DNA of 64,000 nucleotides, taken from an uncultured Ectothiorhodospiraceae bacterium. GTDB taxonomy: Bacteria > Bacteroidota > Ignavibacteria > SZUA-365 > GCA-2699105. Shown one piece after another: positions 1 to 64,000 of the stretch. The position numbers and the translations under genes were made by a program. The stretch covers positions 51,764-115,763 of the forward strand of contig CAYPBB010000004.1 of the NCBI GenBank assembly GCA_964408855.1. The letters are read 5' to 3'. The first letter of the stretch is position 1. The number at the start of each line of letters is the position of its first letter. The notes under the pieces were generated by a model that saw only the letters and a list, made by a program, of their open reading frames with translations, searched no databases and was not told where the DNA came from.

Positions 1-517
1 GGCGCCACCCGGAACTGCTGCCCCGAATCCGTCGCAAACCGCTTTCGAACATGCCGTTCATGACGCGCATCTGTATGCGATGTTTGCCTCGCTTGCTGTC
101 GCGCTGGCAGGTATTCTTCTTGCCTTCGGCATCTACACCAGGAAATTGATCGATATCGACGCGTTAACGCAAAAGCTCCAGCCGGCGCATACCTTCTTAT
201 CGAAAAAGTGGTTTTTCGATGAAGTGTACGAACAATGGATTGTCGTACCTATTGTCTTGATACTGAGCCGCGCCATGGCATGGTTCGATAACAACATTGT
301 CGACGGTGCGGTGAACGGGCTTGCCCGGCTGACCGAATTGAAATCGCGCGGCGCCGGGTTGTTCGACAAGTACGTGGTCGACGGCGGAGTCAACGCCGCC
401 GGGTTTACCGTCGGGTTCTTCGGACTGGTGTTCCGGAAAACACAGTCGGGAAAGGTGCAAACCTACATCGCCCTGGCCCTTGTCGGCATCGTCGTTCTGA
501 TGTATGCATTCCGCTGA
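1..517 (+). CDS. nuoL: NADH-quinone oxidoreductase subunit L, C-terminal fragment (gene starts upstream of window)
   Basis: Reading frame is open from position 2 and continues into ORF 80..517. Hydrophobic C-terminal segment typical of NuoL. Immediately followed by nuoM and nuoN. Confidence 0.75.
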   Translation, partial: APPGTAAPNPSQTAFEHAVHDAHLYAMFASLAVALAGILLAFGIYTRKLIDIDALTQKLQPAHTFLSKKWFFDEVYEQWIVVPIVLILSRAMAWFDNNIVDGAVNGLARLTELKSRGAGLFDKYVVDGGVNAAGFTVGFFGLVFRKTQSGKVQTYIALALVGIVVLMYAFR

Positions 518-571
518 TCTGATTTTGTGAATGAATAATTATTGTATGATAGCTTCCGATACGGAGGATTG

Positions 572-2152
572 ATGAACTTTCCTGTACTTACCCTGATCAC
601 ATTCCTGCCTGTGCTTGGGATGATCGCCGTCCTGCTGCTGCCGAAGGACAAGGAAAACTTGATACGGTACACGAGCGTAGCGGTGACCGCGCTTCAGTTA
701 ATACTGGCAATCGTCATCTGGGCTGGATTCGATATAACAAAAACCGGGGTCAACGATCAATCGACAATGCAGTTTGTCGAGCGCATCCCGTGGATTGTTA
801 TACCGGGCACGTCGTGGTTCGGCGAAATCCGCATCGATTATTTTCTCGGCATCGACGGAATTTCCATGCCGATGGTTCTTCTCACCGCGCTGATCAGCCT
901 TATCGCGAGCGTTTCGTCGTTCTCGATCTCGAAGTCGGTGAAAGGGTACTTTGCGATGTTCCTGCTGCTCGATACCGGTATGATGGGCGTTTTCTGCGCG
1001 CTGGATATGTTCCTCTTCTACGTATTCTGGGAACTGATGCTTCTGCCGATGTACTTCCTTATCGGTATATGGGGCGGACCCCGGCGAGAGTATGCGGCGA
1101 TCAAGTTCTTTATTTATACGCTCGCAGGGTCGGTTCTTCTTCTCGTGGTAATGATCGGATTGTATTTGACGACCATCGATCCGGCGACGAAGGCGCATAC
1201 ATTCAATATGCTCGCCATGATGGATCCGGCGAATATGACTTCAGGTATTTTTGCGACGGTCGGAAGCACTGCCCGTATGCTGGCGTTTATCGGTCTGTTC
1301 ATCGGTTTCGCTATCAAGGTGCCGATTTTCCCGTTCCATACATGGTTGCCCGATGCGCACGTCGAAGCGCCGACGGCGATTTCCGTCATTCTGGCAGGCG
1401 TCCTGCTGAAGATGGGAACCTATGGTTTGCTCCGTATCAGTTTCCCGATTTTTCCTGAAATGGCGAGGTACTTCCAGGAAGGAATGATTATTCTCGGCGT
1501 CGTGAACATCGTCTATGGCGCGTTATGCGCAATGGCGCAGACGGACTTCAAGAAGCTCATCGCTTACTCATCCGTTTCGCACATGGGCTACGTGCTTCTC
1601 GGAATGGCGGCGTTCAATTCGCAGGGAATGCAGGGCGCGGTGCTCCAAATGTTCAATCACGGCACGATCACCGCCATGCTCTTCCTTTTGGTCGGCGTGA
1701 TCTACGACCGGGCGCACACCCGCGGACTCAACGAGTTCGGCGGTCTATATAACAAGATGCCCGTGTATTCGTTCTTTACCGTTATCGCTTTCTTCGCGGC
1801 AATCGGCTTGCCGACGCTGAGCGGTTTCGTTTCCGAAGCCTTCGTATTTCTCGGCGCGTTCCGGGCGTCGATTGGGTGGACAATCGTCGGTACACTCGGT
1901 ATTGTGCTGGGAGCGGGCTATATGTTGTGGACATTCCAGCGCGTCTTCATGGGCAAGCTTCCCGAAAAATGGGAAAACGTCATGCCCGACGCCGACAAAC
2001 GCGAAATATTCATGTTGGCTCCGTTGACCATCGTTATTCTGTGGATCGGGCTTTTCCCCTCCACCGCGTTGAACTGGATGGCGGCTTCGGCCGGTCACCT
2101 GGCGCAGATCATTACTCACACTGCGAACACCGCTTCCATGAGCGGATTCTAA
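572..2152 (+). CDS. nuoM: NADH-quinone oxidoreductase subunit M
   Basis: About 526 aa polytopic membrane protein with the NuoM/ND4-type antiporter-like fold signature (HTWLPDAH, multiple TM helices). GGAGG RBS 5 nt upstream of ATG at 572. The ORF-track start at 542 is probably an N-terminal over-extension. Confidence 0.9.
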   Translation: MNFPVLTLITFLPVLGMIAVLLLPKDKENLIRYTSVAVTALQLILAIVIWAGFDITKTGVNDQSTMQFVERIPWIVIPGTSWFGEIRIDYFLGIDGISMPMVLLTALISLIASVSSFSISKSVKGYFAMFLLLDTGMMGVFCALDMFLFYVFWELMLLPMYFLIGIWGGPRREYAAIKFFIYTLAGSVLLLVVMIGLYLTTIDPATKAHTFNMLAMMDPANMTSGIFATVGSTARMLAFIGLFIGFAIKVPIFPFHTWLPDAHVEAPTAISVILAGVLLKMGTYGLLRISFPIFPEMARYFQEGMIILGVVNIVYGALCAMAQTDFKKLIAYSSVSHMGYVLLGMAAFNSQGMQGAVLQMFNHGTITAMLFLLVGVIYDRAHTRGLNEFGGLYNKMPVYSFFTVIAFFAAIGLPTLSGFVSEAFVFLGAFRASIGWTIVGTLGIVLGAGYMLWTFQRVFMGKLPEKWENVMPDADKREIFMLAPLTIVILWIGLFPSTALNWMAASAGHLAQIITHTANTASMSGF

Positions 2153-2193
2153 CGACGTGCGCATCTATCACAATGATTGAGAACTCCTGAACT

Positions 2194-3693
2194 ATGGAAG
2201 TCACCTACCAGAGCCTCCCGTTCATCGTACCCGAAATCATCCTGGCGTGTACCTTCGTTCTTGCGATGATAGCCGAGTTCGCGTTCAAACGGAACAAGTA
2301 CGCAACGCCCGCGCTTGTGCTGATAGGATTTGCCGCGTCGGGTATCGCATTGACGGCGATGGACGCAACGCCGCGCGCGTTGTTTTATGGGATGTACGCA
2401 GTCGATCCGTTCAGCGCGTTTTTCAAGTATTTCATTATCGGCACGGCAATCGTCATCGTTCTATTTTCGCTCCAATCGGGCGAATTGAAACGCGAACAAA
2501 CGCACAGCGGAGAGTACTATTGCTTCATCGCGGCAGTCGCATTCGGGATGGTGCTGATGTCGGGCGCGAACAATCTGTTGATGATGTACCTGGCAATCGA
2601 AGTATCGAGTATCAGTTCTTACATTCTTGCCGGATTCAGCAAATCGAATCCCCGGTCGGGCGAAGCCGCACTGAAATATGTGATCTTCGGCGGCGTCTCC
2701 AGCGGCGTGATGATCTACGGTATTTCGTTGTTGTACGGGTTGACGGGGACGCTCGATATTCAAGGTGTGCGTCTGGCGCTCGCGTCGGGAACGGCGATAT
2801 CGAACGCGTGGGGGTTCGTGGTGCTCATCGGTTCCATGGTGTTGATCCTCGCAGGTCTCGGCTATAAAATCAGCGCCGTTCCATTTCATTTCTGGACTCC
2901 TGATGTATACGAGGGCGCACCCATTACCGTGACAGCTCTTCTCGCCGTCGCCAGCAAAGCTGCGGGATTCGCGCTGCTAATCCGGTTCTTCACCGCGACC
3001 TTTTTCGACACCTTCACCGCCGAGGGCGTGTGGAAATCGTTCGGCGGCATCAACTGGCATCTCTTGCTCGCCGTTCTATCGCTCCTGACCATGACGATAG
3101 GAAACGTGGTCGCCATATGGCAGAACAATCTCAAACGTATGCTTGCGTACTCGAGTATTGCCCATGCGGGGTACATGCTCATGGGAGTCGTGGTGTTGAG
3201 CAATACCGGACTTTCCTCGGTGATGGTGTATTTCATGACGTATTTCTTCATGAATCTCGGCGCATTCTATGTCGTGATGGTGATCGCCGACAAGACCGGT
3301 TCCGAAGATATCGATGCGTACCGCGGACTTGCGGCTCGTTCGCCGGTGCTTGCCGCCGGATTGACGGTATTTCTTATATCGCTCACCGGTCTGCCGCCGA
3401 CGGCAGGGTTTATCGGAAAGATGTTCCTCTTCCTTGCCGCCGTCGAAACGCCGTATCTGTGGCTTGTCATAGCCGCCGCAGTCAATACGGTCTTTTCGCT
3501 TTACTACTATGCCCGCGTCATGCGCAATATGTATCTGCGTGAGCCGTTGGACGGCGATCTCAGCCCGTTGAAATTCAGTCCGCTTGTACTGACGGTCGTT
3601 GTTGCGTTCATCATTCCGACAATTCTTTTCGGCGTGTTCTGGCAGCCGCTTGTCGAATTCGCTCAACGATCCGTGCATATGTTTCTGATGTAG
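2194..3693 (+). CDS. nuoN: NADH-quinone oxidoreductase subunit N
   Basis: 499 aa polytopic membrane protein with the NuoN/ND2 antiporter-like pattern (FHFWTPDVYEGAP). Follows nuoM in conserved order. Confidence 0.9.
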   Translation: MEVTYQSLPFIVPEIILACTFVLAMIAEFAFKRNKYATPALVLIGFAASGIALTAMDATPRALFYGMYAVDPFSAFFKYFIIGTAIVIVLFSLQSGELKREQTHSGEYYCFIAAVAFGMVLMSGANNLLMMYLAIEVSSISSYILAGFSKSNPRSGEAALKYVIFGGVSSGVMIYGISLLYGLTGTLDIQGVRLALASGTAISNAWGFVVLIGSMVLILAGLGYKISAVPFHFWTPDVYEGAPITVTALLAVASKAAGFALLIRFFTATFFDTFTAEGVWKSFGGINWHLLLAVLSLLTMTIGNVVAIWQNNLKRMLAYSSIAHAGYMLMGVVVLSNTGLSSVMVYFMTYFFMNLGAFYVVMVIADKTGSEDIDAYRGLAARSPVLAAGLTVFLISLTGLPPTAGFIGKMFLFLAAVETPYLWLVIAAAVNTVFSLYYYARVMRNMYLREPLDGDLSPLKFSPLVLTVVVAFIIPTILFGVFWQPLVEFAQRSVHMFLM

Positions 3694-3712
3694 CCGGCAG
3701 GGAGAGTCCCGT

Positions 3713-4744
3713 ATGAAATACAAGCTATTTGGGCGGTGCGGACTTCGCGTATCCGAGCTGGCCCTCGGAACAATGACGTTCGGCGAAGAGTGGGGATGGG
3801 GCGCTTCGAAACAGGAAAGCAAACGTGTGTTCGATTTGTACGCGGAAGCGGGCGGCAATTTTATCGATACCGCCAACCGCTACACGAACGGTACCAGCGA
3901 ATCGTATGTCGGCGAATTCATTGCTTCCGACAGGGAGCACTTCGTCGTCGCGACTAAATATTCCCTATATACACGCCACGGCGATCCGAACTTCTGCGGA
4001 AATCACAGGAAGAATCTCGTCCAGGCGCTCGATGCGAGTCTGCGGCGGCTGAACACTGAGTACATCGACTTGTATTGGGTGCATGCCTGGGATTTTACCA
4101 CCGCGGTAGACGAGGTACTCCGAGCGCTCGACGATGCGGTACGCTCGGGGAAGGTGCTTCATATCGGCGTATCGGATACACCGGCATGGATCGTTTCTCA
4201 AGCGAATACTATTGCCGAACTCCGGGGGTGGACACGTTTCGCCGGGTTGCAAATCCGGTACAGTCTTCTCGACCGTACCGCCGAACGGGATCTGCTTCCG
4301 ATGGCGCGCTCCTTCGAACTGGCTGTTACGCCCTGGAGCGTTCTCGGCGCAGGCGTGCTGACGGGAAAATACAACAGCGACCCTGCCGCGAAAGGCCGCG
4401 CTGCGCTTTCGAAACCGGTGGACGATGAAAAATTGCGTATCGCCGCAGTGGTCGGCGAAATTGCGAATGAAAACGGATGCACCCCAGCCGAAGTCGCCAT
4501 CAATTGGGTGCGTCAACAGCCTGGAATAATAATCCCGCTCATCGGCGCTCGTTCTGCCGAGCAGCTTCAATCGAGTCTCGACGCTGTGAACACAAGCCTT
4601 ACCCCCGGCCAGATCGTCAGGCTCAGCGAAGCGACCGCCTTCCCGCCGGGGTTTCCGCACGACTTCCTGGAATCGGATGGAATCCGGGATATTGTGTACG
4701 CTGGGACTTATTCCGATATTATCAATCACAGGATGGCAACATAG
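3713..4744 (+). CDS. aldo/keto reductase family oxidoreductase
   Basis: N-terminus KLGxxGLxVSxLxLGTMTFG and downstream AKR-like motifs. Length 343 aa. RBS GGGAGAG upstream. Confidence 0.85.
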   Translation: MKYKLFGRCGLRVSELALGTMTFGEEWGWGASKQESKRVFDLYAEAGGNFIDTANRYTNGTSESYVGEFIASDREHFVVATKYSLYTRHGDPNFCGNHRKNLVQALDASLRRLNTEYIDLYWVHAWDFTTAVDEVLRALDDAVRSGKVLHIGVSDTPAWIVSQANTIAELRGWTRFAGLQIRYSLLDRTAERDLLPMARSFELAVTPWSVLGAGVLTGKYNSDPAAKGRAALSKPVDDEKLRIAAVVGEIANENGCTPAEVAINWVRQQPGIIIPLIGARSAEQLQSSLDAVNTSLTPGQIVRLSEATAFPPGFPHDFLESDGIRDIVYAGTYSDIINHRMAT

Positions 4745-4758
4745 CATCTACCGAATGA

Positions 4759-5124
4759 GTGGATAAGCACGAGAGCTCGATGAATCTTGGATCGATTCCA
4801 TACGAAGAGTTTTTAAGCGAAGTCAAACTTCGCGTTTGTTCGCTTTGCTCCAAAACCGGAGCCGACGGACAATGCACCATTACAGGAACGAAATCCTGTA
4901 CGGTTGAACGTCATCTGCCGAAGATCATCCAGGTTGCGAACATGATCAACAGCAACAACGTCGACGACTACGTGTCTGCGTTCAGGGAACATGTCTGCCG
5001 CGACTGCCGAAAGGATGGGGACACGCACTGCACCGTCAGGGAATCGGATGCATGCGGCCTCGATAAGTACTTCCCGATCGTCGTCGAGGCGATCGAGGCG
5101 GTTCAGCGGCGGTACGCTCGGTAA
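4759..5124 (+). CDS. hypothetical small Cys-rich protein (multiple CxxC pairs, possible metal-binding)
   Basis: 121 aa ORF with CSLC, CRDC and C..C motifs. Tightly spaced after the AKR gene. No recognisable family. Confidence 0.4.
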   Translation: MDKHESSMNLGSIPYEEFLSEVKLRVCSLCSKTGADGQCTITGTKSCTVERHLPKIIQVANMINSNNVDDYVSAFREHVCRDCRKDGDTHCTVRESDACGLDKYFPIVVEAIEAVQRRYAR

Positions 5125-5311
5125 CACCGGGCGGCTGCTGAGATCCGCCCGTGGAATAATCGGAAAAAAGTGCAACGCTACCGGAACCTCCGGTAATCCT
5201 CGCTGGTACAATTCACAGAACGATTGATGATTGCTTGAACAACGGAACCCCTGCGTTCCCGCGCCAACCCGTCTGATGAATTTCTGTACAATTTACTAAT
5301 GAGGATTTCCG

Positions 5312-7012
5312 ATGAATACGATTGAACGCCGTATCAAGGCATCGCTGTCTTTTGTCCTGATTGCAGGATTACTGGTTGGGTGCGGGACGTCGGGGGACAA
5401 CGGACCGATAACCGAACGTCCGACCGAAGAAGAGGTACAACAGCCGGCGACGACGGTTCCGGCCGCTCCGTTGCGCGACAAGGAAGGGAAACTTGAATCG
5501 CGCTTGATGATGAAATCGCTCTCCACCAATGAAATGAGCGTCGCAGGTGGAGTAGCCAGGCAAAACGATGCGATGGATCAGGACTGGAACACCGAATCGT
5601 ACGACGTCATTAACGAAAACCAATTTCTCGCGCCGGCGCACAATCCGCTTTCGACGTTTTCCATCGATGTGGATGCCGCCAGCTATTCGAATGTCAGAAG
5701 GTTTGTCACGGCAAGTCAGAAACCCCCGAAGGATGCCGTGCGTATCGAGGAGCTTGTCAACTATTTTACGTACGATTATCCACAGCCTTCGGGCGAACGC
5801 CCGTTCAGCATTACAACTGAAATCAGCGAATGTCCCTGGAATCCGAAACATAAGCTGGCACTGATAGGGCTGCAGGGAAAAAAGATCGAAAAGAAGAGTC
5901 TTCCCCCCAGCAATATTGTCTTTCTCATCGATGTGTCGGGGTCAATGGAATCGCCGCAAAAGCTCCCGCTACTCAAGCAATCGTTCCGTCTGCTGGTCAA
6001 CGAATTGCGGTCTGAGGACAGAGTGGCGATCGTCGTTTATGCCGGAGCTGCGGGACTGGTGCTGCCATCAACGGCTGGAGACGAGAAAACGCGCATTCTT
6101 GGAGCGATCGACCAGCTCAATGCCGGCGGATCGACCGCTGGCGGAGAAGGGATCAAACTGGCGTACAAGGTTGCGAAAGAAAACTTCATGCGGAACGGCA
6201 ACAATCGCGTTATTCTGGCGACAGACGGCGATTTCAATATCGGACCATCGAGCGATGCCGAAATGGTGCGCCTCATCGAAGAAAAACGCGAGGATGGGAT
6301 ATTCCTCACCGTGCTCGGTTTCGGGATGGGGAATTATAAGGATTCCAAGATGGAAAAGCTGGCGGATAAGGGGAACGGCAACTACGCGTATATCGATGAT
6401 ATTCTCGAGGCGAAGAAGACGCTTGTCAGCGAGTTTGGCGCGACACTGTTTACGATTGCCAAGGATGTAAAAATCCAGGTTGAATTCAATCCTTCCAAAG
6501 TAGCCGCCTACAGGCTCATCGGTTACGAAAACCGGCTGCTGAACAAGGAAGACTTCAACGACGACAAGAAAGACGCCGGCGAACTCGGCGCCGGGCACAC
6601 GGTTACCGCCATGTACGAAATTATCCCTGCAGGCGTGGAATCGCCGTACATCAAATCAGTCGACGATCTGAAGTACCAGAAAACCGCCCCCGACGCCAAT
6701 AAATCGAATTCAGATGAAATGATGACGGTGAAGCTGCGATACAAGGAACCCTCCGGTTCCGTCAGCAAGCTGATCGAGGTTCCTGTAAAGGATAAGCACA
6801 TAAAACTGTCAAACGCCTCCGAGAACCTCCGGTTCGCTTCGGCAGTGGCGGCATTCGGAATGCTGTTAAGGAGTTCCGAGTTCATCGGATCGTTCGGCTT
6901 CGAGGATGCTATCAAGCAGGCGAAGAGCTCGAAAGGCGGCGACGAAAGCGGGTACCGGCACGACTTTGTCAAAATGGCTGAACGTTGCCAATTACTATTT
7001 GCCGGCAGCTAG
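5312..7012 (+). CDS. von Willebrand factor type A (vWA) domain lipoprotein, YfbK/BatA-like
   Basis: Lipoprotein-type signal (LIAGLLVGCGTSG). MIDAS motif DVSGSM and vWA fold pattern. C-terminal region conserved in the YfbK family. RBS GAGGA. Confidence 0.8.
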   Translation: MNTIERRIKASLSFVLIAGLLVGCGTSGDNGPITERPTEEEVQQPATTVPAAPLRDKEGKLESRLMMKSLSTNEMSVAGGVARQNDAMDQDWNTESYDVINENQFLAPAHNPLSTFSIDVDAASYSNVRRFVTASQKPPKDAVRIEELVNYFTYDYPQPSGERPFSITTEISECPWNPKHKLALIGLQGKKIEKKSLPPSNIVFLIDVSGSMESPQKLPLLKQSFRLLVNELRSEDRVAIVVYAGAAGLVLPSTAGDEKTRILGAIDQLNAGGSTAGGEGIKLAYKVAKENFMRNGNNRVILATDGDFNIGPSSDAEMVRLIEEKREDGIFLTVLGFGMGNYKDSKMEKLADKGNGNYAYIDDILEAKKTLVSEFGATLFTIAKDVKIQVEFNPSKVAAYRLIGYENRLLNKEDFNDDKKDAGELGAGHTVTAMYEIIPAGVESPYIKSVDDLKYQKTAPDANKSNSDEMMTVKLRYKEPSGSVSKLIEVPVKDKHIKLSNASENLRFASAVAAFGMLLRSSEFIGSFGFEDAIKQAKSSKGGDESGYRHDFVKMAERCQLLFAGS

Positions 7013-7030
7013 CCGTAAACGGTGGTAACT

Positions 7031-7063
7031 ACAAACGGCTGACCTTTGTGGTCAGCCGTTTGT
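7031..7063. terminator. bidirectional intrinsic terminator-like hairpin between convergent genes
   Basis: Perfect inverted repeat ACAAACGGCTGACC / GGTCAGCCGTTTGT with a 5-nt loop, between the vWA gene stop (7012) and the minus-strand gene stop (7085). Confidence 0.5.
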
Positions 7064-7084
7064 ACGTTTACGCTGAATTGCGGA

Positions 7085-8005
7085 TTACAAGCCGCAGGCC
7101 CGGTACACTTCCGCGCGCGGCGGGTCGGCTTGTTCGAGCTGCTGCATGACAAGTTTCCGGTCCGGATATCCATCCAGGTTCGGGCAGAACTGTCCGGCGT
7201 TGCCTTCGAGCCACTGCGTCAGCAGAATCGACTGCGAGGTGCTTTCGGTCATCGTCTTGGTAACGAACTGCAGCGCCTTTACGATGCTTTGTTTTGCGGG
7301 TTCGGGTTCCGTCGTAATGAAATCGAGCCCTTCATAATAATACCAATACAGTGCCAGACGGTACGATTCCATCTTTGCGTTCAGAATCTCCGAAATGAGA
7401 TTCATCCGGCTGTATTGGTTGATCGAACCGCGCCATTCATTTGCGCGGGAAGAATTCTGCGAGCGTTGTGCGGCAATCAGGGCTTTCTGGTAATACGGCG
7501 TTCCCTGCAGCGGTTCCATGCTGTCGAAATCCAGTCCGACAATAAAGTACATATAAAAATCGAGCAGACTGCCGACCTCGCTGAACTGGTATTCGTTATG
7601 CGTGAGCGGGATATCCTTGTTGTAGAGGAACGACCAGTTCGGATCCATGATCTTGAAAATCAGCGTGCTGTTGTCCGTTTTCCGTCCGTCCACATATAGA
7701 CGGCGGGAGGAGAACACTGCGATTTGAGCCGTGAATTCGCCCGATTCGGTGCCGGACGTGAAGTTGATCTGAATGCTCACAGGGATCAGGTCCTGGTGGA
7801 ATTCGATGCTTGTCCACCTGAATTCCTCGATGTATTTACGAATGTGGCCATCGAATTCGATGAGCCTGTCCCGTACAGACGGCGAAAGCGCGTCTTTTGT
7901 GACAGTGAGGTCGAGTTGGATTTCCTGTGCAGAGGCGCGGTGACCCGCGGATATTGCCGCGATGAACAGGAGAAGGAAGAGCGTGTATTGTTTCATATAC
8001 TTCAA
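7085..8005 (-). CDS. hypothetical exported protein (signal peptide)
   Basis: 306 aa. N-terminal signal MKYMKQYTLFLLLFIAAISAGHRASAQ. No catalytic motif recognised. The plus-strand ORF 7046..7699 is antisense to it and rejected. Confidence 0.55.
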   Translation of the reverse strand: MKYMKQYTLFLLLFIAAISAGHRASAQEIQLDLTVTKDALSPSVRDRLIEFDGHIRKYIEEFRWTSIEFHQDLIPVSIQINFTSGTESGEFTAQIAVFSSRRLYVDGRKTDNSTLIFKIMDPNWSFLYNKDIPLTHNEYQFSEVGSLLDFYMYFIVGLDFDSMEPLQGTPYYQKALIAAQRSQNSSRANEWRGSINQYSRMNLISEILNAKMESYRLALYWYYYEGLDFITTEPEPAKQSIVKALQFVTKTMTESTSQSILLTQWLEGNAGQFCPNLDGYPDRKLVMQQLEQADPPRAEVYRACGL

Positions 8006-8165
8006 GGTTGATGCTTTGTTCTTTTAATATACTAAAAAACGAAAACGGTCTTCAAGGTAGAAACGCATAACCCGTACCGGGGTTGGCGCGGCGCGAGAAC
8101 ATTTTGTAGTTTACCCGACTGGAATTCGGCACAATCATCATATACCGACAGACGGAGACAGAAGC

Positions 8166-8948
8166 ATGGAAATGAAGAATATTGTTACGCAGGACGAAGG
8201 ACGTGTTCGCATTCTCACGATCAACAGACCCGAAGCGATGAATGCACTGAATAAAGAGACGTTGACGGAGTTGCGCAGAGCCATGCTCGATACCTACAAC
8301 GCCGCGTCCATCGATGCGGTTGTCATCACCGGGGCGGGCGAGAAAGCCTTCGTCGCCGGAGCCGATATTGCAGAACTCTCGAATGAAAATTCCGGCTCAG
8401 GCCGGCAATTCGCCCTCTTCGGACAGGAAGTGTTTCTCTCGGTCGAACGCAGTCCGAAGCCCGTTATCGCCGCGGTCAACGGATTCGCGCTGGGCGGCGG
8501 ATGCGAACTCGCGCTTGCATGCCATATCCGCATCGCGGCGGAGAACGCAAAATTCGGTCAGCCGGAAGTGAATCTTGGCATCATTCCCGGTTACGGCGGC
8601 ACGCAGCGGCTTCCGCGTATCATCGGACAGGGGAGGGCGAACGAATTGATCCTGACCGGCGCCATCATCGACGCGCAGGAAGCGTACCGGATCGGTCTGG
8701 CGAACCTGGTTGTTCCCAGAGGCGAAACGCTTGCCAAAGCAACAGAAATGGCGGCGCTTATCGGTTCGAAGGGACAGGTGGCGGTCCGCCATGCGCTTAT
8801 GGCGCTTTGCGCCGTTCAGGAGTCCAGCTTGCAGGAAGGATTGCGCCAGGAAGCAGCGCTTTTTGGACTGTGCTGCGGATCGGACGATTTCAAGGAAGGC
8901 ACAGCCGCATTTCTCGAAAAACGCAAACCTGATTTTCAGGGGAAATGA
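8166..8948 (+). CDS. enoyl-CoA hydratase/isomerase (crotonase) family protein
   Basis: Crotonase-fold motifs: RILTINRPEAMNAL, FVAGADI, GFALGGGCELALACH. 260 aa. Confidence 0.85.
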   Translation: MEMKNIVTQDEGRVRILTINRPEAMNALNKETLTELRRAMLDTYNAASIDAVVITGAGEKAFVAGADIAELSNENSGSGRQFALFGQEVFLSVERSPKPVIAAVNGFALGGGCELALACHIRIAAENAKFGQPEVNLGIIPGYGGTQRLPRIIGQGRANELILTGAIIDAQEAYRIGLANLVVPRGETLAKATEMAALIGSKGQVAVRHALMALCAVQESSLQEGLRQEAALFGLCCGSDDFKEGTAAFLEKRKPDFQGK

Positions 8949-10060
8949 GCGAATCAGATGTAGATCTTGTACGCCCGAAGACGGCAACGCTTAGGAACAG
9001 GCTTGAACGCGGATTTCGAATCCGGTTATGGATTGCGGGAATCCTTGCGGTTATTGCGTTGCTGCTGTATGCGGCGAATCAGTTTTATGCCGTCGTCATG
9101 CCCGATCTTTCCGCATTGAGCGAGCGCGAGGATCAGACCGCCCTACAGCGTATCGAAACGGAAGTGGTCGAGGCATTCAGGGGATTCGGGATTAAATCGA
9201 CATGGATCGAAAGGAAGGATTTTTCGCTTCCGGCCTATGGGAAAATCAGGACCGTCTGGAAGGTCTACGCACCGCTGGACGTTCCGCTTGCATCGCTGAA
9301 CCAGGAACTCACGACTATCGCCGCAAAATATAACTCGGTCGCCGGCGCAAGCGAAAATTTGAAAACCGGCGAGGTTACCGTCCATATCAAACATGGTAAC
9401 ATGGTTGTATTCAGCGTGGATCTTATTCCCGATCCATCGAAACGAAGGAATGGAGGGAAGATCGCGATCCTGTTCGATGGTCTGGAAGGAGCCTCGGAAT
9501 CTGAAATCGACAGGCTGGCGCTCTCCACCGAACCTATCGCCTGCGTTTTCGAACCGACGCTGGATGTATATGCCCTGTACAACAAACTGAAAAGCGAAAA
9601 GAAGGAAATGGTGTTCCATTTCCACATCAACCCGGAGAAGAAAACGGAAGGGCGGTTCGAATTCCACGAGGATATGCCGCCCGGCGCAATCAAGCGGCGC
9701 ATCCGGTTCCTGCTCCAGAACTACCCGGATGTCGGCGCATACTACATCACCACCGAGCTGGTGCCAGGCTCGGCGGCAGAGAGTATGGAGGAAGAGCTAC
9801 GCGCACATGGACTTTCCCGCGTGGAGATAGACGACATGGTGTACCTCGACCGGTCGTTAAGCGAAGACCAGCTTTCCGCCCGGATGAACGACCTGGCTGC
9901 GATTTCAGCCAGACGAGGCATGGTTATCGGAGTGGTGCGCCTGGATGACGGTATGGTGGATTTTATATCCGACGAGATGATCAGGCTGAGAAAGAAGGGC
10001 TTCGATTGCTACCGGCTTGGACCGCTTCTTCGCGAAAAGGGCCGGCTTTCGGTGAACTGA
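8945..10060 (+). CDS. hypothetical membrane-anchored protein, possibly YibQ-like divergent polysaccharide deacetylase
   Basis: Start overlaps the previous stop (ATGA). Single N-terminal TM helix (IRLWIAGILAVIALLLYA). KIAILFDGLEGA / HFHINPE segments resemble the divergent polysaccharide deacetylase family, but the assignment is weak. Confidence 0.45.
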   Translation: MSESDVDLVRPKTATLRNRLERGFRIRLWIAGILAVIALLLYAANQFYAVVMPDLSALSEREDQTALQRIETEVVEAFRGFGIKSTWIERKDFSLPAYGKIRTVWKVYAPLDVPLASLNQELTTIAAKYNSVAGASENLKTGEVTVHIKHGNMVVFSVDLIPDPSKRRNGGKIAILFDGLEGASESEIDRLALSTEPIACVFEPTLDVYALYNKLKSEKKEMVFHFHINPEKKTEGRFEFHEDMPPGAIKRRIRFLLQNYPDVGAYYITTELVPGSAAESMEEELRAHGLSRVEIDDMVYLDRSLSEDQLSARMNDLAAISARRGMVIGVVRLDDGMVDFISDEMIRLRKKGFDCYRLGPLLREKGRLSVN

Positions 10061-10137
10061 TGGGGATGGATTTTTACATTGGAGGGGATTGCTTCATTTG
10101 ATACTTTTGTGTACCTAAAAAATAATATCCCGAGATC

Positions 10138-10914
10138 ATGAAATACAGCATCGCACTCATCCTGTTTTTTCTTTCCGTTAGCACTCTGTTTGCCCAGAGC
10201 GCGGCAAACAAGCCGCAGGAATTGCGCTTCCATGAACGCATGTCCGAATCCATCAGCCACATGTCGGCAGAAGCGCCGCGGATACCGGCATTACCTGCCG
10301 ATGAAAAGCTGCCCGGGCAAAAAAGCAGGTTTCTCGGGACGGTGTATTCATTACTGCTTCCGGGCATGGGTGAATTATATGCCGGGAAGTTCGAACGGGG
10401 ACGGCTGAATCTCATCATCGAAGGGATTCTGTGGCTGGGATTTACGGGACTCTCGTCCTACGGCGGGTGGGTCGACGATCAGGCTAGAACCTTCGCGGCG
10501 GTGCATTCAGGCGCGAATTTTGACGGGAAAGATGACGGATACCGGACAGATATCGAAAACTTCGACGACATTTATGCATACAACAACGCTCGTCTGAACG
10601 ATAACAATCTTCAAGCCCTGTATCCGGACGATCCTTCGGCGGGGTATTACTGGAAGTGGGACAACTCCGCAAACAGGGATAAATACGAGACGATGCGCAT
10701 CAAATCCGATGAGATGTACAACGGCGCCAACTTCGTCGTTATCGGGATGATTGCGAATCGTATCTGGAGCGCTATCAAGGCATCGCTTGCCGTTAGGGAT
10801 CACAATAGCGAATTGAAACAAAACCTCGGCTATCTGCCCGATATGCAACCGAGAGTAACAACGTGCAATGGAACCGTCGATGGTATAGAATTCCAGTTTT
10901 CGACGCGTTTTTAG
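10138..10914 (+). CDS. hypothetical secreted/outer-membrane protein
   Basis: Signal peptide MKYSIALILFFLSVSTLFAQSA. C-terminal residue F. LLPGMGELYAGK motif of a Bacteroidota-type family of unknown function. Confidence 0.5.
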   Translation: MKYSIALILFFLSVSTLFAQSAANKPQELRFHERMSESISHMSAEAPRIPALPADEKLPGQKSRFLGTVYSLLLPGMGELYAGKFERGRLNLIIEGILWLGFTGLSSYGGWVDDQARTFAAVHSGANFDGKDDGYRTDIENFDDIYAYNNARLNDNNLQALYPDDPSAGYYWKWDNSANRDKYETMRIKSDEMYNGANFVVIGMIANRIWSAIKASLAVRDHNSELKQNLGYLPDMQPRVTTCNGTVDGIEFQFSTRF

Positions 10915-11129
10915 GGATTTTCGCATTTCCTCAGATTAATATTTGCTAAATATTTCACGATATCGTAACAATTACGTTGCGAGTGCGTATATTGGAACTG
11001 TTGGTTATATCCTGACTGTTCTTTGAAAAAGTGACTGATGAGTGTAACAAATGTACTTGCCGGTACGTCTTATACCTGTACCAGGTATTTGTCATTGACA
11101 GACACAATAAAAAGACCAATGATACGTCT

Positions 11130-11813
11130 ATGCATACGAATGAGCCTATCGAGAAACTATTGACACGGAAAGAACGCGAGCGTTTGCTTCGCAGAAGCGA
11201 AATCCTTGCGGCCGCACGCGAAGTATTCGCGCTGAAAGGATTCGCCGAAGCCACGCTCGACGAGATTGCCGAAAAAGCGGAATTCGGGAAAGGAACGCTG
11301 TATAACTACTTCGCAAGCAAGGAAGAACTGTTCGCCGCCGTTATCACGGAAGGGTACAACCATGTTGTCGAAGTGCTGGAAACCATCAGCAAGGAAGAAA
11401 GCGACAATTTTGTCGAAACATACCTCGAAATTTCTCGTATTCTCCTGACGCATCTGATGAAAGATGTGGGACTGTTTATCCTTCTTCTCCGCGATAGTCA
11501 ACCGGTAGCTCACAGCAAGCTGATGGAATATTTTCCTCTGCTTGTCGATCTGACCGAACGCCCTCTTAAACGGGCGATAGCAAATGGAACGGCAAAACCA
11601 TGCCCAACCTCCGAGGTTGCATCGATTTTCATCAGCACCATTTTTTCCATGTTCAAGCATCACTATTTCATGGAAACGGCAAGCTGCCACGAAATGAGGT
11701 TCGATTCTATCCCAACATACTCGCAAGAGGAGATCGAAAAACAGATAGTCAAAACCGAAGAGATATTAATGATGACCTTTTTTGAGGGAATCCTGTCGAA
11801 ACGAGACGAATGA
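11130..11813 (+). CDS. TetR/AcrR family transcriptional regulator
   Basis: N-terminal HTH (EILAAAREVFALKGFAEATLDEIAEKAEFGKGTLYNYF) typical of TetR. In-frame ATG at 11130. Lies upstream of the efflux operon. Confidence 0.8.
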   Translation: MHTNEPIEKLLTRKERERLLRRSEILAAAREVFALKGFAEATLDEIAEKAEFGKGTLYNYFASKEELFAAVITEGYNHVVEVLETISKEESDNFVETYLEISRILLTHLMKDVGLFILLLRDSQPVAHSKLMEYFPLLVDLTERPLKRAIANGTAKPCPTSEVASIFISTIFSMFKHHYFMETASCHEMRFDSIPTYSQEEIEKQIVKTEEILMMTFFEGILSKRDE

Positions 11814-11886
11814 TATGTGTGGCGCCGGATGAACGGCCCGGCGCCGGTTTCTATCCGAAATCATAACGATATAACAGGAACACTGA

Positions 11887-13224
11887 ATGATTTACAAACT
11901 CTCTTTGTCCATCGTCTTCGCTCTTTGCGTCTCAGCCCAAATGGCTGTTGCACAGCAGGTGATTACGCTGGACGATGCAATTCGGATTGCGTTGGAGAAC
12001 AACCGCGATTTGAAAATCGCCGATCTCGAGACGCAGAAAGCCGACGCGCAGGTACGCCAGGCGTACGGTTTGGCGATGCCGAGTGTGACAGCTTCCGGGG
12101 ATTATGCGCGCGCATTGAAGAAACAAGTGTTTTTCCTTCCGGCAAAGTTCATGGATCCCGATGCGCCGGATGGAAAAACCGTACCGATAGAAGTAGGCTC
12201 CGATCACTCGCTGACGATGGGATTTACGGCATCGCAGGTGCTGTTCAATTCCGCCGTTTTCACCGGCGTCGGAACCGCCAAAATTTACCAGCAGGCATCG
12301 CGCGAACTTCGGACTGCGACGCATCAGTCGACCATCGCAAAAACCAGGCGCTCGTTCTATCAGGTGCTGTTTATCCGCGATGTGCTCGAACTGACCCGCG
12401 CCAGTTTCAAGAATGCGGAAGACAATCTGAATAACGTCCGCATTCTGAATAGGCAGGGTATCGTATCGGATTACGATCTCATCCGCGCGGAAGTACAGAC
12501 CGAGAACATTCGTCCAATGGTAACCCAGGCCGAGAGCAATGTTGTGCTTGCCGAAAACGGACTGAAGATGACGCTCGGACTTTCGCCTGACAAGGATATC
12601 CAGATCGATGGAGATCTGGAATTCATCCCTGTCGACGCCGCCGTTCTTCAACGTGCCGACGAACTGCTGCTCGAGAACAATGCGAGTCTCAAGGCGCTTA
12701 GCCTGCAATCGGAAGTGAACGACGAACTTGTCGCGATCAATCGTTCCGAATATCTGCCGACGCTCGCAGCGTATGGTACGTACCAATGGCTCGGACAGAA
12801 CAACGAGTTTTCGAAACTGACCGACGATCTGATATCCACCTCGCAGGTAGGGCTGAACATCAGTTTGAATCTGTTCAACGGATGGCAGACCACCGCGAAA
12901 GTCGATGCCGCGAAAATCGCCTACTATCAGAGCCAGGAGCAACTCATGGCGGCAAAAGACGCGATGAAAACGCAATTGCGGAATATCCGTTTCAAGCTTG
13001 AAGAAGCCCGCAAGCGGATCGAAGCTCAGGGCAAGACAGTGGAACAAGCCGAGAAAGGCTACAAAATTGCGACGACGAGGTATTCCTCCGGATCGGGTAC
13101 CCAGCTTGAAGTGAACGACGCCGACGTTGCATTGATGCAGGCGCGAGTCAACAAGGCGCAGGCAGTCTACGATTACAATGTCGCCAAAGCCGACCTGATG
13201 GAAATTCTCAACATCGAAGAATAG
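11887..13224 (+). CDS. TolC-family outer membrane efflux protein
   Basis: 445 aa. Signal peptide. Two repeated alpha-helical/beta-barrel halves. LDDAIRIALENNRDLK-type N-terminal motif typical of outer membrane factors. Confidence 0.85.
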   Translation: MIYKLSLSIVFALCVSAQMAVAQQVITLDDAIRIALENNRDLKIADLETQKADAQVRQAYGLAMPSVTASGDYARALKKQVFFLPAKFMDPDAPDGKTVPIEVGSDHSLTMGFTASQVLFNSAVFTGVGTAKIYQQASRELRTATHQSTIAKTRRSFYQVLFIRDVLELTRASFKNAEDNLNNVRILNRQGIVSDYDLIRAEVQTENIRPMVTQAESNVVLAENGLKMTLGLSPDKDIQIDGDLEFIPVDAAVLQRADELLLENNASLKALSLQSEVNDELVAINRSEYLPTLAAYGTYQWLGQNNEFSKLTDDLISTSQVGLNISLNLFNGWQTTAKVDAAKIAYYQSQEQLMAAKDAMKTQLRNIRFKLEEARKRIEAQGKTVEQAEKGYKIATTRYSSGSGTQLEVNDADVALMQARVNKAQAVYDYNVAKADLMEILNIEE

Positions 13225-13241
13225 AAAGTAATACAATACAT

Positions 13242-14330
13242 ATGAAATCCGGATTTACTATGAACTCACGCATCAAACACACGCTATGGAAATATCTGGC
13301 TGCGCCGCTCGCGCTTGCCGGAATCGCGCTTTCCCTTTCTTCCTGCGGTAATTCCAACGCCGAATCGGCGGCGGATGAAACCAAACGCCCCGACGACGTT
13401 GTCAATGTCTCGGTCGAAACAGTGCAGAAAACGGACTTCTACGAACGCCTGAAACTTTCCGGCGCCATTAAATCCTTCGAAGACGTCAAACTCTCCTCCG
13501 AAGAAGGCGGCAAGCTGGTGAAATGGGTGGCCGGCAAGGGTTCGCGCGTTTCGGCGGGAACCATCATTGCCCGTCTCGACAGCAGTCTGCTGAAGCCGCA
13601 GTACGAAGCCGCATTGGCGCAGTACAAGCTGGCTCAGGTGACCTACGAAAAGCAAAAGAAGGTGTATGAAGAAAACGCCATCTCGGAATTGCAATTGAAG
13701 ACCTTTGAATACCAGCGCGATGCGGCGAAGGCGCAATCGGATCTGATGAAATCGAGATTCGAAAAGACGATCATCCGCAGCCCGATCGCGGGCTTCCTGA
13801 ACGACCGCTTCTATGAGGAAGGCGAACTGGTTCCGCCCGGCATGCCGTTGGCGCATATCGTCAGCGACTCCCGGTTGAAGATTGCCGCAGGCGTCCCCGA
13901 GCGATATGCCGGCAGACTCAACGTCGGCGATGCGGTTCAGTTCACGACCGACGCGTTCCCCGGAGAGGTATTCAATGGGAAGCTCACGTTCATCGCTTCC
14001 GCGGTGAATTCGGATAACCGCACTATTCCGGTTGAAGTCACCATTTCAGGCTCCGGTAAATTGAAACCGGACATGATCGCAACCATCAACCTGACGTTGA
14101 AGGCGGTGAAGAACGCGGTGGTAATTCCAAGCGACTATATCCAGCAGGTTGATATGAACAGGTTTGTTGTATATGTCGACAACAACGGAACCGCCGAAGA
14201 GCGCACCGTTACCATCGAATCAACGAGCCAGGGAAAAGCGCACATCTCGAAAGGAATCGGCGCAGGAGAACGGCTCATTACCCTTGGGTTCCAGAACGTT
14301 TCCCAGGGACAAAAAATCAACGTGAAGTAA
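13242..14330 (+). CDS. efflux RND transporter periplasmic adaptor subunit (HlyD/MFP family)
   Basis: Lipoprotein-like N-terminus (LSSCGNS). Coiled-coil hairpin region. Beta-barrel/MP domain motifs. Position between TolC and the RND pump. Confidence 0.85.
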   Translation: MKSGFTMNSRIKHTLWKYLAAPLALAGIALSLSSCGNSNAESAADETKRPDDVVNVSVETVQKTDFYERLKLSGAIKSFEDVKLSSEEGGKLVKWVAGKGSRVSAGTIIARLDSSLLKPQYEAALAQYKLAQVTYEKQKKVYEENAISELQLKTFEYQRDAAKAQSDLMKSRFEKTIIRSPIAGFLNDRFYEEGELVPPGMPLAHIVSDSRLKIAAGVPERYAGRLNVGDAVQFTTDAFPGEVFNGKLTFIASAVNSDNRTIPVEVTISGSGKLKPDMIATINLTLKAVKNAVVIPSDYIQQVDMNRFVVYVDNNGTAEERTVTIESTSQGKAHISKGIGAGERLITLGFQNVSQGQKINVK

Positions 14331-14367
14331 CTCATCCGCGAAGCGGAATAATCTGAAGGAATACAAT

Positions 14368-17300
14368 ATGCGTATCTGGAACGTAGCGATTGATAATAGA
14401 GTCGCCGTTTACATACTGATAATGATTATCGTTATCATCGGAGCGCAAGCATACATGTCGATGCCCCGCGAGGCGGCGCCGGATATCACGATTCCGTACG
14501 TCATCGTATCGGTTCCGTATGTCGGCGTCAGCCCTACCGACATGGAAGGTCTTGTCACAAAACCGCTCGAACGGGAATTGAAAACGCTGAAAGACGTGAA
14601 GCAAATCACTTCGTCGTCGAGCGAAGGCGTTGCGTCCATTTCTGTGGAATTCAATTCGGGCGTGGATATCGACGAGGCGTTGCGCCGCGTCCGTGATAAA
14701 GTAAATACAGCCCGTCCCGATTTACCGGACGATATTCTTGAACCGATCATCATGGAAATCAACTTCTCCGAGTTCCCGATCATGTACGTGAACGTCGGTG
14801 GAAAGGTCGGTCTGGCGAAACTGAAAAGCATCGCCGAAAACTATCAGGACGATTTTGAAGCCATTCCGGGCGTGATCAGCGCGGAAATCACCGGCGGCTT
14901 GACCCGCGAAGTGCAGATCAATTGCGACGTCAACCGGTTGAAAGGCTACGAAGTGAGTTTTGGCGATATCTCGAACGCGATATCTGCCGAAAATCTCACG
15001 ATCCCCGGAGGATCGATCAACAACGGGAGAACGGAGTTTTCTGTCCGCGTGCCCGGCGAATATAAAAACCCGAAACCGATCGAAGATATCGTCGTGAAAA
15101 CCCGGAACGGGCAGCCGATATATATCCGCGACGTAGCGACGGTGGATTATTCGTTCGAAGACCGCAGCACCATCAGCCGGTTGAACAAGGAACCGGTAGT
15201 GACCATGACAATCAAGAAACGCGCGGGCGAAAATCTTATCCGTATCGCCGATCAGGTAAAGGAAGTGATCGAAAAACGCGCAGCGACCCTCCCGAATGGC
15301 GTGGATATTTCCGTCTCGAACGACCAGTCCATCGAAATCAAGCGGTCGGTGTTTGAATTGGAAAACAGCGTTTTGACGGGTATGTTCCTCGTCGTTATCT
15401 GTCTTTTTGCGTTCTTCGGCCTGAAAAACGCGCTGCTTATCAGCACTTCGATTCCGTTATCGATGCTGATCGGTGTCGGCGTACTTTCGGTCATGGGTAT
15501 CACGCTCAACTTCGTGGTGCTTTTCGCTCTGGTACTTGTGCTCGGTATTGTGGTGGACGACGCCATCGTCGTCATCGAAAATATTTACCGGCATCAGCAG
15601 GAGTTCGGCAAGTCACTGATTCAGGCCGCGAAGGATGCAACGAAAGAAGTGGCAATACCGGTTGTGACCGCAACCGTCACCACGATCTCTGCTTTCATGC
15701 CGCTGCTGTTCTGGCCGGGCATTGTCGGCGACTTCATGAGCTACCTGCCGATCACGGTCATTTCAACGATGCTTGCGTCGCTGCTTGTTGCGCTTGTCAT
15801 CAGTCCGGTGCAAGGCTCGGTGTTCATCAACTACAAGAAAGAGATTGCCAAAGCGAAGGAATCGCTCGATCATCCGACATTCTGGAAGCGCTACAATCCG
15901 TTCACCATCATTTACCACTGGGTCGATCATAGGTTCTTTCCGGGAGCGCAGCGCCGGTACGTGGGTACCCTACGGTGGACGATGGCTCATAAGGGATTAA
16001 CGCTGCTTCTGTCGTTCGGCGGTCTGGTATTCGTACTGGTTCTCTTTGCCATGTTCAATACCGGCGTGGAATTCTTCCCGTCGACCCAGCCGAACAGCGT
16101 CACGGTCGGTATCGAAATGCCTTCCGGCACCCCACTCGAGGTCACCGACCGCGCAGCGCGGATGGTGGAAGAGCGACTTAAGAATATCCGCGGCAAGGAA
16201 GATATCGAATTCGTGGTGACCAACATCGGTCAATCAAGCGACGCATTTGATTTTTCTGGATCGAAACCGGCGAACAAAGCATCGATCGCCTTGCAGTTAT
16301 ACAAAAAGGCGGACCGCAAATACAATTCGTTCGAAACGCTGGAGGAAATCCGTAAAGCGGCAGTCGGTATTCCCGGCGCCGAGGTCAAGGTGGATAAAGA
16401 GCAACATGGACCGCCGGTCGGCGCGGCCGTCAGTATCGAAGTATCCGGCGACGATTTTGCGACTTTGCGCTCGCTTTCTCAGCGTGTGCAGAACACTATC
16501 AAGTCGGTCCCCGGTCTTGTCGACTTGAAAGACGACTATAATCAGGGCAAGCCCGAGGTTGAAGTCATCATCGACCGCGAAAAAGCGGCGCTCTACCAGA
16601 TGTCCACCGGTCAGATTGCAGGCGTTGTCCGCAGCGCCATCAACGGCTTCGAAGCCTCGCAATACCGTGTCGGCGAAGACGAGTACAAGATCATGGTACG
16701 GTTGCAGGAAGATCAGCGCACATCGATCGACGATCTGGAAAATCTGAACATTACGTTCATGAACAACCAGGGGAAATTGAAGTCCATCCCGCTCGTGTCG
16801 GTGGCGCAGATTGTCCGCAGCAGCGGTATCACCAATATCAAGCATAAGGACCAGAAGCGCGTGATCACCATAACAGGCGACGCGCAGGGAAGGCTTGCGA
16901 ACGATGTTCTCGCCGATGTTCAGAAACGGCTTGCGAGCTTCGCGTTGCCGCAGAACTACGAAATCAAGTTCTCCGGCGAACAGGAAGAGCAGGACAAGGC
17001 AGCGGCATTTCTGTTCCAGGCGTTGATCATCACCCTGCTTCTCGTCTTCCTGGTTTTAGTCACCGAATTCAACTCGGTGAAGGTGCCGATCGTGATCATG
17101 ATCTCGGTCTTCCTTTCGCTGATCGGCGTATTCATCGGTATTCTTATTACCCGAACGCCGTTCAGTATCATCATGACAGGCGTCGGCGTCGTGTCGCTTG
17201 CCGGTATCGTGGTGAAGAACGCCATCGTGTTGCTCGACTTCGCCAAACAGAAGCGCGACGAAGGAATGGGTATGGAAGAAGCCTTGCTCGAAGCAGGCCG

Positions 17301-17601
17301 CACACGCCTCCGCCCGGTACTTCTAACCGCGGCGACAACCGTACTCGGCGTTCTGCCGCTCGCCACCGGCGCCGATATCGATTGGCGCAATCTGAAACCT
17401 GTCATCGGGGCGGAAAGCGGCGACTTCTGGCGTTCGCTTGGTATCGCCATCATCTTCGGTTTGTCGTTCTCTACATTCCTTACGCTGGTGATCATCCCGA
17501 CGATCTACGCATGGCTCGAATTGAAGCTCGACGCTATCGGCGCGCGCATCAAACGGCTCCTCGGACGCAAGGAACCGCTGGTCGAAGCAGTGGAAAACTA
17601 G
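14368..17601 (+). CDS. efflux RND transporter permease (AcrB/HAE1 family)
   Basis: 1077 aa. 12-TM architecture with two large periplasmic loops. Conserved AcrB motifs (VVDDAIVVIENI, LLTAATTVLGVLPLA). Confidence 0.9.
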   Translation: MRIWNVAIDNRVAVYILIMIIVIIGAQAYMSMPREAAPDITIPYVIVSVPYVGVSPTDMEGLVTKPLERELKTLKDVKQITSSSSEGVASISVEFNSGVDIDEALRRVRDKVNTARPDLPDDILEPIIMEINFSEFPIMYVNVGGKVGLAKLKSIAENYQDDFEAIPGVISAEITGGLTREVQINCDVNRLKGYEVSFGDISNAISAENLTIPGGSINNGRTEFSVRVPGEYKNPKPIEDIVVKTRNGQPIYIRDVATVDYSFEDRSTISRLNKEPVVTMTIKKRAGENLIRIADQVKEVIEKRAATLPNGVDISVSNDQSIEIKRSVFELENSVLTGMFLVVICLFAFFGLKNALLISTSIPLSMLIGVGVLSVMGITLNFVVLFALVLVLGIVVDDAIVVIENIYRHQQEFGKSLIQAAKDATKEVAIPVVTATVTTISAFMPLLFWPGIVGDFMSYLPITVISTMLASLLVALVISPVQGSVFINYKKEIAKAKESLDHPTFWKRYNPFTIIYHWVDHRFFPGAQRRYVGTLRWTMAHKGLTLLLSFGGLVFVLVLFAMFNTGVEFFPSTQPNSVTVGIEMPSGTPLEVTDRAARMVEERLKNIRGKEDIEFVVTNIGQSSDAFDFSGSKPANKASIALQLYKKADRKYNSFETLEEIRKAAVGIPGAEVKVDKEQHGPPVGAAVSIEVSGDDFATLRSLSQRVQNTIKSVPGLVDLKDDYNQGKPEVEVIIDREKAALYQMSTGQIAGVVRSAINGFEASQYRVGEDEYKIMVRLQEDQRTSIDDLENLNITFMNNQGKLKSIPLVSVAQIVRSSGITNIKHKDQKRVITITGDAQGRLANDVLADVQKRLASFALPQNYEIKFSGEQEEQDKAAAFLFQALIITLLLVFLVLVTEFNSVKVPIVIMISVFLSLIGVFIGILITRTPFSIIMTGVGVVSLAGIVVKNAIVLLDFAKQKRDEGMGMEEALLEAGRTRLRPVLLTAATTVLGVLPLATGADIDWRNLKPVIGAESGDFWRSLGIAIIFGLSFSTFLTLVIIPTIYAWLELKLDAIGARIKRLLGRKEPLVEAVEN

Positions 17602-17628
17602 AAACTACCCCGATCCCCTTACAACGAA

Positions 17629-17657
17629 CGCGCTCCGCTTCTGCGGGGCGCGTTTTT
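17629..17657 (+). terminator. intrinsic terminator after RND pump gene
   Basis: Hairpin CGCGCTCCGC-ttct-GCGGGGCGCG followed by TTTTT. Confidence 0.5.
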
Positions 17658-17684
17658 GCGTTTGATGCCGTACGGACATTTTCA

Positions 17685-20303
17685 TTATTGAACGATGAAC
17701 GCTTTTCGCTGAGTGCCCGACGAAGATGTAAATTCCATTATATACAACCCTTTCGGGATGGAATGTAGTGGAATGAACAGCGGTTTCGATTCACCCTGAA
17801 TATTCTCGGCATCCACCGAAATAATCTTTGTTCCGAGCGAATTATAGATCGAAATAGTATTCCTGCCAGTATAATTCGATTTATTGACCAGATGAATACC
17901 ATCAGCGCTCGCTGTCACCGGATTCGGGTAAATGTCGAATTCGTCTGTTGTGTGCATAGCGCCGGGATTCTCCACACCCGTCGGTGTATTGGAGAGGTGG
18001 ATGCGCATCTCAGCTCTTCCGCCGGCGGAAGTGACGACGAGACGATTACCATTCATCGACCATTTAAAACCTTGACCCGTAATTGTGTCAGGTTCAAAGC
18101 CGAGATAGATTGAAAACACAACGTCAGCCACGCTCCGCAGCGTCAGATCAATAGACTTGGCGGCGATGTGGGTAAAGAGCGTCGCAGGTGCGTTCGATGC
18201 GAACACAGGTTTGCCGTTTAACGAACATGCCTTCGCCTTTTCCAGAAAGAGGGTAACTTCGGTAGTTTGGTCTGCGCCGATGATACCGAACTGTGCGTCC
18301 GATTCGATTGCTCCGAGAGCAGTCTTGACGCTGAATGGGGCGTTACTCTGCGCAACTGCGGAGACGAATATATCCGAACCGACGACGCAGCTCACCGCAT
18401 GCGCATTGAACGCGGAATCGACCTCCTGAAACACTGCCGACGCCGGAACCGGAGCTGGAACGAGCATCGTCTGAAATGTCGCAGCGGTTCCATTTGCGCT
18501 CGAATACAGCGCAGTGTGGTCTTCGAACTTCATGTACGAGGGAGCGTGTTTACGAACCGGCGTTTCGTAGGAAAGCGCCTGCGCGGTAGCTGTGACGTTG
18601 GCAAACAGTCGCTCGTTACCGCTCTGCCAGACGCATGTACCGGGAGCGGTCATCGAGAATGTACCTGCGGATTCCAAACCGTTTCCATGAATCTGATGGG
18701 TGAACCGATGCGGCGCGTTGGAGGTAACGATATCTTTTAGTATCACAAACTTGTTGTTGAAGAAGACGGATGTCCGTGATATCGTCGCATCCTGATATGT
18801 TGTCGATGCTGTTGAAACGCTGCCCCATTGCGAGGAAAGGGTATCCTCGATGTACGTATCCGCGCCGATGAGGAAATTTAATATCGAGGTCTGATCAGGA
18901 CCCTTCCCATCGACAAGAATGATGTTGTGGTTTTTTCCGTAAATCAGGCTATCGCGGTAACTGTATTGGTAGTACCCGGGTTCGATGGCGAGGAGTTCGC
19001 CCCCGGAAGCCATGATGAATCCCGTTTCATTCGCGTGCTTGTGTCCCGAACCGAATGTCGAACCTCCTGTGCGGGCGACGCCGTATTTTCCGATCAGTGC
19101 GAAGTATGTCGCGTCCGGCGACCATGACGAGCGGTAGACCACATATCCTGCTTCCGGCATGAAGGAAACACGCGGCGTCGATGGGGGAGTATCAAGCTCT
19201 TTGGCTCCGGCGCAGAGATATTCGATGCGCGAATCGTACGTCTCCGAAAGTGCGGCGAACAAGGCGTCGTCGGTAAGCGATGCCGTGCCGGAATAATTCC
19301 TCCACGCAGCTAGCGTATCGCGGAGACCCAGTTGGGCGATTGTTGCAAATTCCGGGAATCGCGTATCCATATACGTATCTTCGAATGCCGGAAGCCTTCC
19401 GTCCGGCAAACGGAGCGAGGCAATCCACCTGGTAAGATTGCCTATGCCGGGAGTATAGAGCATATTCCCCAGCAAACTTCCATTCACCGCAATGGCGTAA
19501 TCGTCGAATCCAATCGCGTTATTGCACGCCTGGAAGAATGGAAGAAGCGACATCATTGCGTACCGGAAATAGTACGGTCCTTCGCTGTAACCGTTCAACG
19601 CAAAAGTCCCCTGGTACTTGTTCAGAACGTCATGAATAAACCTATGGGTATATAAAAACCAGTCTTCGGTCTTCCTTCGAACGTCGGGAAGCTCGGAGCC
19701 TTTCAACGTGAGCGAAGCCATTCCGAGCGCTGCGGCAAGTTTAAGGGTCAGGTTGTTATGAAGTACGATTGGCGATCGAAGCTCGCGTTGCATCCCTTCG
19801 GCGAACGTGGCGAGCGTTCGCTCGACCGTGGTATCGGCAGACATCTCGTAGCCCCGGTAGAAGTCGTACGCTTCGCAGAACTGCATCAGCTCGACCGACC
19901 GCCATTGGTACTCTGAACTATTCGCCTGAACTGTCGGATCGATTTCGTGGAAATAGGTATGGAGCATTCCGGTAAGAGACTGGATCTCAGCGAGATCGAG
20001 CGCCGTGCCGTCTTCTTTCAAACCGACGGCCAGAACAAATGCGCCAGACTTGGCGATCCGCGAGCGTGTGATTTGTACATCCGACCGGTTGCGGGATTGG
20101 TTCAGTATCTGAAGATAGAGATTGCGGGTTCGAGTGTCTGAAGCAATTCTCTGTCGTAATTCAGGCAGTTTATCGGCCGAATACATCAGGAATGGGTGTT
20201 TGACAGTGAGCGTATCCCACTCGATGTACTGTGCGACGGCGGATTGAATAAAGAGAATGAAGAGAACACTCCCCAGGTAAAGCTTTGAAAACATATGCTG
20301 CAT
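17685..20303 (-). CDS. secreted polysaccharide-lyase-like (heparinase II/III-like) protein with T9SS C-terminal sorting domain
   Basis: 872 aa. N-terminal signal peptide. C-terminal roughly 80 aa matches the type IX secretion CTD pattern (YPNP...GxYxxEF...). The N-terminal alpha/alpha-toroid-like region resembles heparinase II/III / alginate-lyase families, but that assignment is weak. Confidence 0.5.
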   Translation of the reverse strand: MQHMFSKLYLGSVLFILFIQSAVAQYIEWDTLTVKHPFLMYSADKLPELRQRIASDTRTRNLYLQILNQSRNRSDVQITRSRIAKSGAFVLAVGLKEDGTALDLAEIQSLTGMLHTYFHEIDPTVQANSSEYQWRSVELMQFCEAYDFYRGYEMSADTTVERTLATFAEGMQRELRSPIVLHNNLTLKLAAALGMASLTLKGSELPDVRRKTEDWFLYTHRFIHDVLNKYQGTFALNGYSEGPYYFRYAMMSLLPFFQACNNAIGFDDYAIAVNGSLLGNMLYTPGIGNLTRWIASLRLPDGRLPAFEDTYMDTRFPEFATIAQLGLRDTLAAWRNYSGTASLTDDALFAALSETYDSRIEYLCAGAKELDTPPSTPRVSFMPEAGYVVYRSSWSPDATYFALIGKYGVARTGGSTFGSGHKHANETGFIMASGGELLAIEPGYYQYSYRDSLIYGKNHNIILVDGKGPDQTSILNFLIGADTYIEDTLSSQWGSVSTASTTYQDATISRTSVFFNNKFVILKDIVTSNAPHRFTHQIHGNGLESAGTFSMTAPGTCVWQSGNERLFANVTATAQALSYETPVRKHAPSYMKFEDHTALYSSANGTAATFQTMLVPAPVPASAVFQEVDSAFNAHAVSCVVGSDIFVSAVAQSNAPFSVKTALGAIESDAQFGIIGADQTTEVTLFLEKAKACSLNGKPVFASNAPATLFTHIAAKSIDLTLRSVADVVFSIYLGFEPDTITGQGFKWSMNGNRLVVTSAGGRAEMRIHLSNTPTGVENPGAMHTTDEFDIYPNPVTASADGIHLVNKSNYTGRNTISIYNSLGTKIISVDAENIQGESKPLFIPLHSIPKGLYIMEFTSSSGTQRKAFIVQ

Positions 20304-20529
20304 CGCCGAAAAATTCCTTTCACAAAACTACCTTTACAATGTCGTAATTCTCCGGGAATAATGCTGCCAATTCTTTCAAACGTCATGTTTAAATTGCATT
20401 CGAAAACTGGAAAATGGCGGCGGTTCCCACTCGGGGTATCGTTTCCCGGAGGCATTCATCTGGTTCTGGCGTGGAAGAGAATCTGTAAGTTGTTTTATTT
20501 CAATGAAAAATAGTCTATATTTGTTGACT

Positions 20530-21243
20530 ATGGCTGATCAGAACAACAAGTCACCGTTTATCATTGCCATCGACGGACCTGCGGGGTCCGGGAAGACCAC
20601 GACTGCAAAGGCGTTAGCACAGCAGTTGGGGTTTGTCTACGTGGATACTGGCGCCATGTACCGCGCGGTTGCGTACGCAGCCCGGCAGCGCTCAATCGAT
20701 ATGACGGATGAAGCGCAGGTTTGCGCCTTCATTCAGAGCGTGGAAATCGCCATTCAGCGGGTCGATGGGTCGCAGGTGACGTTGCTTCACGGCGAGAATG
20801 TGGAGCCGTACATCCGCACGCCTGAAATGAGTATGCTGGCAAGCAAGATCAGCGCCGTACCGTGCGTGCGCGATACCATGGTGAAAATGCAGCGCGAAGT
20901 CGGCTACTCGTCCAACGGAGCGGTCCTTGAAGGCAGAGATATCGGGACGGTGGTATTCCCGGATTCGCCGTGCAAGATATTTCTTATCGCAAGCCCGGAA
21001 ACGCGGGCAATCCGCCGTCAGAAACAGCTCGCGGAATCGGGCACAAACGTTGAACTGGAAACGTTGATAAAGGAAATTGCCGAACGCGACGCCAACGACG
21101 CCAACCGCAAACATTCGCCGCTTCGCAAGGCGCCCGACGCAATCGAAGTGGAAACGACGAATACGACGATCGACGAGCAGGTATCGATGATTCTGACGCT
21201 CGTAAAGAAAAGGATGAATAAATTGGAAAGCGGAGTTGAATGA
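20530..21243 (+). CDS. cmk: cytidylate kinase
   Basis: P-loop IIAIDGPAGSGKTT and DTGAMYRA motifs. The ORF-track start at 20503 is probably an over-extension; ATG at 20530 gives MADQNNKSPFIIAIDGPAG. Confidence 0.85.
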   Translation: MADQNNKSPFIIAIDGPAGSGKTTTAKALAQQLGFVYVDTGAMYRAVAYAARQRSIDMTDEAQVCAFIQSVEIAIQRVDGSQVTLLHGENVEPYIRTPEMSMLASKISAVPCVRDTMVKMQREVGYSSNGAVLEGRDIGTVVFPDSPCKIFLIASPETRAIRRQKQLAESGTNVELETLIKEIAERDANDANRKHSPLRKAPDAIEVETTNTTIDEQVSMILTLVKKRMNKLESGVE

Positions 21244-22127
21244 ACGTAACCATCGATAAAAACGCAGGCTTTTGCTGGGGCGTCGTTCGTACCGTCGAAG
21301 TAGCGGAACGCGAACTGCAAACCGGCGCAGCGCTTGTATCGCTTGGTGATATCATCCATAATCCCAAAGAAATTGAACGCCTCGACGAAAAAGGACTGAC
21401 CACCATCTCGACGGATGAACTGGTGCGTCTTCCCCACGGAACGAAAGTCCTGATCCGGGCGCATGGCGAACCGCCCGAAACATACCGTAAGGCAAGCGAT
21501 CTCGGGATCGAGCTTATCGACGCAACCTGTCCGGTGGTGACGAAACTGCAGGAGAGAATCCGCAAGTTTTACGACGACGGCTACCAGGTCGTCATTTTCG
21601 GCAAAAAGGACCACGCGGAGGTAATTGGATTGCGCGGCGTGTGCAACGACGATTGCATCGTGATCAAATCGCTTGCCGAAGCGGAAGCCCAGATTGATCT
21701 GAGCAGGAAAACAGTATTGTTTTCCCAGACGACGATGGACAAGCAGACGTTCTATGCGATCAAGGATTACCTTACCGTGAAGGTGGAAACCCTGATCGTC
21801 GATTCGATGGAACAGATTGCTGCGGAATTCCACGCGAAGGATACCATCTGCGGGCAGGTCTCCGGACGCGAACAAAAGCTGCGCGAATATGCCGCAGAGA
21901 ACGACGTCATGGTGTTCGTCGCGGGCAAAAAAAGCAGCAACGGAAAAGTGTTATACGAAGTATGCCACGAGGCAAATCCCCGGACGTACTTCATCGAAGA
22001 CATCGATGAGATCGATCCTGCCTGGATCGAAGGCGCGGAGAGCGTCGGGATTTCAGGCGCTACGAGCACGCCGCAATGGTTGATGCAGCAGGTGAAGGAA
22101 TATCTCGAACGAATACATGAACAATGA
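21240..22127 (+). CDS. ispH: 4-hydroxy-3-methylbut-2-enyl diphosphate reductase
   Basis: IspH/LytB motifs (GFCWGV, conserved Cys residues, THG..). 295 aa. Overlaps the cmk stop (ATGA). Precedes rpsA as in many bacteria. Confidence 0.9.
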   Translation: MNVTIDKNAGFCWGVVRTVEVAERELQTGAALVSLGDIIHNPKEIERLDEKGLTTISTDELVRLPHGTKVLIRAHGEPPETYRKASDLGIELIDATCPVVTKLQERIRKFYDDGYQVVIFGKKDHAEVIGLRGVCNDDCIVIKSLAEAEAQIDLSRKTVLFSQTTMDKQTFYAIKDYLTVKVETLIVDSMEQIAAEFHAKDTICGQVSGREQKLREYAAENDVMVFVAGKKSSNGKVLYEVCHEANPRTYFIEDIDEIDPAWIEGAESVGISGATSTPQWLMQQVKEYLERIHEQ

Positions 22128-22259
22128 GAATAATTGCCGCCGTACAATAACCGTATGTTTCACACTTAATCTTGATAATTGGTCTTTCCATTCTGCGAGT
22201 CGTCACCGGCGGCGGCGGCGGACAAAATGCGAAAGTATTTCATGAACCAAGGAGACTGA

Positions 22260-24041
22260 ATGTCTGAAGAACAAACAATTGTTACCGAATCTGCTGTTCT
22301 ATCGGTGCAACCCGGCGCGAACATTGTAGCCAGCGTCGGAAAAGTCGTGCTTGACAGCGACTACAGCAAGGACGATTTCGCCAAATTTAAATCGATGTAC
22401 GAGAACACCCTGACCACCCTTCGTCCTGGGGAAATCATTCAGGGTAAAATCGTCAATATGACCAAAGACTACGTTACGATTGACATCGGCTTGAAATCCG
22501 AAGGTCTCGTTCCGATCGATGAGTTTTCGAACGCGTCGGAACTCGAACGCGGTCAGGTGGTGGAAGTGTATCTCGAACAACTCGAAGACAAAGACGGCAA
22601 TGTGCAGCTTTCCCGTAAGCGCGCCGACTTTGTCCGCATTTGGGAACGCATCCAGGATGCTTACGACAATCTTGAAATTTTACAGGGACGCTGCATCCGC
22701 CGTATCAAGGGCGGTATCGTCGTCGATCTCATGGGCATCGACGCATTCCTTCCGGGTTCGCAGATCGATATCCGCCCGGTGCGCGATTTCGACGCCTACC
22801 TCGGCAAATCCCTCGACGTACGCGTCGTGAAGATCAACCAGCCCGCCGAAAACATTGTCGTCAGCCGTAAGGCGATTATCGAAGAGCAGATTACCGGTCA
22901 GCGCAAAGCGATCCTCGACAGCCTCGAAAAGGGTCAGATCCTCGAAGGTATCGTGAAAGCCATTGCCGACTTCGGCGTGTTCATCGATCTCGGCGGCGTG
23001 GACGGTCTCGTCCATATCACCGACCTCTCGTGGGGCAGAGTGAACCATCCGACCGAAATCGTGAAGCTGGACCAGACGGTGAACGTTGTTGTTCTCGATT
23101 TCGACACCGAAAAGAAACGCATCTCTCTGGGCATGAAGCAGCTTCAGCCGCACCCGTGGGAAAACATCGGCGAGAAATACCCCGTCACCACGAAGGTGCG
23201 CGGAAAGGTTGTTTCGCTTGCCGATTACGGCGCATTCATCGAAATCGAAAAGGGTATCGAAGGCTTGATCCACATTTCCGAAATGAGCTGGACACAGCAC
23301 ATCAAGCATCCGTCGCAGGTCGTTTCCATGGGACAGATGGTGGACGCTGTGATCCTCAATCTCGATGTGGAAGAGAAGAAAATCTCCCTCGGTATGAAAC
23401 AGCTCGAACCCGATCCGTGGGCGAACCTCATCGCGAAATACCCGGTCGATTCGCAGCACAACGGTATCGTGCGCAACCTCACCAACTTCGGCGTGTTCGT
23501 TGAACTCGAACCCGGCGTCGACGGTCTGGTGCATATTTCCGACCTCTCATGGACGAAGAAAATCCGCCACCCGGGAGAAATCGTGAAGAAGGGCGACAAT
23601 ATCGAAGTCGTCATTCTCGGCATCGACCAGGATCAGCGCCGCATTTCGCTCGGTCACAAGCAGGTGCAGGACAATCCGTGGGATGTGTTCGAAACGCAGT
23701 ACGCGGTCGGCATCGAATGCGAAGGCAAGGTAGTCCGCCTGATTGAAAAGGGCGTGATTGTCGAGCTTCCCGCCGGCGTGGACGGTTTTGTTCCGGCATC
23801 GCAGCTTGCCAGCAAGCAGGTGAAGAACATTCCGGAAGCGTTCAAGGAAGGCGACAAGCTGCCGTTGAAGGTGATAGAATTCGACAAGGAGAACAAGAAG
23901 ATTGTTCTTTCGGTCACCGAATACCTCAAGGGTAAGGACGCCGAGACCGTGGATGCATACCATGCAGCGCACGGCCTCGTCAACGCGCCGGACAAGGAAA
24001 CCAACGAAGTTTCCCCCGACGATTTGAACTTCGACCTGTAA
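22260..24041 (+). CDS. rpsA: 30S ribosomal protein S1
   Basis: 593 aa with six S1 domains (repeated G.V....FGAFV.L..G..GL.HIS..SW patterns). Strong RBS AAGGAGA. Confidence 0.9.
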   Translation: MSEEQTIVTESAVLSVQPGANIVASVGKVVLDSDYSKDDFAKFKSMYENTLTTLRPGEIIQGKIVNMTKDYVTIDIGLKSEGLVPIDEFSNASELERGQVVEVYLEQLEDKDGNVQLSRKRADFVRIWERIQDAYDNLEILQGRCIRRIKGGIVVDLMGIDAFLPGSQIDIRPVRDFDAYLGKSLDVRVVKINQPAENIVVSRKAIIEEQITGQRKAILDSLEKGQILEGIVKAIADFGVFIDLGGVDGLVHITDLSWGRVNHPTEIVKLDQTVNVVVLDFDTEKKRISLGMKQLQPHPWENIGEKYPVTTKVRGKVVSLADYGAFIEIEKGIEGLIHISEMSWTQHIKHPSQVVSMGQMVDAVILNLDVEEKKISLGMKQLEPDPWANLIAKYPVDSQHNGIVRNLTNFGVFVELEPGVDGLVHISDLSWTKKIRHPGEIVKKGDNIEVVILGIDQDQRRISLGHKQVQDNPWDVFETQYAVGIECEGKVVRLIEKGVIVELPAGVDGFVPASQLASKQVKNIPEAFKEGDKLPLKVIEFDKENKKIVLSVTEYLKGKDAETVDAYHAAHGLVNAPDKETNEVSPDDLNFDL

Positions 24042-24065
24042 GCCGGTTTCACTCGTGAATTGTAT

Positions 24066-24093
24066 GGGCGCAGCATGCTGCGCCCTTTTTTAT
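24066..24093 (+). terminator. rho-independent terminator of rpsA
   Basis: Hairpin GGGCGCAGCA/TGCTGCGCCC followed by TTTTTTATT. Confidence 0.65.
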
Positions 24094-24099
24094 TGTGGG

Positions 24100-24540
24100 C
24101 TGGTAAATGTGTGCAGGCGAAATTCTTCATACCCCTTTGGACAAAGGGGTCGATTGCCGCTCAAAATTCTTGCGGCAATCGGGGGAATGTGTTCTTCGCG
24201 AAAATCCTATATACCACAGGCGCTCGCATTCAATGGTGAATACGCCTACCACGCTTTGTCATCCTGGGCGCGCAGCGCCCGGGATCTCGTAGGATAGCAG
24301 CCTCCAGTTGGGCAAGCAGAAACCTGGTGTTTCCCGTGCATTACCGGCATCGCAATCCCCCCGCCTCGCCGGACTGACAGCCTACATTTCCGCTCCGCCT
24401 TCCCCGCGACGAGCCGACCCCCAAGTCGTCTACGTCCGGCTACTGCCGCGGGGTACTAAGACGTGCCGCGCAGACTCTTACCGTGCCGGACAGCCTTAGA
24501 CGGATAGGACTCAAGCGTGGGGGAAGGAGAGATACTGTTC
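24100..24540. other. GC-rich structured non-coding region (candidate ncRNA or integration-site remnant) preceding the low-GC insert
   Basis: No convincing ORF (only short high-GC ORFs). Multiple local hairpins (CCCCTTTGGACAAAGGGG; GATTGCCGC..GCGGCAATC; CGACG..CGTCG). Segment TCGCAATCCCCCCGCCTCG at 24340-24358 resembles a tRNA/tmRNA T-arm plus acceptor 3' end. Sub-motifs recur at 26.96-27.35 kb. Confidence 0.3.
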
Positions 24541-24890
24541 GGGACACTGGGGCAATGTGCACAGTGCTTGTCTTGTATAGCCCTAAACGATGTTTAGCGG
24601 GTGTCATTTGTTAGGCAGAGTTGCATTTAGTAGAAAAAGTTACGAGATTGAGTGTGGTGTACAAATATTCTTGGCAACGGATATATTGTGGGTGCGTGGC
24701 ATAACTGTTCTCATTAATTTCGAATAGCCAAACCATAGACGATGCCAGCCAAGCAATTGTTTGAGTTAACTTAGCGGACTAAGATAATGAAATCTATTTT
24801 TGTTTATCATAGCCATTGAATAATTGAAAAATGATTTGAGTCGAAGCAAGGTGGTTGAGTAAAAGTTGGAATAGTAATGGAGGCATAAGT

Positions 24891-26798
24891 ATGGCCAATG
24901 ACAATACGCTAATAAGTCTAGCAATGTTGAAGTCCTCAATTGACGCTAAGAAGGATTACCTTGAAAGGCTGCGTCCGTTTATTATGGATGCGCTATTTAA
25001 ACAACGTCCGGAGGTTGTGAGTGATTATATAGTATCTACATATCTAAAGGATATGTATGGACTTGTCATCCCACAGCAAGTAACGCAGATATTATTGCAA
25101 AGAATTGCTAGGGATGGGTGTTTGGTAAGAGAACACGGGGTATACCGTATTGTTAATCTCGATGAATCTGTCCAACTTGATACTGTTAAGGCAACAGAGC
25201 ATATTGGGAATGTTATTAATGGTCTAATCAGGTATTCATCCACCACAGTGTCCCCAATTGAAAGCAAGGATGAAGCGATTAATCAACTTATCGCATTTCT
25301 ATCTGAATTTTCCATTCCGTGTGTAAAGTATTATCTGCGAAATACTGCACTGCCGGATATTGCTAATACCCAAGGATCTGAGAATGTACTGGTAGCAAAT
25401 TATGTAATATATATATCTGAAAATGAACATGAACTGTATTCTAGTTTCCTTGTAATGCTGCAGGGACATATGCTCGCGAACTCACTCGTTTGCCCGTCTT
25501 TATCTGAGGCGCCGAAGTCGTATAAAAACGTAACATTTTTCTTTGATACTCGGCTAATCCTTGCTCTCGCTGGCTTAGATGGAAATATAAAAAAACATGC
25601 AACTTTGTCACTTTGTGAACTGATTCGCAAATTGCATGGTACGATGTCTGTGTTTTCGCATACGATGGAAGAAGTGCAACGTGTAATTACTGTTGCATCA
25701 GATTTTATCGATTCAACGGAGGGTAGGGGGTCTATCGTTCGAGAAGCTAGAATGGCTAAAAGAACGAAATCAGATCTGTTGCTGATTGCAGCGGATCTTG
25801 AGATCGAGTTAGCGAATATTAATATAAAGGTTCAGCCGACGCCGAGGTATCATCGGGAGTATCAAATAGATGAAACAATGTTCGAAAACATACTAACTGA
25901 TGAGATTGACTATTATAATCAAAAGGCGATTGAGTATGACGTCAATACTGTTCGCAGTATTTATGCATTAAGAGAGAGGCTTTCGCCGAATACAATCGAA
26001 CGCTGTCGAGCTGTGGCCGTAACCTCCAACACAGCTTTTGCAAATGCTGCATATCAATATGGACAAAAATATTTAGAGACAAGTTCAGTGTCAAGTGTGA
26101 TTACGGATTTTAGTCTGGCAAATATGGCTTGGTTAAAGACGCCGATGGAATCGCCCCAAATACCACAGAATGAATTAATTGCCTTTGCATATACTGCCCA
26201 TCAGCCAACTAGGAGATTTATCGAGGCATTGGAACGTGAGCTTGATAAATTGGAACATGAGGGACGGATGACCGAGCGTCATCTTCAGTTATTGCGTAGC
26301 AGGACAGAAAGCCCGGAGTTGATGAGATACACTTTAGGTAGAGAGGAGTCCTTAAATTATAAGACCATGACCGAGATAGCTGAAAATATTGAGAAGGAGA
26401 TTAAAGAGGAGGAGAAAAGATTACGCGAGTTACGGGAGAGTGAGCTAAACAAAATAATCGAAGAGAAAAGCCACATTCTCGATATGCTGACAAGTAATCA
26501 AAGGGAGACGTATGATGGGGTGAAAAAAGATGCAGACAAAATATCAAGCAGATATTCACTGATCGCCTCGATTTTTATCGCTATCATATCTCTTGGTGTT
26601 GTATTGTTTGTTACATTCTATCCCAATTATGAATGGTATTTTATGCTTCCAATATGGATAGCATATGTTGTGATAGCATATACACCTATGATAAACGGTG
26701 TAAATATTTGTGTATTACACAAAAAAATTAAAGAATCGATTTATAAACGTTATATAAAGAAAATGGAAAGAAGATTAAGAGTGAAGTTGTTGCCATAA
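24891..26798 (+). CDS. orphan low-GC island protein: large soluble N-terminal domain, coiled-coil segment, C-terminal two-helix membrane anchor (candidate standalone defence/abortive-infection effector)
   Basis: Single long ORF in a roughly 2.3 kb AT-rich insert (about 40% GC against 57% flanks). GGAGG RBS 9 nt before ATG 24891; track start 24855 is in the same frame. Charged coiled-coil (EKEIKEEEKRLRELRESELNKIIEEK) precedes two C-terminal TM helices (YSLIASIFIAIISLGVVLFVTFY; WYFMLPIWIAYVVIAYTPMI). No recognisable catalytic motif. Confidence 0.6.
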   Translation: MANDNTLISLAMLKSSIDAKKDYLERLRPFIMDALFKQRPEVVSDYIVSTYLKDMYGLVIPQQVTQILLQRIARDGCLVREHGVYRIVNLDESVQLDTVKATEHIGNVINGLIRYSSTTVSPIESKDEAINQLIAFLSEFSIPCVKYYLRNTALPDIANTQGSENVLVANYVIYISENEHELYSSFLVMLQGHMLANSLVCPSLSEAPKSYKNVTFFFDTRLILALAGLDGNIKKHATLSLCELIRKLHGTMSVFSHTMEEVQRVITVASDFIDSTEGRGSIVREARMAKRTKSDLLLIAADLEIELANINIKVQPTPRYHREYQIDETMFENILTDEIDYYNQKAIEYDVNTVRSIYALRERLSPNTIERCRAVAVTSNTAFANAAYQYGQKYLETSSVSSVITDFSLANMAWLKTPMESPQIPQNELIAFAYTAHQPTRRFIEALERELDKLEHEGRMTERHLQLLRSRTESPELMRYTLGREESLNYKTMTEIAENIEKEIKEEEKRLRELRESELNKIIEEKSHILDMLTSNQRETYDGVKKDADKISSRYSLIASIFIAIISLGVVLFVTFYPNYEWYFMLPIWIAYVVIAYTPMINGVNICVLHKKIKESIYKRYIKKMERRLRVKLLP

Positions 26799-26829
26799 AG
26801 ATATCAATGGTGATACGAAAATGCGGATG

Positions 26830-27440
26830 CGTCCATAAATCCCTGCATGTATGTCAGTGCGAGACTGAGCATGTTGAATACATTGGCCCCCCCGGTGGTG
26901 CTTTCGTCAGGTCCGAGCATGACGGACTGTACTCAGGACAAAAGGGGGCAGCAATTGCATTGCGAAATCCGCACTGAGTATCGGGGGTTCTGGAAGGCGG
27001 CGCGGTTGACGAATCTGTCTCTGCGAGAACAGGCAGCCTACTATCCCCCCGCTCCGTATTTCTTCGCGCTGCAGCGAAGCCTTGCGCTCAGAAACGGATC
27101 GTGCCCTCCGGCAATGGCCGGATGAAGACACCTTGCTCACTCCTCTCAGTCCGCCTGAGGCGGACTGATCGTCGTGAAAGGGGCATAAAGAGTTTGCGAA
27201 ATCCGCACTGAGAATCGGGGGTTCTGGAAGTCGGAATCGTTTACCCCGTCCCGGTCCGTCCTTGAGAGTCCCTGCGCGTCTAATAGATGGCCCCCCGCCT
27301 CGTCACGGCTTCGCCCTGACGAGTCGACCCCCACGTCGTGGAGGTTTGAAGAAAACACCCAAGCCGTGTGGGTTTGAAGAAAATACCCGCGCCGCGGGGG
27401 TATGAAAACACGCCGCCCAATATCCATGCGGGTGCGGGAG
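26830..27440. repeat. GC-rich repeat cluster on the right flank of the low-GC insert (partial direct repeats of the left-flank motifs)
   Basis: About 39-nt direct repeat GCGAAATCCGCACTGAG(T/A)ATCGGGGGTTCTGGAAG(G/T)CGG at 26961-26999 and 27196-27234. CAGCCTAC(T/A)... GCTCCG at 27033-27055 matches 24376-24398. CCCCCCGCCTCG at 27294-27305 matches 24347-24358. GACGAG(T)CGACCCCCA(C)GTCGT at 27318-27339 matches 24398-24419. Tandem GGTTTGAAGAAAA(C/T)ACCC x2 at 27346-27386. Confidence 0.5.
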
Positions 27441-27581
27441 GCGGGTTGTGGTTTCGTGGGAATTATTCGCTACATTTGTATCGGATCTGTATGCCTGAAG
27501 AAGGCGCAATTGTGCCGGTCAGACTACAGAATCAACGAATCTGACGATTTTACTCACATTTTGACACAGGAGAAGAGTTTC

Positions 27582-28664
27582 ATGGCAACGCGCTCGCATA
27601 ACTTTTTTGCCGGACCGGCAGTGCTTCCGTTATCTGTTGTGGAAGCCGCCCGCGACGCCGCATGGGATTTTGCGGGAATGGGCATGTCGATCATGGAAAT
27701 CAGCCACCGCTCGAAGGAATTCGATAAGGTGATGCTTGAAGCCCAGGAAGACGCTCTCACGATCATGGGGCTTTCGAAGGACGAATATTCGGTTGTGTAC
27801 GTGGGCGGAGGCGCAAGCACCCAGTTCGCGATGGTGCCGATGAACTTCCTCCATACCAAAGCAGATTATGTCAATACCGGCGAGTGGGCAACCAAAGCGA
27901 TCAAAGAGGCGAAACTGTTCGGTACGCCCAATGTCGTTGCCACCTCGGAACCCGATAATTTCAACTATATCCCGAAAGACCTTCCCTGGTCTGCCGATGC
28001 GGACTATGCGCATATCACTACCAACAATACCATCTACGGAACCCGCTGGAACGAAATGCCCAACGTCGGCAATGTACCATTGGTCGCCGATATGTCGTCG
28101 GACATGCTCAGCCGCGAACTGGACTACAGTAAATTCAGCCTGATCTATGCAGGCGCGCAGAAGAACCTGGGACCCGCAGGCGTGGTGCTGGTCGTCATCA
28201 AGAAATCGTGGCTCGAAAAAGCCCGCACCGACATCCCCACCATGCTGAAATACAAAATCCACGTTGATAAGGATTCGATGTACAACACGCCGCCGGTGTT
28301 CCCGGTGTACGTTGTCGGACAGACGCTGAAGTGGATTCTGAAGGAAGGCGGACTCGGCGCTATCGAGGAACGCAACATTCGCAAGGCGAAGCTGATCTAC
28401 GATATGATCGATGCGTATCCCGAGTTCTACAAAGGCGCCGTGAAGGCAAAGGAAGACCGCTCGCTCATGAACATCACCTGGAACCTCCCGACGCCGGAAC
28501 TCGAAGACAAGTTCGTGGCGGAAGCCAAAGCGCAGAAAATGCTGGGGCTCAAAGGACACCGTTCCGTCGGCGGCATCCGCGCCAGCACATACAATGCCTG
28601 CCCGGTGGAATCGGTCGAGCTTCTCGCGAAGTTCATGGAAGAGTTCTACAAAGCGAACAAGTAA
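27582..28664 (+). CDS. serC: phosphoserine aminotransferase
   Basis: Class-V aminotransferase / SerC motifs (FFAGPAVLP, PLV(A)DMSS, QKN). RBS AGGAGAAG before ATG 27582. The ORF-track start 27402 extends into the upstream repeat region and is rejected. Confidence 0.9.
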   Translation: MATRSHNFFAGPAVLPLSVVEAARDAAWDFAGMGMSIMEISHRSKEFDKVMLEAQEDALTIMGLSKDEYSVVYVGGGASTQFAMVPMNFLHTKADYVNTGEWATKAIKEAKLFGTPNVVATSEPDNFNYIPKDLPWSADADYAHITTNNTIYGTRWNEMPNVGNVPLVADMSSDMLSRELDYSKFSLIYAGAQKNLGPAGVVLVVIKKSWLEKARTDIPTMLKYKIHVDKDSMYNTPPVFPVYVVGQTLKWILKEGGLGAIEERNIRKAKLIYDMIDAYPEFYKGAVKAKEDRSLMNITWNLPTPELEDKFVAEAKAQKMLGLKGHRSVGGIRASTYNACPVESVELLAKFMEEFYKANK

Positions 28665-28687
28665 TTTTTGCGACATATACGTCGAAA

Positions 28688-28731
28688 CAGGACGGCCATC
28701 CCTCTCGGATGGCTGTTTTTTATTGTACCGA
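28688..28731 (+). terminator. rho-independent terminator of serC
   Basis: Hairpin ACGGCCATCC-ctctc-GGATGGCTGT followed by TTTTTTATT. Confidence 0.6.
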
Positions 28732-28846
28732 CATTCAGGTATGTCGCGGAGGAGACACATCCGATTTGTTGGCGTGATAATAAAAAGAAGATAGTGTCTA
28801 AAATAGCGTAAAACAGTTTTCTCATCTTATTGCAAGCGGAGGCTTT

Positions 28847-29692
28847 ATGTTATTTCGTTTTCTTCTGTTTCTCGGGGTGATTGTCTTGTTCAACGCCCCT
28901 ACATCCTTTGGTCAGATTCTCTATACCGATATCGTGCCCGATACGGTACTCTGTACGCCGCCGGGACCGGGCGGTCACACCAATTATTATATCGATATGA
29001 ACCATGACGGTATTTTCGATTTTCAGATGACCCATTTTTACGCCAAGGTTGACTGGGTATCGGCGGAAGCGTACAGTTATAGCGACGGTATTCACGCAAA
29101 TTACCCGTGTAAAATTCTGACCAATGTATACAACCACGGGATGGCTTTCAGCGTCGGCGACACAATCGGTCCGAATACGCAGGGCACGTGGTATAACGGT
29201 CTGGAGTTCGGCGGAATGACATCGGTGTATCTCAGCAATTATAATGAAACGTATTACCCCTGGCACGATGCCGCGGATAAATACCTTGCGGTGACGATGG
29301 AGGATGCGCAGCACACCTATTATGGATGGGTCTGCATGGACGTGGGACCAAACTCGGCATGGCTGAAAGTGAAGGCGTTTGCGATGAATTTCGCGCCGGA
29401 TTCATATATCACAGCCGGGCAATGGACGACGACGGGTATCGACATGGCCGCCGCTGTTGCCGGGAGTATCTCGGTATATCAGGCTCCGGGTTTTATCATG
29501 GTCAGAATGGATGATACGCCTGGCCAGGAACAAACAATTGCCGTTTATTCTGTTCTGGGAGAGCGCGTTGCATCGGTAACGCAGACAGGCGCGGTGACTG
29601 CTATCCCATCGCGCGGCCTGCCGAAAGGCATGTATCTGGTGACTGCAACCACGGGCGAAACAATACGTTACGGGAAGGTGTTATTACGGTAA
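28847..29692 (+). CDS. hypothetical secreted protein with T9SS C-terminal sorting domain
   Basis: Signal peptide MLFRFLLFLGVIVLFNAPTSFGQ. C-terminal IAVYSVLGERV...GMYLVTATTGETIRYGKVLLR fits the T9SS CTD pattern. RBS GGAGG. Confidence 0.6.
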   Translation: MLFRFLLFLGVIVLFNAPTSFGQILYTDIVPDTVLCTPPGPGGHTNYYIDMNHDGIFDFQMTHFYAKVDWVSAEAYSYSDGIHANYPCKILTNVYNHGMAFSVGDTIGPNTQGTWYNGLEFGGMTSVYLSNYNETYYPWHDAADKYLAVTMEDAQHTYYGWVCMDVGPNSAWLKVKAFAMNFAPDSYITAGQWTTTGIDMAAAVAGSISVYQAPGFIMVRMDDTPGQEQTIAVYSVLGERVASVTQTGAVTAIPSRGLPKGMYLVTATTGETIRYGKVLLR

Positions 29693-29885
29693 GGAAGGTG
29701 TAAGCAATAAATACGCACGCAATGTTGAACCGCTGGCACAGTTGCTCATTGCGTGCATACTAATCAGAATTATATGCGTCTTTAATGCGTTTGGGTCCCC
29801 CGGAAAATGGGATTTAACAACCGGTTAATACGTAATACGAAAAATGGGAATGTCATCAATCTGATATATTGACACCGCAGGTAAT

Positions 29886-29915
29886 CGGGAGGTTACACTT
29901 CCCGTTTCTTTTTTA
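29886..29915 (+). terminator. putative terminator after T9SS-cargo gene
   Basis: Hairpin CGGGAGgttacaCTTCCCG followed by TTTCTTTTTT. Confidence 0.4.
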
Positions 29916-30051
29916 ATCGAAAGCCAGAGTAGTCTCGATAGGGTGCATGAGGTGTCTTGGTTTTCGAATGCAGAATCGTGTCCGGCTGTTTCTATCAGAC
30001 TACTGCGTACAGTTTATCGCCAAAAATCCGTATCTTTCTTGTCCGAATTGA

Positions 30052-31374
30052 ATGGAACACATGGAAGACAAGAATACCAGACCTCGAACAATTGCGCTGC
30101 ACACGCTGGGATGCAAACTCAACTATGCTGAGACATCGACACTTGGAAAGGCGTTCACCGGTAAGGGTTTCGAAATCGTGGATTTCAAGGAAAGCAGCGA
30201 TGTTGTCCTCATTAACACCTGTTCCGTAACCGAAAACGCCGACAGGGAATGCAGGCAGATCGTCCGGAAGGCGCTGCGGCATTCGCCGGATGCGTATGTT
30301 ATCGTTACCGGTTGTTACGCACAGCTTCGACCGGAAGAAATCGCTTCCATCGAAGGGGTCGATCTCGTTCTCGGCGCGGAAGAAAAATTCCGCATCTTCG
30401 ACTATTTGAACGGATACTCGAAAGAAGGGTATCCGCGGATACACGTCGGCGATATTGCCGACGCCACAAGCTACAGTCCCGCGTTTACATCCGAAGTGAG
30501 CAGCCGTACGAGAGCATTTCTCAAGGTTCAGGACGGATGCGATTACAACTGCGCGTTCTGTACGATTCCGATGGCCCGCGGGGCCAGCAGGAGCGTGGGA
30601 ATCGAAGCAACGCTTGCGAACGCGCGCCAGGTACTTGATGCCGGGTATCGGGAAATTGTTCTTTCCGGAGTGAATGTAGGCGATTATGGGCGGAAGACCG
30701 GGACTTCGTTCACCGAGCTTGTACAGCGGCTTGTGGAATTACCAGGAGAATTCCGGATGCGGATCAGCTCCATCGAACCAAATCTGCTGACGGACGAGAT
30801 CATCGGCATCGCGGCATCGAACGCGAAACTGTGCAGGCATTTCCATATCCCGCTGCAATCGGGCAGCGCGGACGTGCTTCGCGGGATGCGGCGGCGCTAC
30901 ACCGTCGATCACTACCGCGAGCGTATCGAACGGATTCTACGCGATATCCCCGATTGCGCCATCGGCGCGGATGTTATCGTCGGATTTCCCGGAGAGACAG
31001 AACGCTGCTTCGAAGAAACCTCTATGTTTCTTTCCGAGCTTCCGGTCTCTTATCTGCATGTCTTTTCATATTCCGAGCGTCCAGAAACCCATGCGCTCAG
31101 CATTTCCGGTATCGTGCCTCATCAGGAACGAGCCAGGCGAAGCAAAATGCTTCGTACCCTCTCCGATACAAAGCGGCGGCATTTTTACGAGTCGCATACC
31201 GGCAGGAACGCTGTTGTTTTGCTTGAAGGGAAGATCGAAAACGGGGTGCAATTCGGATTCACGAGCCAGTATGTCAAGGTAGGTGTTCCGCCCGCTCCGG
31301 ACCGCGAAAACACGTTCACGGAGGTTATCCTCACTGAAGTGTGCGATGGTTATGTCTCGGGAATGCTTTCCTGA
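30052..31374 (+). CDS. mtaB: radical-SAM methylthiotransferase, MtaB-like (MiaB/RimO family)
   Basis: N-terminal MTTase domain (HTLGCKLNYAETS). Radical SAM CxxxCxxC (CAFCTIP). C-terminal TRAM-like region. Lacks the MiaB-specific N-terminal pattern, so MtaB is preferred. Confidence 0.75.
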   Translation: MEHMEDKNTRPRTIALHTLGCKLNYAETSTLGKAFTGKGFEIVDFKESSDVVLINTCSVTENADRECRQIVRKALRHSPDAYVIVTGCYAQLRPEEIASIEGVDLVLGAEEKFRIFDYLNGYSKEGYPRIHVGDIADATSYSPAFTSEVSSRTRAFLKVQDGCDYNCAFCTIPMARGASRSVGIEATLANARQVLDAGYREIVLSGVNVGDYGRKTGTSFTELVQRLVELPGEFRMRISSIEPNLLTDEIIGIAASNAKLCRHFHIPLQSGSADVLRGMRRRYTVDHYRERIERILRDIPDCAIGADVIVGFPGETERCFEETSMFLSELPVSYLHVFSYSERPETHALSISGIVPHQERARRSKMLRTLSDTKRRHFYESHTGRNAVVLLEGKIENGVQFGFTSQYVKVGVPPAPDRENTFTEVILTEVCDGYVSGMLS

Positions 31375-31484
31375 TGCGTCTTGTGCTACATATTGTGAAT
31401 GTTGCCGGCTCGCAATATTCTTCTCCGCATTTCTTACATTAACACACCGTTATTGTCGCATCGTCACTTTTTACGGATAGCGCG

Positions 31485-33671
31485 TTGCTGAAACGTCTTC
31501 GTATCAAGACAAAACTGCAGTTGGCATTTCTGGTATTCGGGTTGTTTATCGTTGTTGCAACCGGATGGCAGGCATATACCAGCGGCCGAAGTGCGTTGGA
31601 GGAATTAAGCTTCCACCGGCTGACCTCGTTGCGGGAATCGAAGAAAAGCCAGATCGAGTTTTATTTCGACCAGTTGCACGACCAGGCGGCGACAATTTCC
31701 GAAAATCTGACGGTTCAACGAATCTATCCGGCGCTCAGGCGCGATTTCTTTGCGTTAAAACAGAAGTACGCATCATCGGGAAGCATCGGCGACGTTCCGA
31801 TTTTGCGGCAATATTATAAACAGACCGATTTTGGATCTTTGTTATCGAACGGCAACGCAACCTGGAAAATGCTCGCGTCCGACCCCTCCATCGCAGCATT
31901 GCAGCGCAGGCGGTTTATCCCGGCGGCCGGTACGGAATTCGAAGAACAGGGCGTAACTTCGCTACGCGTCCCTCCGATCCAGACCGAGGCGTACGAAGCG
32001 GCTGATGCACTAATGGACGAATATGCGCAGAGGTTCGGGTACTCGAACATCATGCTCGTCGATACGGAGACAGGGTTCATCATCTACACGCTCCATCCCA
32101 ATCCTGTGTTCGCAGCGTCGTTGTTATCGCCGCCGTTTTCGTCCACGCGGCTGGCGGCCGCATTTACCTATGCGCGCGATTCGCTCCATGCACCGTATTC
32201 AGGATTGACGGATTTTTCCTATAGTATCATGTCCCCTAAACGGCCCGTGGCATATATTGCCTCGCCGCTGAGCGGCAACGGAAACGCCGGTGTTTTGATA
32301 CTGGAGATCGGAACGGGTGAAGCGGATAAAATCATGACCGGCAGCCTCGATTGGGAACGGCAGGGATTGGGGAAGTCCGGCGAATCGTACATTGTCGGCA
32401 GCGACTTGCTCATGCGGTCCGATTCGCGGTTTCTACTCGCGAATCCAAAACTGTACCGGAATTACCTCAAAGAGACGGGCGTTTCCGCCGATACCATTCG
32501 ACTGATCGATTCGCTGAAAACGACGATCCTTTTACAGCCGGTACAAACATCCGCCGCGACGCGGGCGCTCGGAGGGCAGACAAACACAACCATTCTTGAC
32601 GATTACCGGGGCGAAAAGGTGCTCAGCTCATACTCTCCGCTGCATATCCGGGGAGTCGATTGGGTGATCATCGCTGAAATCGATACAAAAGAAGCATTCG
32701 CTTCGGTGTATGCTCTTCAGGAAAACCTCATACTTTTCGCCTTCATCATTCTGCTGATCGCGGCAGTCGCTGGATATGTAATCTCGAAAACAATCTCGAA
32801 TCCCATCTCGTTGCTGGCGTCGGCAACCGAGCATATCGGGAAGGGCAATCTTGCCTGGCGCGTGCAAACGGAGTCGTACGACGAAATAGGCGATCTTGCC
32901 CGCACCTTCAACGTCATGGCTGATAATCTGAAGCGGATGACCGATGCCCTCCAGAACGAGGTTGCCGAACGCATGAAGGCAGAATCGAACCTGCAGGAAA
33001 GCCATGAACGGCTGCGGAGCCTTTCAGCCCATCTGCAGACGATAACCGAGGAGGAGCGCAAGGCGCTTGCGCGGGAAATCCACGACGAGCTTGGTCAGGC
33101 ATTGACGGCCCTGAAGATGGAAACCGGTATGCTCGAAAAGCGTCTGGGCGATTCCGGCGCAGGGATGAAGGAACGGCTGGCGCAAATGAACGGACTCATC
33201 GGCGATACGATACAGACGGTGAAACGGCTCACCGCCGAGTTGCGGCCCGGTATACTCGACGATCTCGGCCTTTCCGCGGCAGTCGAATGGCAGGCCGAGG
33301 AATTTATGAAACATACAGGCATTCAATGTACTGTCGTGTGCTCGCCGCAGGAGATCATCGTCGCACAGGATGTCTCGATTGTCGCCTTCAGGTTGTTTCA
33401 GGAGACGTTGACGAACGTGGCGCGTCATGCTGAGGCGCAATCGGTGCATGCCTCGCTCGAAGAAGAGGAAGGACTGCTGCAGCTCATCGTTGCCGACGAC
33501 GGGATCGGTATCTCATCTGAAAGTATCGAACAGCCGGCGTCGTTCGGAATACTCGGTATGCGCGAACGCGTGCTGGCTATTGGAGGGACGCTGGAGATAT
33601 CCGGCGAAACGGGAAAGGGGACGACAGTGAAAGCAATTTTGCCAATCAATGCAAGGATTACCGAATCATGA
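31485..33671 (+). CDS. sensor histidine kinase (periplasmic sensor domain, HAMP, HisKA_3-type dimerisation, HATPase)
   Basis: TTG start; the in-frame stop just upstream excludes an ATG. N-terminal TM. Roughly 380 aa periplasmic region. Second TM followed by HAMP. H-box REIHDELGQ typical of NarL-partner kinases. ATP-binding G-boxes at the C-terminus. Confidence 0.8.
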   Translation: MLKRLRIKTKLQLAFLVFGLFIVVATGWQAYTSGRSALEELSFHRLTSLRESKKSQIEFYFDQLHDQAATISENLTVQRIYPALRRDFFALKQKYASSGSIGDVPILRQYYKQTDFGSLLSNGNATWKMLASDPSIAALQRRRFIPAAGTEFEEQGVTSLRVPPIQTEAYEAADALMDEYAQRFGYSNIMLVDTETGFIIYTLHPNPVFAASLLSPPFSSTRLAAAFTYARDSLHAPYSGLTDFSYSIMSPKRPVAYIASPLSGNGNAGVLILEIGTGEADKIMTGSLDWERQGLGKSGESYIVGSDLLMRSDSRFLLANPKLYRNYLKETGVSADTIRLIDSLKTTILLQPVQTSAATRALGGQTNTTILDDYRGEKVLSSYSPLHIRGVDWVIIAEIDTKEAFASVYALQENLILFAFIILLIAAVAGYVISKTISNPISLLASATEHIGKGNLAWRVQTESYDEIGDLARTFNVMADNLKRMTDALQNEVAERMKAESNLQESHERLRSLSAHLQTITEEERKALAREIHDELGQALTALKMETGMLEKRLGDSGAGMKERLAQMNGLIGDTIQTVKRLTAELRPGILDDLGLSAAVEWQAEEFMKHTGIQCTVVCSPQEIIVAQDVSIVAFRLFQETLTNVARHAEAQSVHASLEEEEGLLQLIVADDGIGISSESIEQPASFGILGMRERVLAIGGTLEISGETGKGTTVKAILPINARITES

Positions 33672-34300
33672 TCCGGATACTTATTGTCGATGATCATGCC
33701 GTTGTCAGACGGGGTCTCTCGCAGATCATCGAAGAGACGGTCGACATGCGCGTGGCCGATGAGGCGGTCGACTACTCGTCGGCGATCGAGAAGATTCAGA
33801 ACAACGAATACGACATCGTCCTGCTCGATATCTCGATGCCCGGCAGGAATGGATTCGACGTCCTGTCGCAGGTAAAGCAATTGAAAACCAGGCTCCCGAT
33901 ACTCGTTCTCAGCATGCATCCGGAGGAACAGTACGGGATCAGGGCAATGAAAGCAGGCGCGTCGGGGTACATCACGAAGGAAAGCGCCCCGGACGAGCTG
34001 ATTGCCGCGATCCGGAAAGTCGCCGCCGGTGGCAAGTACATCAGTCCCACGCTCACGGAAAAGGTGCTCAGCGATATTGCGTTGATGGACGAGCGTCCGC
34101 CGCATGAACGACTTTCGAACCGCGAGATGCAGGTGCTCTGTATGATTGCAGCGGGAAAACGGGTAAAACAGATTGCCGAGGACCTCAGTCTCAGCGAGAA
34201 AACCGTGAGCACATACCGAACGCGCATTCTTGAGAAAATGAATATCGCATCGAATTCGGAACTGACGCGCTACGCTATCGATAACCATCTCATCGAGTAA
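33668..34300 (+). CDS. response regulator, NarL/FixJ (LuxR-type HTH) family
   Basis: REC domain (ILIVDDH..., LLDISMPG, conserved K) plus C-terminal LuxR HTH (LSNREMQVLCMIAAGKRVKQIAEDLSLSEKTVSTYR). Start overlaps the kinase stop (ATGA). Confidence 0.85.
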   Translation: MIRILIVDDHAVVRRGLSQIIEETVDMRVADEAVDYSSAIEKIQNNEYDIVLLDISMPGRNGFDVLSQVKQLKTRLPILVLSMHPEEQYGIRAMKAGASGYITKESAPDELIAAIRKVAAGGKYISPTLTEKVLSDIALMDERPPHERLSNREMQVLCMIAAGKRVKQIAEDLSLSEKTVSTYRTRILEKMNIASNSELTRYAIDNHLIE

Positions 34301-34449
34301 CATCTCGACGAGGATGTAGGGATAATACGGACACAGAGATCGGACAAGTGCGAATTACTCAGGATCGGATGAGTTAGTATGTTTCGTGCGCTAACCGCCC
34401 GGCGCGGTTGCTTACGTTCTATCCATGCACTTTGTATCCGGAGATGCAC

Positions 34450-35664
34450 ATGTTCGATACTGGCAATACTGCTTTTATGTTGCTGGCGACAAGCCTGGTA
34501 ATGTTGATGACGCCCGGACTGGCGTTTTTCTATGGCGGTCTGGTGGGCAGAAAAAATGTTCTGACTATCATGATCCAGAGTTTTGTTTCGATGGGAATTA
34601 CCACGGTCATATGGTATGCCGTCGGCTACTCGCTTTGTTTCAGCGGCGACGTAGGCGGCATTATAGGGAATCTCGATAACGCATTCATGAACGGCATCAA
34701 TCCGACCGACGCATTCATCGGCGTGGAGACGTTGCCGTTATATGTTTTCGTCGCGTACCAGATGATGTTCGCGATTATCACTCCGGCTCTCATTACCGGC
34801 GCATTCACGAACCGCGTGAAGTTTCCGGCGTATCTGCTCTTCCTCATCGTGTGGCTTTTGTTCGTGTATTTCCCGATGGTGCATATGGTGTGGGGCGGCG
34901 GTATTCTGCAGCAATGGGGCGTCATGGATTTCGCGGGCGGTATCGTTGTTCATGCAATAGCCGGTATGGCGGCGCTGGCGTCGGTGTTCTATGTCGGCAA
35001 GCGCCGCACGAAGGATTCGGGACCCCATAGTATTCCGCTGGTTGCGCTCGGCACGGGGTTGCTTTGGTTCGGATGGTACGGATTCAATGCCGGATCGGAA
35101 CTGCAGGTCGATAGCGTGACCGCGCTGGCATTTCTCAACACGGACGTAGCTGCTTCGTTCGCGGCCATGGCCTGGCTGGTTCTGGAATGGTCGATCGCAA
35201 AAAAACCGAAATTCGTCGGTTTGTTGACGGGGGCGGTTGCCGGTCTGGCTACCATTACGCCCGCAGCAGGTTTCGTCACCACCTCGAGCGCGGCGATCAT
35301 TGGTATTGCCGCCGGCATCATTTGCTATTTCGCGGTATCCCTGAAAAATAAACTGCAATGGGACGATGCGCTGGACGTCTGGGGCGTTCACGGCGTCGGC
35401 GGTACGATCGGCGTGATTTTCCTGGGTATTTTTGCCAATACCGCCGTCAATCCCAAAGGCGTGGATGGATTACTGCTCGGAAATTCGAATTTCTTCTTTA
35501 TCGAGCTTATTGCCGTTATCGCAGCGAGCATATATGCATTCGTGTTCACCTATTTCATGTTGATCCTGATCAATAAAATAACGCCCGTCCGGGTTACCGA
35601 TACCGAGGAAACAAGCGGTCTCGATCAATCGCTCCACGGAGAAGAAGCGTATCTTGAAGCATAA
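34450..35664 (+). CDS. amt: ammonium transporter (Amt family)
   Basis: 11-TM protein with Amt signature segments (DFAGG.VVH..AG, GTG.LWFGWYGFN). GGAG 6 nt before ATG 34450. ORF-track start 34408 is in the same frame and is an alternative. Confidence 0.85.
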   Translation: MFDTGNTAFMLLATSLVMLMTPGLAFFYGGLVGRKNVLTIMIQSFVSMGITTVIWYAVGYSLCFSGDVGGIIGNLDNAFMNGINPTDAFIGVETLPLYVFVAYQMMFAIITPALITGAFTNRVKFPAYLLFLIVWLLFVYFPMVHMVWGGGILQQWGVMDFAGGIVVHAIAGMAALASVFYVGKRRTKDSGPHSIPLVALGTGLLWFGWYGFNAGSELQVDSVTALAFLNTDVAASFAAMAWLVLEWSIAKKPKFVGLLTGAVAGLATITPAAGFVTTSSAAIIGIAAGIICYFAVSLKNKLQWDDALDVWGVHGVGGTIGVIFLGIFANTAVNPKGVDGLLLGNSNFFFIELIAVIAASIYAFVFTYFMLILINKITPVRVTDTEETSGLDQSLHGEEAYLEA

Positions 35665-35677
35665 CACAAGAGGCACT

Positions 35678-36799
35678 ATGCAACGTACAATACTCGTCAC
35701 TGCACTTATCATCGTTTCCGTTTTCTGCGCACAAGCGCAGGAAAAGCACTGGACCGATAGTTTTATCCTGAAGGGGTTCGCATCCTCTTCATACGGATAC
35801 AATTTCAATAATCCCGGCGACGGTCAGATTCCGTTCCGCGTGTTCGACAAAAAAAGCAATACATTCATGATCGATGTGTTCGAACTCAGTCTGATCAAGG
35901 ACGCGGCAGAAAAGGGAACAGCCGGTATGAGAATTGACTTCGTCGCCGGCGGATCGATCCCCGGAGCCATTCATTCTGCAGGAATGTTCGCAGGGCAGGA
36001 TGTGGATTTAAAGCAGGCGTACGTTTCCTACGTCCTCCCCCTGGGTAGCGGCCTGAAAGTGGATTTCGGGAAATTCGTCACGCATCTCGGATATGAATTG
36101 ATCGACGGCAACGATGGATACAACGACAATGCAACCCGATCGTTTACTTTCGGATATACAATTCCGTTCACCCATACCGGGCTGCGCGCATCGTACCGGT
36201 TCAGCGGCCGCGTTTCTGCAATGCTGATGGCGGTCAACGGCTGGGATAACGTCGTCGATAATAATAAATCGAAATCCATCGGCGCACAGGTGGCAGTCAC
36301 ACCGGTAGATCCGCTTTCGCTCTATGCAAACATGATCTACGGACCGGAAGCTTCGGGGAACAACAGCGATAACACAATGGTGATGAATTTCCTGGGCGCT
36401 TATACGATCGGGAAAGCGAAAATCGGAGCCGATTTTGTTTACGGATCGCTTGACAACGGCGCCGTCAATGCTGAAACCAACGAAGCGGAAGCGGCCGCCT
36501 GGATGGGTATTGCTGGATATCTGCGCTATTCGGTCGCCGACTGGTTTGCGATTTCATTCCGCGGCGAACAACTCAGCGACGACGACGGCATAAGAACAGC
36601 GTACGGAAAAGAACTCAAGCTGACCAGTCTGACGCTCACTCCGGAATTCCGCGCAGCGGACAACTTCGTTTTCCGGATGGATTTCCGGATGGATTCGGCG
36701 AACGAGAAAGTATTCGCTCAAGAACATGACGCCGAGGAAGACGCGTTCACCGATTCACAGACATCGGTCACCTTGAATGCCTTGTATATTCTGCCCTAG
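35678..36799 (+). CDS. putative outer-membrane beta-barrel porin
   Basis: Signal peptide MQRTILVTALIIVSVFCAQAQ. Alternating amphipathic beta-strand pattern. Aromatic-rich. RBS AAGAGG. Position immediately downstream of amt. Confidence 0.5.
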   Translation: MQRTILVTALIIVSVFCAQAQEKHWTDSFILKGFASSSYGYNFNNPGDGQIPFRVFDKKSNTFMIDVFELSLIKDAAEKGTAGMRIDFVAGGSIPGAIHSAGMFAGQDVDLKQAYVSYVLPLGSGLKVDFGKFVTHLGYELIDGNDGYNDNATRSFTFGYTIPFTHTGLRASYRFSGRVSAMLMAVNGWDNVVDNNKSKSIGAQVAVTPVDPLSLYANMIYGPEASGNNSDNTMVMNFLGAYTIGKAKIGADFVYGSLDNGAVNAETNEAEAAAWMGIAGYLRYSVADWFAISFRGEQLSDDDGIRTAYGKELKLTSLTLTPEFRAADNFVFRMDFRMDSANEKVFAQEHDAEEDAFTDSQTSVTLNALYILP

Positions 36800-36846
36800 A
36801 ATCGACGGAGCGGCAACTCTCGTACCCCGTCCGCTTACGGCAACGC

Positions 36847-36893
36847 ATCGCAACCCTGCGCAAGTTCAGGCGGGGTTGCGATGTTCTTGTTTC
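36847..36893 (+). terminator. putative terminator after porin gene
   Basis: Hairpin ATCGCAACCC-(15 nt loop)-GGGGTTGCGAT followed by a T-rich run. Confidence 0.45.
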
Positions 36894-36915
36894 GGGGCTC
36901 GCGAACGATACACGA

Positions 36916-37227
36916 TCAACGAGTATCGCCGGAATCCCATCCGTAGACATAAAGGTCTACAACACCCTTGTCGTTGAACCGTATGCCCTCCGCTTCGAGC
37001 AACATCCGTTGCGTTGCGTCGCCGGTTCCCTTGTTTCGCATACTGATGCGTCCCTTGCTGTTGATAACCCGGTGCCAGGGTATTGGGGCGCTTACCGGAA
37101 GCGCCGAAAGCGCGTATCCCGCCTGCCGAGCGGTGCACCCGGCGAGCGCCGCCACGGTTCCGTACGTAGCGACTTTCCCTTCGGGGATCTGTTCGACAAT
37201 TACATAGATATCGTCATAGGAGAACAT
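36916..37227 (-). CDS. alkyltransferase-like protein (ATL; MGMT DNA-binding domain with active-site Cys replaced by Trp)
   Basis: 103 aa. Helix-turn-helix of the O6-alkylguanine transferase fold. PWHRV in place of the catalytic PCHRV, the hallmark of ATL proteins (Atl1 / YbaZ-type). Confidence 0.7.
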   Translation of the reverse strand: MFSYDDIYVIVEQIPEGKVATYGTVAALAGCTARQAGYALSALPVSAPIPWHRVINSKGRISMRNKGTGDATQRMLLEAEGIRFNDKGVVDLYVYGWDSGDTR

Positions 37228-37374
37228 AGTTCAGAGCATTATTTACGAATGTCCGGTGCGATACTCCGGTATTGCAGTAATACCGGTAATATCGTAATTT
37301 TACCAGACGTGTGTAAACCTCAATTCTTGGATTGGGGCTTAATAGTTTTTCCTACTACTTCCTATTTCATTGAC

Positions 37375-38334
37375 ATGATCATCGGAAAAAAACTTGAAAT
37401 TTTCCTCGCCGTTGTCGACGCAGGAAGTTTTAGCGCTGCAACCAAACGTCTCGCCATCAGCCAGTCGGTCGTGAGTTTTCACATCGAAGCGCTGGAAAAT
37501 GAAATGGGACTGAAGTTTATAGAACGCAAAGGCAGGACAATCGAGCTGACTCCCGAAGGAGAGTTGCTCTATCAGAAAGGGAAACGTCTTCAACGGGAAG
37601 CGCATAAGCTTGAGGGACTTCTGGCGGAACAATCCGATCTCATCGCGCACCGGATCAGTTTCGCCGGCGATGCATTGACATGCGCATACACGCTGCCATG
37701 GAATGTCGCGGCGTTTCGCGAAGAGAATCCCTCGGTAGTCATCAGCTACGAGCACCTGCCGACCGACGAAGTATTGCAGAAACTCCTCAACGAGGAGATC
37801 GATCTTGCTCTGATGGGACATTCGGTCCGGCATAAAAAGCTGGAGATGAAGCGCTGTTACAGCGACGATATTATTCTCGTCGGTTGCGTCCGGAAAGCGC
37901 CGGACCAGATCAAGGTTTCCGATCTCCCGAATCTCCCTCTGTTATGGATCAACAGCGACAGGGGGCTCTCCATGCAGATATCGCATGAACTTGCCAATGC
38001 GGGAATGCCCATAAAGAATCTGAAGATTATCATGGAAGTGGAGAACTTCCCTATCATGAAGTCGTTCATTCGCGCCGGCGTTGCTTGCGCATTGCTGCCG
38101 AAGGTGGCGGTGGAAGACGAGCTACGATTCAACTTGTTGAAGAAGGTGGAGATCGTGGATCTCTCGTTGACACGGACCACCTATCTCGTTCATCGGAAGT
38201 CGAAAAACCAGAGGGAAATCGTAAGCCGGTTTCTGGAATTCTATCAGCACAACAGTTGGATGGATAGCAAGCGGCGTCTCGACTGCGCCAACCCCGAACA
38301 GCAGGTCGCGATAAAACTGTCGCCTGCTTCGTAG
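37375..38334 (+). CDS. LysR family transcriptional regulator
   Basis: N-terminal LysR HTH (LEIFLAVVDAGSFSAATKRLAISQSVVSFHIEALENEMG) and C-terminal substrate-binding domain. The ORF-track start 37009 would overlap the convergent ATL gene; internal ATG at 37375 is used. Confidence 0.8.
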   Translation: MIIGKKLEIFLAVVDAGSFSAATKRLAISQSVVSFHIEALENEMGLKFIERKGRTIELTPEGELLYQKGKRLQREAHKLEGLLAEQSDLIAHRISFAGDALTCAYTLPWNVAAFREENPSVVISYEHLPTDEVLQKLLNEEIDLALMGHSVRHKKLEMKRCYSDDIILVGCVRKAPDQIKVSDLPNLPLLWINSDRGLSMQISHELANAGMPIKNLKIIMEVENFPIMKSFIRAGVACALLPKVAVEDELRFNLLKKVEIVDLSLTRTTYLVHRKSKNQREIVSRFLEFYQHNSWMDSKRRLDCANPEQQVAIKLSPAS

Positions 38335-38499
38335 CCGGAAAATCGAATCTGCTTGGCGTGCGAACGCGGATTTCGTGCGCGCATTCCGAACGATGCCGGC
38401 TTCGCATATAAAAACACTCTCCGGCGGGACGCCGGATAACTTCTCCACCACCAATTAATAGCATCATCGGATATTGATGAGCTGAAACGGACTGAACAA

Positions 38500-40170
38500 A
38501 TGAATCGTCTCATCTATGTGATTATTCCTGTCGCGATCGCACTGACGGCGATTGCCTGCACCAAACAAGTGAAAGAAAACAACGAGGCTTCTGTGAAATC
38601 GACGCTCCCAATGCTTGAGGAACGAATCGAAGCGTTTGCCCCTGTTTCAATCAAGCCCGATCTATCCAGCCTGACGGGCAAGGAACGGCAGCTTGTGGAC
38701 AAGCTGGTTGAAGCGGGCAAACTCGCGGATGAAATCTTTTGGATTCAGACTGCACCCGATGCGATACCGATACGCGATTCCCTCCAAAAAGCGCAAGGCG
38801 ACGAGGCGAAAAACCTTCTCCGCTATGTGAACATCATGTACGGTCCATACGACAGGGTGTTAGACGGCGAGCGCTTTGTGGGAACCGGTCCGGCGAAACA
38901 ACCGCCGACCGCGAATTTTTATCCTCAGGATATGACGAAAGAGGAATTCGAAGCGTACATCGCGGCGCATCCCGATCAAAAAGCGTCACTCGAGGGACAG
39001 TACAGCATCGTCGTTCGAAACGGCGCGGAATTAACCGCAGTGCCGTATCATAAAGCGTATCCGCAGGTGGAAAAAATTGCCGACCTGCTCGATGAGGCTT
39101 CGGCATTGGCGGAGAATGCATCGTTGAAAAAATATCTGAAACTCCGCGCAAAGGCCCTTCGCACGGACGACTATTTCGAAAGCGATATTGCGTGGATGGA
39201 ACTGAAGAACAATAATGTCGATATTGTGATTGGTCCTATCGAAAACTATGAAGACGGATTATTCAATTACCGGACTGCCTATGAGTGCGCGGTGATGGTA
39301 AAAGACCTCGATGGTACCGCCGAATTGCAGAAATACCTGAGCCACATCGACGCGTTCGAACACGGACTTCCGCAGGCGCAAAAGTATATCAGAAAGTCGG
39401 CGGGGAAAGCCAACGTCCTCGAGGTTGTGAATATTGTGTATTTCGGCGGCGATTTTCAGGCGGGCGTGAAGACCATCGCAGCGTCGTTGCCGAACGATCC
39501 CCGCGTGCATGAATTGAAAGGCGGCAAAAAGCAGATGTACAAGAATCTGATGGAAGCGAAGTTCGAGAAGATCGTGAAACCGATAGCCAGGGAAATTCTC
39601 GATCCACAACTGCTTCCGTATGTCGACAAAAAGGCGTTTACGAATTTTGTGACGCTTCATGAAGTGTCGCACACTCTTGGACGGAGCTTTGTCTATGGCA
39701 AGGACGACTTGCCGGTGCGGAAAGCATTAAAAGAGCGATACTCGGCAATCGAAGAATGCAAGGCGGATGTTCTTGGATTATACAATAACGTGCATCTTCT
39801 GAAAGAAGGCGTGATCGATCAGGAGTATATGAAGAAGGCGATAACCACCTATGTTGTCGGATTATACAGGTCGTTGCGGTTCGGCGCCGAGGAGGCGCAC
39901 GGAAAAGCGAACCTGATTCAATTGAATTGGCTTCGTTCGTTGGGCGCCATCACGATAAAGGACGGGAAAATCCATATCCGGGAGACTGATGCGTTTATGT
40001 CGTTCCTTCAACCTCTCGCCACCGAAATCCTTACGCTTCAATCGGAAGGCGATTACAAACGCGCCGGTACGATCATGGAACAGTATGGTGTGATGAACGA
40101 CGAAATACAGAGCATTGTATCGCGGTTATCCGGAATTCCGCGCGACCTCGATACATCGTATCCTCTATAG
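38500..40170 (+). CDS. M49 (dipeptidyl-peptidase III)-like zinc metallopeptidase, lipoprotein
   Basis: Lipoprotein signal (ALTAIACTKQ). HEVSHTLG (HExxH-type) and downstream EECKAD match the two M49 zinc-binding motifs (HExxGH / EECRAE). Confidence 0.6.
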   Translation: MNRLIYVIIPVAIALTAIACTKQVKENNEASVKSTLPMLEERIEAFAPVSIKPDLSSLTGKERQLVDKLVEAGKLADEIFWIQTAPDAIPIRDSLQKAQGDEAKNLLRYVNIMYGPYDRVLDGERFVGTGPAKQPPTANFYPQDMTKEEFEAYIAAHPDQKASLEGQYSIVVRNGAELTAVPYHKAYPQVEKIADLLDEASALAENASLKKYLKLRAKALRTDDYFESDIAWMELKNNNVDIVIGPIENYEDGLFNYRTAYECAVMVKDLDGTAELQKYLSHIDAFEHGLPQAQKYIRKSAGKANVLEVVNIVYFGGDFQAGVKTIAASLPNDPRVHELKGGKKQMYKNLMEAKFEKIVKPIAREILDPQLLPYVDKKAFTNFVTLHEVSHTLGRSFVYGKDDLPVRKALKERYSAIEECKADVLGLYNNVHLLKEGVIDQEYMKKAITTYVVGLYRSLRFGAEEAHGKANLIQLNWLRSLGAITIKDGKIHIRETDAFMSFLQPLATEILTLQSEGDYKRAGTIMEQYGVMNDEIQSIVSRLSGIPRDLDTSYPL

Positions 40171-40208
40171 CCTCTCTGCTCCATAGCAGGAAAACGAAAA
40201 CGCCGTCC

Positions 40209-40232
40209 CAGGGGACGGCGTTATATATGTAT
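40209..40232. terminator. bidirectional terminator hairpin between convergent genes
   Basis: AACGCCGTCCC-agg-GGACGGCGTT perfect palindrome, flanked by an A-run upstream and TTATATAT downstream. Confidence 0.5.
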
Positions 40233-40244
40233 CAAGGTTCGATT

Positions 40245-40532
40245 CTAGTATTCTCGCTGATTGTTCCTGAAATTACGTTTCGGTTTTTCTTCACGCGGAC
40301 GCGCTTCGCGGACGACGATGGCGCGTCCGTTGAAATCATGTCCATTGAGTGCGTCGATTGCGTTTTGGGCATTTGAATTATTCGGCATATCGACGAATGC
40401 AAATCCGCGGGATTTTCCAGTGAATTTGTCCGTGATCACGGAGGCAGATGAAACATCCCCGTACTGCTCAAACAGGGCGCGAATTTCTGAATCGCCTGAG
40501 GAATAAGGCAGATTCCCGACGTAAATATTCAT
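40245..40532 (-). CDS. RNA-binding protein (single RRM domain)
   Basis: RNP-2 IYVGNL and RNP-1 RGFAFVDM motifs. 95 aa with a C-terminal Arg-rich tail. Confidence 0.85.
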   Translation of the reverse strand: MNIYVGNLPYSSGDSEIRALFEQYGDVSSASVITDKFTGKSRGFAFVDMPNNSNAQNAIDALNGHDFNGRAIVVREARPREEKPKRNFRNNQREY

Positions 40533-40704
40533 ACAACAGACCTCATGGATTGGAGCAATGAAACGGAATGTTTTCGTTCACTCAACTATACAGTGAAAAC
40601 ATGTCCGGTGGCGCAGGCTCCAGGGTATGTGCAACACCCTGCTAAAATAATGGAAGTTTCCAAAGTTCCAACAGATGTTGAAACCATTCTTAGGAGTACT
40701 TATT

Positions 40705-42129
40705 CTATTTTGTCGAGAAATTCCTGCCGAGTATGTAGTCCGCCGCCGCATGCCCGCTTCTGACCGCTCCTTCGAGCGTCGCGGGGAGCGACGTACCGGT
40801 CCAGTCGCCTGCAATCGCGATTGCGCCATTCGCTATTGCGCCATTCGCGATTGCGCCATTCGCTATTGCGCCATTCGCTATTGCGCCATTCGCTATTGCG
40901 CCATTCGCTATTGCGCCATTCGCGATGGGGAACCGGGAGCGTACAGCATTGAGCCCCGGCGCGGGGATGAAGGTCGCAAACCGCTCGCGGACCGTTTTCA
41001 TGCGATAGAGTTCGCCCTGAGCGAGTGAAGGATATGCAGCATACAATTCCCGTGCAATCGTTCGTTCAAGTTCTTCGATCGGCTGATTGCTGACGGAGTC
41101 CGCCGCGGATATCACGCCGCTGTAGCGCCACCCTCCGTCCGCTGCCGAGCCTTTTGAGAACAGCCATTGGAGAGAGGTACCGAGGAATGCCGTCATTAGT
41201 TCATTTGTGAATTGCCGCTTCGACCATATATGCACCGAAGCGATTTCAGAAGGTACAAAAACGCCCGGAGGCGGAACCGGTATCGCCGCTTCGGGCGACG
41301 CAGCGGCAAGACGTTCATGCTGACGGTGCGATAATGCCAGTACAATAGCGGAGATGCTGTATGCATCCTTGTTCGTATTGATAGTGAAGCCGCTGCCGGC
41401 AGGAATGATCGATTCCACCATGGTATGGATCTGTATGCTGCCGCCGTTGCGAAGGATAGAGGAAAGCGCATCGTCGACATACAGCGCGCTCAAATCGGTA
41501 GACGGGAGAAGAAATGTCGATGCTGCTTTGCCGCCCAGAAACGCTTCCCTCAATACGGTCGCAAAAAGCATTGCGGAGGCATCGCGCGGGCGGGCGTTCA
41601 TCGTCGCGAGGACGATCGGTTCCCATAGCCGGGCGAGGGCGGCGGGTCCCTGACGCAGATGCGTCAACCACTCAAGCACGGAGCGAGTGTCCAGCGCCTG
41701 GAGCCTTTTACGCGAGAGCATCGCCGCGGCGCGGACGACATTCAGGAGCGCGAGCCGCTCGGCGAACGATAACATGTCGAATCCAAGAAATGCCGACAAT
41801 GCATCGAGAGGCCACGGGAGCCGCTTTGCTACAAGCGTCGCTCTATCCCCGTTGGCTGAGATAAACGGTACGCGGAGATTTCGGATAGGTACAAGTTTCG
41901 TATCGGCGCCGATGGTGCGGAGAAACGCGAGCATCTCCGTATAGCATCCCATCATGATATGCTGACCATTGTCGAGACGTTCGCCCGATATGCTGTCGGT
42001 GAAAGCGAACGCCCTTCCTCCGCAATGGGATTTTGCTTCGAACAGCGTAACGCGTATACCGCGCGAAGCCAGCCGGACCGCGGCTGCCAGCCCGGAAATC
42101 CCTCCCCCGATAACGGCGCAACCGGTCAT
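40705..42129 (-). CDS. hpnE: squalene-associated FAD-dependent desaturase (HpnE-like amine-oxidase family), with in-frame (ANGAI)x7 insertion
   Basis: N-terminal dinucleotide fold (AVIGGGISGLAAAVRLA). C-terminal GDWT...EGAVRSG FAD-binding motif. Position after the hpnC and hpnD homologues. Start overlaps the hpnD stop by 4 nt. Confidence 0.7.
   Translation of the reverse strand: MTGCAVIGGGISGLAAAVRLASRGIRVTLFEAKSHCGGRAFAFTDSISGERLDNGQHIMMGCYTEMLAFLRTIGADTKLVPIRNLRVPFISANGDRATLVAKRLPWPLDALSAFLGFDMLSFAERLALLNVVRAAAMLSRKRLQALDTRSVLEWLTHLRQGPAALARLWEPIVLATMNARPRDASAMLFATVLREAFLGGKAASTFLLPSTDLSALYVDDALSSILRNGGSIQIHTMVESIIPAGSGFTINTNKDAYSISAIVLALSHRQHERLAAASPEAAIPVPPPGVFVPSEIASVHIWSKRQFTNELMTAFLGTSLQWLFSKGSAADGGWRYSGVISAADSVSNQPIEELERTIARELYAAYPSLAQGELYRMKTVRERFATFIPAPGLNAVRSRFPIANGAIANGAIANGAIANGAIANGAIANGAIANGAIAIAGDWTGTSLPATLEGAVRSGHAAADYILGRNFSTK
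40811..40924. repeat. 15-bp perfect/near-perfect tandem repeat (ATTGCGCCATTCGCK) x7.6 inside hpnE coding sequence
   Basis: Seven full units at 40820-40924 plus a partial unit at 40811-40819. Differs only at the last unit base (T/G). Encodes ANGAI pentapeptide repeats on the minus strand. Confidence 0.9.
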
Positions 42130-42986
42130 ACAGTGGTTGCGTAGGCGACAGGGGAAGCGCTGTAGTATTCTTTCAGTGCGATAAACAGCTTGGTGGCAGG
42201 GGAGATGGAGATCTTTCCATCGAATACTTTGTAGTGCTTTTTCTCGATCTTGGTAAGAATGCGGTAGTAAATCTGGTCCATGATACGAGCGGCGAAGAAC
42301 GCTTTGTGGTCTTCATGTGCGAGAGAGAGCCGCGCCTTGTTATAGTAATCGCGCGCTCGTTGCACCTCGAACCGCATCAGGTCGATGAATGCCTGATTGT
42401 ATTTGCTTGCCAGTAATTCTTCTTCGCTGTACCCAAACCGGATAAAATCCTCATGGGGTAAGTAAATGCGGCCAATTTCCGCGTCGCTGCGTACGTCGCG
42501 GACAATATTGGTCAACTGCAGGGCGATTCCGAGATTGACTGCGTATTCCTTGGTTATTTCGTGCTTGTATCCGAAGATTTCGCTGCACATCAATCCGACG
42601 GTCGATGCTACCTTGTAGCAGTATTCATATAATTCCTCGAATGAAGTGTACCTGTTCTTCACCAGGTCCATTTCCATTCCATGGATGAGATCGTAGAAAT
42701 GGACGACAGGGATATTGAATTTCCTGGCAATCACGCTAAGCTTATTTAAAAGCGCGTGTTCGCTTTCGCCGCGGAGACCGCGCTCCAATTCCATCGCCCA
42801 AAGACTCAGACGCGCGCTTTTTACGGCTTTATCGCCTTCTTCATCCACAATGTCGTCGGTGCAACGGCAAAACGCGTACACAGTGTTAATTGCCTCGCGT
42901 TTGTGTTCCGGCAGCATCTGAAACGAAATCAGGAAATTCGTCTTGCTTTGTTTAGTGATGATTTCTTCTACACGGCTATCCTGCAT
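42126..42986 (-). CDS. hpnD: presqualene diphosphate synthase (squalene/phytoene synthase family)
   Basis: Isoprenoid synthase fold with Asp-rich motifs (YAFCRCTDDIVDE; DxxxD in second half). Segment LISFQMLPEHKREAINTVYAFCR is typical of HpnD. Confidence 0.75.
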   Translation of the reverse strand: MQDSRVEEIITKQSKTNFLISFQMLPEHKREAINTVYAFCRCTDDIVDEEGDKAVKSARLSLWAMELERGLRGESEHALLNKLSVIARKFNIPVVHFYDLIHGMEMDLVKNRYTSFEELYEYCYKVASTVGLMCSEIFGYKHEITKEYAVNLGIALQLTNIVRDVRSDAEIGRIYLPHEDFIRFGYSEEELLASKYNQAFIDLMRFEVQRARDYYNKARLSLAHEDHKAFFAARIMDQIYYRILTKIEKKHYKVFDGKISISPATKLFIALKEYYSASPVAYATTV

Positions 42987-43878
42987 GATCCTCTCCGGGA
43001 TTCGTTGCGCGCACGGGAAATACCGATCCGGTCAGAATGAGGAAATACTGCCTCATCGACAGAGCGGGACGCCGGGCGAGCACATCATAATCCTGTTGTT
43101 CAATCGCATCCAGAATCGATACGCCTCCCCGCCAAATTGCTTTCAGTTCAAGACGCAATCGCAGCGGGACTTGGGCAAACAGACTCGTTGCACTCCAAAA
43201 ATACTGTCTGGTGCGGTCAACCTCAAACTTCATCAGCCGTTTAAATGCAGCATTTGCATGGCTGGTACGGAGGTCGCTCTCGCCGATGCCGAACCGCGAC
43301 AGATCTTCGGCAGGAATATAGATCCGCGGTTTCCGGATATCCACCGAAACGTCCTGCCAGAAATTTGCCAGTTGGAGACCGGTACACAACGCGTCCGCAG
43401 GCGGGAACGTCGCGCCCGAGGCGCATCCAAACAACGCCAGGATAATTCTTCCTACGGGATCCGCCGAACGCGTGCAATAGTCCAGAACTTCCTCGAACGA
43501 TTCATACCGTTCCTTCACAATATCCTGTTTGAACGCATCGAGAAGGCGGTGGAACGGTTCGAGCGATAACCCATACCGTTTGACCGTATCGCCGAGAGCG
43601 ATGAATTCGGGCAGAGAAGGAGCGTCGAGGCACGCGTTCAACGCGCGGCGCCACTCGTCGAGACGCGCCAACCGCTGGTCAACGGAATCGTCGCCCTCGT
43701 CGGCGATGTCGTCGCCGTGCCGCGCAAACGCATACACGGCGGCCACGGCCGGGCGATGCCGTTTCGGTATGAGCATCGATCCGACCGGGAAATTCTCGTA
43801 GTGCGCCCGTGCGATGTTCGAGCAATGTTCATAGGAAGAAGCGAGAACACGGTCGTCTATTTCCTGATGCGGTTTCAT
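42976..43878 (-). CDS. hpnC: hydroxysqualene synthase (squalene/phytoene synthase family)
   Basis: YENFPVGS motif typical of HpnC. Asp-rich YAFARHGDDIADE. First gene of the hpnC-hpnD-hpnE order. 11-nt overlap with hpnD. Confidence 0.75.
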   Translation of the reverse strand: MKPHQEIDDRVLASSYEHCSNIARAHYENFPVGSMLIPKRHRPAVAAVYAFARHGDDIADEGDDSVDQRLARLDEWRRALNACLDAPSLPEFIALGDTVKRYGLSLEPFHRLLDAFKQDIVKERYESFEEVLDYCTRSADPVGRIILALFGCASGATFPPADALCTGLQLANFWQDVSVDIRKPRIYIPAEDLSRFGIGESDLRTSHANAAFKRLMKFEVDRTRQYFWSATSLFAQVPLRLRLELKAIWRGGVSILDAIEQQDYDVLARRPALSMRQYFLILTGSVFPVRATNPGEDHAG

Positions 43879-44071
43879 GCCGCAAGATAGGAAATCCTTC
43901 GTTCGAAACTACATGAAACGCGAGCCGGCCGGGAAATGAACCGGGCTGTTCGATGAGGCCGTATGCGATGTTGATGCCGCACTGCGGCGTTGCCTTCCTT
44001 GCTTCCTCCGTGAACCAATTCAACAACGTCTGGCGTTAGGAATATAAGCTGAATTAAAGGAGTACGGTACG

Positions 44072-44494
44072 ATGAAACGAACAGTCGCGATGAGTCTGAT
44101 AGTGGGAATCGTGGTATCTTCGCTTATTTTTCTTGAAGCCGCCGCATGGAACGGCAGCGGATCGATGCCTCGGCAGGAAGAAAAAAAGTACGAGATGAAA
44201 ACCTATTATCTGGTTCTTTTAAAGAAAGGTCCCAACCGGAATCATTCGAAGGAGGAAGCGGCAGTCATCCAAAAAGGACATATGGATAATATTAACCGGT
44301 TGGCGGAGGAAGGCATGCTCGTGATGGCGGGACCGATTGCCGACACGACAGATTTACGGGGAATCTTTGTCTTCAATGTTGAGTCCATGGAAAAGGCAAA
44401 AGAGTTGTGCGATAGCGATCCGGCGATACAATCCGGACGGCTGACGGCTGAAATACACCCGTGGTGGGCGGCAAAAGGGTCGACACTTCCATAG
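44072..44494 (+). CDS. YciI-like (Dabb-fold) family protein with N-terminal signal/TM segment
   Basis: 140 aa. RBS AAAGGAG. Central segment YYLVLLKKGPN...MAGP matches the YciI-like pattern. Confidence 0.5.
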   Translation: MKRTVAMSLIVGIVVSSLIFLEAAAWNGSGSMPRQEEKKYEMKTYYLVLLKKGPNRNHSKEEAAVIQKGHMDNINRLAEEGMLVMAGPIADTTDLRGIFVFNVESMEKAKELCDSDPAIQSGRLTAEIHPWWAAKGSTLP

Positions 44495-44501
44495 CGGAAA
44501 C

Positions 44502-45137
44502 TTGTTCTCGATCGCAGCGGTTACAATAAATGAGTGTATGATTAAGACAACGATAATATCGGCGGCGTTACCTGCGCTAATAACGGCATGGATCGCCGTT
44601 CATCCCGGGTTGTTATTTCAACATGGAGCGGATATGGCAGACGACATTGATACCACGAACGGACTTGCTGAGGCGATGTTTGGCGCCGGTTGTTTTTGGG
44701 GCGTTCAGGCGGAATTCGACAAAACACCCGGCGTTCGGTCGACCCGGGTTGGGTACAGCGGAGGGCTGTGGGATAACCCAACGTACAAGGATGTCTGTTC
44801 GGATATGACGGGTCACGCGGAAGTCGTGCATGTCTATTTTGATCCTGTCGAGATTGCGTACGATTCGCTTCTGACGCTTTTTTTTCAGCTTCACGATCCG
44901 ACGCAACTGAACCGGCAGGGACCGGATGTCGGCACGCAATACAGGTCGGTGATTTTTTATTATAATGAAGAGCAAAAGAGAGCCGCAGAAGAAATACTCC
45001 GGCAGCTCGACATGTCGGGGAGATATTCTCGTCCAGTCGTTACACAGATCAAACCTGCCGAAGTGTTCTGGGACGGCGAGGAGTACCACCAGAAGTACCT
45101 CGAAAAACGCGGTTTGACCTCGTGCCATACGCAGTGA
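44502..45137 (+). CDS. msrA: peptide-methionine (S)-S-oxide reductase
   Basis: GCFWG active-site motif and conserved downstream MsrA segments (VGYSGG, TQYRSVIF). Start is uncertain. ATG at 44634 has a GGAG RBS and would give a 167 aa cytoplasmic form. The longer form 44502/44538 would add a TM segment. Confidence 0.8.
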   Translation: MFSIAAVTINECMIKTTIISAALPALITAWIAVHPGLLFQHGADMADDIDTTNGLAEAMFGAGCFWGVQAEFDKTPGVRSTRVGYSGGLWDNPTYKDVCSDMTGHAEVVHVYFDPVEIAYDSLLTLFFQLHDPTQLNRQGPDVGTQYRSVIFYYNEEQKRAAEEILRQLDMSGRYSRPVVTQIKPAEVFWDGEEYHQKYLEKRGLTSCHTQ

Positions 45138-45353
45138 TAGAACAGCGTAGCAACTAGCAACGTAGGGATTGCACAAGTTGAAGAATTCGTACTACCGTTT
45201 ATTCGTCGTAGGGATACAGTGATCGCGCCGGTTGTGGGATAAACCTGACGACAAGCTATCTGTAATCAGGTATTCTCGTCTTTTACTGTAGCTTTTGTTG
45301 ATATCGATTGTTCTTATTCATAGATTCATGACCAATAGTGTTTTTGTGGATAT

Positions 45354-46379
45354 TTGAGTTCTACAATGAGTAAGGGTGCTATGGGAGGTTATCCTTCTTT
45401 TGTTTTCATATCGCCTCCAGCGATGATTCTCGCGTTTACTCAATGCAGCGACGATGAGCCAACCAAGCCGCCGGTTATTACTGAGCCGGATACCACAAGC
45501 AACGACTTTGTCTGGGATATTACCCAGATCGGTGTTCGCCACACGGCATTATATGACGTGGAAGCAATCTCCGATACCGATGTCTGGATTTGCGGAGAGA
45601 TACATTTCCCCGATACGTGCCAAAACGATTCATCGGGTAATATTATTCGCCCTTTCAATATTGCACATTGGGATGGGAAACAGGGGACGTTCAGCCGCTT
45701 ACATTGGAATAAGGATAACCCAAACGAATTCAACCCAGTGTATGGCATTAAGGCCTTTACTTCAAAAGAAGTATGGTTTTCTGCGGGAGGTGAGATTGTA
45801 TGCCTGTTACAAGGAGAATTCATCTATCGGACAATTCCAACTAGTCTTTTTGAATACACTGGGACCAATCATCTCGATGGCACAAAAAAATAATCTATAT
45901 CTGGCCGGTTTGAAGGGCGTAATACTTCATTTTGATGGGAAGAACACTTTCACTCCTATCAACTCTGGCACGGATAAGGAGATTCAGGACATGTGGATGG
46001 CAGACGGTGCTATCATGTGCGTGGTATCCAACGGAATAAGGGTCCTGCATATGAAACGGAAATCCTGAAGATAAACGATAAAACCGTCACTCGCTGGCGC
46101 GATACATTGATGTATACCGGCATGTCCGGTATATGGTTTACCGATACAAGCCACATCTTCCTCGCCGGTCCTGGATTCCGTTTGTATGAAAACGGCATAT
46201 GGAAAACACAAACACTTCCTCATAACGGCTTCTCGCAATGTCTTAGAGGAGTGGCCCTGAACGATCTCTTTGTAGCAGGTCATGCCGGCGCTATCCAGCA
46301 CTTCAATGGAAAAGCATGGAAGCACTATCCGGATGCCGTTCCATCAGGACTCGAAATCACGTATTTCTATATGTCGTAA
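45354..46379 (+). pseudogene. frameshifted lipoprotein gene with beta-propeller-like repeats (two frameshifts; pseudogene or assembly/sequencing errors)
   Basis: Three overlapping ORFs (45354-45893 frame 0, 45454-46068 frame 1, 45993-46379 frame 0) share a repeating motif (VW..GE.., LYLAGLKGVILHFDGK, IFLAGPGFRLYENGIWK, LFVAGHAGAIQHFNGKAWK). The first shift maps to an A7 homopolymer followed by TAA at 45884-45893; one fewer A restores the frame. Lipobox LAFTQC at the N-terminus. Lower GC than flanks. Confidence 0.45.
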
Positions 46380-46695
46380 ATACGTAACAATGTCTATTTA
46401 ACTGGGTATGATATGGGCGGTAAGCCATACATTGTTCATGGAAGAAGGAGGGAATAAACAGACTTGTAGCTTTGCGTGTCATCATGGCATCTCCGGGCTT
46501 GCGGGATCGATTTCGGTGTCGTAACTAAAATCTTACATTTCCCGGAGACTTTATTTTGGACAGGTGTGCAGGTATATAAGCCCAATTGGATAATGAAAAC
46601 AATTGGATAGTATGAGGCTGACACCCAGGGAGATCTGGGGATGTTAAAATCAAGGCAATTCGACGTTCCCATTACTATCCGTACCGTTTACACGG

Positions 46696-46725
46696 AATAA
46701 AAATGGGCGCCCCGGAGGACGCCCA
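46696..46725 (-). terminator. rho-independent terminator of the T9SS nonaheme cytochrome gene
   Basis: Hairpin TGGGCGCCC-cgga-GGACGCCCA with an adjacent A-run on plus (U-run on the minus transcript), immediately downstream of the minus-strand stop at 46753. Confidence 0.5.
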
Positions 46726-46752
46726 CATATTGGATCGACGATGAGATGACGA

Positions 46753-48774
46753 TTACTTCGTCAGCACCATCTTCTTGGTCGCGCGGTAGTTGCCTGCTTC
46801 GATGCGGTAGAAGTACACGCCCGAAGGTGCAACATGCGTATCAGTGTTGGTGGTTCCGTTCCAGGCGACGCGGTATGTGCCGGCCTGGTAGAATCCGTCG
46901 ACAAGAACGTTCACGCGTTTACCGTTTGCGTCGTACACGGCGAGCTTCACGTTCGCTCCTTTCGGGACGGAGAACATGATTTCGGTGCTCGGGTTGAACG
47001 GATTCGGGAAGTTCTGTGCGAGGTTGTAGTTGTTCGGAACCGCGCCGCCGACAGGTTCAACGTTCACTTTCTTCATCTCGTCGATGGAGGCCTTCAATAA
47101 TGCTTCCGCATATTTGAAGTTGTGGACGCCGAAGCTGTTGTCGTTGTTCACAAAGTAGTAATTCCAATGAACGTCGATTTCAAGCTGCGTCTTCAGCGCA
47201 GTATCGGACGGGAATCGCGGTCTGCCGTCCGGACGGAGCTTCAGATAGCCCTTCAACTCGTCGAGAAGCGCCTTGATTTCGGTCTGCGTTTCTTCCATTT
47301 CCGTCAGCGTGACGCCGCTCGTGTGGCAGGTCTTGCAACCGGTGTTGTTCAGGACATCGTCGGTAGCATCGTTCGGAGTGTCGTTGTCATAGAGAACACG
47401 GAAGGTGTGACCGCCGAGTTTATTGTTATACTGCGCATCCTCTGGTTCCGCCATGTGGCATTCGGCGCATGCGTCGGCAATGTTGGTGTGAACCGAATTC
47501 GGGTAGCTGTAACCCGGGAATTCGCGACCGCCTTCGCCCTTCAGCATCGGTCCCTGGTGCGAAGCGTGGAGACCGCTCTGACCGGAAGGACGGATACTGT
47601 GGCAATCGGCGCACAACTGGTTTTTGGCTTTCCGCAACTGCGACGGATTTGCGTTGCTGTGCGGATCGTGGCAGGTGACGCAACCGACGTAGGCGGGATC
47701 CTTGTACGGCGCATTCGAGAAGGAAGTTTCCGGCGGATTGGCGCTCTTGACGAACACATCGAGATAGCCTGCGGATGTATGGCAGCGGGCGCAATCGCTG
47801 TTCACGTTGGTCTTGCTGCCGCGGTTCATGTATTCCGGAAGCTCTGGACCTTCATCCATCGAGTGGCTGTGCGCGGAGTTCTCGTATTCCAGAAGCGTAC
47901 GGTGGTAGGGCGGCGCATCGTGGCACTGCTTGCACGTCTCGCTCGATGCGGAAGAATAAATCTTGTTGTCGCCGGTCGGGCCGCCGTGGGCGCTGCCGGG
48001 GCCATGACACGATTCGCATTGAATGCCTGCGCGGTGCGCGAGCATAGGCGCGACGAGCTTTAACGAATCCCAGTTGCCGGCTTTCAATTCGGTTGGGAAC
48101 GTCCAACTGCTCGATTTTGCTAGATGAAGGAATCCATCGCCTTCCGCAGCCGGATTCGTGGAACCAGTGGTGTGGCAACCGAGGCAGTTTGAATTGAAAT
48201 GCCCGCCGACTTCATCAAGCCGGCGTTCCAATGCCGTTGCGTGCGCCGTCTGGTTCCATGTAGTTGCTACGGCGCTGTGGCACATAGCGCACTGCGGATA
48301 CGTCGCCGCGCCGCCGAGCATGGTGCCGACGCCGACATACTTGGCGACGTTGATCGCAAGCGTGTCCGTTCCGCCGTTCCCTTTGTTGTCCGTAGCGGTA
48401 AGCTGGATTTTATACGTTCCTTCCATGTCTGGAATGAAGAACGCGCGTTGCTGATCGATCATCGTGAACGCCGCGGTCGATCCTGCAGGCGCAGAGATGA
48501 ATGTGAATGTCGATGATGCCCAGGCTGTTGCGTCGCCGTTTGTAGCGTCGCGGGAGAATTTCCCGAAGACGCCCAAATAGACTTTTCCGCCTTTGGCGCA
48601 ATTCGGTAGACCGCTGAACGGCACATCGTACGCATCCGCAGGATCCGCAGCGACGAGGTTCGGCGATACGCCAAACGTACGGGCTTTCACAACAGCCGGG
48701 GTTAGCTGAGCATGGAGCGGCAGTGCGAAGCTCACCAGCACGGCTGCTACCAGAAATAGATGCAATGCCCTCAT
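46753..48774 (-). CDS. extracellular nonaheme c-type cytochrome with T9SS C-terminal sorting domain
   Basis: Signal peptide MRALHLFLVAAVLVSFALPLHAQ. Nine CxxCH motifs (CAMCH, CLGCH, CESCH, CKQCH, CARCH, CVTCH, CADCH, CAECH, CKTCH). C-terminal roughly 90 aa fits the T9SS CTD pattern (NFPNPFNPSTEI...VYDANGKRV...SGVYFYRIEAGNYRATKKMVLTK). Confidence 0.75.
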   Translation of the reverse strand: MRALHLFLVAAVLVSFALPLHAQLTPAVVKARTFGVSPNLVAADPADAYDVPFSGLPNCAKGGKVYLGVFGKFSRDATNGDATAWASSTFTFISAPAGSTAAFTMIDQQRAFFIPDMEGTYKIQLTATDNKGNGGTDTLAINVAKYVGVGTMLGGAATYPQCAMCHSAVATTWNQTAHATALERRLDEVGGHFNSNCLGCHTTGSTNPAAEGDGFLHLAKSSSWTFPTELKAGNWDSLKLVAPMLAHRAGIQCESCHGPGSAHGGPTGDNKIYSSASSETCKQCHDAPPYHRTLLEYENSAHSHSMDEGPELPEYMNRGSKTNVNSDCARCHTSAGYLDVFVKSANPPETSFSNAPYKDPAYVGCVTCHDPHSNANPSQLRKAKNQLCADCHSIRPSGQSGLHASHQGPMLKGEGGREFPGYSYPNSVHTNIADACAECHMAEPEDAQYNNKLGGHTFRVLYDNDTPNDATDDVLNNTGCKTCHTSGVTLTEMEETQTEIKALLDELKGYLKLRPDGRPRFPSDTALKTQLEIDVHWNYYFVNNDNSFGVHNFKYAEALLKASIDEMKKVNVEPVGGAVPNNYNLAQNFPNPFNPSTEIMFSVPKGANVKLAVYDANGKRVNVLVDGFYQAGTYRVAWNGTTNTDTHVAPSGVYFYRIEAGNYRATKKMVLTK

Positions 48775-49190
48775 TTAACCTCCGATACAATGATTTGATG
48801 GGACAAATAGAAGAACCTGTCTTCTTTTATTAAGACATGGATTTCCGAATGCAATAACGAACTGCAATACTGCAACTGCTAACTGCGCAATCCTAGAAAA
48901 ACGGCTGAAACTTTGCGTTGTGACAGTGAAATATACACAAGCCATTCTCCATTTTCCAGTAGAGCGCATCAAGAGCAATGAATAAATCATTGAACGGCAA
49001 GCCAACCCAAGCTTTTTTGTGGGAAAGAACAAGGATGAGGTGCTTGACATTTACAGTCGCTTTCGTCTTAGTGTGTAAATATTCTACATCAATATACGAA
49101 CAACGTCGTGTAACTGTCAATGAATTCTACACTTATTTCTGAAAAAAAGATGCTTTTGTATTCAGTCCGACGTGTCCCCTTTAAAACGGC

Positions 49191-49217
49191 AAAAGTGACG
49201 CAAATTGCGCCACTTTT
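49191..49217. terminator. putative bidirectional terminator hairpin downstream of the multiheme lipoprotein gene
   Basis: AAAAGTGACGCA-aat-TGCGCCACTTTT palindrome (one mismatch) flanked by an A-run and a T-run. Confidence 0.4.
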
Positions 49218-49241
49218 GATCCGATTTGTCTTTTGTTTCTG

Positions 49242-50075
49242 TTACCAGTCGGTGCGTTCCAAACCGAAAACATTCAATTTGCCGTTCACGTGCAGGTTTT
49301 TATCGATGATATTATTGTTTGCGTCCACCGTTTGAGAATGGCAATTCGAGCATGTGGACGGGAAGCTTGCGTGCTGCTGTCCTTTTGGCTTCGGATCGCC
49401 GGTTGCCGGGTTGCCGTGGCACGACCCGCACTTCGCCTGATCGGTCCCTTTCCAGGAGACTGTTGCGTTATTTCCGCCTGTAAAGTTTCCGTGGCAGTAG
49501 GTATTTGCGCAGCCCGCACCGTCCTGTTGGAAGGAGGGAGTGCCGGAAGTACCAATCGTTACGGTGTTTGCCAGTGCGATGTTCAGCACGACTTCCGCTC
49601 CGTCCGGATTGCTGCCGCCGATGTGATTCGGATCGTCGAATCCGGTTATCGCCGGGTGGCAGTTCGTGCAGACCAAATTGAGAGAGGAACTGAGGCCCTG
49701 ATCGATATGCCTGCCGTGGGTTGCATACCAATATGGATAATTGGTCCCCCGGTCGCGTTCGCCGTGGCACGTATAACACGCTTCCGGTCCGCCGTCTTCC
49801 GCCCGGTGGCATCCCGATGTTGTACAGGAAACCTTTGCGATCCCTCCTGCATAGTCCTTTCCGTGACAGGTCGTGCAATTCTCCAGACTCCAGCCGTTCG
49901 ATCGGATCACCGTTCCGTGCCAATCGGGAGACGAGGGACTCGTCATACCCGGCGGATGGATGCCGTTCAGTGCCGGCGCAATCGGAAGATCTCCCTTATC
50001 CTTTAGCTCGCTTGAACAACCGGCAATCGCAAGCATTGCGAACGCCAGTCCTGCTAGTATTACTCGTGCGTTCAT
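49242..50075 (-). CDS. multiheme c-type cytochrome lipoprotein
   Basis: Lipoprotein signal (LAIAGCSSE). Five canonical CxxCH (CTTCH, CYTCH, CTNCH, CGSCH, CSNCH) plus two Cx4CH-like motifs (CTTSGCH, CANTYCH). 277 aa. Start overlaps the upstream gene by 4 nt. Confidence 0.7.
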   Translation of the reverse strand: MNARVILAGLAFAMLAIAGCSSELKDKGDLPIAPALNGIHPPGMTSPSSPDWHGTVIRSNGWSLENCTTCHGKDYAGGIAKVSCTTSGCHRAEDGGPEACYTCHGERDRGTNYPYWYATHGRHIDQGLSSSLNLVCTNCHPAITGFDDPNHIGGSNPDGAEVVLNIALANTVTIGTSGTPSFQQDGAGCANTYCHGNFTGGNNATVSWKGTDQAKCGSCHGNPATGDPKPKGQQHASFPSTCSNCHSQTVDANNNIIDKNLHVNGKLNVFGLERTDW

Positions 50076-51151
50076 TTGTTTTCACCTCCTGCCACTCCAG
50101 TCGAATGGCAAACCATACATACCGGATCGCCTCCGTCGACATTATGGCACGTAGCGCAGTGCTGGATATCCATCGATGCAAGGCGCGCATGACGGTTCAT
50201 CGCTTTGCCGCCCGTCGCCGAAGCAAATCCGGCAAGCTGGTGCGACTGCGGCACGATCCGTTCGCCGTTTGCGTCGTACCCGTTGGTGTGGCAATCGACG
50301 CAGAAGCTCTCCTGTTCGTGACACGTTGCGCAACGGCTCGATTGAATCCGCGCATCGAATCCGTGCGTGTATTTATACGTCAGACTATGCGCCTGTTGCG
50401 AGGTAAGCATGCCGCCGTCGTCCATTTTTTCGCCGCGAGGGTAGCTACCGATATAGAAATCTGTCTTCGTCGATGGAGCCGGCACATCATTCGTCGGTGT
50501 ATGGCATTCGGCGCAGAAGCTCTGCGAGTGGCAAACCGCGCAGTCGCGGCTGTCCTCGCCGGTGAGCGCCATCTTTCCATGGAACCTGGAGAAATCGGCC
50601 ATACGGTGATTTTTTGGAAGGAGGTTCGCAAGATTGGTATGGCACGCTTCGCATTGGTTGGTTGCCACGTTCTGCTGCATGGCGTCCGCCATCGAAACAA
50701 TCGGAGCAATTTTTTCGGCATTGTTGTGACACTCATAGCATCCGTCCATCGACGGTCCGGTAAAGCTGTCGCCGGTTTGGATATGGCAGCGGGCGCATTC
50801 AAGCTTCTGCGCGTCTGCATGGAATTTATGCGAGAAACGCAGTTCGTGAGGTCTCGGTGTACCTTTCACCTCGGCAAGATCGGTCGTTGCGTCCAATCCC
50901 CAATACTTGCGCACATCCGCTTCTTCATGGCAGCTCTGGCATGCGGAAGGGCCAGGAATGAGGTTGTCTTCCGCCGATTGGCTTTCGGCTGCCGCATGGC
51001 AGTCTGCGCAGGCGGCGAGTTCCTTGTGAATCTCATGCGAGAACATCACGCCGACCTTCGTCGCATCGGCGGCGGAAGGCGAGCTTGTCAGCGACACCAG
51101 TACTATCGCGGCTACAAGCAGTGAAGCGAAAATGGAATAGTAGTATTTCAT
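50072..51151 (-). CDS. periplasmic undecaheme c-type cytochrome
   Basis: Eleven CxxCH motifs. Signal peptide beginning MKYYYSIFASLLVAAIVLV; the ORF-track start 51196 is probably an over-extension. Confidence 0.75.
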   Translation of the reverse strand: MKYYYSIFASLLVAAIVLVSLTSSPSAADATKVGVMFSHEIHKELAACADCHAAAESQSAEDNLIPGPSACQSCHEEADVRKYWGLDATTDLAEVKGTPRPHELRFSHKFHADAQKLECARCHIQTGDSFTGPSMDGCYECHNNAEKIAPIVSMADAMQQNVATNQCEACHTNLANLLPKNHRMADFSRFHGKMALTGEDSRDCAVCHSQSFCAECHTPTNDVPAPSTKTDFYIGSYPRGEKMDDGGMLTSQQAHSLTYKYTHGFDARIQSSRCATCHEQESFCVDCHTNGYDANGERIVPQSHQLAGFASATGGKAMNRHARLASMDIQHCATCHNVDGGDPVCMVCHSTGVAGGENK

Positions 51152-52479
51152 TGCGCTTCCTCCTTGGTCGACCATCCGAGAGGATCGTTGAACCAATAGT
51201 TGATCCTGAGCAAGCCGCGCGTATCCGATTTATAAATGCGGTTGCTCATGTATTGCCCCTGCAGATCGATGGAGACGATTGGGATGGGGCGGTAGGTAAG
51301 ACCGGCAATGCCTGCCCACGCCGACGTTTTTTCGAGCTTATCGGATAGGGCGTAGTTGCTGTACACGACGCCTGCATGCGGCGTGAGTTTGTTTTCAAGA
51401 AACGGATACCGGAATTCGAAATTCAGTCCGTCGAGATCTCCATCCCAGCTCATGTCCTTTGTGTACATGATGGCGGCGTATTTATGCGATGCGCCGACGG
51501 AGAACCGGTACGCCGTCGATTCAAGACCGTCGATTTCCGGATAATCGTCGCCGGCGTTGTAGATGACCGCCGAAAAACGTCCCATCAACGTGATGCGTGG
51601 ATGAATCTTGTAGTCGATGCCGAGCACCGCCTCCTGATTCGCGCTCATCTCGAGGATGGAGAAATACGAATTCCAGGCGATAGTGGGCGCACGATGGGCG
51701 AGATTCAGAGATAGCCCCAGGTTGTCCAACGCCTGGTATGTCGCCGCAACTTCGGCGCGGGAGGCCTGCTCGAAATTGAAATCGTAATCGAATCTTACGT
51801 ACAGCCAGACGTTGTCGACAAGATAGCTGACGTTCAGACTGCCGTACTGGTTGGCGCGCGAACCGTAATCGATGGTTGTGGTCACCGCCTGACCGAGCGG
51901 ATCGAGCCGCAGGGCTTCGAACGGTGTCGATTCGCGGTGCCGGTTCATGTAACTCAATCCGAGCTTCATATTCTCGACGAGGTACAACGATACCTGCGCG
52001 CCGATCTGCCAGTTGTCTTCGAGATTGTTGAAGAAATCGGTTCTCTGCGATGGGGGAGTCAACCCGCCGCCGTAGCCCATGATTTCAACGCGGTTCGATG
52101 GACGTACGCGGATAGATGCGCCGTCTACGGTCCCGTAATTGACACCGGCATACACCGCCTGCCTTCCGAGACGGAGGTCGATCATATCTGCGACGTTCTT
52201 CACATTGATGTATGCGTTGAACAACCGCAATCTTGGATCGTGATCCATCTCGGTATCGAAATCGGTCGATGCCTGCATGTAGGTGTGGAACGAAATGTCT
52301 GCCGTTCCAAAGTTGAGTTGAATGTTCTCGTATGCTCTCAGGTGCGTTGTCGACGAGTCGGTTGAAAACGAGCGTTCCCAGCCATAGACGGTCGTCACCA
52401 GCCTGCCGTTCAGGACCTGCGCCGTCGAGACGCCTGAAAGCACGACGAGAAACAGAACAACAGTACAAACCTTTTGCAT
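51148..52479 (-). CDS. putative outer-membrane beta-barrel (porin-like) protein of a porin-cytochrome conduit
   Basis: Signal peptide MQKVCTVVLFLVVLSGVSTAQ. 443 aa, rich in Tyr/Gly/Asn with alternating hydrophobic beta-strand pattern. Flanked on both sides by multiheme cytochrome genes. Confidence 0.5.
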   Translation of the reverse strand: MQKVCTVVLFLVVLSGVSTAQVLNGRLVTTVYGWERSFSTDSSTTHLRAYENIQLNFGTADISFHTYMQASTDFDTEMDHDPRLRLFNAYINVKNVADMIDLRLGRQAVYAGVNYGTVDGASIRVRPSNRVEIMGYGGGLTPPSQRTDFFNNLEDNWQIGAQVSLYLVENMKLGLSYMNRHRESTPFEALRLDPLGQAVTTTIDYGSRANQYGSLNVSYLVDNVWLYVRFDYDFNFEQASRAEVAATYQALDNLGLSLNLAHRAPTIAWNSYFSILEMSANQEAVLGIDYKIHPRITLMGRFSAVIYNAGDDYPEIDGLESTAYRFSVGASHKYAAIMYTKDMSWDGDLDGLNFEFRYPFLENKLTPHAGVVYSNYALSDKLEKTSAWAGIAGLTYRPIPIVSIDLQGQYMSNRIYKSDTRGLLRINYWFNDPLGWSTKEEAQ

Positions 52480-52544
52480 ATGTTCGTCCTTTAGTTCTGT
52501 TGACCAGAATGAGAGTTGTTAATTGCTTGAATTTGGATAACTGC

Positions 52545-52586
52545 GGGGTAAAAACAAAACAGGCGGACCCGCATGGGATCCGCCTG
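52545..52586 (-). terminator. putative terminator/attenuator downstream of tetraheme cytochrome gene
   Basis: Hairpin CAGGCGGA(CC)...(GGGA)TCCGCCTG with a U-run on the minus transcript (plus GGGGTAAAAACAAAAC). Confidence 0.4.
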
Positions 52587-52599
52587 CGGTCTAGATTGA

Positions 52600-53160
52600 C
52601 TATTTTGGCAAACCGTGCTCGATTTTCGCCCACATTTCCTTCATTTTGAAGGCTTTATATGTCGGGCTTTTTTCGTTGTGGCACTGCTTGCAATGCTTTT
52701 CGGCGCTGCCGTCGGCCACCTTGGGTAATTCCAGTCCGAGTTTCTTCGCTTCTTCAAGCTGTTCGGGTTTGTTGTGTTTCGTCTTGAACAGCGATGCAGC
52801 ACCGTGGCACGATTCGCAGCCGACGCCTTCGGCTTTGTCGAACTTCGCGTCGAACTTCGCAGCTTTTTCCATCATCCCGGTAACATGGCAACTGAGGCAT
52901 TCCGGCGTTTCGGCTGCCTTGGTTTTAAAGCCTTTGTCTGCCGCGATTTTGTCCGCAGCGGGTGTTTGAAGGGTTTTGAACGCACTGGCATGGGCGCTCG
53001 ACTCCCATTTGGCGTACACTTTACCGCCCTTGTCGGTGTTATGGCATCCTTTGCACGACTTGGCGCCGACGTATTGCGGCGAATCGGCTGGCGTGAGAGT
53101 GAATGCGCACAACGCCACAAAAACGATCGATCCGAGAATTGGCACGACGACTCGTTTCAT
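52600..53160 (-). CDS. periplasmic tetraheme c-type cytochrome
   Basis: Signal peptide. Four CxxCH (CKGCH, CLSCH, CESCH, CKQCH). 186 aa, Lys-rich. Confidence 0.8.
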   Translation of the reverse strand: MKRVVVPILGSIVFVALCAFTLTPADSPQYVGAKSCKGCHNTDKGGKVYAKWESSAHASAFKTLQTPAADKIAADKGFKTKAAETPECLSCHVTGMMEKAAKFDAKFDKAEGVGCESCHGAASLFKTKHNKPEQLEEAKKLGLELPKVADGSAEKHCKQCHNEKSPTYKAFKMKEMWAKIEHGLPK

Positions 53161-53267
53161 TTTCTCCTCGATTCATTGGTGAATGGATTATTGATTTGTG
53201 TATGTATTGCAAAAAGCAGTTGCATGGGTTCGGTATCTGGAGTCCTATGTCCTCTACTTCTATGTAT

Positions 53268-55538
53268 TTACGACTGAGGATGTTCCTTCGCGCCGTTCAC
53301 GCTTTCTTCGTCGTCGGTGATGATTGTCACATCACCGGCTTTCGCCTTCAGGCGCTCGAGTTCAAGTGGATGCTCTTCGAGCATTTCATGCTCGGTGAGG
53401 GTACCCTTGAACCAGGCGACATTCATCGGATATACGTCTGGGTTGAAGATGATAAAGTAAAAATGCCAGACGATGATAGCAAGCGTTGCGAGCCATGCTT
53501 CGTAAAAATGGATGATGGTCATGATATCGAGGAATTCCTTCGAGGTCATCGCTCCGAAAAACTCATGGAACCACAGCATCAGACCCGTCGCGCCCATCAC
53601 GATCGTGCCCCAGATCAACGCCCAGTATTCGGCTTTCTCCATATAACTGAATCTGTCGAACCTCGGCCGGTCGCCGGTTCTGCCGAGGTACCACTTGAAT
53701 GCCTGAAGCGCATCTTTCACATCTTTCCAGATAGGCAGCATATCCTTGATGAACTGTCTGCCGCGTTTGGTGGCGACCATGTACCAGATGTGATACAGCG
53801 ACGCAGCGAGCATGACGGCTCCGGCAATTCTGTGAAGAACGCCGCGCAGTTCAAACGCCGGTTCGCCGAGAATCTCGCGGATGTATACCACCCACCATGC
53901 ATTGGGGTAGGTCAATCCAAAGCCGGTGAATACGAGCAGAATGAAACTCAGTGCGAGCGTCGCGTGCTGGATTCGCTCGCTCAGCGTCATTCTCAGATAT
54001 AGATTGTGGGCAACCTCGTGCTGGTGACCTCTACGGCGGGCTTTCAGCTTTTCGAGCGCCTTCTTCCTGAAATCAAGCAGATTGTGGAAGAGCATCCCGC
54101 CGATTGTCAGTACGATGAGCAGGATGTAGATCGTCGTGATCGTGTATTGAATTCCGGATTCCTTCTCGGTGCGGACAACATGGATCGGACCTTTTGTAAA
54201 GCTCTCGGAGGCGTTCGGATGGCACTTCCCGCATGTTTGTTTCAAATTGGAGGGATGAATGCTCGACGTTGAATCGCTCGATGGTTTAATGCTATGCGCG
54301 CCGTGGCAGCTCGCGCAATTCGCTGCGACTTTCGATCCGCCCTGAACGGCGAGCCCGTGATAGCTGTCGAGATAGCTTTCTCCGGGATTCGCGACGATAC
54401 CGTATTTGTCTGCCATGCGCACCGAGTTGTGGCAGGGAAGACACACCTTCTCCGGAAGGTTGCGGCTGTTTACCGGCGATTGCTTTGAATCGACGGCAAG
54501 AATGCCGTGTTCTCCGTGGCAATCGGTACAAGATGGCGCATCGCGGACGCCGCGCGCAAGCGCCGAACCATGGATGCTCTCGTTGAATTCCGTTTTGATG
54601 GCATCGTGACATTTCCCGCATGTAGTCGGAATTTTCAGCTTGTTCACTTTCGAGTCCGCGACAGACCCGGGCGCTACTTCGTGCGCTCCGTGGCAATCGA
54701 TGCAGTTTGCAGCATCAGCATTACCGCGGTGCAGCGACATCCCGTGGATGCTATGCTCATACGCATCGATGAAACCGGCGCTTGTCGCCATGCGCGATTT
54801 CACATCGTCGTCGTTTTGATGGCATGAAAGGCAGAGTTTTTCCTGCGCAATCTTCAGGTCCAGCTTGCTCAGTCCGCTGCTGGGCGTGATCGATTTGGAG
54901 TGGCACGAAATACATGTCGGCGCGCCTTTGACATTGGCGGCGACTGCTTTCCCGTGCCACGATGCGTTGAATGTCGCGACCTCGGCGCTGTGGCATGTGC
55001 CGCACGACTTGTTCAGATTTGCGCTGGAAAATGGAGAAGCCGGGTTTTTCGGAGCGACGACATTATGTGTTCCGTGGCACTCCTTGCACGCCGATTGCAA
55101 ACGTCCGGCAGTCTTAGCGGCATTCAGCATTGAGGCGTGGAATTTGTGCGTCTGCAGCGCGTCTTTATGGCAGCTTGTACACTGCACCGGAGTGATTTTC
55201 TCTTTATGCGGCACATCGTCGGGATTGAATCCGACATGACAAGAGATACAACTCAGCTTGCTATGAGGAGAGGCTTTCAGAATCTTCGGATTGGTGTAGA
55301 GCGAAACCTCTCTCCCGTTTTTCTCCATCGTCAAATCTTTATCGTTATGGCAAGCCTGACAATCGGCGACCGATTGGGCGATACTTTGTCCGCTGAATAT
55401 CAGCAGTACCGCCGCAGACAGGAATGCCAGAAGCTGGGTCCTTTTCATCGAAGTATACCTGCTTTCGGAGCAAATCTGGCGTTTGTTAAATTCAACGTGC
55501 TTCCTTTCTGGTGTAGTATTCATGGGTTTGCGCGGCAT
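53268..55538 (-). CDS. CbcL-like fusion: periplasmic multiheme (13 CxxCH) c-type cytochrome domain plus C-terminal membrane di-heme cytochrome b (HydC/FdnI-type) domain
   Basis: Signal/anchor. Thirteen CxxCH motifs in the N-terminal roughly 430 aa. C-terminal roughly 300 aa carries 4-5 TM helices with conserved His (HNLLDF, HRIAGAV, HFYEAW, WHFYFI), as in Ni/Fe-hydrogenase / formate-dehydrogenase b-type cytochrome subunits. Confidence 0.7.
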   Translation of the reverse strand: MPRKPMNTTPERKHVEFNKRQICSESRYTSMKRTQLLAFLSAAVLLIFSGQSIAQSVADCQACHNDKDLTMEKNGREVSLYTNPKILKASPHSKLSCISCHVGFNPDDVPHKEKITPVQCTSCHKDALQTHKFHASMLNAAKTAGRLQSACKECHGTHNVVAPKNPASPFSSANLNKSCGTCHSAEVATFNASWHGKAVAANVKGAPTCISCHSKSITPSSGLSKLDLKIAQEKLCLSCHQNDDDVKSRMATSAGFIDAYEHSIHGMSLHRGNADAANCIDCHGAHEVAPGSVADSKVNKLKIPTTCGKCHDAIKTEFNESIHGSALARGVRDAPSCTDCHGEHGILAVDSKQSPVNSRNLPEKVCLPCHNSVRMADKYGIVANPGESYLDSYHGLAVQGGSKVAANCASCHGAHSIKPSSDSTSSIHPSNLKQTCGKCHPNASESFTKGPIHVVRTEKESGIQYTITTIYILLIVLTIGGMLFHNLLDFRKKALEKLKARRRGHQHEVAHNLYLRMTLSERIQHATLALSFILLVFTGFGLTYPNAWWVVYIREILGEPAFELRGVLHRIAGAVMLAASLYHIWYMVATKRGRQFIKDMLPIWKDVKDALQAFKWYLGRTGDRPRFDRFSYMEKAEYWALIWGTIVMGATGLMLWFHEFFGAMTSKEFLDIMTIIHFYEAWLATLAIIVWHFYFIIFNPDVYPMNVAWFKGTLTEHEMLEEHPLELERLKAKAGDVTIITDDEESVNGAKEHPQS

Positions 55539-55589
55539 AAGTGCGTCACCAGTATGTTATAAGATCAGTGCATTCATTGATGGAATCGG

Positions 55590-57080
55590 TCAGTTCCCGA
55601 GATGGCAATCGGAACAATTCGCGGTTTTCCATGCATCGTCGATATCCGACGGATGGTTGAACTCCATTCCGTCGAGGCTGCTTACAGGACTTGTCGCCGG
55701 TCCCTGTCTAATTATTGCATGGCAGACCGAACAGTCGTTCGATATGACCTTGCCGTCTTCCGAAACGTGCTTGTTATCGTGGCAGCGGAAACAGCCGATA
55801 TTGTACATATGCCCGATGTTGTTTGGATAGGCTTTCCAATTGACCTTCATTTCGGCGAAGAAATTCCTCGAATAAATTCTCATTATCTCCGTGATCGCGC
55901 GCTCTACATCCTGGGAGCGGGTTTTCAGGATTTCCGGAGCGCGTTCGCGGTATTCGCCGCGGATGATGTCGGGAATCTCCAAACGAGCCTGTGTTGACGT
56001 CGCGAACTCGCGGGTCATTGCATACGAAGCGATGCCTCTGATACCCGGGAGCGTAGGATCGATCTTGCCGTTCGCCATAGCGTCGTTGATTGTCCGGAAC
56101 GGCGGATAGTAGATATGAGAAGGACGGTTATGGCAGTCGATGCAATCCATTTTGCGCTTCTCGTATTTCCCGATTTCCTTCCCGGAAATCTCATGGTCCT
56201 TCGAACGGAATATCCGTACTTCGCCTTTCAGGTTCTTGCTCATGACCCAGGGGATGACCTGGCGTTTATCGTCGGACGCGATATAGGTTATTTCCTGTTC
56301 GGTATTCATATGCCAATGGATGCCTTCCGTAGGACCCAATTCGCTCTGTCCGCCGCCGATTTTAAGATCCATTTCGATGATCCACGGCACGGTTCCTGTT
56401 GTATCGATCGGGAAGTACACCTTCTTCAATTTCTTTTCGGCGGTGAATTTGCTGGGCCAGTGGCATTCCTCGCACGTTTCGCGCGCCGGACGCAGGTTGT
56501 GGACGGGCGTTTCGATTGGCCGGTGATACTTATCGAAGATGACCGAGTACACCTGGTACATACCGCTGATCTTGGCTTTGACGAACCAATCAGCGCCGGT
56601 GCCGATATGGCACTCGGCGCAGGCGACGCGGGCATGCGGGGAATGCTGGTACGCAGTATACTCGGGGTTCATGACCTCATGGCATACTTCGCCGCAGAAC
56701 TCAACCGATTCGGAATAGGTGTAGGTCTGATACATACCTGCCGCGGAGATAACGATCAGGAACATCGTTCCCACAGTGAAGATCATCACCGCCATGCGAT
56801 GGCGGGGCAGATTCAGATCGAGGTGGATGTACCGGCGCGGTTCGCCGTGGCGTTTCCGCCGCCGGCGCCGTTCCCAAAGAATACCGATAGGGATGAGGAA
56901 GAGTCCGGCAAACATGATTCCCGGAAGAATCATATACGTGAAGATCCCGAGATAGGGCGAACTGGTAAAGCCAAGCACATCCATCATGAAGAACACGAAG
57001 ATGCTGCCCAGAGTCAGGAGGGTGATTCCTACTCCGGCAAGGCTAATCGGATTGTAGACGATATCCGGCAATCTTCTCAT
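55590..57080 (-). CDS. ImcH-like inner-membrane multiheme c-type cytochrome (NapC/NirT-like quinol dehydrogenase family)
   Basis: Two or three N-terminal TM helices. Six CxxCH (CAECH, CEECH, CIDCH, CFRCH, CSVCH, CSDCH) plus one Cx3CH (CGEVCH). 496 aa. Confidence 0.6.
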   Translation of the reverse strand: MRRLPDIVYNPISLAGVGITLLTLGSIFVFFMMDVLGFTSSPYLGIFTYMILPGIMFAGLFLIPIGILWERRRRRKRHGEPRRYIHLDLNLPRHRMAVMIFTVGTMFLIVISAAGMYQTYTYSESVEFCGEVCHEVMNPEYTAYQHSPHARVACAECHIGTGADWFVKAKISGMYQVYSVIFDKYHRPIETPVHNLRPARETCEECHWPSKFTAEKKLKKVYFPIDTTGTVPWIIEMDLKIGGGQSELGPTEGIHWHMNTEQEITYIASDDKRQVIPWVMSKNLKGEVRIFRSKDHEISGKEIGKYEKRKMDCIDCHNRPSHIYYPPFRTINDAMANGKIDPTLPGIRGIASYAMTREFATSTQARLEIPDIIRGEYRERAPEILKTRSQDVERAITEIMRIYSRNFFAEMKVNWKAYPNNIGHMYNIGCFRCHDNKHVSEDGKVISNDCSVCHAIIRQGPATSPVSSLDGMEFNHPSDIDDAWKTANCSDCHLGN

Positions 57081-57126
57081 ACGTACCTCGCTTCAACACA
57101 ATGTTGAAATATTCCACTACAGTTCA

Positions 57127-57185
57127 AGTCACAGGTGCATTCTTCGCAGGCGCATTCTTCACAGGTGCATTTTTCGCAGGTGCTG
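57127..57185. repeat. 15-bp tandem repeat (CAGGTGCATTCTTCG-like) x3.7 in the upstream region of the ImcH-like gene
   Basis: Units CAGGTGCATTCTTCG / CAGGCGCATTCTTCA / CAGGTGCATTTTTCG / CAGGTGCTGG. Located 47-105 nt upstream of the minus-strand start at 57080. Confidence 0.8.
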
Positions 57186-57378
57186 GTTCATCAAGGTCTA
57201 TCGTCGTAAAATACCAAAATACTGGTAGATGGGGTACAATAATACGATAAAATAGAGTATAAATGTAGAAATATGACGCTGGTCCGACAGTTGTTTTTCG
57301 TAAATGTCTTCAAATAATATCCGCAATCAAAATCATCTATCCAATATTCAGATAATATACTCTGAATATTATCGAAAA

Positions 57379-57933
57379 TTACGCTTGAGCGGTCTTCAAG
57401 TCATCGATACGCGATTGAACTACGCCTTCGCATTCGCGGCAATAGTACGCCTCCTTCAGGTCGATGTCTTCTACATACGTGGACGCATTCATCGCGCATC
57501 CTGGATTGATGCAATGGCGCAATCCGAACGTATGCCCAAGTTCGTGGACTGCTTCCTTCAGCGAGCGCTGGTAAAGCATGTGCGGCGATGGCTGCAGCCC
57601 GTAGAACTCGTTGTGGAGCCGGAACGTGGAAAACACGGAAGCGCGGTTATCGACCTGCGCCTGTCCGAACAGAAACGTCAGCACGGGCAGGAATAAATCG
57701 TAGCTCGTCACGCCGAGTATTTTCGAAACGCCCGCAGGCGCATGTTCGAGAAGCATTGCCAGGATACGCGCGGAATGATATTGCCTTCGCGATGAATCAT
57801 GCGCATCGTGTATAGGTAGCGCCAGATTCACCGGTTCTACAGGGAGATGGTAGACCAACGCCAGATCGGTGCAGAACTCCTGCAAGGGAAGCGGCGTATT
57901 CAGGGCTATCGGTACCACGTGTATCTTAACCAT
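57379..57933 (-). CDS. archaemetzincin-like zinc metalloprotease
   Basis: HELGHTFGLRHC motif followed by CxxC (CAMNASTYVEDIDLKEAYYCRECE), characteristic of the archaemetzincin (AmzA) family. 184 aa. Confidence 0.65.
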   Translation of the reverse strand: MVKIHVVPIALNTPLPLQEFCTDLALVYHLPVEPVNLALPIHDAHDSSRRQYHSARILAMLLEHAPAGVSKILGVTSYDLFLPVLTFLFGQAQVDNRASVFSTFRLHNEFYGLQPSPHMLYQRSLKEAVHELGHTFGLRHCINPGCAMNASTYVEDIDLKEAYYCRECEGVVQSRIDDLKTAQA

Positions 57934-57943
57934 TCAGATCGCA

Positions 57944-59305
57944 TTAATCGGGGCGTTTAAGGCCGTATTTTTCGATTTTATTGTACAAGGTTACCCGGTC
58001 GATTCCGAGCCGGTCGGCGCTGCGGGTAATATTCCAATTCAGATCGTCGAGCGTTTTCATGATATGGAAGCGTTCCATGTCCGCAAGCGACTCGCTAGCG
58101 CTTTGGTTGCCTGCCGAGGAAAGCTGCATCGGAAGATGTTTCAACCGTATCGCTTCGTCGCCGCAAACGACCATGGCGCGTTCGATAGCGTTCTCCAACT
58201 CACGCACGTTGCCGGGCCATGGGTATCCAACCATCGACTCGATCGCTTCGGGAGTGATATTCCGGGACTGTTTATTCATTCTGGTTGCGTACTTTTTCAC
58301 GAAGTGCGCAGCGAGTATGGGAATGTCGCTCCTCCGGTCGCGCAGTGGGGGAACGTGAATCGCGAATACGTTAATTCTATAGTAGAGGTCTTCCCGAAAC
58401 GTACCTTCTTTCACCGCTTTTTCCAAGTCCATATTCGTCGCGCATACCAGTCTGAAGTCGACATGGATTTGTTTCTCGCCGCCGACTCGTTGAAACTGTT
58501 TGCTTTCCAGGACGCGCAGCAAATCGACTTGGGATTTCAGACTGAGCGTTCCGATTTCATCCAGAAACAGCGTTCCGCCGTTCGCCATCTCGAAGCTGCC
58601 TTTCCGGCGGTACTGCGCGCCGGTAAATGCGCCTTTCTCGTGACCAAACAGCTCGCTCTCGATAAGCGAATCAGCAAGGGCGCCGCAGTTCACCGGTATG
58701 ATCGGGAAATACTTCCGTTCGCTGTTCGAATGAATCGCTTTAGCGATCAGCTCTTTCCCGGTCCCGCTCTCGCCAAGAATCAGTACGGTAGAATCGGTGG
58801 GCGCAACCGTGCGTATCAACTCGAACACCGATTGCATTCCTGTGCTTTCGCCGATGAAATCCTCGACGTTGTGCAGCGTTTCAATCCGTTCCTTGAGCTG
58901 CACGTTTTCCTTTTTCAGCATCCGCTGATGCGCGGCGTTCCGAACCATCACCGTTAGCTCATCCGGATCCACCGGCTTCGTCACGTAATCGAAGGCGCCG
59001 GCTTTCAGCGCTCTGACAGCCGAATCCACCGCGGCGAATGCCGTGATGATGATGATGACAATCTCGCCGTCGAATTCCCTGATTCGGTCCTGCAGCGCAA
59101 GTCCGTCCATACCGGGCATCTTGATATCGAGAAGAATGATGTCGATCGTGGACTTCTGGATCAGATTCAGCGCGTCGGCGGCGTTTTCGGCAGTGCTGAC
59201 CTGATATCCTTCGTCGAGGAACCATTCGCAAAGCGACTCGCGAACGGATAGTTCGTCGTCGACGATAAGGATATGGATGGATGCGCGGTCGAGTGTTTGG
59301 TTCAT
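57944..59305 (-). CDS. sigma-54-dependent response regulator (NtrC/Fis family: REC + AAA+ sigma54-interaction + HTH)
   Basis: REC domain ([18 protein letters not shown]). Walker [15 protein letters not shown] sigma54-contact motif. C-terminal Fis-type HTH. Confidence 0.85.
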
Positions 59306-59359
59306 ATTCGTACAGTTAAGAATGAATGCCAGAGCGTGAATATCTGTATTCGGATCGCA

Positions 59360-61090
59360 TTACGATCCCTCCTGTGGACCGTCGGCTGGGAGGAGGACAC
59401 GGAATGCCGTTCCTTTCCCCAATTCGCTCATTACTTTAATATCGCCTTTGTGCCGCTTGACGATGCCGTAGACGATAGAGAGACCGAGACCTGTGCCGTG
59501 TCCGACTTCTTTTGTCGTTACGAAAGGTTCGAACAAACGCGGCAGGAGCGTTTCATCGATACCGCTGCCGTTGTCCTTGACGGTGATCTCGGCGATGGAA
59601 TGTTGGATCTCCGCGCTGATGCGGATCGTCCCTCCGTCCTGCATCGCCTCGATGCTGTTGACAACAAGCGCGATGATCATTTGCTGTATCTGATTGGCGT
59701 CGCAGACAATGGTTGTCTCCTCGCTTCTGAAATCCTGCACCAGCCGCACCATCTGCATATCGGCTTTGTGTTGAATCAGCCGCACACATTTATCGATCGT
59801 ATCCCTCAAATCGGTTTTTGTATACGAGGCCGAGTCGCTTCTGGCGAAGAACAGGAGGTTCTTCACGATATCGCCGCAGCGCTTCGCTTCGTCGGCAATG
59901 AGCGTGGAATCCTTCATGATTTTTTCGATCATTTCGGGCGTAAGTTCCATTCGGGACATTCTGCTCCTGATCAGCCGCGCATACGTAAGTATACCCGAGA
60001 GGGGATTGTTCAACTCGTGCGCGATCATCGAACTCAACTGCCCGAGCGACGCCATTTTTTCGATATGGACGACCTGCGCCTGCACCTCCTGAAGTTCGCG
60101 CGTTTTTTCTTCCACTTTCTGTTCGAGCGTGTTGGACCATTCGACAAGCTCTGCCTTTGCCGCCTTGATATCCGACGCCATTTCGTTGAACGAACGGTTT
60201 AGCATCCCAAGCTCGTTCTTTGTATCGACCGCGAGCTTGTAATCGAGGTTGCCTGCGGAGATAGCCTTTGTTCCATCGATCAGTTTCTGAACGGGGCGGT
60301 GGACGAATGAAACAATGAAGAATCCTGCGACACTGCCGACCGCGAGAAGCGAAATGAGCGCGCTTATTATGAGCATGTTGCGGCTCTTGTCGGTGTATTC
60401 GTCGACCATTTCCATGGAAAGCTGCACATCGAGAACGCCGAGGATCGTTTGGTCGGGGGTATGAACATGACAGCTTTGGTAGCACTCGCGTTCGTTCTGA
60501 ATCGGATTGATCAGTCCGAGCACCCGGTGTCCCGAAGCGGCCTCGTATACGCGCAAATACTGATCGGTCTTGGTTTTATTAAATCCGTCGCCCGAGCCGT
60601 GGCACATGGTGCAGGCGTCGGCGTCGACATCGACCACGCGACCGATTTCCGTGCTATCGGAGCTATACCGGATTACTCCGGCTTTGTCGTACACCCGGAT
60701 GCGTTCGGTACCCTTGGTCTTTCCCAGATCCATGATAGTGAATGCAATGGATTCGATGTCGTTGTGCTGCATGCCATAGCGCAACGACCGCTTGGTCATT
60801 TCCGAAGTGCGCTCGGCGCAACCTTCAACGGCCTTCGAAAAGTACCGCATTTCGGAGGTAACATTATAATAGGTAGTAATGGACAGTACCAGTACCAGAG
60901 CCAGTACAAGGAGGATGATTATTTTGAAACTCAGCGACTGATACAGTTTCATCGTTCCGTCCATAATAAAGGACATTCCCGTCTGTAAAGTAGTAAAGAA
61001 AAGCGCCTTTTTCAAGGCGCTGTAAAAAAAATCAACAACATTATTGCATGCCGTAATAAATACGCTGAAAATCCCTATGTTTTTCGCCAC
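59360..61090 (-). CDS. sensor histidine kinase with periplasmic domain carrying c-type heme-binding motifs
   Basis: TM, roughly 170 aa periplasmic segment, second TM, HAMP-like linker, coiled coil, HisKA (H-box IAHELNNPL), HATPase (G-boxes). The periplasmic segment contains CTMCH (CxxCH) and CYQSCH (Cx3CH). True start may be an internal Met near 60952. 16-nt overlap with the upstream gene. Confidence 0.8.
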   Translation of the reverse strand: MAKNIGIFSVFITACNNVVDFFYSALKKALFFTTLQTGMSFIMDGTMKLYQSLSFKIIILLVLALVLVLSITTYYNVTSEMRYFSKAVEGCAERTSEMTKRSLRYGMQHNDIESIAFTIMDLGKTKGTERIRVYDKAGVIRYSSDSTEIGRVVDVDADACTMCHGSGDGFNKTKTDQYLRVYEAASGHRVLGLINPIQNERECYQSCHVHTPDQTILGVLDVQLSMEMVDEYTDKSRNMLIISALISLLAVGSVAGFFIVSFVHRPVQKLIDGTKAISAGNLDYKLAVDTKNELGMLNRSFNEMASDIKAAKAELVEWSNTLEQKVEEKTRELQEVQAQVVHIEKMASLGQLSSMIAHELNNPLSGILTYARLIRSRMSRMELTPEMIEKIMKDSTLIADEAKRCGDIVKNLLFFARSDSASYTKTDLRDTIDKCVRLIQHKADMQMVRLVQDFRSEETTIVCDANQIQQMIIALVVNSIEAMQDGGTIRISAEIQHSIAEITVKDNGSGIDETLLPRLFEPFVTTKEVGHGTGLGLSIVYGIVKRHKGDIKVMSELGKGTAFRVLLPADGPQEGS

Positions 61091-61866
61091 GCGTTGAGTT
61101 TTTCAACGATGAATTGTTGATACGAGTCATCGCCGAATGCCATTTCAAGGTCTTCGACCGGCTGACCTCCGTCGTTGAGACAGATCCCTGGAAGTGGAGG
61201 CTGAAGCAATGCCTGTGCCGCCGAATCCATGAACTCGGTCATCATTGATTGTATGTGGCGTTCTGCCTCGTCGACTGAAGCGAGCGGAGAGTGCTCTCCT
61301 GCGGTTTCGTCGCTTTTTATTACAGCCAGCCAGCCGCGCTCATATGGCGATGTGCGGATATCGTTCGTCACTTTCCCGAACGATCCATTGCGTCTTACGA
61401 TAGAACCCCGGAACGGCGATAATAATGGAACGGTACATCCGCCAAGGTAAATCCACCCGAATGGGTTTTCCATTTCGGTATCGCTTTCGGCTGCGAGCGT
61501 GATGATATCGGCATTCTTCGGGAGGATGCGCAGAAGATAGGCATCGATCCCGACGCGGAAATATCCGCCAGGAAGCTGCTGTACCCACAATTGACCGGGC
61601 GTGTAACGATACTCGGTATGCAAGGATACGGAGGAATACGGTTTCAGCAGCGTCGCCACTTCTTCGGGTATTTCGGCCGCGATAGGCACGCGTACCGAAC
61701 GAAGCATATCTTCCGCGCGTCCCGCCGCTCTCGGAAATTCGCGCTGCAGAACGCTGTCCAGCGGGCAGTGTTCGCAATCGAAGTTTCTGTCGCAGCGTTT
61801 GTAGGATAGCACGCCGGCATTCATCCATACGCAGCAGTCGTTGCATTTTTCAAATCTTACCAGCAT
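61075..61866 (-). CDS. GcvH-like (glycine-cleavage H fold) protein lacking the lipoyl-lysine, with N-terminal Cys-rich motif
   Basis: N-terminal C..CC...C..C..C cluster (CNDCCVWMNAGVLSYKRCDRNFDCEHCP). Central and C-terminal segments align to the GcvH pattern (VGIDAY...; SPYERGWLAVIKS), but no SVKA lipoylation motif. Confidence 0.45.
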   Translation of the reverse strand: MLVRFEKCNDCCVWMNAGVLSYKRCDRNFDCEHCPLDSVLQREFPRAAGRAEDMLRSVRVPIAAEIPEEVATLLKPYSSVSLHTEYRYTPGQLWVQQLPGGYFRVGIDAYLLRILPKNADIITLAAESDTEMENPFGWIYLGGCTVPLLSPFRGSIVRRNGSFGKVTNDIRTSPYERGWLAVIKSDETAGEHSPLASVDEAERHIQSMMTEFMDSAAQALLQPPLPGICLNDGGQPVEDLEMAFGDDSYQQFIVEKLNAWRKT

Positions 61867-61911
61867 TGTGTCCTCCCAGTAGTAGGTACTGGAATTATTG
61901 AGTTACGCATG

Positions 61912-63096
61912 TTATGCCTGTGCCGGTTCGGATTCCATCGCTCTCACGGATCCGATTTCGATGATGATTTCCTCGTCGGCATGTTCTTCCGGGAAGATGG
62001 GCAGGTATTGAACGGCTTTCGAGAAAATGAAGAAGCCGAATGTAACGATGCCTCCGGTGATCATGATTTCCTCGAACGAGGGGAAGTAGACGCCCCCATA
62101 GTACGAGTCGAGCGAGGTGGTGGTGACGTTGAGCCGGTTCGCGACAAATCCGAGCACGACCGATATAGAGATGAAGAACAACCCAAGACGGGTTCTGCGG
62201 AACTGCTTCATCGCATATAGCGCGACCGGGAGAACGACGAATAAACCAAGCTCGAGCAGCAGCATGTTGGATTCAAGCGTTCCGTTGAAGAGCGTGCCCA
62301 GCAGTCCTTTGCCGCCGAGATCGAGCAGGCGCATCGTGGTATAGACGAGCAACACGGCAATCATGATGCGCGCGAGATTGAATAACAGCGGCGTTTCGAG
62401 CGTGCGCTTGAATGCCCGCGAACTGAAGTACGATTCGACGATCGTCATTCCGATACCCACGGCAACAGCCGAGACGAAGAAGAACACCGGCAGCATCGGC
62501 GAGTACCAGAACGGATGCATCTTTTGCGGAATGATCAGGTACAGACTGCCCAGCGACGATTGATGAAGCATGGACAGCAGGATGCCCGCGATGACAAGCG
62601 GAATGGTGATTGCCTTGACGATCTTCAATGTCCGCGTGAGTTTAAAACGTTCCAGCACGACGGGACTGAATTCCAGCGCCAGCACCGTTGAATAGAGCAT
62701 CACGCACCATGCGACCTCGAACATAACGGAGTGGGGATTCCACATAATGATGGCATGCCAGATCGCCCAGGGACGTCCAAGATCGAACATCAATCCGGCA
62801 ATCACGAGCGTGTAACCGAGAAAGGCAGTCAGCACCGTAGGACGGACAATTGGTTTGAATTGCTTTATGTTGAAAATGTAGACGATGGCGCACAGTGTGA
62901 AGCCCCCGGCTGCGAGTCCTACACCGGTAACCACATCGAATCCGATCCACAAACCCCAGGGAGTGGCATCGGAAAGGTGGGTGGTGGCCCCCAGTCCGTA
63001 GACGAACCGCCGGAACGTCACGATCGCAGCGCCGACGATGAAAAACATACCGACAACGCGCCAGAAGGTAATCTTGGGAATAGCGAAACGTTTCAT
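61912..63096 (-). CDS. NrfD/PsrC-family integral membrane quinone-interacting subunit
   Basis: 394 aa, about 10 TM helices. N-terminal pattern (PWGLWIGFDVVTGVGLAAGGF) typical of NrfD/PsrC/HmcC-type subunits. Confidence 0.8.
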   Translation of the reverse strand: MKRFAIPKITFWRVVGMFFIVGAAIVTFRRFVYGLGATTHLSDATPWGLWIGFDVVTGVGLAAGGFTLCAIVYIFNIKQFKPIVRPTVLTAFLGYTLVIAGLMFDLGRPWAIWHAIIMWNPHSVMFEVAWCVMLYSTVLALEFSPVVLERFKLTRTLKIVKAITIPLVIAGILLSMLHQSSLGSLYLIIPQKMHPFWYSPMLPVFFFVSAVAVGIGMTIVESYFSSRAFKRTLETPLLFNLARIMIAVLLVYTTMRLLDLGGKGLLGTLFNGTLESNMLLLELGLFVVLPVALYAMKQFRRTRLGLFFISISVVLGFVANRLNVTTTSLDSYYGGVYFPSFEEIMITGGIVTFGFFIFSKAVQYLPIFPEEHADEEIIIEIGSVRAMESEPAQA

Positions 63097-63106
63097 GGCA
63101 TCCTCC

Positions 63107-63862
63107 TTAGCGCTTGGGGTTGTTACGTTGTTCGAGTTCGGCGTGTTGCCGTACTTCTTCGCGGCGGCTGGTGATCCAGTACACCGCCGAGAGCATCACT
63201 CCGGCAGTGGCGACGATGTTGGGAAGCTTCGAGAGGACATTCCATGTATGGTTCGGCAGCGCCTCCATACCGACCTTCGTTGCGAATCCCAATTGTTCGA
63301 ACGGCACGCTCGAGAGATAGAGGATCGAGGTCCCGCCGGCTTCGCCCTGTCCATAGACGCGCTTCACGTAGGTATCGGGCGAATCGTTGATGCGTTGCAG
63401 CGCCTCGGCGAGAAGTTCGTCGCGCTTGCCGAATTTCGTCGCCTCAGCCGGGCAGGCTTCGCTGCAGGCGGTCGGCAATCCCTTGCTCGTGCGCTCGTCG
63501 TAGCACATCGTGCATTTGCGGATGCGCGGCGAGTTGCTGGACCATTCGTACTTGGGAATTTCGAACGGACATGCAAGCATACAGTACCGGCAACCGAGAC
63601 ACTTATCGGCATCGTAGTTGACGGGTCCTTCCTTCGATTTGTATAGCGCGCCGACCGGGCACACGCTGGCGCATGCGGGCTGTGCGCAATGCTGGCACAT
63701 CCGGCGGATGTACAGGTCGTTTTTTTCTTCAATGAACGTAAAGTTGTTGGCGGTGAGCGCCTTGATTTCCTTTACCGGAAACTTGTGCGATTCCTGGCAT
63801 GCGGTTTGGCACGCACCGCAGCCGACGCACAGCGTCAGATCTATCAATAATCCGTACGGCAT
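63107..63862 (-). CDS. 4Fe-4S ferredoxin-type iron-sulfur subunit (NrfC/PsrB/HmcB-like), four [4Fe-4S] binding motifs
   Basis: Four Cys clusters: CVGCGACQTAC; CQHCAQPACASVCP; CLGCRYCMLACP; CTMCYD...CSEACP. Directly upstream of the NrfD-like gene. Confidence 0.85.
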   Translation of the reverse strand: MPYGLLIDLTLCVGCGACQTACQESHKFPVKEIKALTANNFTFIEEKNDLYIRRMCQHCAQPACASVCPVGALYKSKEGPVNYDADKCLGCRYCMLACPFEIPKYEWSSNSPRIRKCTMCYDERTSKGLPTACSEACPAEATKFGKRDELLAEALQRINDSPDTYVKRVYGQGEAGGTSILYLSSVPFEQLGFATKVGMEALPNHTWNVLSKLPNIVATAGVMLSAVYWITSRREEVRQHAELEQRNNPKR

Positions 63863-63916
63863 TGTCTGCTCCTTAGGTAACGGGTGAAAACACAGTGAAA
63901 CGGGTTGCCGGCGTGG

Positions 63917-64000
63917 TTAGCGTAGGAAATTCTGTTCGAATTCCTTCAGCGCCGCTTCGTCCAGCAGTTCCAGCGTGCCCGATACCGCCACGCCGCCGTC
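63917..64000 (-). CDS. 3' end of an upstream gene continuing beyond the window (unknown product)
   Basis: Open minus-strand frame ending ...LELLDEAALKEFEQNFLR with stop complement at 63917-63919. Only 28 codons visible. Confidence 0.3.
   Translation of the reverse strand, partial: DGGVAVSGTLELLDEAALKEFEQNFLR

What the first reader, a model, noticed from the sequence alone, without database searches (positions are those of the whole stretch)
46753..57080. Roughly 10 kb extracellular-electron-transfer style gene cluster: ImcH-like, CbcL-like fusion, tetraheme, porin candidate, 11-heme and lipoprotein multihemes, plus a T9SS-sorted nonaheme
Seven consecutive minus-strand genes read, in transcription order, as follows:
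1. An inner-membrane NapC/NirT-type 7-heme cytochrome (ImcH-like).
2. A multiheme-c/cytochrome-b fusion (CbcL-like).
3. A soluble tetraheme.
4. A 443-aa beta-barrel candidate.
5. An 11-heme periplasmic cytochrome.
6. A multiheme lipoprotein, followed by a hairpin terminator.
7. A separately terminated nonaheme with a type IX secretion C-terminal domain.

Together these form a complete putative inner-membrane quinol oxidase, periplasmic relay, porin-cytochrome conduit and cell-surface cytochrome pathway. This is the architecture described for Geobacter/Shewanella metal reduction, here assembled from different families and ending in a T9SS cargo. I count at least 58 canonical c-type heme motifs across the cluster.
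Basis: partly seen in the sequence, partly recalled or inferred. Interest (0 to 1): 0.75.

Follow-up and report, generated by a model that had tools for sequence, protein, structure and literature searches.

The report
Ignavibacteria-type extracellular electron transfer gene cluster
Seven neighbouring genes of an uncultured Ignavibacteria-like bacterium appear to encode a complete chain of haem proteins that carries respiratory electrons from the inner membrane, through an outer-membrane pore, to the cell surface. Most of it is a kind already recognised in genomes. The part that seems undescribed is the last cytochrome, which is exported by the type IX secretion system.

Summary
- **g1** has every published sequence feature of ImcH: 496 aa, 3 TM helices, CX3CH plus six CXXCH, and a NapC/NirT region.
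- **g2** is a CbcL/MtoC-type fusion of 13 c-haems with a dihaem cytochrome b domain.
- **g3-g6** code for a c554-like tetrahaem, a 443-aa protein, an 11-haem periplasmic cytochrome and a 5+2-motif lipoprotein cytochrome. They are the orthologue of the Ignavibacterium album pcc cluster IALB_1839-1837 (Shi 2014). This four-gene module is present in 68 of 80 related loci.
- **g4** is modelled with confidence (pLDDT 87) as a plug-less outer-membrane barrel of about 22 strands.
- **g7** is a nonahaem. Its closest solved relatives are the cell-surface Fe(III)/electrode reductases OcwA and OmhA of Gram-positive bacteria. Here that core is fused to a type IX secretion C-terminal domain. 119 of its 120 closest relatives carry the same domain.

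Corrections:
- The cluster has 48 canonical CXXCH plus 3 atypical motifs, not 58 or more.
- A third terminator-like hairpin follows g3.
- Only a few lineages have all modules together.

No catalytic CXXCK motif is present. The function is inferred, not shown. The pcc, ImcH and CbcL parts are known kinds. A T9SS-delivered OcwA-type terminal cytochrome returned no paper in six full-text searches.

The parts
55590..57080 (-). g1: ImcH-type inner-membrane heptahaem quinol oxidase candidate. 496 aa; TM helices 14-32, 50-68 and 96-114; CX3CH at 129 plus six CXXCH.
   Evidence: Pfam Cytochrom_NNT 38.9 bits at aa 94-187. The family is very large, about 497 aa long, and 48-73% identical among the 120 best hits. 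Features match the ImcH descriptions in PMC4251993 and PMC6295460.
53268..55538 (-). g2: CbcL/MtoC/MtrH-type fusion. Periplasmic 13-haem c domain plus a C-terminal dihaem cytochrome b (HydC/FdnI-like) membrane domain. A signal peptide starts at M31 (nt 55448), so that may be the true start.
   Evidence: Pfam Ni_hydr_CYTB 68.3 bits at aa 516-700. TIGR01583 56.9 bits, below its cut-off. His 485, 525, 569, 583, 677, 692 and 723 are invariant in 19/19 orthologues, which carry 13-18 haems (one shorter ORF of 537 aa has 6).
52600..53160 (-). g3: periplasmic cytochrome c554-like tetrahaem (electron relay).
   Evidence: Pfam Cytochrome_C554 62.2 bits. PDB 1bvb, N. europaea c554, E 2e-10. Four CXXCH in 73 of 74 orthologues, directly upstream of the porin gene in 74 of 80 loci.
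52559..52587 (-). Terminator-like hairpin (12-bp GC-rich stem plus UUUUGUUUUU) between g3 and g4.
   Evidence: -24.9 kcal/mol, z -3.7. Not conserved: Ignavibacteriales have a 24-58 nt g3-g4 gap in most loci, without a hairpin.
51148..52479 (-). g4: outer-membrane beta-barrel of about 22 strands, without a plug domain. The porin of the porin-cytochrome module.
50072..51151 (-). g5: Sec-exported 11-haem periplasmic cytochrome. Its start overlaps the g4 stop by 4 nt. Proposed to insert into the g4 barrel.
   Evidence: Orthologues carry 14 haems in 55 loci and 11 in 15 loci. The I. album orthologue is 399 aa with 14 motifs, matching IALB_1838 of Shi 2014.
49242..50075 (-). g6: lipoprotein multihaem cytochrome (lipobox IAG-C20; 5 CXXCH plus 2 CX4CH). 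Proposed outer-face partner of the conduit.
   Evidence: TIGR01904 GSu_C4xC__C2xCH 47.9 bits. Atypical motifs as reported for IALB_1837. Lipobox found in 55 of 73 orthologues, more with a relaxed search (66 with lipobox-like matches).
49190..49218 (-). Terminator-like hairpin (13-bp stem) followed by a U-rich tract, after g6.
   Evidence: 80-nt stretch -21.6 kcal/mol, z -3.25. Not picked up by the consensus scan.
49091..49120 (-). Sigma-70-like promoter match (TTGACA-18-TATATT, 11/12) about 310 nt upstream of the g7 start. A consensus match only.
   Evidence: The number of such sites in the region is not above the shuffled expectation.
46753..48774 (-). g7: T9SS-sorted OcwA/OmhA-like nonahaem cytochrome. 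Signal peptide; N-terminal beta domain (aa 28-143, nt 48346-48693); nonahaem core with three-helix bundle (aa 160-580, nt 47035-48297); type A CTD (aa 584-673, nt 46756-47025).
46703..46726 (-). Intrinsic-terminator-like hairpin after g7.
   Evidence: -24 kcal/mol, z -3.7.
57944..61090 (-). Candidate regulators upstream. A sensor histidine kinase (59360-61090) with two c-haem motifs in its periplasmic domain, and a sigma-54-dependent response regulator (57944-59305). The link to the cluster is inferred from position only.
   Evidence: The RR plus M54 peptidase sit upstream of the ImcH gene in L081 as well. HK homologues lie near the pcc cluster in 7 of 80 loci. No sigma-54 consensus upstream of g1.

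Best explanation
The locus encodes an extracellular electron transfer (EET) pathway of the porin-cytochrome type, in an uncultured Ignavibacteria-related (FCB-group) bacterium. It has three modules.

1. **Inner membrane.** Two alternative quinol oxidases, an ImcH-type heptahaem (g1) and a CbcL/MtoC-type 13-haem-c/dihaem-b fusion (g2), take electrons from the menaquinol pool into the periplasm.
2. **Periplasm and outer membrane.** A c554-like tetrahaem (g3) relays electrons to the 11-haem cytochrome g5. g5 sits inside the plug-less barrel g4 of about 22 strands and contacts the lipoprotein cytochrome g6 on the outer face. This is the Ignavibacteria version of the Geobacter Pcc / Shewanella MtrAB(C) conduit.
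3. **Cell surface.** The nonahaem g7 has a core homologous to the Gram-positive surface reductases OcwA and OmhA. It would be exported by Sec, loaded with haem and folded in the periplasm, then moved across the outer membrane and anchored or released by the type IX secretion system through its C-terminal domain. There it serves as terminal reductase for insoluble or extracellular acceptors such as Fe(III)/Mn(IV) oxides, humics, electrodes or partner cells.

**Shown here (computationally):** gene content, motif counts, topology signals, domain families, predicted folds, orthology and synteny.

**Inferred:** complex formation, the order of carriers, outward direction of electron flow, T9SS export of a holo-cytochrome, and the physiological acceptor.
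For: - **Motifs and topology.** 48 CXXCH plus 3 atypical motifs in six of the seven genes, against one motif in the rest of the window. g1 has 3 TM helices, then CX3CH, then six CXXCH, plus a NapC/NirT region. That is the published ImcH signature (PMC4251993; PMC6295460). g2 has 13 c-haems and a Ni_hydr_CYTB domain with invariant His.
- **The cytochrome partners.** g5 has a Sec signal and g6 a lipobox. The 4-nt overlaps g4/g5/g6 suggest co-translation.
- **Synteny.** g3-g4-g5-g6 is conserved in 68 of 80 loci, including I. album, where it is the published pcc cluster IALB_1839-1837. Members of the class, such as M. roseus, reduce Fe(III) and carry the pcc system.
- **T9SS.** The CTD scores above the Pfam and TIGRFAM cut-offs and is modelled as a beta-sandwich matching solved T9SS CTDs. 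A second T9SS cargo lies in the same window. CTD-bearing multihaem genes lie within 10 kb of the pcc porin gene in 10 of 83 loci, from several lineages.
- **Whole arrangement.** It is conserved in a 71%-identical relative (L081), with the same flanking genes, and largely in L073.
Against: - There are no expression, biochemical or genetic data for this or any orthologous Ignavibacteria cluster.
- I. album carries the pcc cluster but was reported unable to use Fe(III)/Mn(IV) oxides (PMC4245776).
- Three terminator-like hairpins (after g3, g6 and g7) suggest up to three transcription units.
- g1 lies next to the pcc module in only 2 of 80 loci, g2 in 17, and a g7-like CTD cytochrome in 10 of 83. 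The modules are therefore separable.
- g4 has no detectable sequence-family link to the Geobacter or Shewanella porins (no Pfam or NCBIfam hit).
- Direct comparison with GSU3259 (ImcH) and GSU0274 (CbcL) was not possible.
- OcwA also reduces nitrite and hydroxylamine slowly, and its two distal His-His motifs align with YH and SH in g7 (read from the alignment).
- The direction of electron flow cannot be read from sequence.
Confidence: 0.62

Rival explanations
1. The same hardware runs inward. The conduit takes electrons from extracellular donors (Fe(II), reduced humics, cathodes, syntrophic partners), and g2 acts as a quinone reductase.
For: CbcL/MtoC/MtrH homologues occur in both Fe(III) reducers and Fe(II) oxidisers, and porin-cytochrome conduits are reversible in principle (PMC6295460; PMC4245776). 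I. album has the pcc cluster but does not reduce Fe(III) oxides.
Against: ImcH homologues were found only in Fe(III)-reducing bacteria (PMC6295460 abstract), and g1 heads this cluster. The closest characterised relatives of g7 are reductases. No Cyc2- or MtoA-type marker was seen.
Confidence: 0.12
2. The cytochromes serve respiration or detoxification of soluble nitrogen or sulfur compounds (nitrite, hydroxylamine, sulfite, tetrathionate) rather than EET. On this reading g7 is an NrfA/ONR/MccA-like enzyme and g3 its c554-like partner.
Against: There is no CXXCK and no CX15CH in g7. PF02335 is not detected in g7. OcwA and 6qvm match far better than any catalytic reductase. Export to the outside by T9SS, and an adjacent porin plus lipoprotein-cytochrome module, make little sense for a soluble periplasmic substrate. 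OcwA's nitrite turnover is only 1 per minute.
Confidence: 0.08
3. The seven genes are neighbours but not one pathway. g3-g6 is the conserved conduit. g1, g2 and g7 are independent respiratory genes that happen to lie nearby in this lineage.
For: Terminator-like hairpins follow g3, g6 and g7. g1 is adjacent in 2 of 80 loci, g2 in 17, and g7-like genes in 10 of 83. The closest GTDB relatives (L001-L016, 49-61% porin identity) mostly show only g3-g6 within 10 kb.
Against: The full arrangement, with the same flanking genes, recurs in L081 (71% porin identity). L073, at 33% porin identity, also has g1, g2, g3, g4, g5, g6 and a g7-like gene together. T9SS cytochromes sit immediately next to g3 in several Ignavibacteriales loci. 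A conduit needs a quinol oxidase and benefits from a surface reductase.
Confidence: 0.15

Closest known systems
Ignavibacterium album pcc cluster IALB_1839 (porin-like), IALB_1838 (periplasmic c-Cyt), IALB_1837 (outer-membrane c-Cyt), from Shi, Fredrickson & Zachara 2014 (PMC4245776); also reported for Melioribacter roseus and Ignavibacteriales MAGs (PMC6137239, PMC7399161)
   Same: g4, g5 and g6 are orthologues in the same order (33-38% identity to the I. album locus L025). The porin-like protein has no family hit. The periplasmic multihaem protein follows it. The lipoprotein cytochrome has atypical CX3-4CH motifs. A c554-like tetrahaem gene precedes the porin gene in both.
   Different: g5 has 11 haems here against 14 in IALB_1838 and most Ignavibacteriales. 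This lineage has about 53% GC, a long g3-g4 spacer with a hairpin, and ImcH-, CbcL- and T9SS-cytochrome genes joined to the cluster. None of these was described for I. album.
Geobacter sulfurreducens EET chain: ImcH (GSU3259) and CbcL (GSU0274), then periplasmic cytochromes, then Pcc conduits (OmaB-OmbB-OmcB, ExtABCD and others)
   Same: The logic and architecture are the same: a 3-TM heptahaem with a leading CX3CH; a multihaem-c/cytochrome-b fusion; and a porin with a periplasmic multihaem protein and a lipoprotein multihaem protein. g6 carries the Geobacter CX4CH...CXXCH domain.
   Different: In Geobacter imcH is monocistronic, and the genes are scattered. CbcL has 9 c-haems, against 13 here. 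The periplasmic carrier here is c554-like rather than PpcA-like. The terminal surface cytochrome here is OcwA-like and T9SS-sorted rather than OmcS/OmcZ/OmcE filaments or lipoproteins. Sequence homology of the porins was not demonstrated.
OcwA of Thermincola potens (PDB 6I5B), and the S-layer undecahaem of Carboxydothermus ferrireducens (PDB 6QVM, probably OmhA)
   Different: Those proteins are from monoderm Firmicutes, attached to the cell wall or S-layer. g7 is from a diderm. It has an extra N-terminal beta domain and a T9SS CTD. OcwA's two distal His-His motifs align with Tyr-His and Ser-His, so open-coordination haems are uncertain.
Shewanella MtrCAB plus CymA, with MtrC/OmcA exported by the type II secretion system
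   Different: MtrB has 26 strands, against about 22 here. The surface cytochrome is a lipoprotein exported by T2SS, not a T9SS cargo. The g7 core is NrfA/c554-type rather than the MtrC staggered cross (OcwA paper).

Membership tests
ImcH (inner-membrane cytochrome H) | Three N-terminal transmembrane helices | tested here: met
   Hydropathy peaks at 14-32, 50-68 and 96-114. Definition from PMC4251993 and PMC6295460.
ImcH (inner-membrane cytochrome H) | [quoted passage not shown] | tested here: met
   CGEVCH at 129, then CXXCH at 154, 203, 313, 430, 450 and 489; 496 aa.
ImcH (inner-membrane cytochrome H) | NapC/NirT homology covering TM3 and the first haem motifs | tested here: met
   PF03264 38.9 bits (cut-off 24.1) at aa 94-187.
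ImcH (inner-membrane cytochrome H) | Sequence similarity to G. sulfurreducens GSU3259 (31-49% reported for non-Geobacter homologues) | not testable with these tools
   The GSU3259 sequence could not be obtained. The 120 best hits of 8000 were all closer FCB relatives.
CbcL/MtoC/MtrH | N-terminal periplasmic domain with 3-23 CX2CH motifs | tested here: met
   13 CXXCH between aa 60 and 440. Orthologues carry 13-18; one shorter ORF has 6.
CbcL/MtoC/MtrH | C-terminal HydC/FdnI-like b-type cytochrome membrane domain with conserved haem-ligand histidines | tested here: met
   PF01292 68.3 bits at aa 516-700. H525, H569, H583, H677 and H692 are invariant in 19/19.
CbcL/MtoC/MtrH | Usually six (4-6) transmembrane helices in the C-terminal half | tested here: inconclusive
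   A simple hydropathy scan finds clear peaks only at about 466-484, 526-544 and 672-698. No dedicated TM predictor was available.
Porin-cytochrome (Pcc) gene cluster | Porin-like outer-membrane beta-barrel protein | tested here: met
Porin-cytochrome (Pcc) gene cluster | [quoted passage not shown] | tested here: met
   g5 has a signal peptide and 11 CXXCH. g6 has lipobox IAG-C and 5+2 motifs. The genes overlap by 4 nt.
Porin-cytochrome (Pcc) gene cluster | Orthology to a published pcc cluster (I. album IALB_1839-1837) | tested here: met
   L025 (I. album MAG) has the same gene order. Its g5 orthologue is 399 aa with 14 motifs, as published for IALB_1838.
Porin-cytochrome (Pcc) gene cluster | The three proteins form a trans-outer-membrane complex that conducts electrons | not testable with these tools
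   This needs purification and proteoliposome assays.
OcwA/OmhA-type surface multihaem reductases (NrfA/c554 superfamily) | Nonahaem core: c554-like tetrahaem plus NrfA-like pentahaem plus C-terminal three-helix bundle | tested here: met
OcwA/OmhA-type surface multihaem reductases (NrfA/c554 superfamily) | Distal His-His motifs over five-coordinate haems 2 and 5 | tested here: inconclusive
   Read from the HMMER alignment: the OcwA HH pairs align with Y290-H291 and S405-H406 of g7. Only the second His is kept. Haem coordination cannot be predicted here.
T9SS type A cargo | N-terminal Sec signal plus C-terminal type A sorting domain (Por_Secre_tail / TIGR04183) with a beta-sandwich fold | tested here: met
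T9SS type A cargo | The organism has a T9SS machinery (SprA/Sov, PorV, PorU and others) | not tested
   No T9SS component gene was identified in the window. A second CTD-bearing protein (17685-20303) indicates that the system is in use.
NrfA / MccA catalytic multihaem reductases (considered and rejected) | Catalytic haem motif CXXCK (NrfA) or CX15CH with a Cu site (MccA) | tested here: not met
   No CXXCK in any of the seven proteins, and no CX15CH in g7. PF02335 is absent from g7 and scores 17.7 bits (cut-off 24.1) in g1.

The most novel reading that the evidence does not exclude
In the FCB superphylum the type IX secretion system is the export and anchoring route for terminal EET cytochromes. 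A coherent family of OcwA-type nonahaem cytochromes is haem-loaded in the periplasm, passed folded through the T9SS translocon, and attached to the cell surface. This search found at least 355 sequence clusters of the family, in Ignavibacteria, Bacteroidota, Latescibacteria, Calditrichota and KSB1, and 119 of the 120 closest carry the CTD. On the surface the cytochrome would receive electrons from the Ignavibacteria-type porin-cytochrome conduit. It would be the diderm counterpart of the Gram-positive wall cytochromes OcwA/OmhA, and a functional replacement for the T2SS-exported MtrC/OmcA.
Probability: 0.45. Interest if true: 0.72.

Novelty: new variant of a known kind. Interest (0 to 1): 0.55.

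Why it matters
Ignavibacteria and their relatives are common in sediments, aquifers, hot springs, anammox reactors and anode biofilms. Their role in iron and humic redox cycling rests on genome inference only.

This locus gathers a whole candidate pathway in about 10 kb: two quinol oxidases, a relay, a conduit and a surface reductase, with a haem-sensor two-component system next to it. That makes it a compact target for heterologous or genetic tests.

The T9SS-sorted OcwA-like cytochrome links two fields that the searchable literature does not connect. If confirmed, it would show:
- how FCB bacteria place redox proteins on their surface;
- that holo-multihaem proteins belong among T9SS cargo;
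- that the OcwA/OmhA family is a cross-phylum terminal reductase rather than a Gram-positive speciality.

It would also give a better marker set for predicting EET in metagenomes: the pcc porin family together with CTD-bearing nonahaem proteins.

Tried and rejected
- **Sigma-54 promoter.** I searched for TGGCAC-N5-TTGC upstream of g1, because a sigma-54 activator lies upstream. There was no site in the 57081-57378 spacer, and matches window-wide were not above chance.
- **Rfam.** A scan of the whole window at gathering thresholds gave no hit. The 310-nt leader of g7 and the spacers hold no known RNA family.
- **Retrieving Geobacter ImcH through the homologue search of g1.** This failed, because the 120 listed hits were all closer FCB relatives. 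Direct comparison with GSU3259 and GSU0274 therefore remains undone.
- **Conservation of the hairpin after g3.** It is not conserved: a hairpin was found in 6 of 73 g3-g4 gaps, and Ignavibacteriales have very short gaps. I do not treat it as a defining feature.
- **The 15-bp tandem repeat upstream of g1.** It is not conserved in the 71% relative, so I left it as a side note.
- **PDB sequence searches for g5 and g6.** These gave only weak generic multihaem matches (ACIII ActA, c7-like) or none.
- **Literature.** Six full-text searches combining T9SS or type IX secretion with multiheme, multi-heme, multihaem, cytochrome plus EET, or iron reduction all returned zero papers. The M. roseus multi-omics paper does not mention these genes.
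- **Rejected readings.** g4 as helical or cytoplasmic. g7 as NrfA or MccA. An MtrC-family assignment for g7: the Pfam domain II/IV hit exists, but the OcwA-type core fits far better.

Full report
**Observation**

The region 46753-57080 holds seven consecutive minus-strand ORFs, as described. In transcription order:

| Gene | Coordinates | Size | Motifs and signals |
|---|---|---|---|
| g1 | 55590-57080 | 496 aa | CX3CH at residue 129 plus six CXXCH |
| g2 | 53268-55538 | 756 aa | 13 CXXCH |
| g3 | 52600-53160 | 186 aa | 4 CXXCH |
| g4 | 51148-52479 | 443 aa | no haem motif |
| g5 | 50072-51151 from the ATG | 359 aa | 11 CXXCH; same start called on two 99%-identical metagenome contigs |
| g6 | 49242-50075 | 277 aa | 5 CXXCH plus 2 CX4CH |
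| g7 | 46753-48774 | 673 aa | 9 CXXCH |

The total is 48 canonical motifs plus 3 atypical ones. The same 48 is obtained by counting over all three minus-strand frames of the region.

The enrichment itself is not in doubt. The other roughly 40 ORFs of the 64-kb window contain one CXXCH in total. GC content is even across the region, at 0.51-0.55.

**The two inner-membrane proteins**

g1 has three hydrophobic helices (14-32, 50-68, 96-114), directly followed by CGEVCH and then six CXXCH. Pfam places a NapC/NirT region over residues 94-187, at 38.9 bits against a cut-off of 24.1.

These are the features by which ImcH was defined: three TM helices, seven motifs of which the first is CXXXCH, and NapC/NirT homology (PMC4251993). 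A later survey recognised homologues by the same features, at 495-519 aa, with 3 TM helices, an atypical CX3CH next to the TM domain and six CX2CH. It reported three homologues in Ignavibacteriae (PMC6295460).

The family is very large and uniform in length, with at least 8000 hits. The 120 best are 48-73% identical and about 497 aa long. I could not obtain GSU3259 for a direct alignment.

g2 combines 13 c-type motifs with a C-terminal prokaryotic cytochrome b561/FdnI-type domain (PF01292, 68.3 bits). In 19 orthologues His 525, 569, 583, 677 and 692 are invariant, and the c-haem number is 13-18, apart from one shorter ORF with 6. This is the CbcL/MtoC/MtrH architecture, for which 3-23 motifs and 416-1034 aa are reported. 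A plausible signal peptide begins at Met31.

**The conduit module**

g4 has no Pfam or NCBIfam hit. It has 142 database relatives and 286 encoded relatives among GTDB species genomes. The 80 best loci are nearly all labelled Ignavibacteria, Melioribacteraceae or 'Bacteroidota' MAGs, with a few other labels.

The mature protein is all barrel, with no plug domain.

- g5 has a Sec-type N-terminus and 11 haems.
- g6 has the lipobox IAG-C20 and carries the Geobacter CX4CH...CXXCH domain (TIGR01904, 47.9 bits).
- g4/g5 and g5/g6 overlap by 4 nt.
- g3 is a cytochrome c554 homologue (Pfam 62.2 bits; PDB 1bvb E 2e-10).

**Synteny**

In 80 loci fetched around g4 homologues, 68 contain g3-g4-g5-g6 in this order. 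Eleven of the other twelve lack only g3 or g6, and several of those loci end at a contig edge.

- g3 orthologues have four haems in 73 of 74 loci.
- g5 orthologues have 14 haems in 55 loci and 11 in the 15 loci of the window's own clade.
- g6 orthologues have 6+1 or 5+2 motifs.

The locus from an Ignavibacterium album MAG (L025) has a 399-aa, 14-haem g5 orthologue. That matches IALB_1838, described as 400 aa with 14 motifs, in the pcc cluster IALB_1839/1838/1837 of Shi et al. 2014. That paper also notes atypical motifs in IALB_1837, and that these proteins are only distantly related to the Geobacter groups (PMC4245776).

Later metagenomic papers report 'Geobacter-like pcc' systems in Ignavibacteriales MAGs and in M. 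roseus, which reduces Fe(III) (PMC6137239; PMC7399161). The core of the finding is thus a new member of an already recognised, though never experimentally tested, gene cluster.

The accessory genes are less constant.
- g2 is adjacent in 17 of 80 loci.
- g1 is adjacent in only 2 (L040, L073).
- CTD-bearing multihaem genes are adjacent in 10 of 83 loci.

The whole arrangement does recur, with identical flanking genes: a sigma-54 regulator and M54 peptidase upstream, and MsrA, YCII and squalene/phytoene synthases downstream. It appears in a 61-kb metagenome contig whose porin is 71% identical (L081). There it is expanded by a split CbcL-like set and a second T9SS cytochrome.

**The surface cytochrome**

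g7 carries a type A T9SS sorting domain above both curated thresholds (PF18962 32.9/27; TIGR04183 39/23).

A profile of 57 family members hits two solved structures far better than any others:
- 6I5B, E 5e-36;
- 6QVM, E 9e-29.

Octahaem nitrite reductase, NrfA and MccA follow at 1e-13 to 1e-9.

6I5B is OcwA, the nonahaem cell-surface terminal reductase of Thermincola potens. It is built from a c554-like tetrahaem module, an NrfA-like pentahaem module and a three-helix bundle (PMC6703420). 6QVM is deposited as the S-layer undecahaem of Carboxydothermus ferrireducens. Its 681 residues match the OmhA gene of PMC7829351, the dominant surface cytochrome during ferrihydrite reduction. No text links the PDB code to that name.

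The AF2 model of g7 (pLDDT 90.8, pTM 0.80) shows:
- a signal helix;
- an N-terminal beta domain (28-143);
- a loop-rich haem core;
- three long helices (490-570);
- a C-terminal beta-sandwich (584-671).

No CXXCK or CX15CH motif is present. OcwA's two distal His-His motifs align with Tyr-His and Ser-His in g7, so whether g7 has open-coordination haems is unknown.

Of the 120 closest relatives, 119 end in the CTD and 94 have nine CXXCH. Source names span Ignavibacteria, Bacteroidota, Latescibacteria, Calditrichaeota and KSB1. The window also encodes a second CTD protein, a heparinase II/III-like enzyme at 17685-20303.

**Transcription signals**

Terminator-like hairpins with U-tracts follow three genes:
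- g3, at 52559-52587 (-24.9 kcal/mol);
- g6, at 49190-49218;
- g7, at 46703-46726.

A sigma-70-like match lies about 310 nt upstream of g7, but such matches are not enriched over shuffles. The cluster may therefore be read as g1-g3, g4-g6 and g7.

**Mechanism proposed**

1. Menaquinol is oxidised by g1 or g2. By analogy with Geobacter these may serve acceptors of different potential; this is inference.
2. Electrons pass through g3 to g5.
3. g5 occupies the g4 barrel and contacts lipoprotein g6.
4. g7, exported folded and haem-loaded by the T9SS and attached or released at the surface, reduces extracellular acceptors.

The steps rest on family assignments, predicted localisation and synteny. 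None has been shown experimentally. The direction of flow and the acceptor are open, and I. album was reported not to reduce Fe(III)/Mn(IV) oxides.

**Novelty**

Pcc clusters, ImcH and CbcL homologues in Ignavibacteriae are published genomic observations. I found no paper that links T9SS with multihaem cytochromes or EET. Six full-text searches returned zero papers. Gavrilov et al. do remark that OcwA falls in a clade of nonahaem proteins from Gram-negative bacteria.

I therefore rate the locus as a new variant of a known kind. The conduit is ordinary. It is coupled to an OcwA-type terminal cytochrome that is a T9SS cargo.

Noticed in passing
window 57132-57183: A 15-bp tandem repeat, 3.5 copies (unit CAGGTGCATTCTTCG on the + strand), lies 52-103 nt upstream of the g1 start codon. 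It could be an array of regulator binding sites. It is not conserved in the 71% relative L081.
   Followed up: partly
window 57944-61090 (- strand): The sensor histidine kinase (59360-61090) has a CXXCH (aa 160) and a CX3CH (aa 203) between its two TM helices. This suggests a c-haem redox-sensing periplasmic domain. A sigma-54-dependent response regulator follows it (57944-59305). No sigma-54 promoter consensus was found upstream of g1. HK homologues sit near the pcc cluster in 7 of 80 loci.
   Followed up: partly
window 61075-63862 (- strand): An NrfD-like membrane protein (61912-63096), a 4Fe-4S protein without an obvious Tat signal (63107-63862) and a Cys-rich GcvH-like protein (61075-61866) lie together. 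NrfD- or 4Fe-4S-like genes also lie near the pcc cluster in L014, L017, L040 and L073 (both genes in L014, L017 and L073). An NrfCD pair was proposed as a quinol oxidase feeding periplasmic multihaem cytochromes in M. roseus (PMC3534657). This may be a third quinone-linked module.
   Followed up: partly
window 17685-20303 (- strand): A second predicted T9SS cargo in the same window: an 872-aa heparinase II/III-like protein with a Por_Secre_tail CTD (35.3 bits).
   Followed up: no
L081 6313-9190 and 13885-18561: The 71%-identical relative carries three extra genes between the CbcL-like and c554-like genes: a 233-aa cytochrome, a 443-aa cytochrome and a 283-aa cytochrome b. This looks like a split CbcL-like unit. 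It also has two tandem T9SS nonahaem genes (673 and 696 aa).
   Followed up: no
window 50072-51151, and g5 orthologues in L001-L080: The periplasmic conduit cytochrome has 14 CXXCH in 55 loci (typical Ignavibacteriales, as IALB_1838) but 11 in the 15 loci of the window's clade. That is a lineage-specific loss of three haems.
   Followed up: partly
window 49242-50075 (g6 N-terminus) and orthologues: After the lipidated Cys, orthologues conserve S-[D/E]-x-x-x-D. D/E occurs in 62% at +3 and 77% at +7. This is reminiscent of the acidic lipoprotein export signal that sends Bacteroidota lipoproteins to the cell surface (recalled from memory, not tested).
   Followed up: partly
window 24001-28000: A stretch of lower GC (0.44-0.48, against about 0.53 elsewhere) contains a 647-aa ORF (24855-26798) with no Pfam hit. 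It may be foreign DNA.
   Followed up: no
window 48775-49241: A 467-nt spacer lies between g6 and g7. It has a hairpin, a strong sigma-70-like hexamer pair (49091-49120) and a leader of about 310 nt before g7. No Rfam family matches.
   Followed up: partly
window 57379-57933 (- strand): An M54 (archaemetzincin-like) peptidase gene sits between the response regulator and g1. The same position is conserved in L081. Any relation to the cytochrome cluster is unknown.
   Followed up: no

What the first reader, a model, noticed from the sequence alone, without database searches (positions are those of the whole stretch)
46753..48774. Multiheme cytochrome that is a type IX secretion system cargo
The nonaheme protein ends in a clear T9SS C-terminal sorting domain (NFPNPFNPSTEI ... 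VYDANGKRV ... SGVYFYRIEAGNYRATKKMVLTK). This implies export across the outer membrane and covalent attachment to the cell surface by the Por machinery. A heme-loaded protein moving through T9SS would be an unusual way to display an electron-transfer protein, and mechanistically interesting since hemes are attached in the periplasm before T9SS transit. Two other T9SS cargos occur in the window (17685-20303, 28847-29692), so the organism clearly uses T9SS.
Basis: partly seen in the sequence, partly recalled or inferred. Interest (0 to 1): 0.7.

Follow-up and report, generated by a model that had tools for sequence, protein, structure and literature searches.

The report
Surface nonaheme cytochrome with T9SS tail
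An uncultured Ignavibacteria/Bacteroidota-type bacterium encodes a nine-heme cytochrome related to the iron-reducing surface cytochromes of Gram-positive bacteria. [quoted passage not shown]

Summary

The gene is probably its own transcription unit. It lies directly downstream of a complete electron conduit: two quinol-dehydrogenase-like cytochromes, a tetraheme, a 24-strand outer-membrane barrel, an 11-heme periplasmic cytochrome and a lipoprotein cytochrome. The same pairing recurs in two other genomes, but six other homologue loci lack it.

The window also holds a PorD-like T9SS component and two further CTD proteins. Core T9SS genes could not be checked.

Ten full-text literature searches found no paper linking T9SS to multiheme cytochromes. 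Verdict: real, a new variant of known kinds. Export and function are inferred, not shown.

The parts
46753..48774 (-). Gene for the 673-aa nonaheme cytochrome (stop codon included)
   Evidence: ORF list. Nine CxxCH motifs. Pfam and NCBIfam cytochrome and CTD hits. AlphaFold model with pLDDT 88.3.
48709..48774 (-). Sec signal peptide, residues 1-22 (MRALHLFLVAAVLVSFALPLHA|Q), with Gln at +1
   Evidence: Read from the sequence. Helix 2-17 in the model. Gln at +1 fits the Bacteroidetes Q-rule (PMC5837995). The cleavage site is inferred.
48346..48693 (-). N-terminal PKD/Ig-like β-sandwich, residues 28-143
   Evidence: Strands 28-143 at high pLDDT. Weak K319L-like PKD Pfam hit, E 0.0065. PKD domains of ColG/ColH and KIAA0319L among the fold matches.
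47020..48327 (-). Nonaheme domain, residues 150-585, including a C-terminal three-helix bundle (residues 490-569, i.e. 47068-47307)
46756..47010 (-). Type-A T9SS C-terminal sorting domain, residues 589-673
49091..49120 (-). σ70-like promoter candidate (TTGACA-18-TATATT) in the 468-bp gap upstream of the gene
   Evidence: Consensus scan, 11 of 12 positions. This is a consensus match only. A hairpin plus T-run follows the upstream gene.
46703..46726 (-). Intrinsic-terminator-like hairpin 27 nt after the stop codon
   Evidence: 10-bp stem with 7 G-C pairs, followed by TTTTATT.
49242..50075 (-). 277-aa lipoprotein-type multiheme cytochrome (5 CxxCH + 2 CxxxxCH; lipobox LAIAG|C); candidate outward-facing subunit of the conduit
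   Evidence: Motif counts. TIGR01904 47.9 bits. N-terminus. 35% identical homologue in the L094 module.
50072..51151 (-). 359-aa periplasmic 11-heme cytochrome with a signal peptide; its start overlaps the barrel gene's stop by 4 nt
   Evidence: 11 CxxCH. Cytochrome c7/c3 Pfam hits. Gene call of 359 aa in the identical contigs.
51148..52479 (-). 443-aa outer-membrane β-barrel (about 24 strands); candidate porin of a porin-cytochrome complex
   Evidence: No Pfam or NCBIfam hit. AlphaFold pLDDT 85.1 with 24 strands plus a signal-peptide helix. Foldseek matches are outer-membrane barrels, the best being the 24-strand ushers FimD/PapC at E 5.5e-12. The family is confined to Ignavibacteria/Bacteroidota MAGs.
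52600..53160 (-). 186-aa tetraheme cytochrome c554-like protein (periplasmic carrier candidate)
   Evidence: PF13435 62.2 bits. Four CxxCH. It is the conserved first gene of the four-gene module in L087, L089 and L090.
53268..55538 (-). 756-aa fusion of a 13-heme c domain and a cytochrome b561/HydC-type membrane domain (CbcL-like quinol oxidase candidate)
   Evidence: PF14522, PF14537 and PF01292 Ni_hydr_CYTB at 68.3 bits. 13 CxxCH. The likeness to CbcL rests on my knowledge of Geobacter CbcL.
55590..57080 (-). 496-aa membrane-anchored NapC/NirT-type hexaheme (second quinol dehydrogenase candidate)
   Evidence: PF03264 38.9 bits. Six CxxCH. Hydrophobic N-terminus.
57944..61090 (-). σ54-dependent response regulator (57944-59305) and HAMP histidine kinase (59360-61090) upstream of the cytochrome cluster
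   Evidence: Pfam hits. A similar HK + σ54 RR pair lies next to the T9SS cytochrome in L094 and L001. No σ54 promoter signal above chance.
7085..8005 (-). PorD-like (DUF4835) protein, the only T9SS machinery candidate in the window
   Evidence: NF052317 T9SS_PorD at E 6.7e-47, 159.9 bits, just below the equivalog cut-off of 170. PF16119 162.8 bits. PorD is a PorW-binding T9SS component (PMC8754138).
17685..20303 (-). Second T9SS type-A CTD protein (heparinase II/III-like, 872 aa)
   Evidence: TIGR04183 35.9 bits and PF18962 35.3 bits.
28847..29692 (+). Third T9SS CTD protein (281 aa, otherwise unannotated)
   Evidence: TIGR04183 30.1 bits, above the cut-off of 23. PF18962 21.8 bits, below the cut-off of 27.

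Best explanation
[quoted passage not shown] There it serves as an extracellular electron-transfer protein, most likely a terminal reductase for insoluble or extracellular acceptors.

Proposed path:
1. The Sec system exports the precursor and signal peptidase I cuts after Ala22, leaving Gln at +1.
2. The nine hemes are attached and the protein folds in the periplasm.
3. The folded C-terminal β-sandwich is recognised by the T9SS translocon and the about 67-kDa holoprotein crosses the outer membrane.
4. The CTD is removed. The cytochrome is then either tethered to the surface or released.
5. Electrons arrive from the quinone pool through the neighbouring CbcL-like and NapC/NirT-like inner-membrane cytochromes, the periplasmic tetraheme, and the barrel + 11-heme + lipoprotein-cytochrome conduit.

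Shown here: the domain architecture, its conservation, family assignment of each domain, and the neighbouring conduit genes. Inferred: heme loading, T9SS transit, CTD cleavage, anchoring, electron flow and its direction.
For: - CTD profiles pass their curated cut-offs at the extreme C-terminus.
- 119 of the 120 best homologues keep the CTD at the C-terminus, and 94 of them have nine CxxCH. CTD residues are invariant across 37 homologues.
- The heme domain is closest to OcwA and the Carboxydothermus S-layer undecaheme by sequence and by fold. Both are cell-surface cytochromes of iron reducers (PMC6703420; PMC7829351).
- Among 150 cluster representatives of the heme core, the C-terminus varies by lineage: T9SS CTD in 65-66, an LPXTG sortase signal in one, other tails, or none. 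This is what a surface-protein family would show.
- An adjacent same-strand cluster encodes a complete conduit.
- The same pairing of T9SS cytochrome and porin module recurs in L087 (58% identity) and, in a different gene order, in L094 (39% identity).
- The window holds a PorD-like gene and two more CTD proteins.
- T9SS is reported as probably present in Ignavibacteriota (PMC11285876).
Against: - No core T9SS gene (porK/L/M/N, sov/sprA, porU, porV) is in the window, and the rest of the genome could not be read.
- The CTD also passes the FlgD_ig Pfam cut-off (32.1 bits, cut-off 27). As a single sequence it hits only FlgD in the PDB, at E about 0.03.
- T9SS secretion has never been demonstrated in this lineage.
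- Six of nine homologue loci examined have no porin-cytochrome module within 10 kb. The module also occurs without the T9SS cytochrome. The gene looks monocistronic. Functional coupling therefore rests on partial synteny.
Confidence: 0.6

Rival explanations
1. The protein is T9SS-exported but works as an enzyme rather than a wire. It would be an extracellular NrfA-superfamily reductase or detoxifier, for example for nitrite, hydroxylamine or sulfur compounds, acting at an open-coordination heme.
For: - OcwA has two hemes with open distal sites and reduces nitrite and hydroxylamine (PMC6703420).
- Some relatives carry PF02335, and one is named nitrite reductase by NCBI.
Against: - There is no CxxCK or other catalytic-heme motif.
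- Nine non-motif His are invariant or nearly so, enough for bis-His ligation of all nine hemes.
- OcwA's nitrite turnover is very slow, kcat 1 per min.
- The neighbours are a porin-cytochrome conduit, not nrfH-type partners.
Confidence: 0.15
2. The C-terminal β-sandwich is not a secretion signal. It would be a FlgD-type Ig-like domain, and the cytochrome would stay in the periplasm as an electron carrier or store.
For: - PF13860 FlgD_ig passes its cut-off.
- No core T9SS gene was seen.
Against: - TIGR04183 and PF18962 also pass, at lower E-values.
- The domain is always at the extreme C-terminus and ends in the Lys-containing motif typical of CTDs (PMC11285876).
- Named homologues are almost all from FCB-group phyla.
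- The same organism has two classical CTD proteins and a PorD-like gene.
- The heme core's nearest characterised relatives are surface proteins.
Confidence: 0.1
3. The system runs inward. The surface cytochrome would take electrons from Fe(II), reduced humics, a cathode or a partner cell and feed them through the conduit to the quinone pool or to periplasmic reductases.
For: Porin-cytochrome conduits are used in both directions in nature (Mto/PioAB versus Mtr; established knowledge). Nothing in the sequence fixes the direction. Ignavibacteria PCC clusters have been classed as 'mto-like' when no extracellular cytochrome gene was nearby (PMC6137239).
Against: - The characterised relatives OcwA and OmhA are reductases of iron reducers.
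- Cultured Ignavibacteria (Melioribacter) reduce Fe(III) (PMC3534657).
- CbcL-like and NapC/NirT-like quinol dehydrogenases are the usual entry points of outward electron transfer (my knowledge of Geobacter and Shewanella).
Confidence: 0.1

Closest known systems
OcwA of Thermincola potens (PDB 6I5B) and the S-layer undecaheme of Carboxydothermus ferrireducens (PDB 6QVM; I take it to be OmhA, which the paper read describes but does not link to that entry)
   Same: - OcwA also has nine hemes and a globular heme domain followed by a three-helix bundle. The CHM motif at heme 8 is shared.
- Both are cell-surface cytochromes of iron-reducing bacteria.
   Different: - Those proteins belong to monoderm bacteria and reach the surface without crossing an outer membrane.
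- They have no T9SS CTD and no N-terminal PKD-like domain.
- The axial ligation of the hemes here is unknown.
[quoted passage not shown]
   Same: - Sec signal peptide plus a C-terminal domain of about 80 residues that passes TIGR04183 and PF18962.
- A conserved Lys near the C-terminus.
   Different: - Among the T9SS papers listed or read here, cargos are proteases, adhesins, glycoside hydrolases and nucleases, and none is a c-type cytochrome. No paper in the searched library holds both T9SS and multiheme.
- The CTD is of the 'NPFNPST' FlgD-Ig-like subtype, common in non-Bacteroidia FCB phyla. That subtype has not been tested experimentally.
MtrC/OmcA of Shewanella (exported by the type II secretion system) and OmcB/OmcC of Geobacter porin-cytochrome complexes
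   Same: - The proposed role is the same: a multiheme cytochrome on the outer face of a Gram-negative cell, fed by a porin-cytochrome conduit.
- A Pfam MtrC/MtrF domain II/IV hit passes its cut-off over residues 252-395.
- The neighbouring barrel + periplasmic multiheme + lipoprotein multiheme has the Geobacter Pcc layout, already reported for Ignavibacteria (PMC7399161; PMC6137239).
   Different: - The export signal is a T9SS CTD, not a lipoprotein/T2SS route (the T2SS route in Shewanella is my knowledge).

Membership tests
T9SS type-A CTD cargo (TIGR04183 / PF18962) | [quoted passage not shown] | tested here: met
   Hydrophobic N-terminus MRALHLFLVAAVLVSFALPLHA|Q. Helix 2-17 in the model. 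No dedicated signal-peptide predictor was available.
T9SS type-A CTD cargo (TIGR04183 / PF18962) | CTD profile match above the curated cut-off, located at the extreme C-terminus | tested here: met
   TIGR04183 39.0 bits (cut-off 23) and PF18962 32.9 bits (cut-off 27), residues 589-670 of 673. Conserved in 119 of 120 homologues.
T9SS type-A CTD cargo (TIGR04183 / PF18962) | Compact Ig-like β-sandwich fold like the solved CTDs, with a conserved Lys in the last strand | tested here: met
   [not shown]
T9SS type-A CTD cargo (TIGR04183 / PF18962) | The host encodes the core machinery (PorK/L/M/N = GldK/L/M/N, Sov/SprA, PorU, PorV) | not testable with these tools
   Only 64 kb is visible. It holds a PorD-like gene (159.9 bits, cut-off 170) and two other CTD proteins. 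The 140-kb NCBI contig indicated could not be retrieved.
T9SS type-A CTD cargo (TIGR04183 / PF18962) | T9SS-dependent secretion and CTD removal shown experimentally | not testable with these tools
   Needs fractionation, proteomics or genetics.
OcwA/OmhA-type surface multiheme cytochromes (NrfA superfamily) | Heme-domain fold and heme-motif order shared with OcwA | tested here: met
   [not shown]
OcwA/OmhA-type surface multiheme cytochromes (NrfA superfamily) | C-terminal three-helix bundle after the globular heme domain | tested here: met
   Helices 490-508, 530-543 and 550-569. This feature is described for OcwA in PMC6703420.
OcwA/OmhA-type surface multiheme cytochromes (NrfA superfamily) | Mixed heme ligation (two open-site hemes, one His/Met heme) and reductase activity toward Fe(III), electrodes or flavins | not testable with these tools
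   M441 after heme-8 CxxCH is invariant and nine extra His are conserved.
MtrC/OmcA/UndA outer-membrane decaheme family | Ten or eleven hemes in a staggered cross, flanked by two β-barrel domains | tested here: not met
   [not shown]
Porin-cytochrome (Pcc-type) conduit (neighbouring genes 49242-53160) | Contiguous genes for a large outer-membrane β-barrel, a periplasmic multiheme cytochrome and an outer lipoprotein multiheme cytochrome | tested here: met
   24-strand barrel model and outer-membrane barrel fold matches. An 11-heme protein with a signal peptide and a 5+2-heme protein with a lipobox. The module is conserved in L087, L089, L090 and L094.
Porin-cytochrome (Pcc-type) conduit (neighbouring genes 49242-53160) | Sequence homology of the barrel to Geobacter OmbB/OmbC or Shewanella MtrB | not tested
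   No reference sequences were available. No Pfam or NCBIfam model matched. MtrB was not among the 50 best Foldseek matches.

The most novel reading that the evidence does not exclude
T9SS is the general route by which FCB-group bacteria (Ignavibacteria, Bacteroidota, Calditrichota, Latescibacterota, KSB1 and others) put folded, covalently heme-loaded cytochromes on or beyond their surface. The PorU-processed, possibly LPS-tethered, nonaheme would be the missing extracellular end of their porin-cytochrome conduits. This would be a third, mechanistically distinct way, besides T2SS/lipoprotein export and Gram-positive wall anchoring, to wire a cell to minerals. It would also show that the T9SS translocon passes a roughly 67-kDa holo-cytochrome.
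Probability: 0.45. Interest if true: 0.75.

Novelty: new variant of a known kind. Interest (0 to 1): 0.6.

Why it matters
Extracellular electron transfer is understood mechanistically almost only in Shewanella and Geobacter, and more recently in a few Gram-positive bacteria. Ignavibacteria and relatives are repeatedly enriched on anodes and in iron-reducing settings, and are known to carry porin-cytochrome clusters (PMC7399161, PMC6137239, PMC11495043). How their outermost cytochromes reach the surface has not been addressed.

A conserved OcwA-type cytochrome with a T9SS tag gives a concrete, testable answer. It could explain 'incomplete' conduits that lack a nearby extracellular cytochrome gene. 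It would also let genome surveys predict surface cytochromes in FCB phyla from the CTD.

For the T9SS field, it would add a cofactor-loaded redox protein to a cargo list made up of hydrolases and adhesins. It would also provide a coloured, heme-stainable reporter for transport of folded cargo.

The same heme core carries different lineage-specific anchors (T9SS CTD, LPXTG, other tails). This is a clear example of modular evolution of surface redox proteins.

Tried and rejected
- The genome-contig scan with the family alignment was swamped by the CTD peptide pattern. It returned mostly unrelated CTD proteins and no close full-length homologue, so it gave neither the source genome nor systematic synteny.
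- The metagenome-contig scan with the heme domain found one irrelevant locus.
- The source contig in NCBI (140,382 bp) could not be retrieved. Look-ups returned only Logan contigs of at most 11.6 kb. The test for core T9SS genes therefore failed for lack of data, not because of a negative result.
- A σ54 promoter search was at chance level: 24 matches against 25.8 expected.
- Rfam on the gene and its flanks gave only a sub-threshold hit on the upstream hairpin.
- MtrC-family membership was considered because of the PF22113 hit, and rejected on heme number and fold.
- The 81-bit partial hit to NF041198, 'UshA-like (seleno)protein' (cut-off 275), was followed to a 2026 selenoenzyme paper. That paper turned out to be unrelated. 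The hit is treated as a shared heme-binding segment.
- I looked for a decayed second paralogue downstream, since L087 has two tandem copies. None was found.
A family-specific CTD HMM and regular expressions were used instead, so 65-66 of 150 is a lower bound.
Heme ligation and molecular dimensions could not be derived.
Full report
**Observation**

A GGAGG ribosome-binding site precedes the ATG. The protein has nine canonical CxxCH motifs, at residues 162, 197, 253, 281, 328, 365, 388, 436 and 480, and no variant motifs. It starts with a typical Sec signal peptide, MRALHLFLVAAVLVSFALPLHA|Q.

Residues 589-670 match TIGR04183 at 39.0 bits (cut-off 23, E 5.7e-10) and PF18962 at 32.9 bits (cut-off 27). 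They also match the CTD portions of the PorU and T9SS-dependent peptidase models.

- 17685-20303 is a heparinase II/III-like protein that passes both models.
- 28847-29692 passes TIGR04183 but not the Pfam cut-off.

**Anatomy**

An AlphaFold2 model built on 37 homologues is confident, with mean pLDDT 88.3 and pTM 0.76. It shows four parts:
- a signal helix;
- an N-terminal β-sandwich (residues 28-143);
- a largely helical and loop-rich heme domain (about 150-570) ending in three long helices (490-508, 530-543, 550-569);
- a C-terminal β-sandwich (597-671).

In the 37-sequence alignment, eight of the nine CxxCH motifs are invariant and the second (C197/C200/H201) is at least 90% conserved. Eight further histidines (H178, H263, H302, H372, H403, H429, H456, H551) and M441 are invariant, and H291 is at least 90% conserved. 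The CTD residues P590, N591, P592, F593, G618, G632, G652 and Y654 are invariant, and K668 is at least 90% conserved.

**What the domains are**

**Conservation and spread**

A search of 5.8 billion proteins gave 342 homologues. Those that carry names come from Ignavibacteriae, Bacteroidota, Latescibacteria, Calditrichaeota and KSB1 MAGs, with a few probably mis-binned MAGs. NCBI already labels several of them 'T9SS type A sorting domain-containing protein'.

With an HMM of the family's own tail, 119 of the 120 best hits carry the tail at the extreme C-terminus. Of the 120, 94 have nine CxxCH and 24 have eight.

A filter-free search with the heme domain alone against 1.84 billion cluster representatives found 128 clusters at E ≤ 1e-30 and 950 at E ≤ 1e-10. 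The best 150 representatives end in different ways:
- 65-66 end in this CTD;
- 36 stop right after the helix bundle, as OcwA does;
- 12 end in a '…FYRV..P' domain;
- 5 end in a '…LRGP…' tail;
- one ends in LPKTG followed by a membrane span and RRRAH, a sortase signal;
- 30 have other or truncated ends.

A heme core that picks up the surface-sorting device of whichever lineage it lives in is what one expects of a cell-surface protein family. It argues that the CTD here does the same job.

**Context**

Upstream on the same strand lies a coherent electron-transfer cluster:

| Coordinates | Product |
|---|---|
| 55590-57080 | Membrane-anchored NapC/NirT-type hexaheme |
| 53268-55538 | 13-heme cytochrome fused to a cytochrome b561 membrane domain (CbcL-like by my knowledge) |
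| 52600-53160 | c554-like tetraheme |
| 51148-52479 | 443-aa protein with no family hit |
| 50072-51151 | 11-heme periplasmic cytochrome; its start overlaps the previous stop by 4 nt |
| 49242-50075 | 277-aa cytochrome with a lipobox, five CxxCH and two CxxxxCH motifs |

The 443-aa protein models as a signal peptide plus 24 β-strands (pLDDT 85.1). It matches outer-membrane barrels, best the 24-strand ushers (E 5.5e-12). Its homologues are hypothetical proteins of Ignavibacteria/Bacteroidota MAGs. This is the Geobacter-type porin-cytochrome layout already reported for Ignavibacteria (PMC7399161; PMC6137239). Further upstream are a histidine kinase, a σ54 response regulator and a 4Fe-4S/NrfD pair.

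Between the conduit and the T9SS cytochrome lies a 468-bp gap. It contains a hairpin plus T-run after the upstream gene and a σ70-like promoter match at 11 of 12 positions. A strong terminator-like hairpin follows the cytochrome gene. The gene is therefore probably its own transcription unit.

**Synteny elsewhere**

I examined nine homologue loci; three of them were identical copies of the window.
- L087 (58% identity) has the same conduit, the same gap and the same downstream msrA/YCII genes, but carries two tandem T9SS cytochromes.
- L094 carries a 920-aa subfamily member at 39% identity. It lies about 3 kb upstream of a homologous barrel (33% identity, E 2e-78) and a homologous lipoprotein cytochrome (35%). 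CcmF/D/E, an HK-σ54 pair and another CTD protein are nearby.
- L001, L003, L088, L092, L093 and L095 have no conduit within 10 kb.
- Conversely, the four-gene module occurs right after the nuo operon, without the T9SS cytochrome, in L089 and L090.

The association is recurrent and arose in two different arrangements, but it is not obligatory. Coupling is plausible and unproven.

**Is there a T9SS?**

The window holds one machinery candidate at 7085-8005. It matches the PorD equivalog model at E 6.7e-47 (159.9 bits, cut-off 170) and DUF4835 at 162.8 bits. PorD binds PorW and is needed for efficient secretion in P. gingivalis (PMC8754138).

Eight predicted signal-peptidase-I substrates in the window have Gln at +1. 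This is the Bacteroidetes 'Q-rule', which is also strong in Ignavibacterium album (PMC5837995). Reviews list Ignavibacteriota among phyla that probably have a T9SS (PMC11285876).

The core genes could not be checked. The source contig exists in NCBI at 140,382 bp but was not retrievable.

**Mechanism proposed**

The steps are:
1. Sec export and signal-peptide cleavage.
2. Periplasmic heme attachment and folding.
3. Recognition of the folded CTD by the translocon and passage of the holoprotein.
4. CTD removal, then anchoring or release.
5. Electron flow from quinol through the CbcL-like and NapC-like cytochromes, the tetraheme and the barrel-embedded 11-heme plus lipoprotein cytochrome, to the nonaheme and on to an external acceptor.

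The CTD must be a folded domain for secretion (PMC11285876). That the T9SS handles folded cargo through a very wide SprA/Sov barrel is my knowledge of the SprA structural work and was not checked here. Whether the protein is tethered, as in P. gingivalis, or released, as T9SS effectors in general can be (abstracts of PMC5562754 and PMC10202324), cannot be told from the sequence.

Steps 1-5 are inferences. What is shown is architecture, homology, conservation and gene neighbourhood.

**Rivals**

- It could be an exported enzyme rather than a wire. OcwA has open hemes and weak nitrite and hydroxylamine activity.
- The tail could be a FlgD-type Ig domain in a periplasmic protein.
- The conduit could run inward.

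Each is less well supported, for the reasons given in the rival entries.

**Comparison and novelty**

Each ingredient is known: OcwA-type surface cytochromes, type-A CTD cargos, and Ignavibacteria porin-cytochrome clusters. The combination is not described in the literature I could search. No paper in 7.7 million PMC articles and 0.34 million bioRxiv preprints contains both T9SS (or 'type IX secretion') and multiheme (or 'multi-heme'). The few papers with T9SS and 'c-type cytochrome' are unrelated by title and abstract.

The Melioribacter genome paper mentions the Por tail only for carbohydrate-active enzymes. The Melioribacter respiration paper does not mention secretion at all. A survey of secreted proteomes notes extracellular multiheme cytochromes in Bacteroidota without naming a route. 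Subscription-only literature was not searchable.

I rate this a new variant of known kinds. It is of moderate to high interest, and limited by the absence of any experimental or whole-genome support for export.

Noticed in passing
Proteins P0241-P0383; no window coordinates: The OcwA-type heme core is combined with different C-terminal ends in different lineages. Of 150 cluster representatives, 65-66 have the T9SS CTD and 36 have no extra tail. A conserved '…FYRV..P' domain ends 12, a '…DYPD..LRGP…' tail ends 5, and one (P0349) has an LPKTG sortase signal. The FYRV-type domain was not identified.
   Followed up: partly
L093:6610-9594 (minus strand), next to the nonaheme homologue P0012: A 994-aa protein combines an EB_dh (PF09459) domain with a Por_Secre_tail. 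That EB_dh is a heme-binding domain is my recollection and was not checked. It would be another candidate redox-type T9SS cargo, sitting beside a T9SS cytochrome.
   Followed up: no
L089:9314-13204 and L090:8993-13424: The four-gene module (c554-like tetraheme, ~430-aa barrel, ~360-aa multiheme, ~280-300-aa multiheme) follows the NADH dehydrogenase (nuo) operon directly in two Bacteroidota-type genomes. In the window, nuoL/M/N-like genes lie 46 kb away, at 80-3693.
   Followed up: partly
L087:10001-14677 and L088:10001-14466: Two relatives carry tandem duplicates of the T9SS nonaheme cytochrome (673+696 aa and 669+692 aa). The window has a single copy and no remnant of a second one.
   Followed up: yes
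window 45354-46379 (+): Three overlapping ORFs in three different frames (179, 204 and 128 aa) sit between the cytochrome gene and msrA. They have no Pfam hit and no similarity to any fetched locus other than the identical contigs. This may be a frameshifted or decayed gene.
   Followed up: partly
window 61075-63862 (-) and L096:272-946: An unusual module lies upstream of the kinase/σ54 regulator pair: GCV_H-like protein, 4Fe-4S dicluster protein, NrfD-type membrane protein, then a second GCV_H-like protein. No catalytic subunit is in view.
   Followed up: no
window, N-termini of the genes at 46753, 51148, 17685, 28847, 7085, 10138, 11887 and 35654: Eight predicted signal-peptidase-I substrates have Gln immediately after the likely cleavage site (the Bacteroidetes 'Q-rule'). 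This supports an Ignavibacteria/Bacteroidota origin for the window.
   Followed up: partly
window 47916-48306 (-), residues 157-287 of the cytochrome: There is a partial 81-bit match to the C-terminal 100 positions of NCBIfam NF041198, 'UshA-like (seleno)protein' (cut-off 275). It is sub-threshold and unexplained, and is probably a shared heme-binding segment.
   Followed up: partly
window 57379-57933 (-): A Peptidase_M54 (archaemetzincin-type) gene sits between the σ54 regulator and the NapC/NirT-type cytochrome, inside the cytochrome cluster.
   Followed up: no
window 24001-26000: GC content drops to 0.44, against about 0.52-0.55 elsewhere, around a 647-aa ORF (24855-26798) with no family hit. 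This may be foreign DNA.
   Followed up: no

What the first reader, a model, noticed from the sequence alone, without database searches (positions are those of the whole stretch)
53268..55538. Single polypeptide fusing 13 c-type hemes to a di-heme cytochrome b membrane domain
The N-terminal roughly 430 aa carries 13 CxxCH motifs. The C-terminal roughly 300 aa is a HydC/FdnI-type cytochrome b with conserved His ligands in TM helices. This CbcL-like architecture would pass quinol-derived electrons directly into a long periplasmic heme wire. At 13 hemes it is larger than the 9-heme Geobacter CbcL. It sits directly downstream of an ImcH-like gene, so both Geobacter-type inner-membrane EET entry points are adjacent here.
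Basis: partly seen in the sequence, partly recalled or inferred. Interest (0 to 1): 0.55.

Follow-up and report, generated by a model that had tools for sequence, protein, structure and literature searches.

The report
CbcL-like 13-haem bc cytochrome
This gene encodes one membrane protein that joins a two-haem cytochrome b to a 13-haem periplasmic chain, a common but unstudied sister form of Geobacter's CbcL that most likely moves electrons from the quinone pool towards the cell surface.

Summary
The ORF lies on the minus strand (53268-55538, 756 aa; probable true start M31 at 55448). It has 13 CxxCH motifs and 13 further invariant His, then five TM helices.

The last four helices are an FdnI/HydC-type cytochrome b. 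Pfam PF01292 gives E=9e-19, and the Foldseek top hit is FdnI (TM-score 0.77). All four FdnI haem ligands align. The positive-inside rule puts the c domain in the periplasm.

The upstream gene fits the ImcH pattern: 3 TM helices, one CX3CH and six CX2CH.

The protein is not an orthologue of the published CbcL/MtrH/MtoC group. That group has a sixth TM helix and often sits in the same clusters of related genomes. This protein is 28-30% identical to it over about 700 aa and forms a separate clade.

The 13-haem, 5-TM subfamily is abundant: at least 588 species genomes, mostly Ignavibacteria and Bacteroidota MAGs. An ImcH-like gene lies within 10 kb in 74% of informative loci.

A 2018 survey already reports such fusions with 3-23 haems in 15 phyla. 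The find is therefore an undescribed variant of a known kind. The direction of electron flow is inferred, not shown.

The parts
53268..55538 (-). Whole ORF, 756 aa, a fused c/b-type cytochrome. The probable true start is M31 (nt 55448), giving 726 aa.
   Evidence: Homologues begin near M31 and the first 30 aa are not conserved.
55374..55448 (-). Signal peptide, aa 31-55 (MKRTQLLAFLSAAVLLIFSGQSIAQ|S).
   Evidence: Hydropathy and reading of the sequence. No dedicated predictor was run.
54159..55373 (-). Periplasmic multihaem c domain, aa 56-460, with 13 CxxCH and 13 invariant distal His.
   Evidence: (Cytochrome_C7, Cytochrom_c3_2, Paired_CXXCH_1).
54069..54158 (-). TM0, aa 461-490. This linker helix returns the chain to the cytoplasm and carries the conserved His485.
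53439..53993 (-). FdnI/HydC-type di-haem cytochrome b domain, aa 516-700 (TM I-IV). Haem ligands are H525, H569, H677 and H692, with an extra His at 583. The RFSYxEKxEYW motif lies at the cytoplasmic start of TM III.
53268..53438 (-). Hydrophilic cytoplasmic tail, aa 701-756, plus the stop codon. There is no sixth TM helix. The conserved EEHP motif aligns with the FdnI C-terminal helix.
55590..57080 (-). ImcH-like inner-membrane cytochrome, 496 aa, with 3 TM helices, CX3CH plus 6 CX2CH, and a NapC/NirT/NrfH-like region.
   Evidence: The fingerprint matches Table S3 of PMC6295460.
52600..53160 (-). 186-aa periplasmic tetrahaem cytochrome (c554-like), a candidate electron acceptor.
   Evidence: It co-occurs in 21 of 50 loci.
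52559..52587 (-). Terminator-like hairpin (12 pairs plus a T-run) just after the c554-like gene. It may mark the end of an ImcH/CbcL-like/c554 transcription unit.
   Evidence: This is a consensus match only, and the count in the region was not above the shuffles.
51148..52479 (-). 443-aa secreted protein with no family match, a candidate outer-membrane porin of a porin-cytochrome conduit.
   Evidence: no hits. It co-occurs in 19 of 50 loci. The porin role is inferred from position only.
50072..51151 (-). Cytochrome of about 359 aa with 11 CxxCH.
49242..50075 (-). 277-aa putative lipoprotein cytochrome with 5 CxxCH and 2 CxxxxCH.
46753..48774 (-). 673-aa cytochrome with 9 CxxCH and a C-terminal type IX secretion sorting domain.
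57944..59305 (-). Sigma-54-dependent response regulator (receiver + AAA+ + HTH_8).
   Evidence: A similar gene lies within 10 kb in 20 of 50 loci.
59360..61090 (-). Sensor histidine kinase (HAMP, HisKA, HATPase_c).

Best explanation
The gene encodes an inner-membrane bc-type quinol:cytochrome c oxidoreductase of the CbcL superfamily.

Shown by sequence and fold:
- A Sec signal peptide exports a 405-residue domain that carries 13 bis-His c-type haems.
- One helix (TM0) brings the chain back across the membrane.
- Four further helices form an FdnI-type bundle with the four canonical His ligands. These would hold one b haem near the periplasmic face (H569/H677) and one near the cytoplasmic face (H525/H692).

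Inferred from FdnI and from what has been proposed for Geobacter CbcL:
- Menaquinol is oxidised at a site on the cytoplasmic side. This is the region of the invariant E634-K635 motif, H692 and H583.
- Its protons are released to the cytoplasm.
- The electrons cross the membrane through the two b haems and run along the 13-haem chain to periplasmic cytochromes.
- From there they pass to the porin-cytochrome-like proteins and the secreted cytochrome encoded downstream, and on to an extracellular acceptor.
- Such a route yields little or no proton-motive force but can work at low acceptor potential.

The ImcH-like quinol oxidase encoded next to it would be the higher-yield exit.
For: Cofactors:
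- 13 CxxCH plus 13 invariant non-motif His in the c domain indicate all bis-His haems with no open catalytic haem.

Cytochrome b domain:
- PF01292 E=9e-19.
- The profile matches FdnI over almost its full length, with all four ligands aligned.
- The AF2 model has pLDDT 84.6. Its only significant PDB match is FdnI (E=9e-5, TM-score 0.77 over 224 columns), followed by the hydrogenase-1 cytochrome b.

Topology:
- Positive-inside rule.

Homology to published relatives:
- 28-30% identity over about 700 aa, with E from 1e-61 to 1e-97, to proteins whose haem-position fingerprints equal the published CbcL/MtrH/MtoC homologues OGU58019.1 and WP_069963319.1.

Context:
- An ImcH-like gene, a tetrahaem cytochrome, three more multihaem cytochromes and a candidate porin lie on the same strand.
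- The neighbourhood recurs in related genomes.

Mechanism and energetics of CbcL come from the bioRxiv preprints 10.1101/2022.08.31.506072 and 10.1101/2021.04.15.440034.
Against: - Nothing here shows the direction of electron flow, the quinone used, or that the acceptor is extracellular.
- The published survey notes that CbcL/MtrH/MtoC homologues occur in both Fe(III) reducers and Fe(II) oxidisers (PMC6295460).
- The protein lacks the sixth TM helix of CbcL. It is only about 28% identical to the published group in the b domain, so function cannot simply be transferred.
- No direct comparison with G. sulfurreducens GSU0274 was possible.
- The quinone-site assignment rests on my recollection of the FdnI-HQNO structure (Jormakka et al. 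2002), which I could not confirm in the paper library.
- The porin assignment of the 443-aa protein is positional only.
Confidence: 0.65

Rival explanations
1. Same protein, opposite direction. It accepts electrons from periplasmic cytochromes and reduces menaquinone at the cytoplasmic side, as FdnI does. The donors could be fed by extracellular sources or by periplasmic hydrogenase or formate dehydrogenase. Together with the ImcH-like quinol oxidase acting at the periplasmic side, it would form a proton-motive redox loop, comparable to MtoC or Qrc.
For: - The b domain is built like FdnI, whose physiological direction is quinone reduction.
- CbcL/MtrH/MtoC homologues occur in Fe(II) oxidisers, and the survey found no sequence feature that separates the two directions (PMC6295460).
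- The tight operon-like pairing with ImcH would make sense for a loop.
Against: - Reduction of menaquinone needs low-potential donors, and no hydrogenase or formate dehydrogenase genes lie in the cluster.
- The position aligned with FdnI Gln113 is Glu in 133 of 150 representatives. This would suit proton abstraction from a quinol, but the argument is weak.
- The downstream genes look like an outward conduit, including a secreted cytochrome.
Confidence: 0.2
2. It is a quinol dehydrogenase for a periplasmic, not extracellular, respiratory reductase. In that case the neighbouring cytochromes serve soluble acceptors such as nitrite, arsenate or selenate, or sulfur compounds.
For: - An NrfC/NrfD-like pair lies upstream on the same strand.
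- ImcH-like and NrfH-like proteins share a fold.
- Ignavibacteria include arsenate and nitrate reducers (PMC7399161).
Against: - No catalytic reductase gene is present between 46.7 and 61 kb.
- All 13 haems have a conserved sixth ligand.
- The cluster contains a putative lipoprotein cytochrome and a type-IX-secreted cytochrome, which point beyond the periplasm.
Confidence: 0.1
3. The membrane domain holds a third b haem, or alternates between haem-ligation states, using the two extra conserved His (H485 on TM0 and H583 on TM II). This would act as a redox-potential gate.
For: - Six TM His are conserved in both the 5-TM and the 6-TM subfamilies.
- The TM0 His is kept even when TM0 sits on a separate cytochrome subunit.
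- Five candidate ligands, and the idea of alternative configurations, were already noted for Geobacter CbcL (10.1101/2021.04.15.440034).
Against: - Among 150 representatives, H485 is replaced by Tyr, Phe, Leu, Ile or Trp in 17 and H583 by Gln, Asn, Ile, Tyr or Phe in 12.
- Among the representatives with both positions aligned, the two are never lost together. They therefore do not behave as an obligate ligand pair.
- No coordinates were available to measure distances.
Confidence: 0.1

Closest known systems
Geobacter sulfurreducens CbcL (GSU0274) and the published CbcL/MtrH/MtoC homologues (Zacharoff et al. 2016; Zhong & Shi 2018, PMC6295460)
   Same: - One polypeptide with an N-terminal periplasmic multihaem c domain, a linker TM helix bearing a His, and an FdnI/HydC-type di-haem b domain.
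- The spacing of the last four haems (29, 42, 28 here; 28, 43, 28 in GSU0274) and the distance from the last haem to TM0 are nearly the same.
- Whole-length homology to fingerprint-identified members (28-30% identity).
   Different: - 13 haems instead of 9. The published range is 3-23, but no 13-haem entry is listed in Table S2.
- Five rather than six TM helices after the haem domain, because the C-terminal helix is missing.
- A second His on TM II (H583) that Joshi et al. do not describe for GSU0274. They describe one His on that helix. The 6-TM relatives in these loci do have it.
- A separate clade in a b-domain tree.
- It co-occurs with the 6-TM type in the same clusters (24 of 50 loci), so the two are paralogues.
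- Usually linked to imcH, whereas Geobacter imcH is monocistronic (PMC4251993).
E. coli formate dehydrogenase-N gamma subunit FdnI (PDB 1KQF chain C) and hydrogenase-1 cytochrome b HyaC
   Same: Four-helix fold, four His ligands on helices I, II and IV, N- and C-termini in the cytoplasm, and a conserved HP motif in the C-terminal helix.
   Different: - 17-18% identity.
- TIGR01583 scores 57 bits against a cut-off of 116.
- No FdnG/FdnH or hydrogenase genes are nearby.
- The FeS subunit with its TM anchor is replaced by a fused multihaem domain plus TM0.
- One extra residue lies between the two His of helix IV.
- Glu stands in place of the residue aligned with FdnI Gln113.
Geobacter CbcBA (GSU0593-0594)
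   Same: - A b-type di-haem quinone oxidoreductase working with a multihaem c cytochrome that is anchored by a C-terminal TM helix contributing a His.
- Controlled by a sigma-54-dependent response regulator, BccR.
- The related loci here contain an analogous split form: a 19-haem cytochrome with a C-terminal GxHTLL helix plus a separate b subunit.
- A sigma-54 regulator lies upstream in the window.
   Different: - CbcB is reported to share no sequence homology with CbcL.
- The protein here is fused, not split.
- No -24/-12 promoter match was found in the window.
ImcH (GSU3259), for the neighbouring gene only
   Same: Three N-terminal TM helices, CX3CH next to the membrane, six CX2CH, a NapC/NirT-like region and 496 aa. 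Haem positions are within 2 residues of the Ignavibacteria ImcH homologues in Table S3.
   Different: It is encoded in an operon-like cluster with the bc cytochrome instead of alone.

Membership tests
CbcL / MtrH / MtoC fused bc cytochromes | N-terminal periplasmic domain with multiple CxxCH haem c sites | tested here: met
   13 CxxCH at aa 60-436. 13 extra invariant His. Signal peptide and positive-inside topology.
CbcL / MtrH / MtoC fused bc cytochromes | C-terminal HydC/FdnI-like di-haem cytochrome b domain with conserved His ligands | tested here: met
   PF01292 E=9e-19. FdnI ligands H18, H57, H155 and H169 align with H525, H569, H677 and H692. Foldseek matches 1kqf_C with TM-score 0.77.
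CbcL / MtrH / MtoC fused bc cytochromes | Six TM helices after the haem domain, with a C-terminal sixth helix (131 of 136 entries in Table S2) | tested here: not met
   Only five TM helices, and the 56-aa tail is hydrophilic. In alignment, the 6-TM relatives carry a hydrophobic tail of about 44 aa that this protein lacks.
CbcL / MtrH / MtoC fused bc cytochromes | His on the linker helix (first TM after the haem domain), noted for GSU0274 | tested here: met
   H485 is at least 90% conserved in 113 homologues and present in 98 of 115 representatives. It aligns with the GxHTLL motif of the 6-TM type. Described for CbcL.
CbcL / MtrH / MtoC fused bc cytochromes | Sequence relatedness to accepted members (survey range 28.6-100% identity) | tested here: inconclusive
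   28-30% identity over about 700 aa to proteins that match Table S2 entries by haem fingerprint. However, this protein forms a separate monophyletic group with 28% b-domain identity between groups. GSU0274 itself could not be retrieved, so there was no direct alignment.
CbcL / MtrH / MtoC fused bc cytochromes | Menaquinol oxidation needed for acceptors below about -0.1 V | not testable with these tools
   This is a genetic and electrochemical phenotype (PMC5322298).
Formate dehydrogenase gamma subunit (TIGR01583 / FdnI equivalog) | Score above the curated cut-off and association with FdnG/FdnH | tested here: not met
   56.9 bits against a cut-off of 115.85. No molybdopterin or FdnH genes between 44 and 64 kb.
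Cytochrome b/b6 of bc1/b6f complexes (the name NCBI gives the homologues) | bc1-type fold with two His pairs on helices B and D | tested here: not met
   The sequence pattern of two His pairs exists (H569/H583, H677/H692). However, the b6 match is at chance level (E=0.54) and Foldseek matches to bc1 cytochrome b are poor (E>=3.6, probability 0.2-0.28). H583 is replaceable.
ImcH (neighbouring gene 55590-57080) | Three N-terminal TM helices, one CX3CH next to the membrane, six CX2CH, and NapC/NirT homology | tested here: met
   Criteria are from PMC6295460 section 11 and PMC4251993.

The most novel reading that the evidence does not exclude
The two extra conserved membrane His (H485 on the linker helix and H583 on TM II) may let the b domain bind a third cofactor or switch haem ligation with redox state. 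The conserved ImcH plus bc-cytochrome operon, often with a third 6-TM paralogue, would then be a self-contained, potential-sensing set of exits from the quinone pool. It would have evolved outside the Desulfuromonadales and spread across Ignavibacteria, Bacteroidota, Verrucomicrobia, Acidobacteriota and Calditrichota.
Probability: 0.1. Interest if true: 0.6.

Novelty: new variant of a known kind. Interest (0 to 1): 0.35.

Why it matters
How electrons leave the quinone pool during extracellular respiration has been worked out genetically almost only in Geobacter (ImcH, CbcL, CbcBA) and Shewanella (CymA).

This window shows that a sister form of CbcL is very common in uncultured Ignavibacteria, Bacteroidota and several other phyla. 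It has five TM helices and typically 13 haems, and it is usually encoded beside an ImcH homologue. Databases call it only 'cytochrome b/b6 domain-containing protein' or 'formate dehydrogenase gamma subunit'.

Recognising it would improve gene-based prediction of metal and electrode respiration in metagenomes. It also offers a natural variant, lacking the sixth helix and carrying an extra His, for testing ideas on how CbcL is gated by potential.

It does not change the known picture of how such proteins work.

Tried and rejected
- Single-sequence phmmer of the whole protein and of the C-terminal 298 aa against the PDB did not find FdnI. Only a profile did.
- The first AF2 model, built from 13 sequences, was too poor to use (pLDDT 65.6). 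It was replaced by a 113-sequence model.
- Foldseek against AFDB50 was meant to pull out Geobacter CbcL, but the library was not installed.
- tblastn against plasmids, in the hope of finding an annotated CbcL/MtoC, gave only three marginal partial matches.
- The exhaustive representative search returned only 5-TM relatives in its best 150, so it did not reach GSU0274-type proteins. P0175 has 9 haems and a Geobacter-like haem spacing, but it also lacks the sixth helix.
- A sigma-54 -24/-12 consensus search found no more matches than chance and none in the relevant intergenic regions.
- Sigma-70 promoter and terminator counts were not above the shuffles.
- The third-haem idea was tested by looking for correlated loss of H485 and H583, and it was weakened.
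- Literature searches for the FdnI quinone-site residues and for type-IX-secreted multihaem cytochromes found nothing usable. A 2026 peat preprint on conserved multihaem machinery does not mention CbcL or ImcH.
Full report
**Observation**

The coordinates 53268-55538 hold one uninterrupted ORF of 756 codons, on the minus strand. It contains 13 CxxCH motifs between residues 60 and 440. Of its 27 cysteines, 26 lie in those motifs. The remaining one, C23, lies upstream of M31. From the protein's own composition about 0.05 such motifs would be expected by chance.

M31 opens a typical signal peptide (MKRTQLLAFLSAAVLLIFSGQSIAQ|S). Homologues start there and the first 30 residues are not conserved, so M31 (nt 55448) is the likely start.

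After the last haem motif come five hydrophobic helices: 461-490, 523-545, 569-590, 639-658 and 672-700. A 56-residue acidic tail follows.

**The membrane domain**

- Pfam Ni_hydr_CYTB matches residues 516-700 (E=9.2e-19).
- NCBIfam's formate dehydrogenase gamma model scores 57 bits, well under its cut-off of 116. This is not a formate dehydrogenase subunit.
- A profile of the C-terminal region finds E. coli FdnI (1kqf_C) over nearly its whole length.
- The FdnI haem ligands H18, H57, H155 and H169 align with H525, H569, H677 and H692, with one extra residue between the last two.
- These four His are invariant in 113 close homologues. In 150 representatives of 50%-identity clusters they are 140/142, 147/147, 150/150 and 150/150 conserved.
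- An AlphaFold2 model built on 113 sequences (pLDDT 84.6) has FdnI as its only significant PDB match (E=9e-5, TM-score 0.77, rmsd 3.7 Å over 224 columns). The cytochrome b of E. coli hydrogenase-1 comes next.

Lys+Arg counts are 10 and 12 in the loops predicted to be cytoplasmic, against 2 and 1 in the periplasmic ones. This topology puts the c domain in the periplasm, which haem c attachment requires.

**The c domain**

Besides the 13 motifs, exactly 13 further His are invariant in this domain. That is enough for bis-His ligation of every haem, as was shown spectroscopically for the nine haems of CbcL (PMC9129911). There is no sign of an open catalytic haem. The domain looks like an electron-transfer chain.

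**Surroundings, all on the minus strand**

- A histidine kinase and a sigma-54-dependent response regulator.
- A small M54 peptidase.
- A 496-aa protein with three TM helices, CX3CH at residue 129 and six CX2CH. This is the published definition of ImcH. Its haem positions lie within two residues of the Ignavibacteria ImcH homologues in Table S3 of PMC6295460.
- The ORF under study.
- A tetrahaem c554-like cytochrome, followed by a terminator-like hairpin.
- A 443-aa secreted protein without any family match.
- An 11-haem cytochrome.
- A 277-aa putative lipoprotein cytochrome.
- A 9-haem cytochrome with a type IX secretion sorting domain.

The sorting domain and the homologue names point to an Ignavibacteria/Bacteroidota-type organism. 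The best species-level relative is only 59% identical.

**Relatives**

The family is large.
- Among 8000 word-sharing candidates, 7866 proteins scored E<=0.001. The best 120 are all 48-69% identical (one, P0001, is identical) and mostly 705-780 aa long.
- Of those 120, 113 have exactly 13 CxxCH. Five have 18, four of these with an additional CxxxxCH motif (about 860-900 aa), and two have 12.
- At least 588 species-representative genomes carry a relative. The best 80 are all MAGs of Ignavibacteria/Bacteroidota, Opitutaceae and other Verrucomicrobia, Acidobacteriota, Calditrichota and Rhodothermales.
- An exhaustive HMMER search with the membrane domain finds 2727 clusters at E<=0.001.
- Its best 150 show the same five-helix domain fused to 1 to 19 haems, with 11 the most common, or standing alone.

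**Relation to CbcL**

Table S2 of Zhong & Shi 2018 lists GSU0274 with nine haems and six TM helices after the haem domain. Its 136 homologues have 3-23 haems, none is listed with 13, and nearly all have six helices.

I could not retrieve GSU0274 itself. However, the fetched loci contain a second type of protein with a hydrophobic C-terminal sixth helix. Their haem positions coincide with survey entries. L045 matches Ignavibacteria OGU58019.1 within one residue, and L051 matches Lacunisphaera WP_069963319.1 shifted by one residue.

The window protein is 28-30% identical to these proteins over about 700 residues, covering both domains (E from 1e-61 to 1e-97). In a neighbour-joining tree of the b domain rooted on FdnI, the 5-TM and 6-TM groups are each monophyletic. 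Identity is 57-61% within groups and 28% between them.

In 24 of 50 informative loci both types lie in the same cluster, the 6-TM type either fused or split. The split form is a 19-haem cytochrome with a C-terminal helix plus a separate b subunit. The window protein therefore belongs to a paralogous sister subfamily of the published CbcL/MtrH/MtoC group. It has the same architecture but is not an orthologue.

**Extra histidines**

Two more membrane His are conserved: H485 on the linker helix and H583 on TM II, 14 residues after H569.
- Both are also present in the 6-TM type.
- The linker His is kept (GxHTLL) even when that helix belongs to a separate cytochrome subunit.
- Joshi et al. noted five candidate ligands in Geobacter CbcL and speculated about alternative haem-binding configurations.

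Among 150 representatives, H485 is replaced in 17 (Tyr, Phe, Leu, Ile or Trp) and H583 in 12 (Gln, Asn, Ile, Tyr or Phe). Among those with both positions aligned, the two are never lost together. This argues against an obligate third bis-His haem. It favours auxiliary roles, for example at the quinone site or towards haem propionates.

The segment that aligns with the FdnI residues I recall as lining the HQNO site (N110, Q113; Jormakka et al. 2002, from memory and not confirmed) is the almost invariant RFSYxEKxEYW. Glu634 is present in 133 of 150 representatives and Lys635 in 149 of 150.

**Neighbourhood conservation**

Among 50 species-representative loci with at least 6 kb on both sides:
- An ImcH-like gene lies within 10 kb in 37 (74%).
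- It is directly adjacent (<400 nt) in 18.
- It is mostly downstream on the same strand. In the window and its closest relatives L004, L006 and L007 it is upstream.
- The c554-like gene recurs in 21, the 443-aa protein in 19 and a sigma-54 regulator in 20.

It contrasts with Geobacter, where imcH is monocistronic.

**Mechanism**

Shown here: the cofactor-binding motifs, the fold, the topology and the gene context.

Inferred, by analogy with FdnI and with the proposal for CbcL:
- The quinone site lies on the cytoplasmic side.
- Quinol protons are released inside the cell.
- Electrons cross the membrane outward through the two b haems into the 13-haem chain, and then to the cytochromes encoded downstream.
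- This is a low-yield route suited to low-potential acceptors, complementing ImcH.

The opposite direction (quinone reduction, as in MtoC or Qrc) cannot be excluded from sequence.

**Verdict**

The protein is an ordinary-looking member of an abundant, unstudied sister subfamily of CbcL. A 13-haem count is not exceptional within a family already known to span 3-23 haems in 15 phyla.

Noticed in passing
window 46753-48774 (-): A 673-aa protein has a signal peptide, 9 CxxCH, an MtrC/MtrF domain II/IV-like region and a C-terminal type IX secretion (Por_Secre_tail) sorting domain. It appears to be a multihaem cytochrome exported by the T9SS. The same gene occurs in L001, L004 and 3 of 50 representative loci. 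Full-text searches found no paper linking T9SS and multihaem cytochromes.
   Followed up: partly
L041 10001-16425 (also L045, L046 and others): Related genomes carry up to three putative quinol oxidases in tandem: the 13-haem 5-TM type, a 19-haem 6-TM CbcL-type (or a split 19-haem cytochrome plus a separate b subunit), and an ImcH-like gene.
   Followed up: partly
window 61075-63862 (-), running towards the window end: An NrfC-like 4Fe-4S protein, an NrfD/PsrC-like membrane protein and a GCV_H-like protein lie upstream of the two-component system. L004 729-4264 has the same genes, with GCV_H-like genes on both sides. This is another quinone-interacting module of unknown partner.
   Followed up: no
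window 57379-57933 (-): A peptidase M54 (archaemetzincin-like) gene sits between the sigma-54 regulator and the ImcH-like gene. It is in the same position in L004.
   Followed up: no
window 51148-52479 (-): A 443-aa secreted protein has no Pfam or NCBIfam match. It lies between the tetrahaem and the 11-haem cytochrome genes and recurs in 19 of 50 related loci. It is a candidate porin of a porin-cytochrome conduit, but this was not tested.
   Followed up: no
window ORF residues 485 and 583 (nt 54084-54086 and 53790-53792): Two membrane His beyond the four FdnI ligands are conserved in both the 5-TM and the 6-TM subfamilies. The TM0 His is kept on a separate subunit in split systems. Their role is unexplained, and independent loss argues against a shared third haem.
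   Followed up: yes
window 52559-52587 (-) and 46703-46726 (-): Strong terminator-like hairpins lie directly after the c554-like gene and after the T9SS cytochrome gene. They suggest two transcription units, although hairpin counts in the region were not above the shuffles.
   Followed up: no
P0121-P0270: Within the 5-TM subfamily the haem domain is modular. Representatives carry 1, 2, 3, 4, 5, 6, 7, 8, 9, 10, 11, 13, 15, 16, 17, 18 or 19 CxxCH. In the multihaem forms the last four motifs usually keep about the same spacing (roughly 29, 42, 28). Some standalone b subunits also exist.
   Followed up: partly
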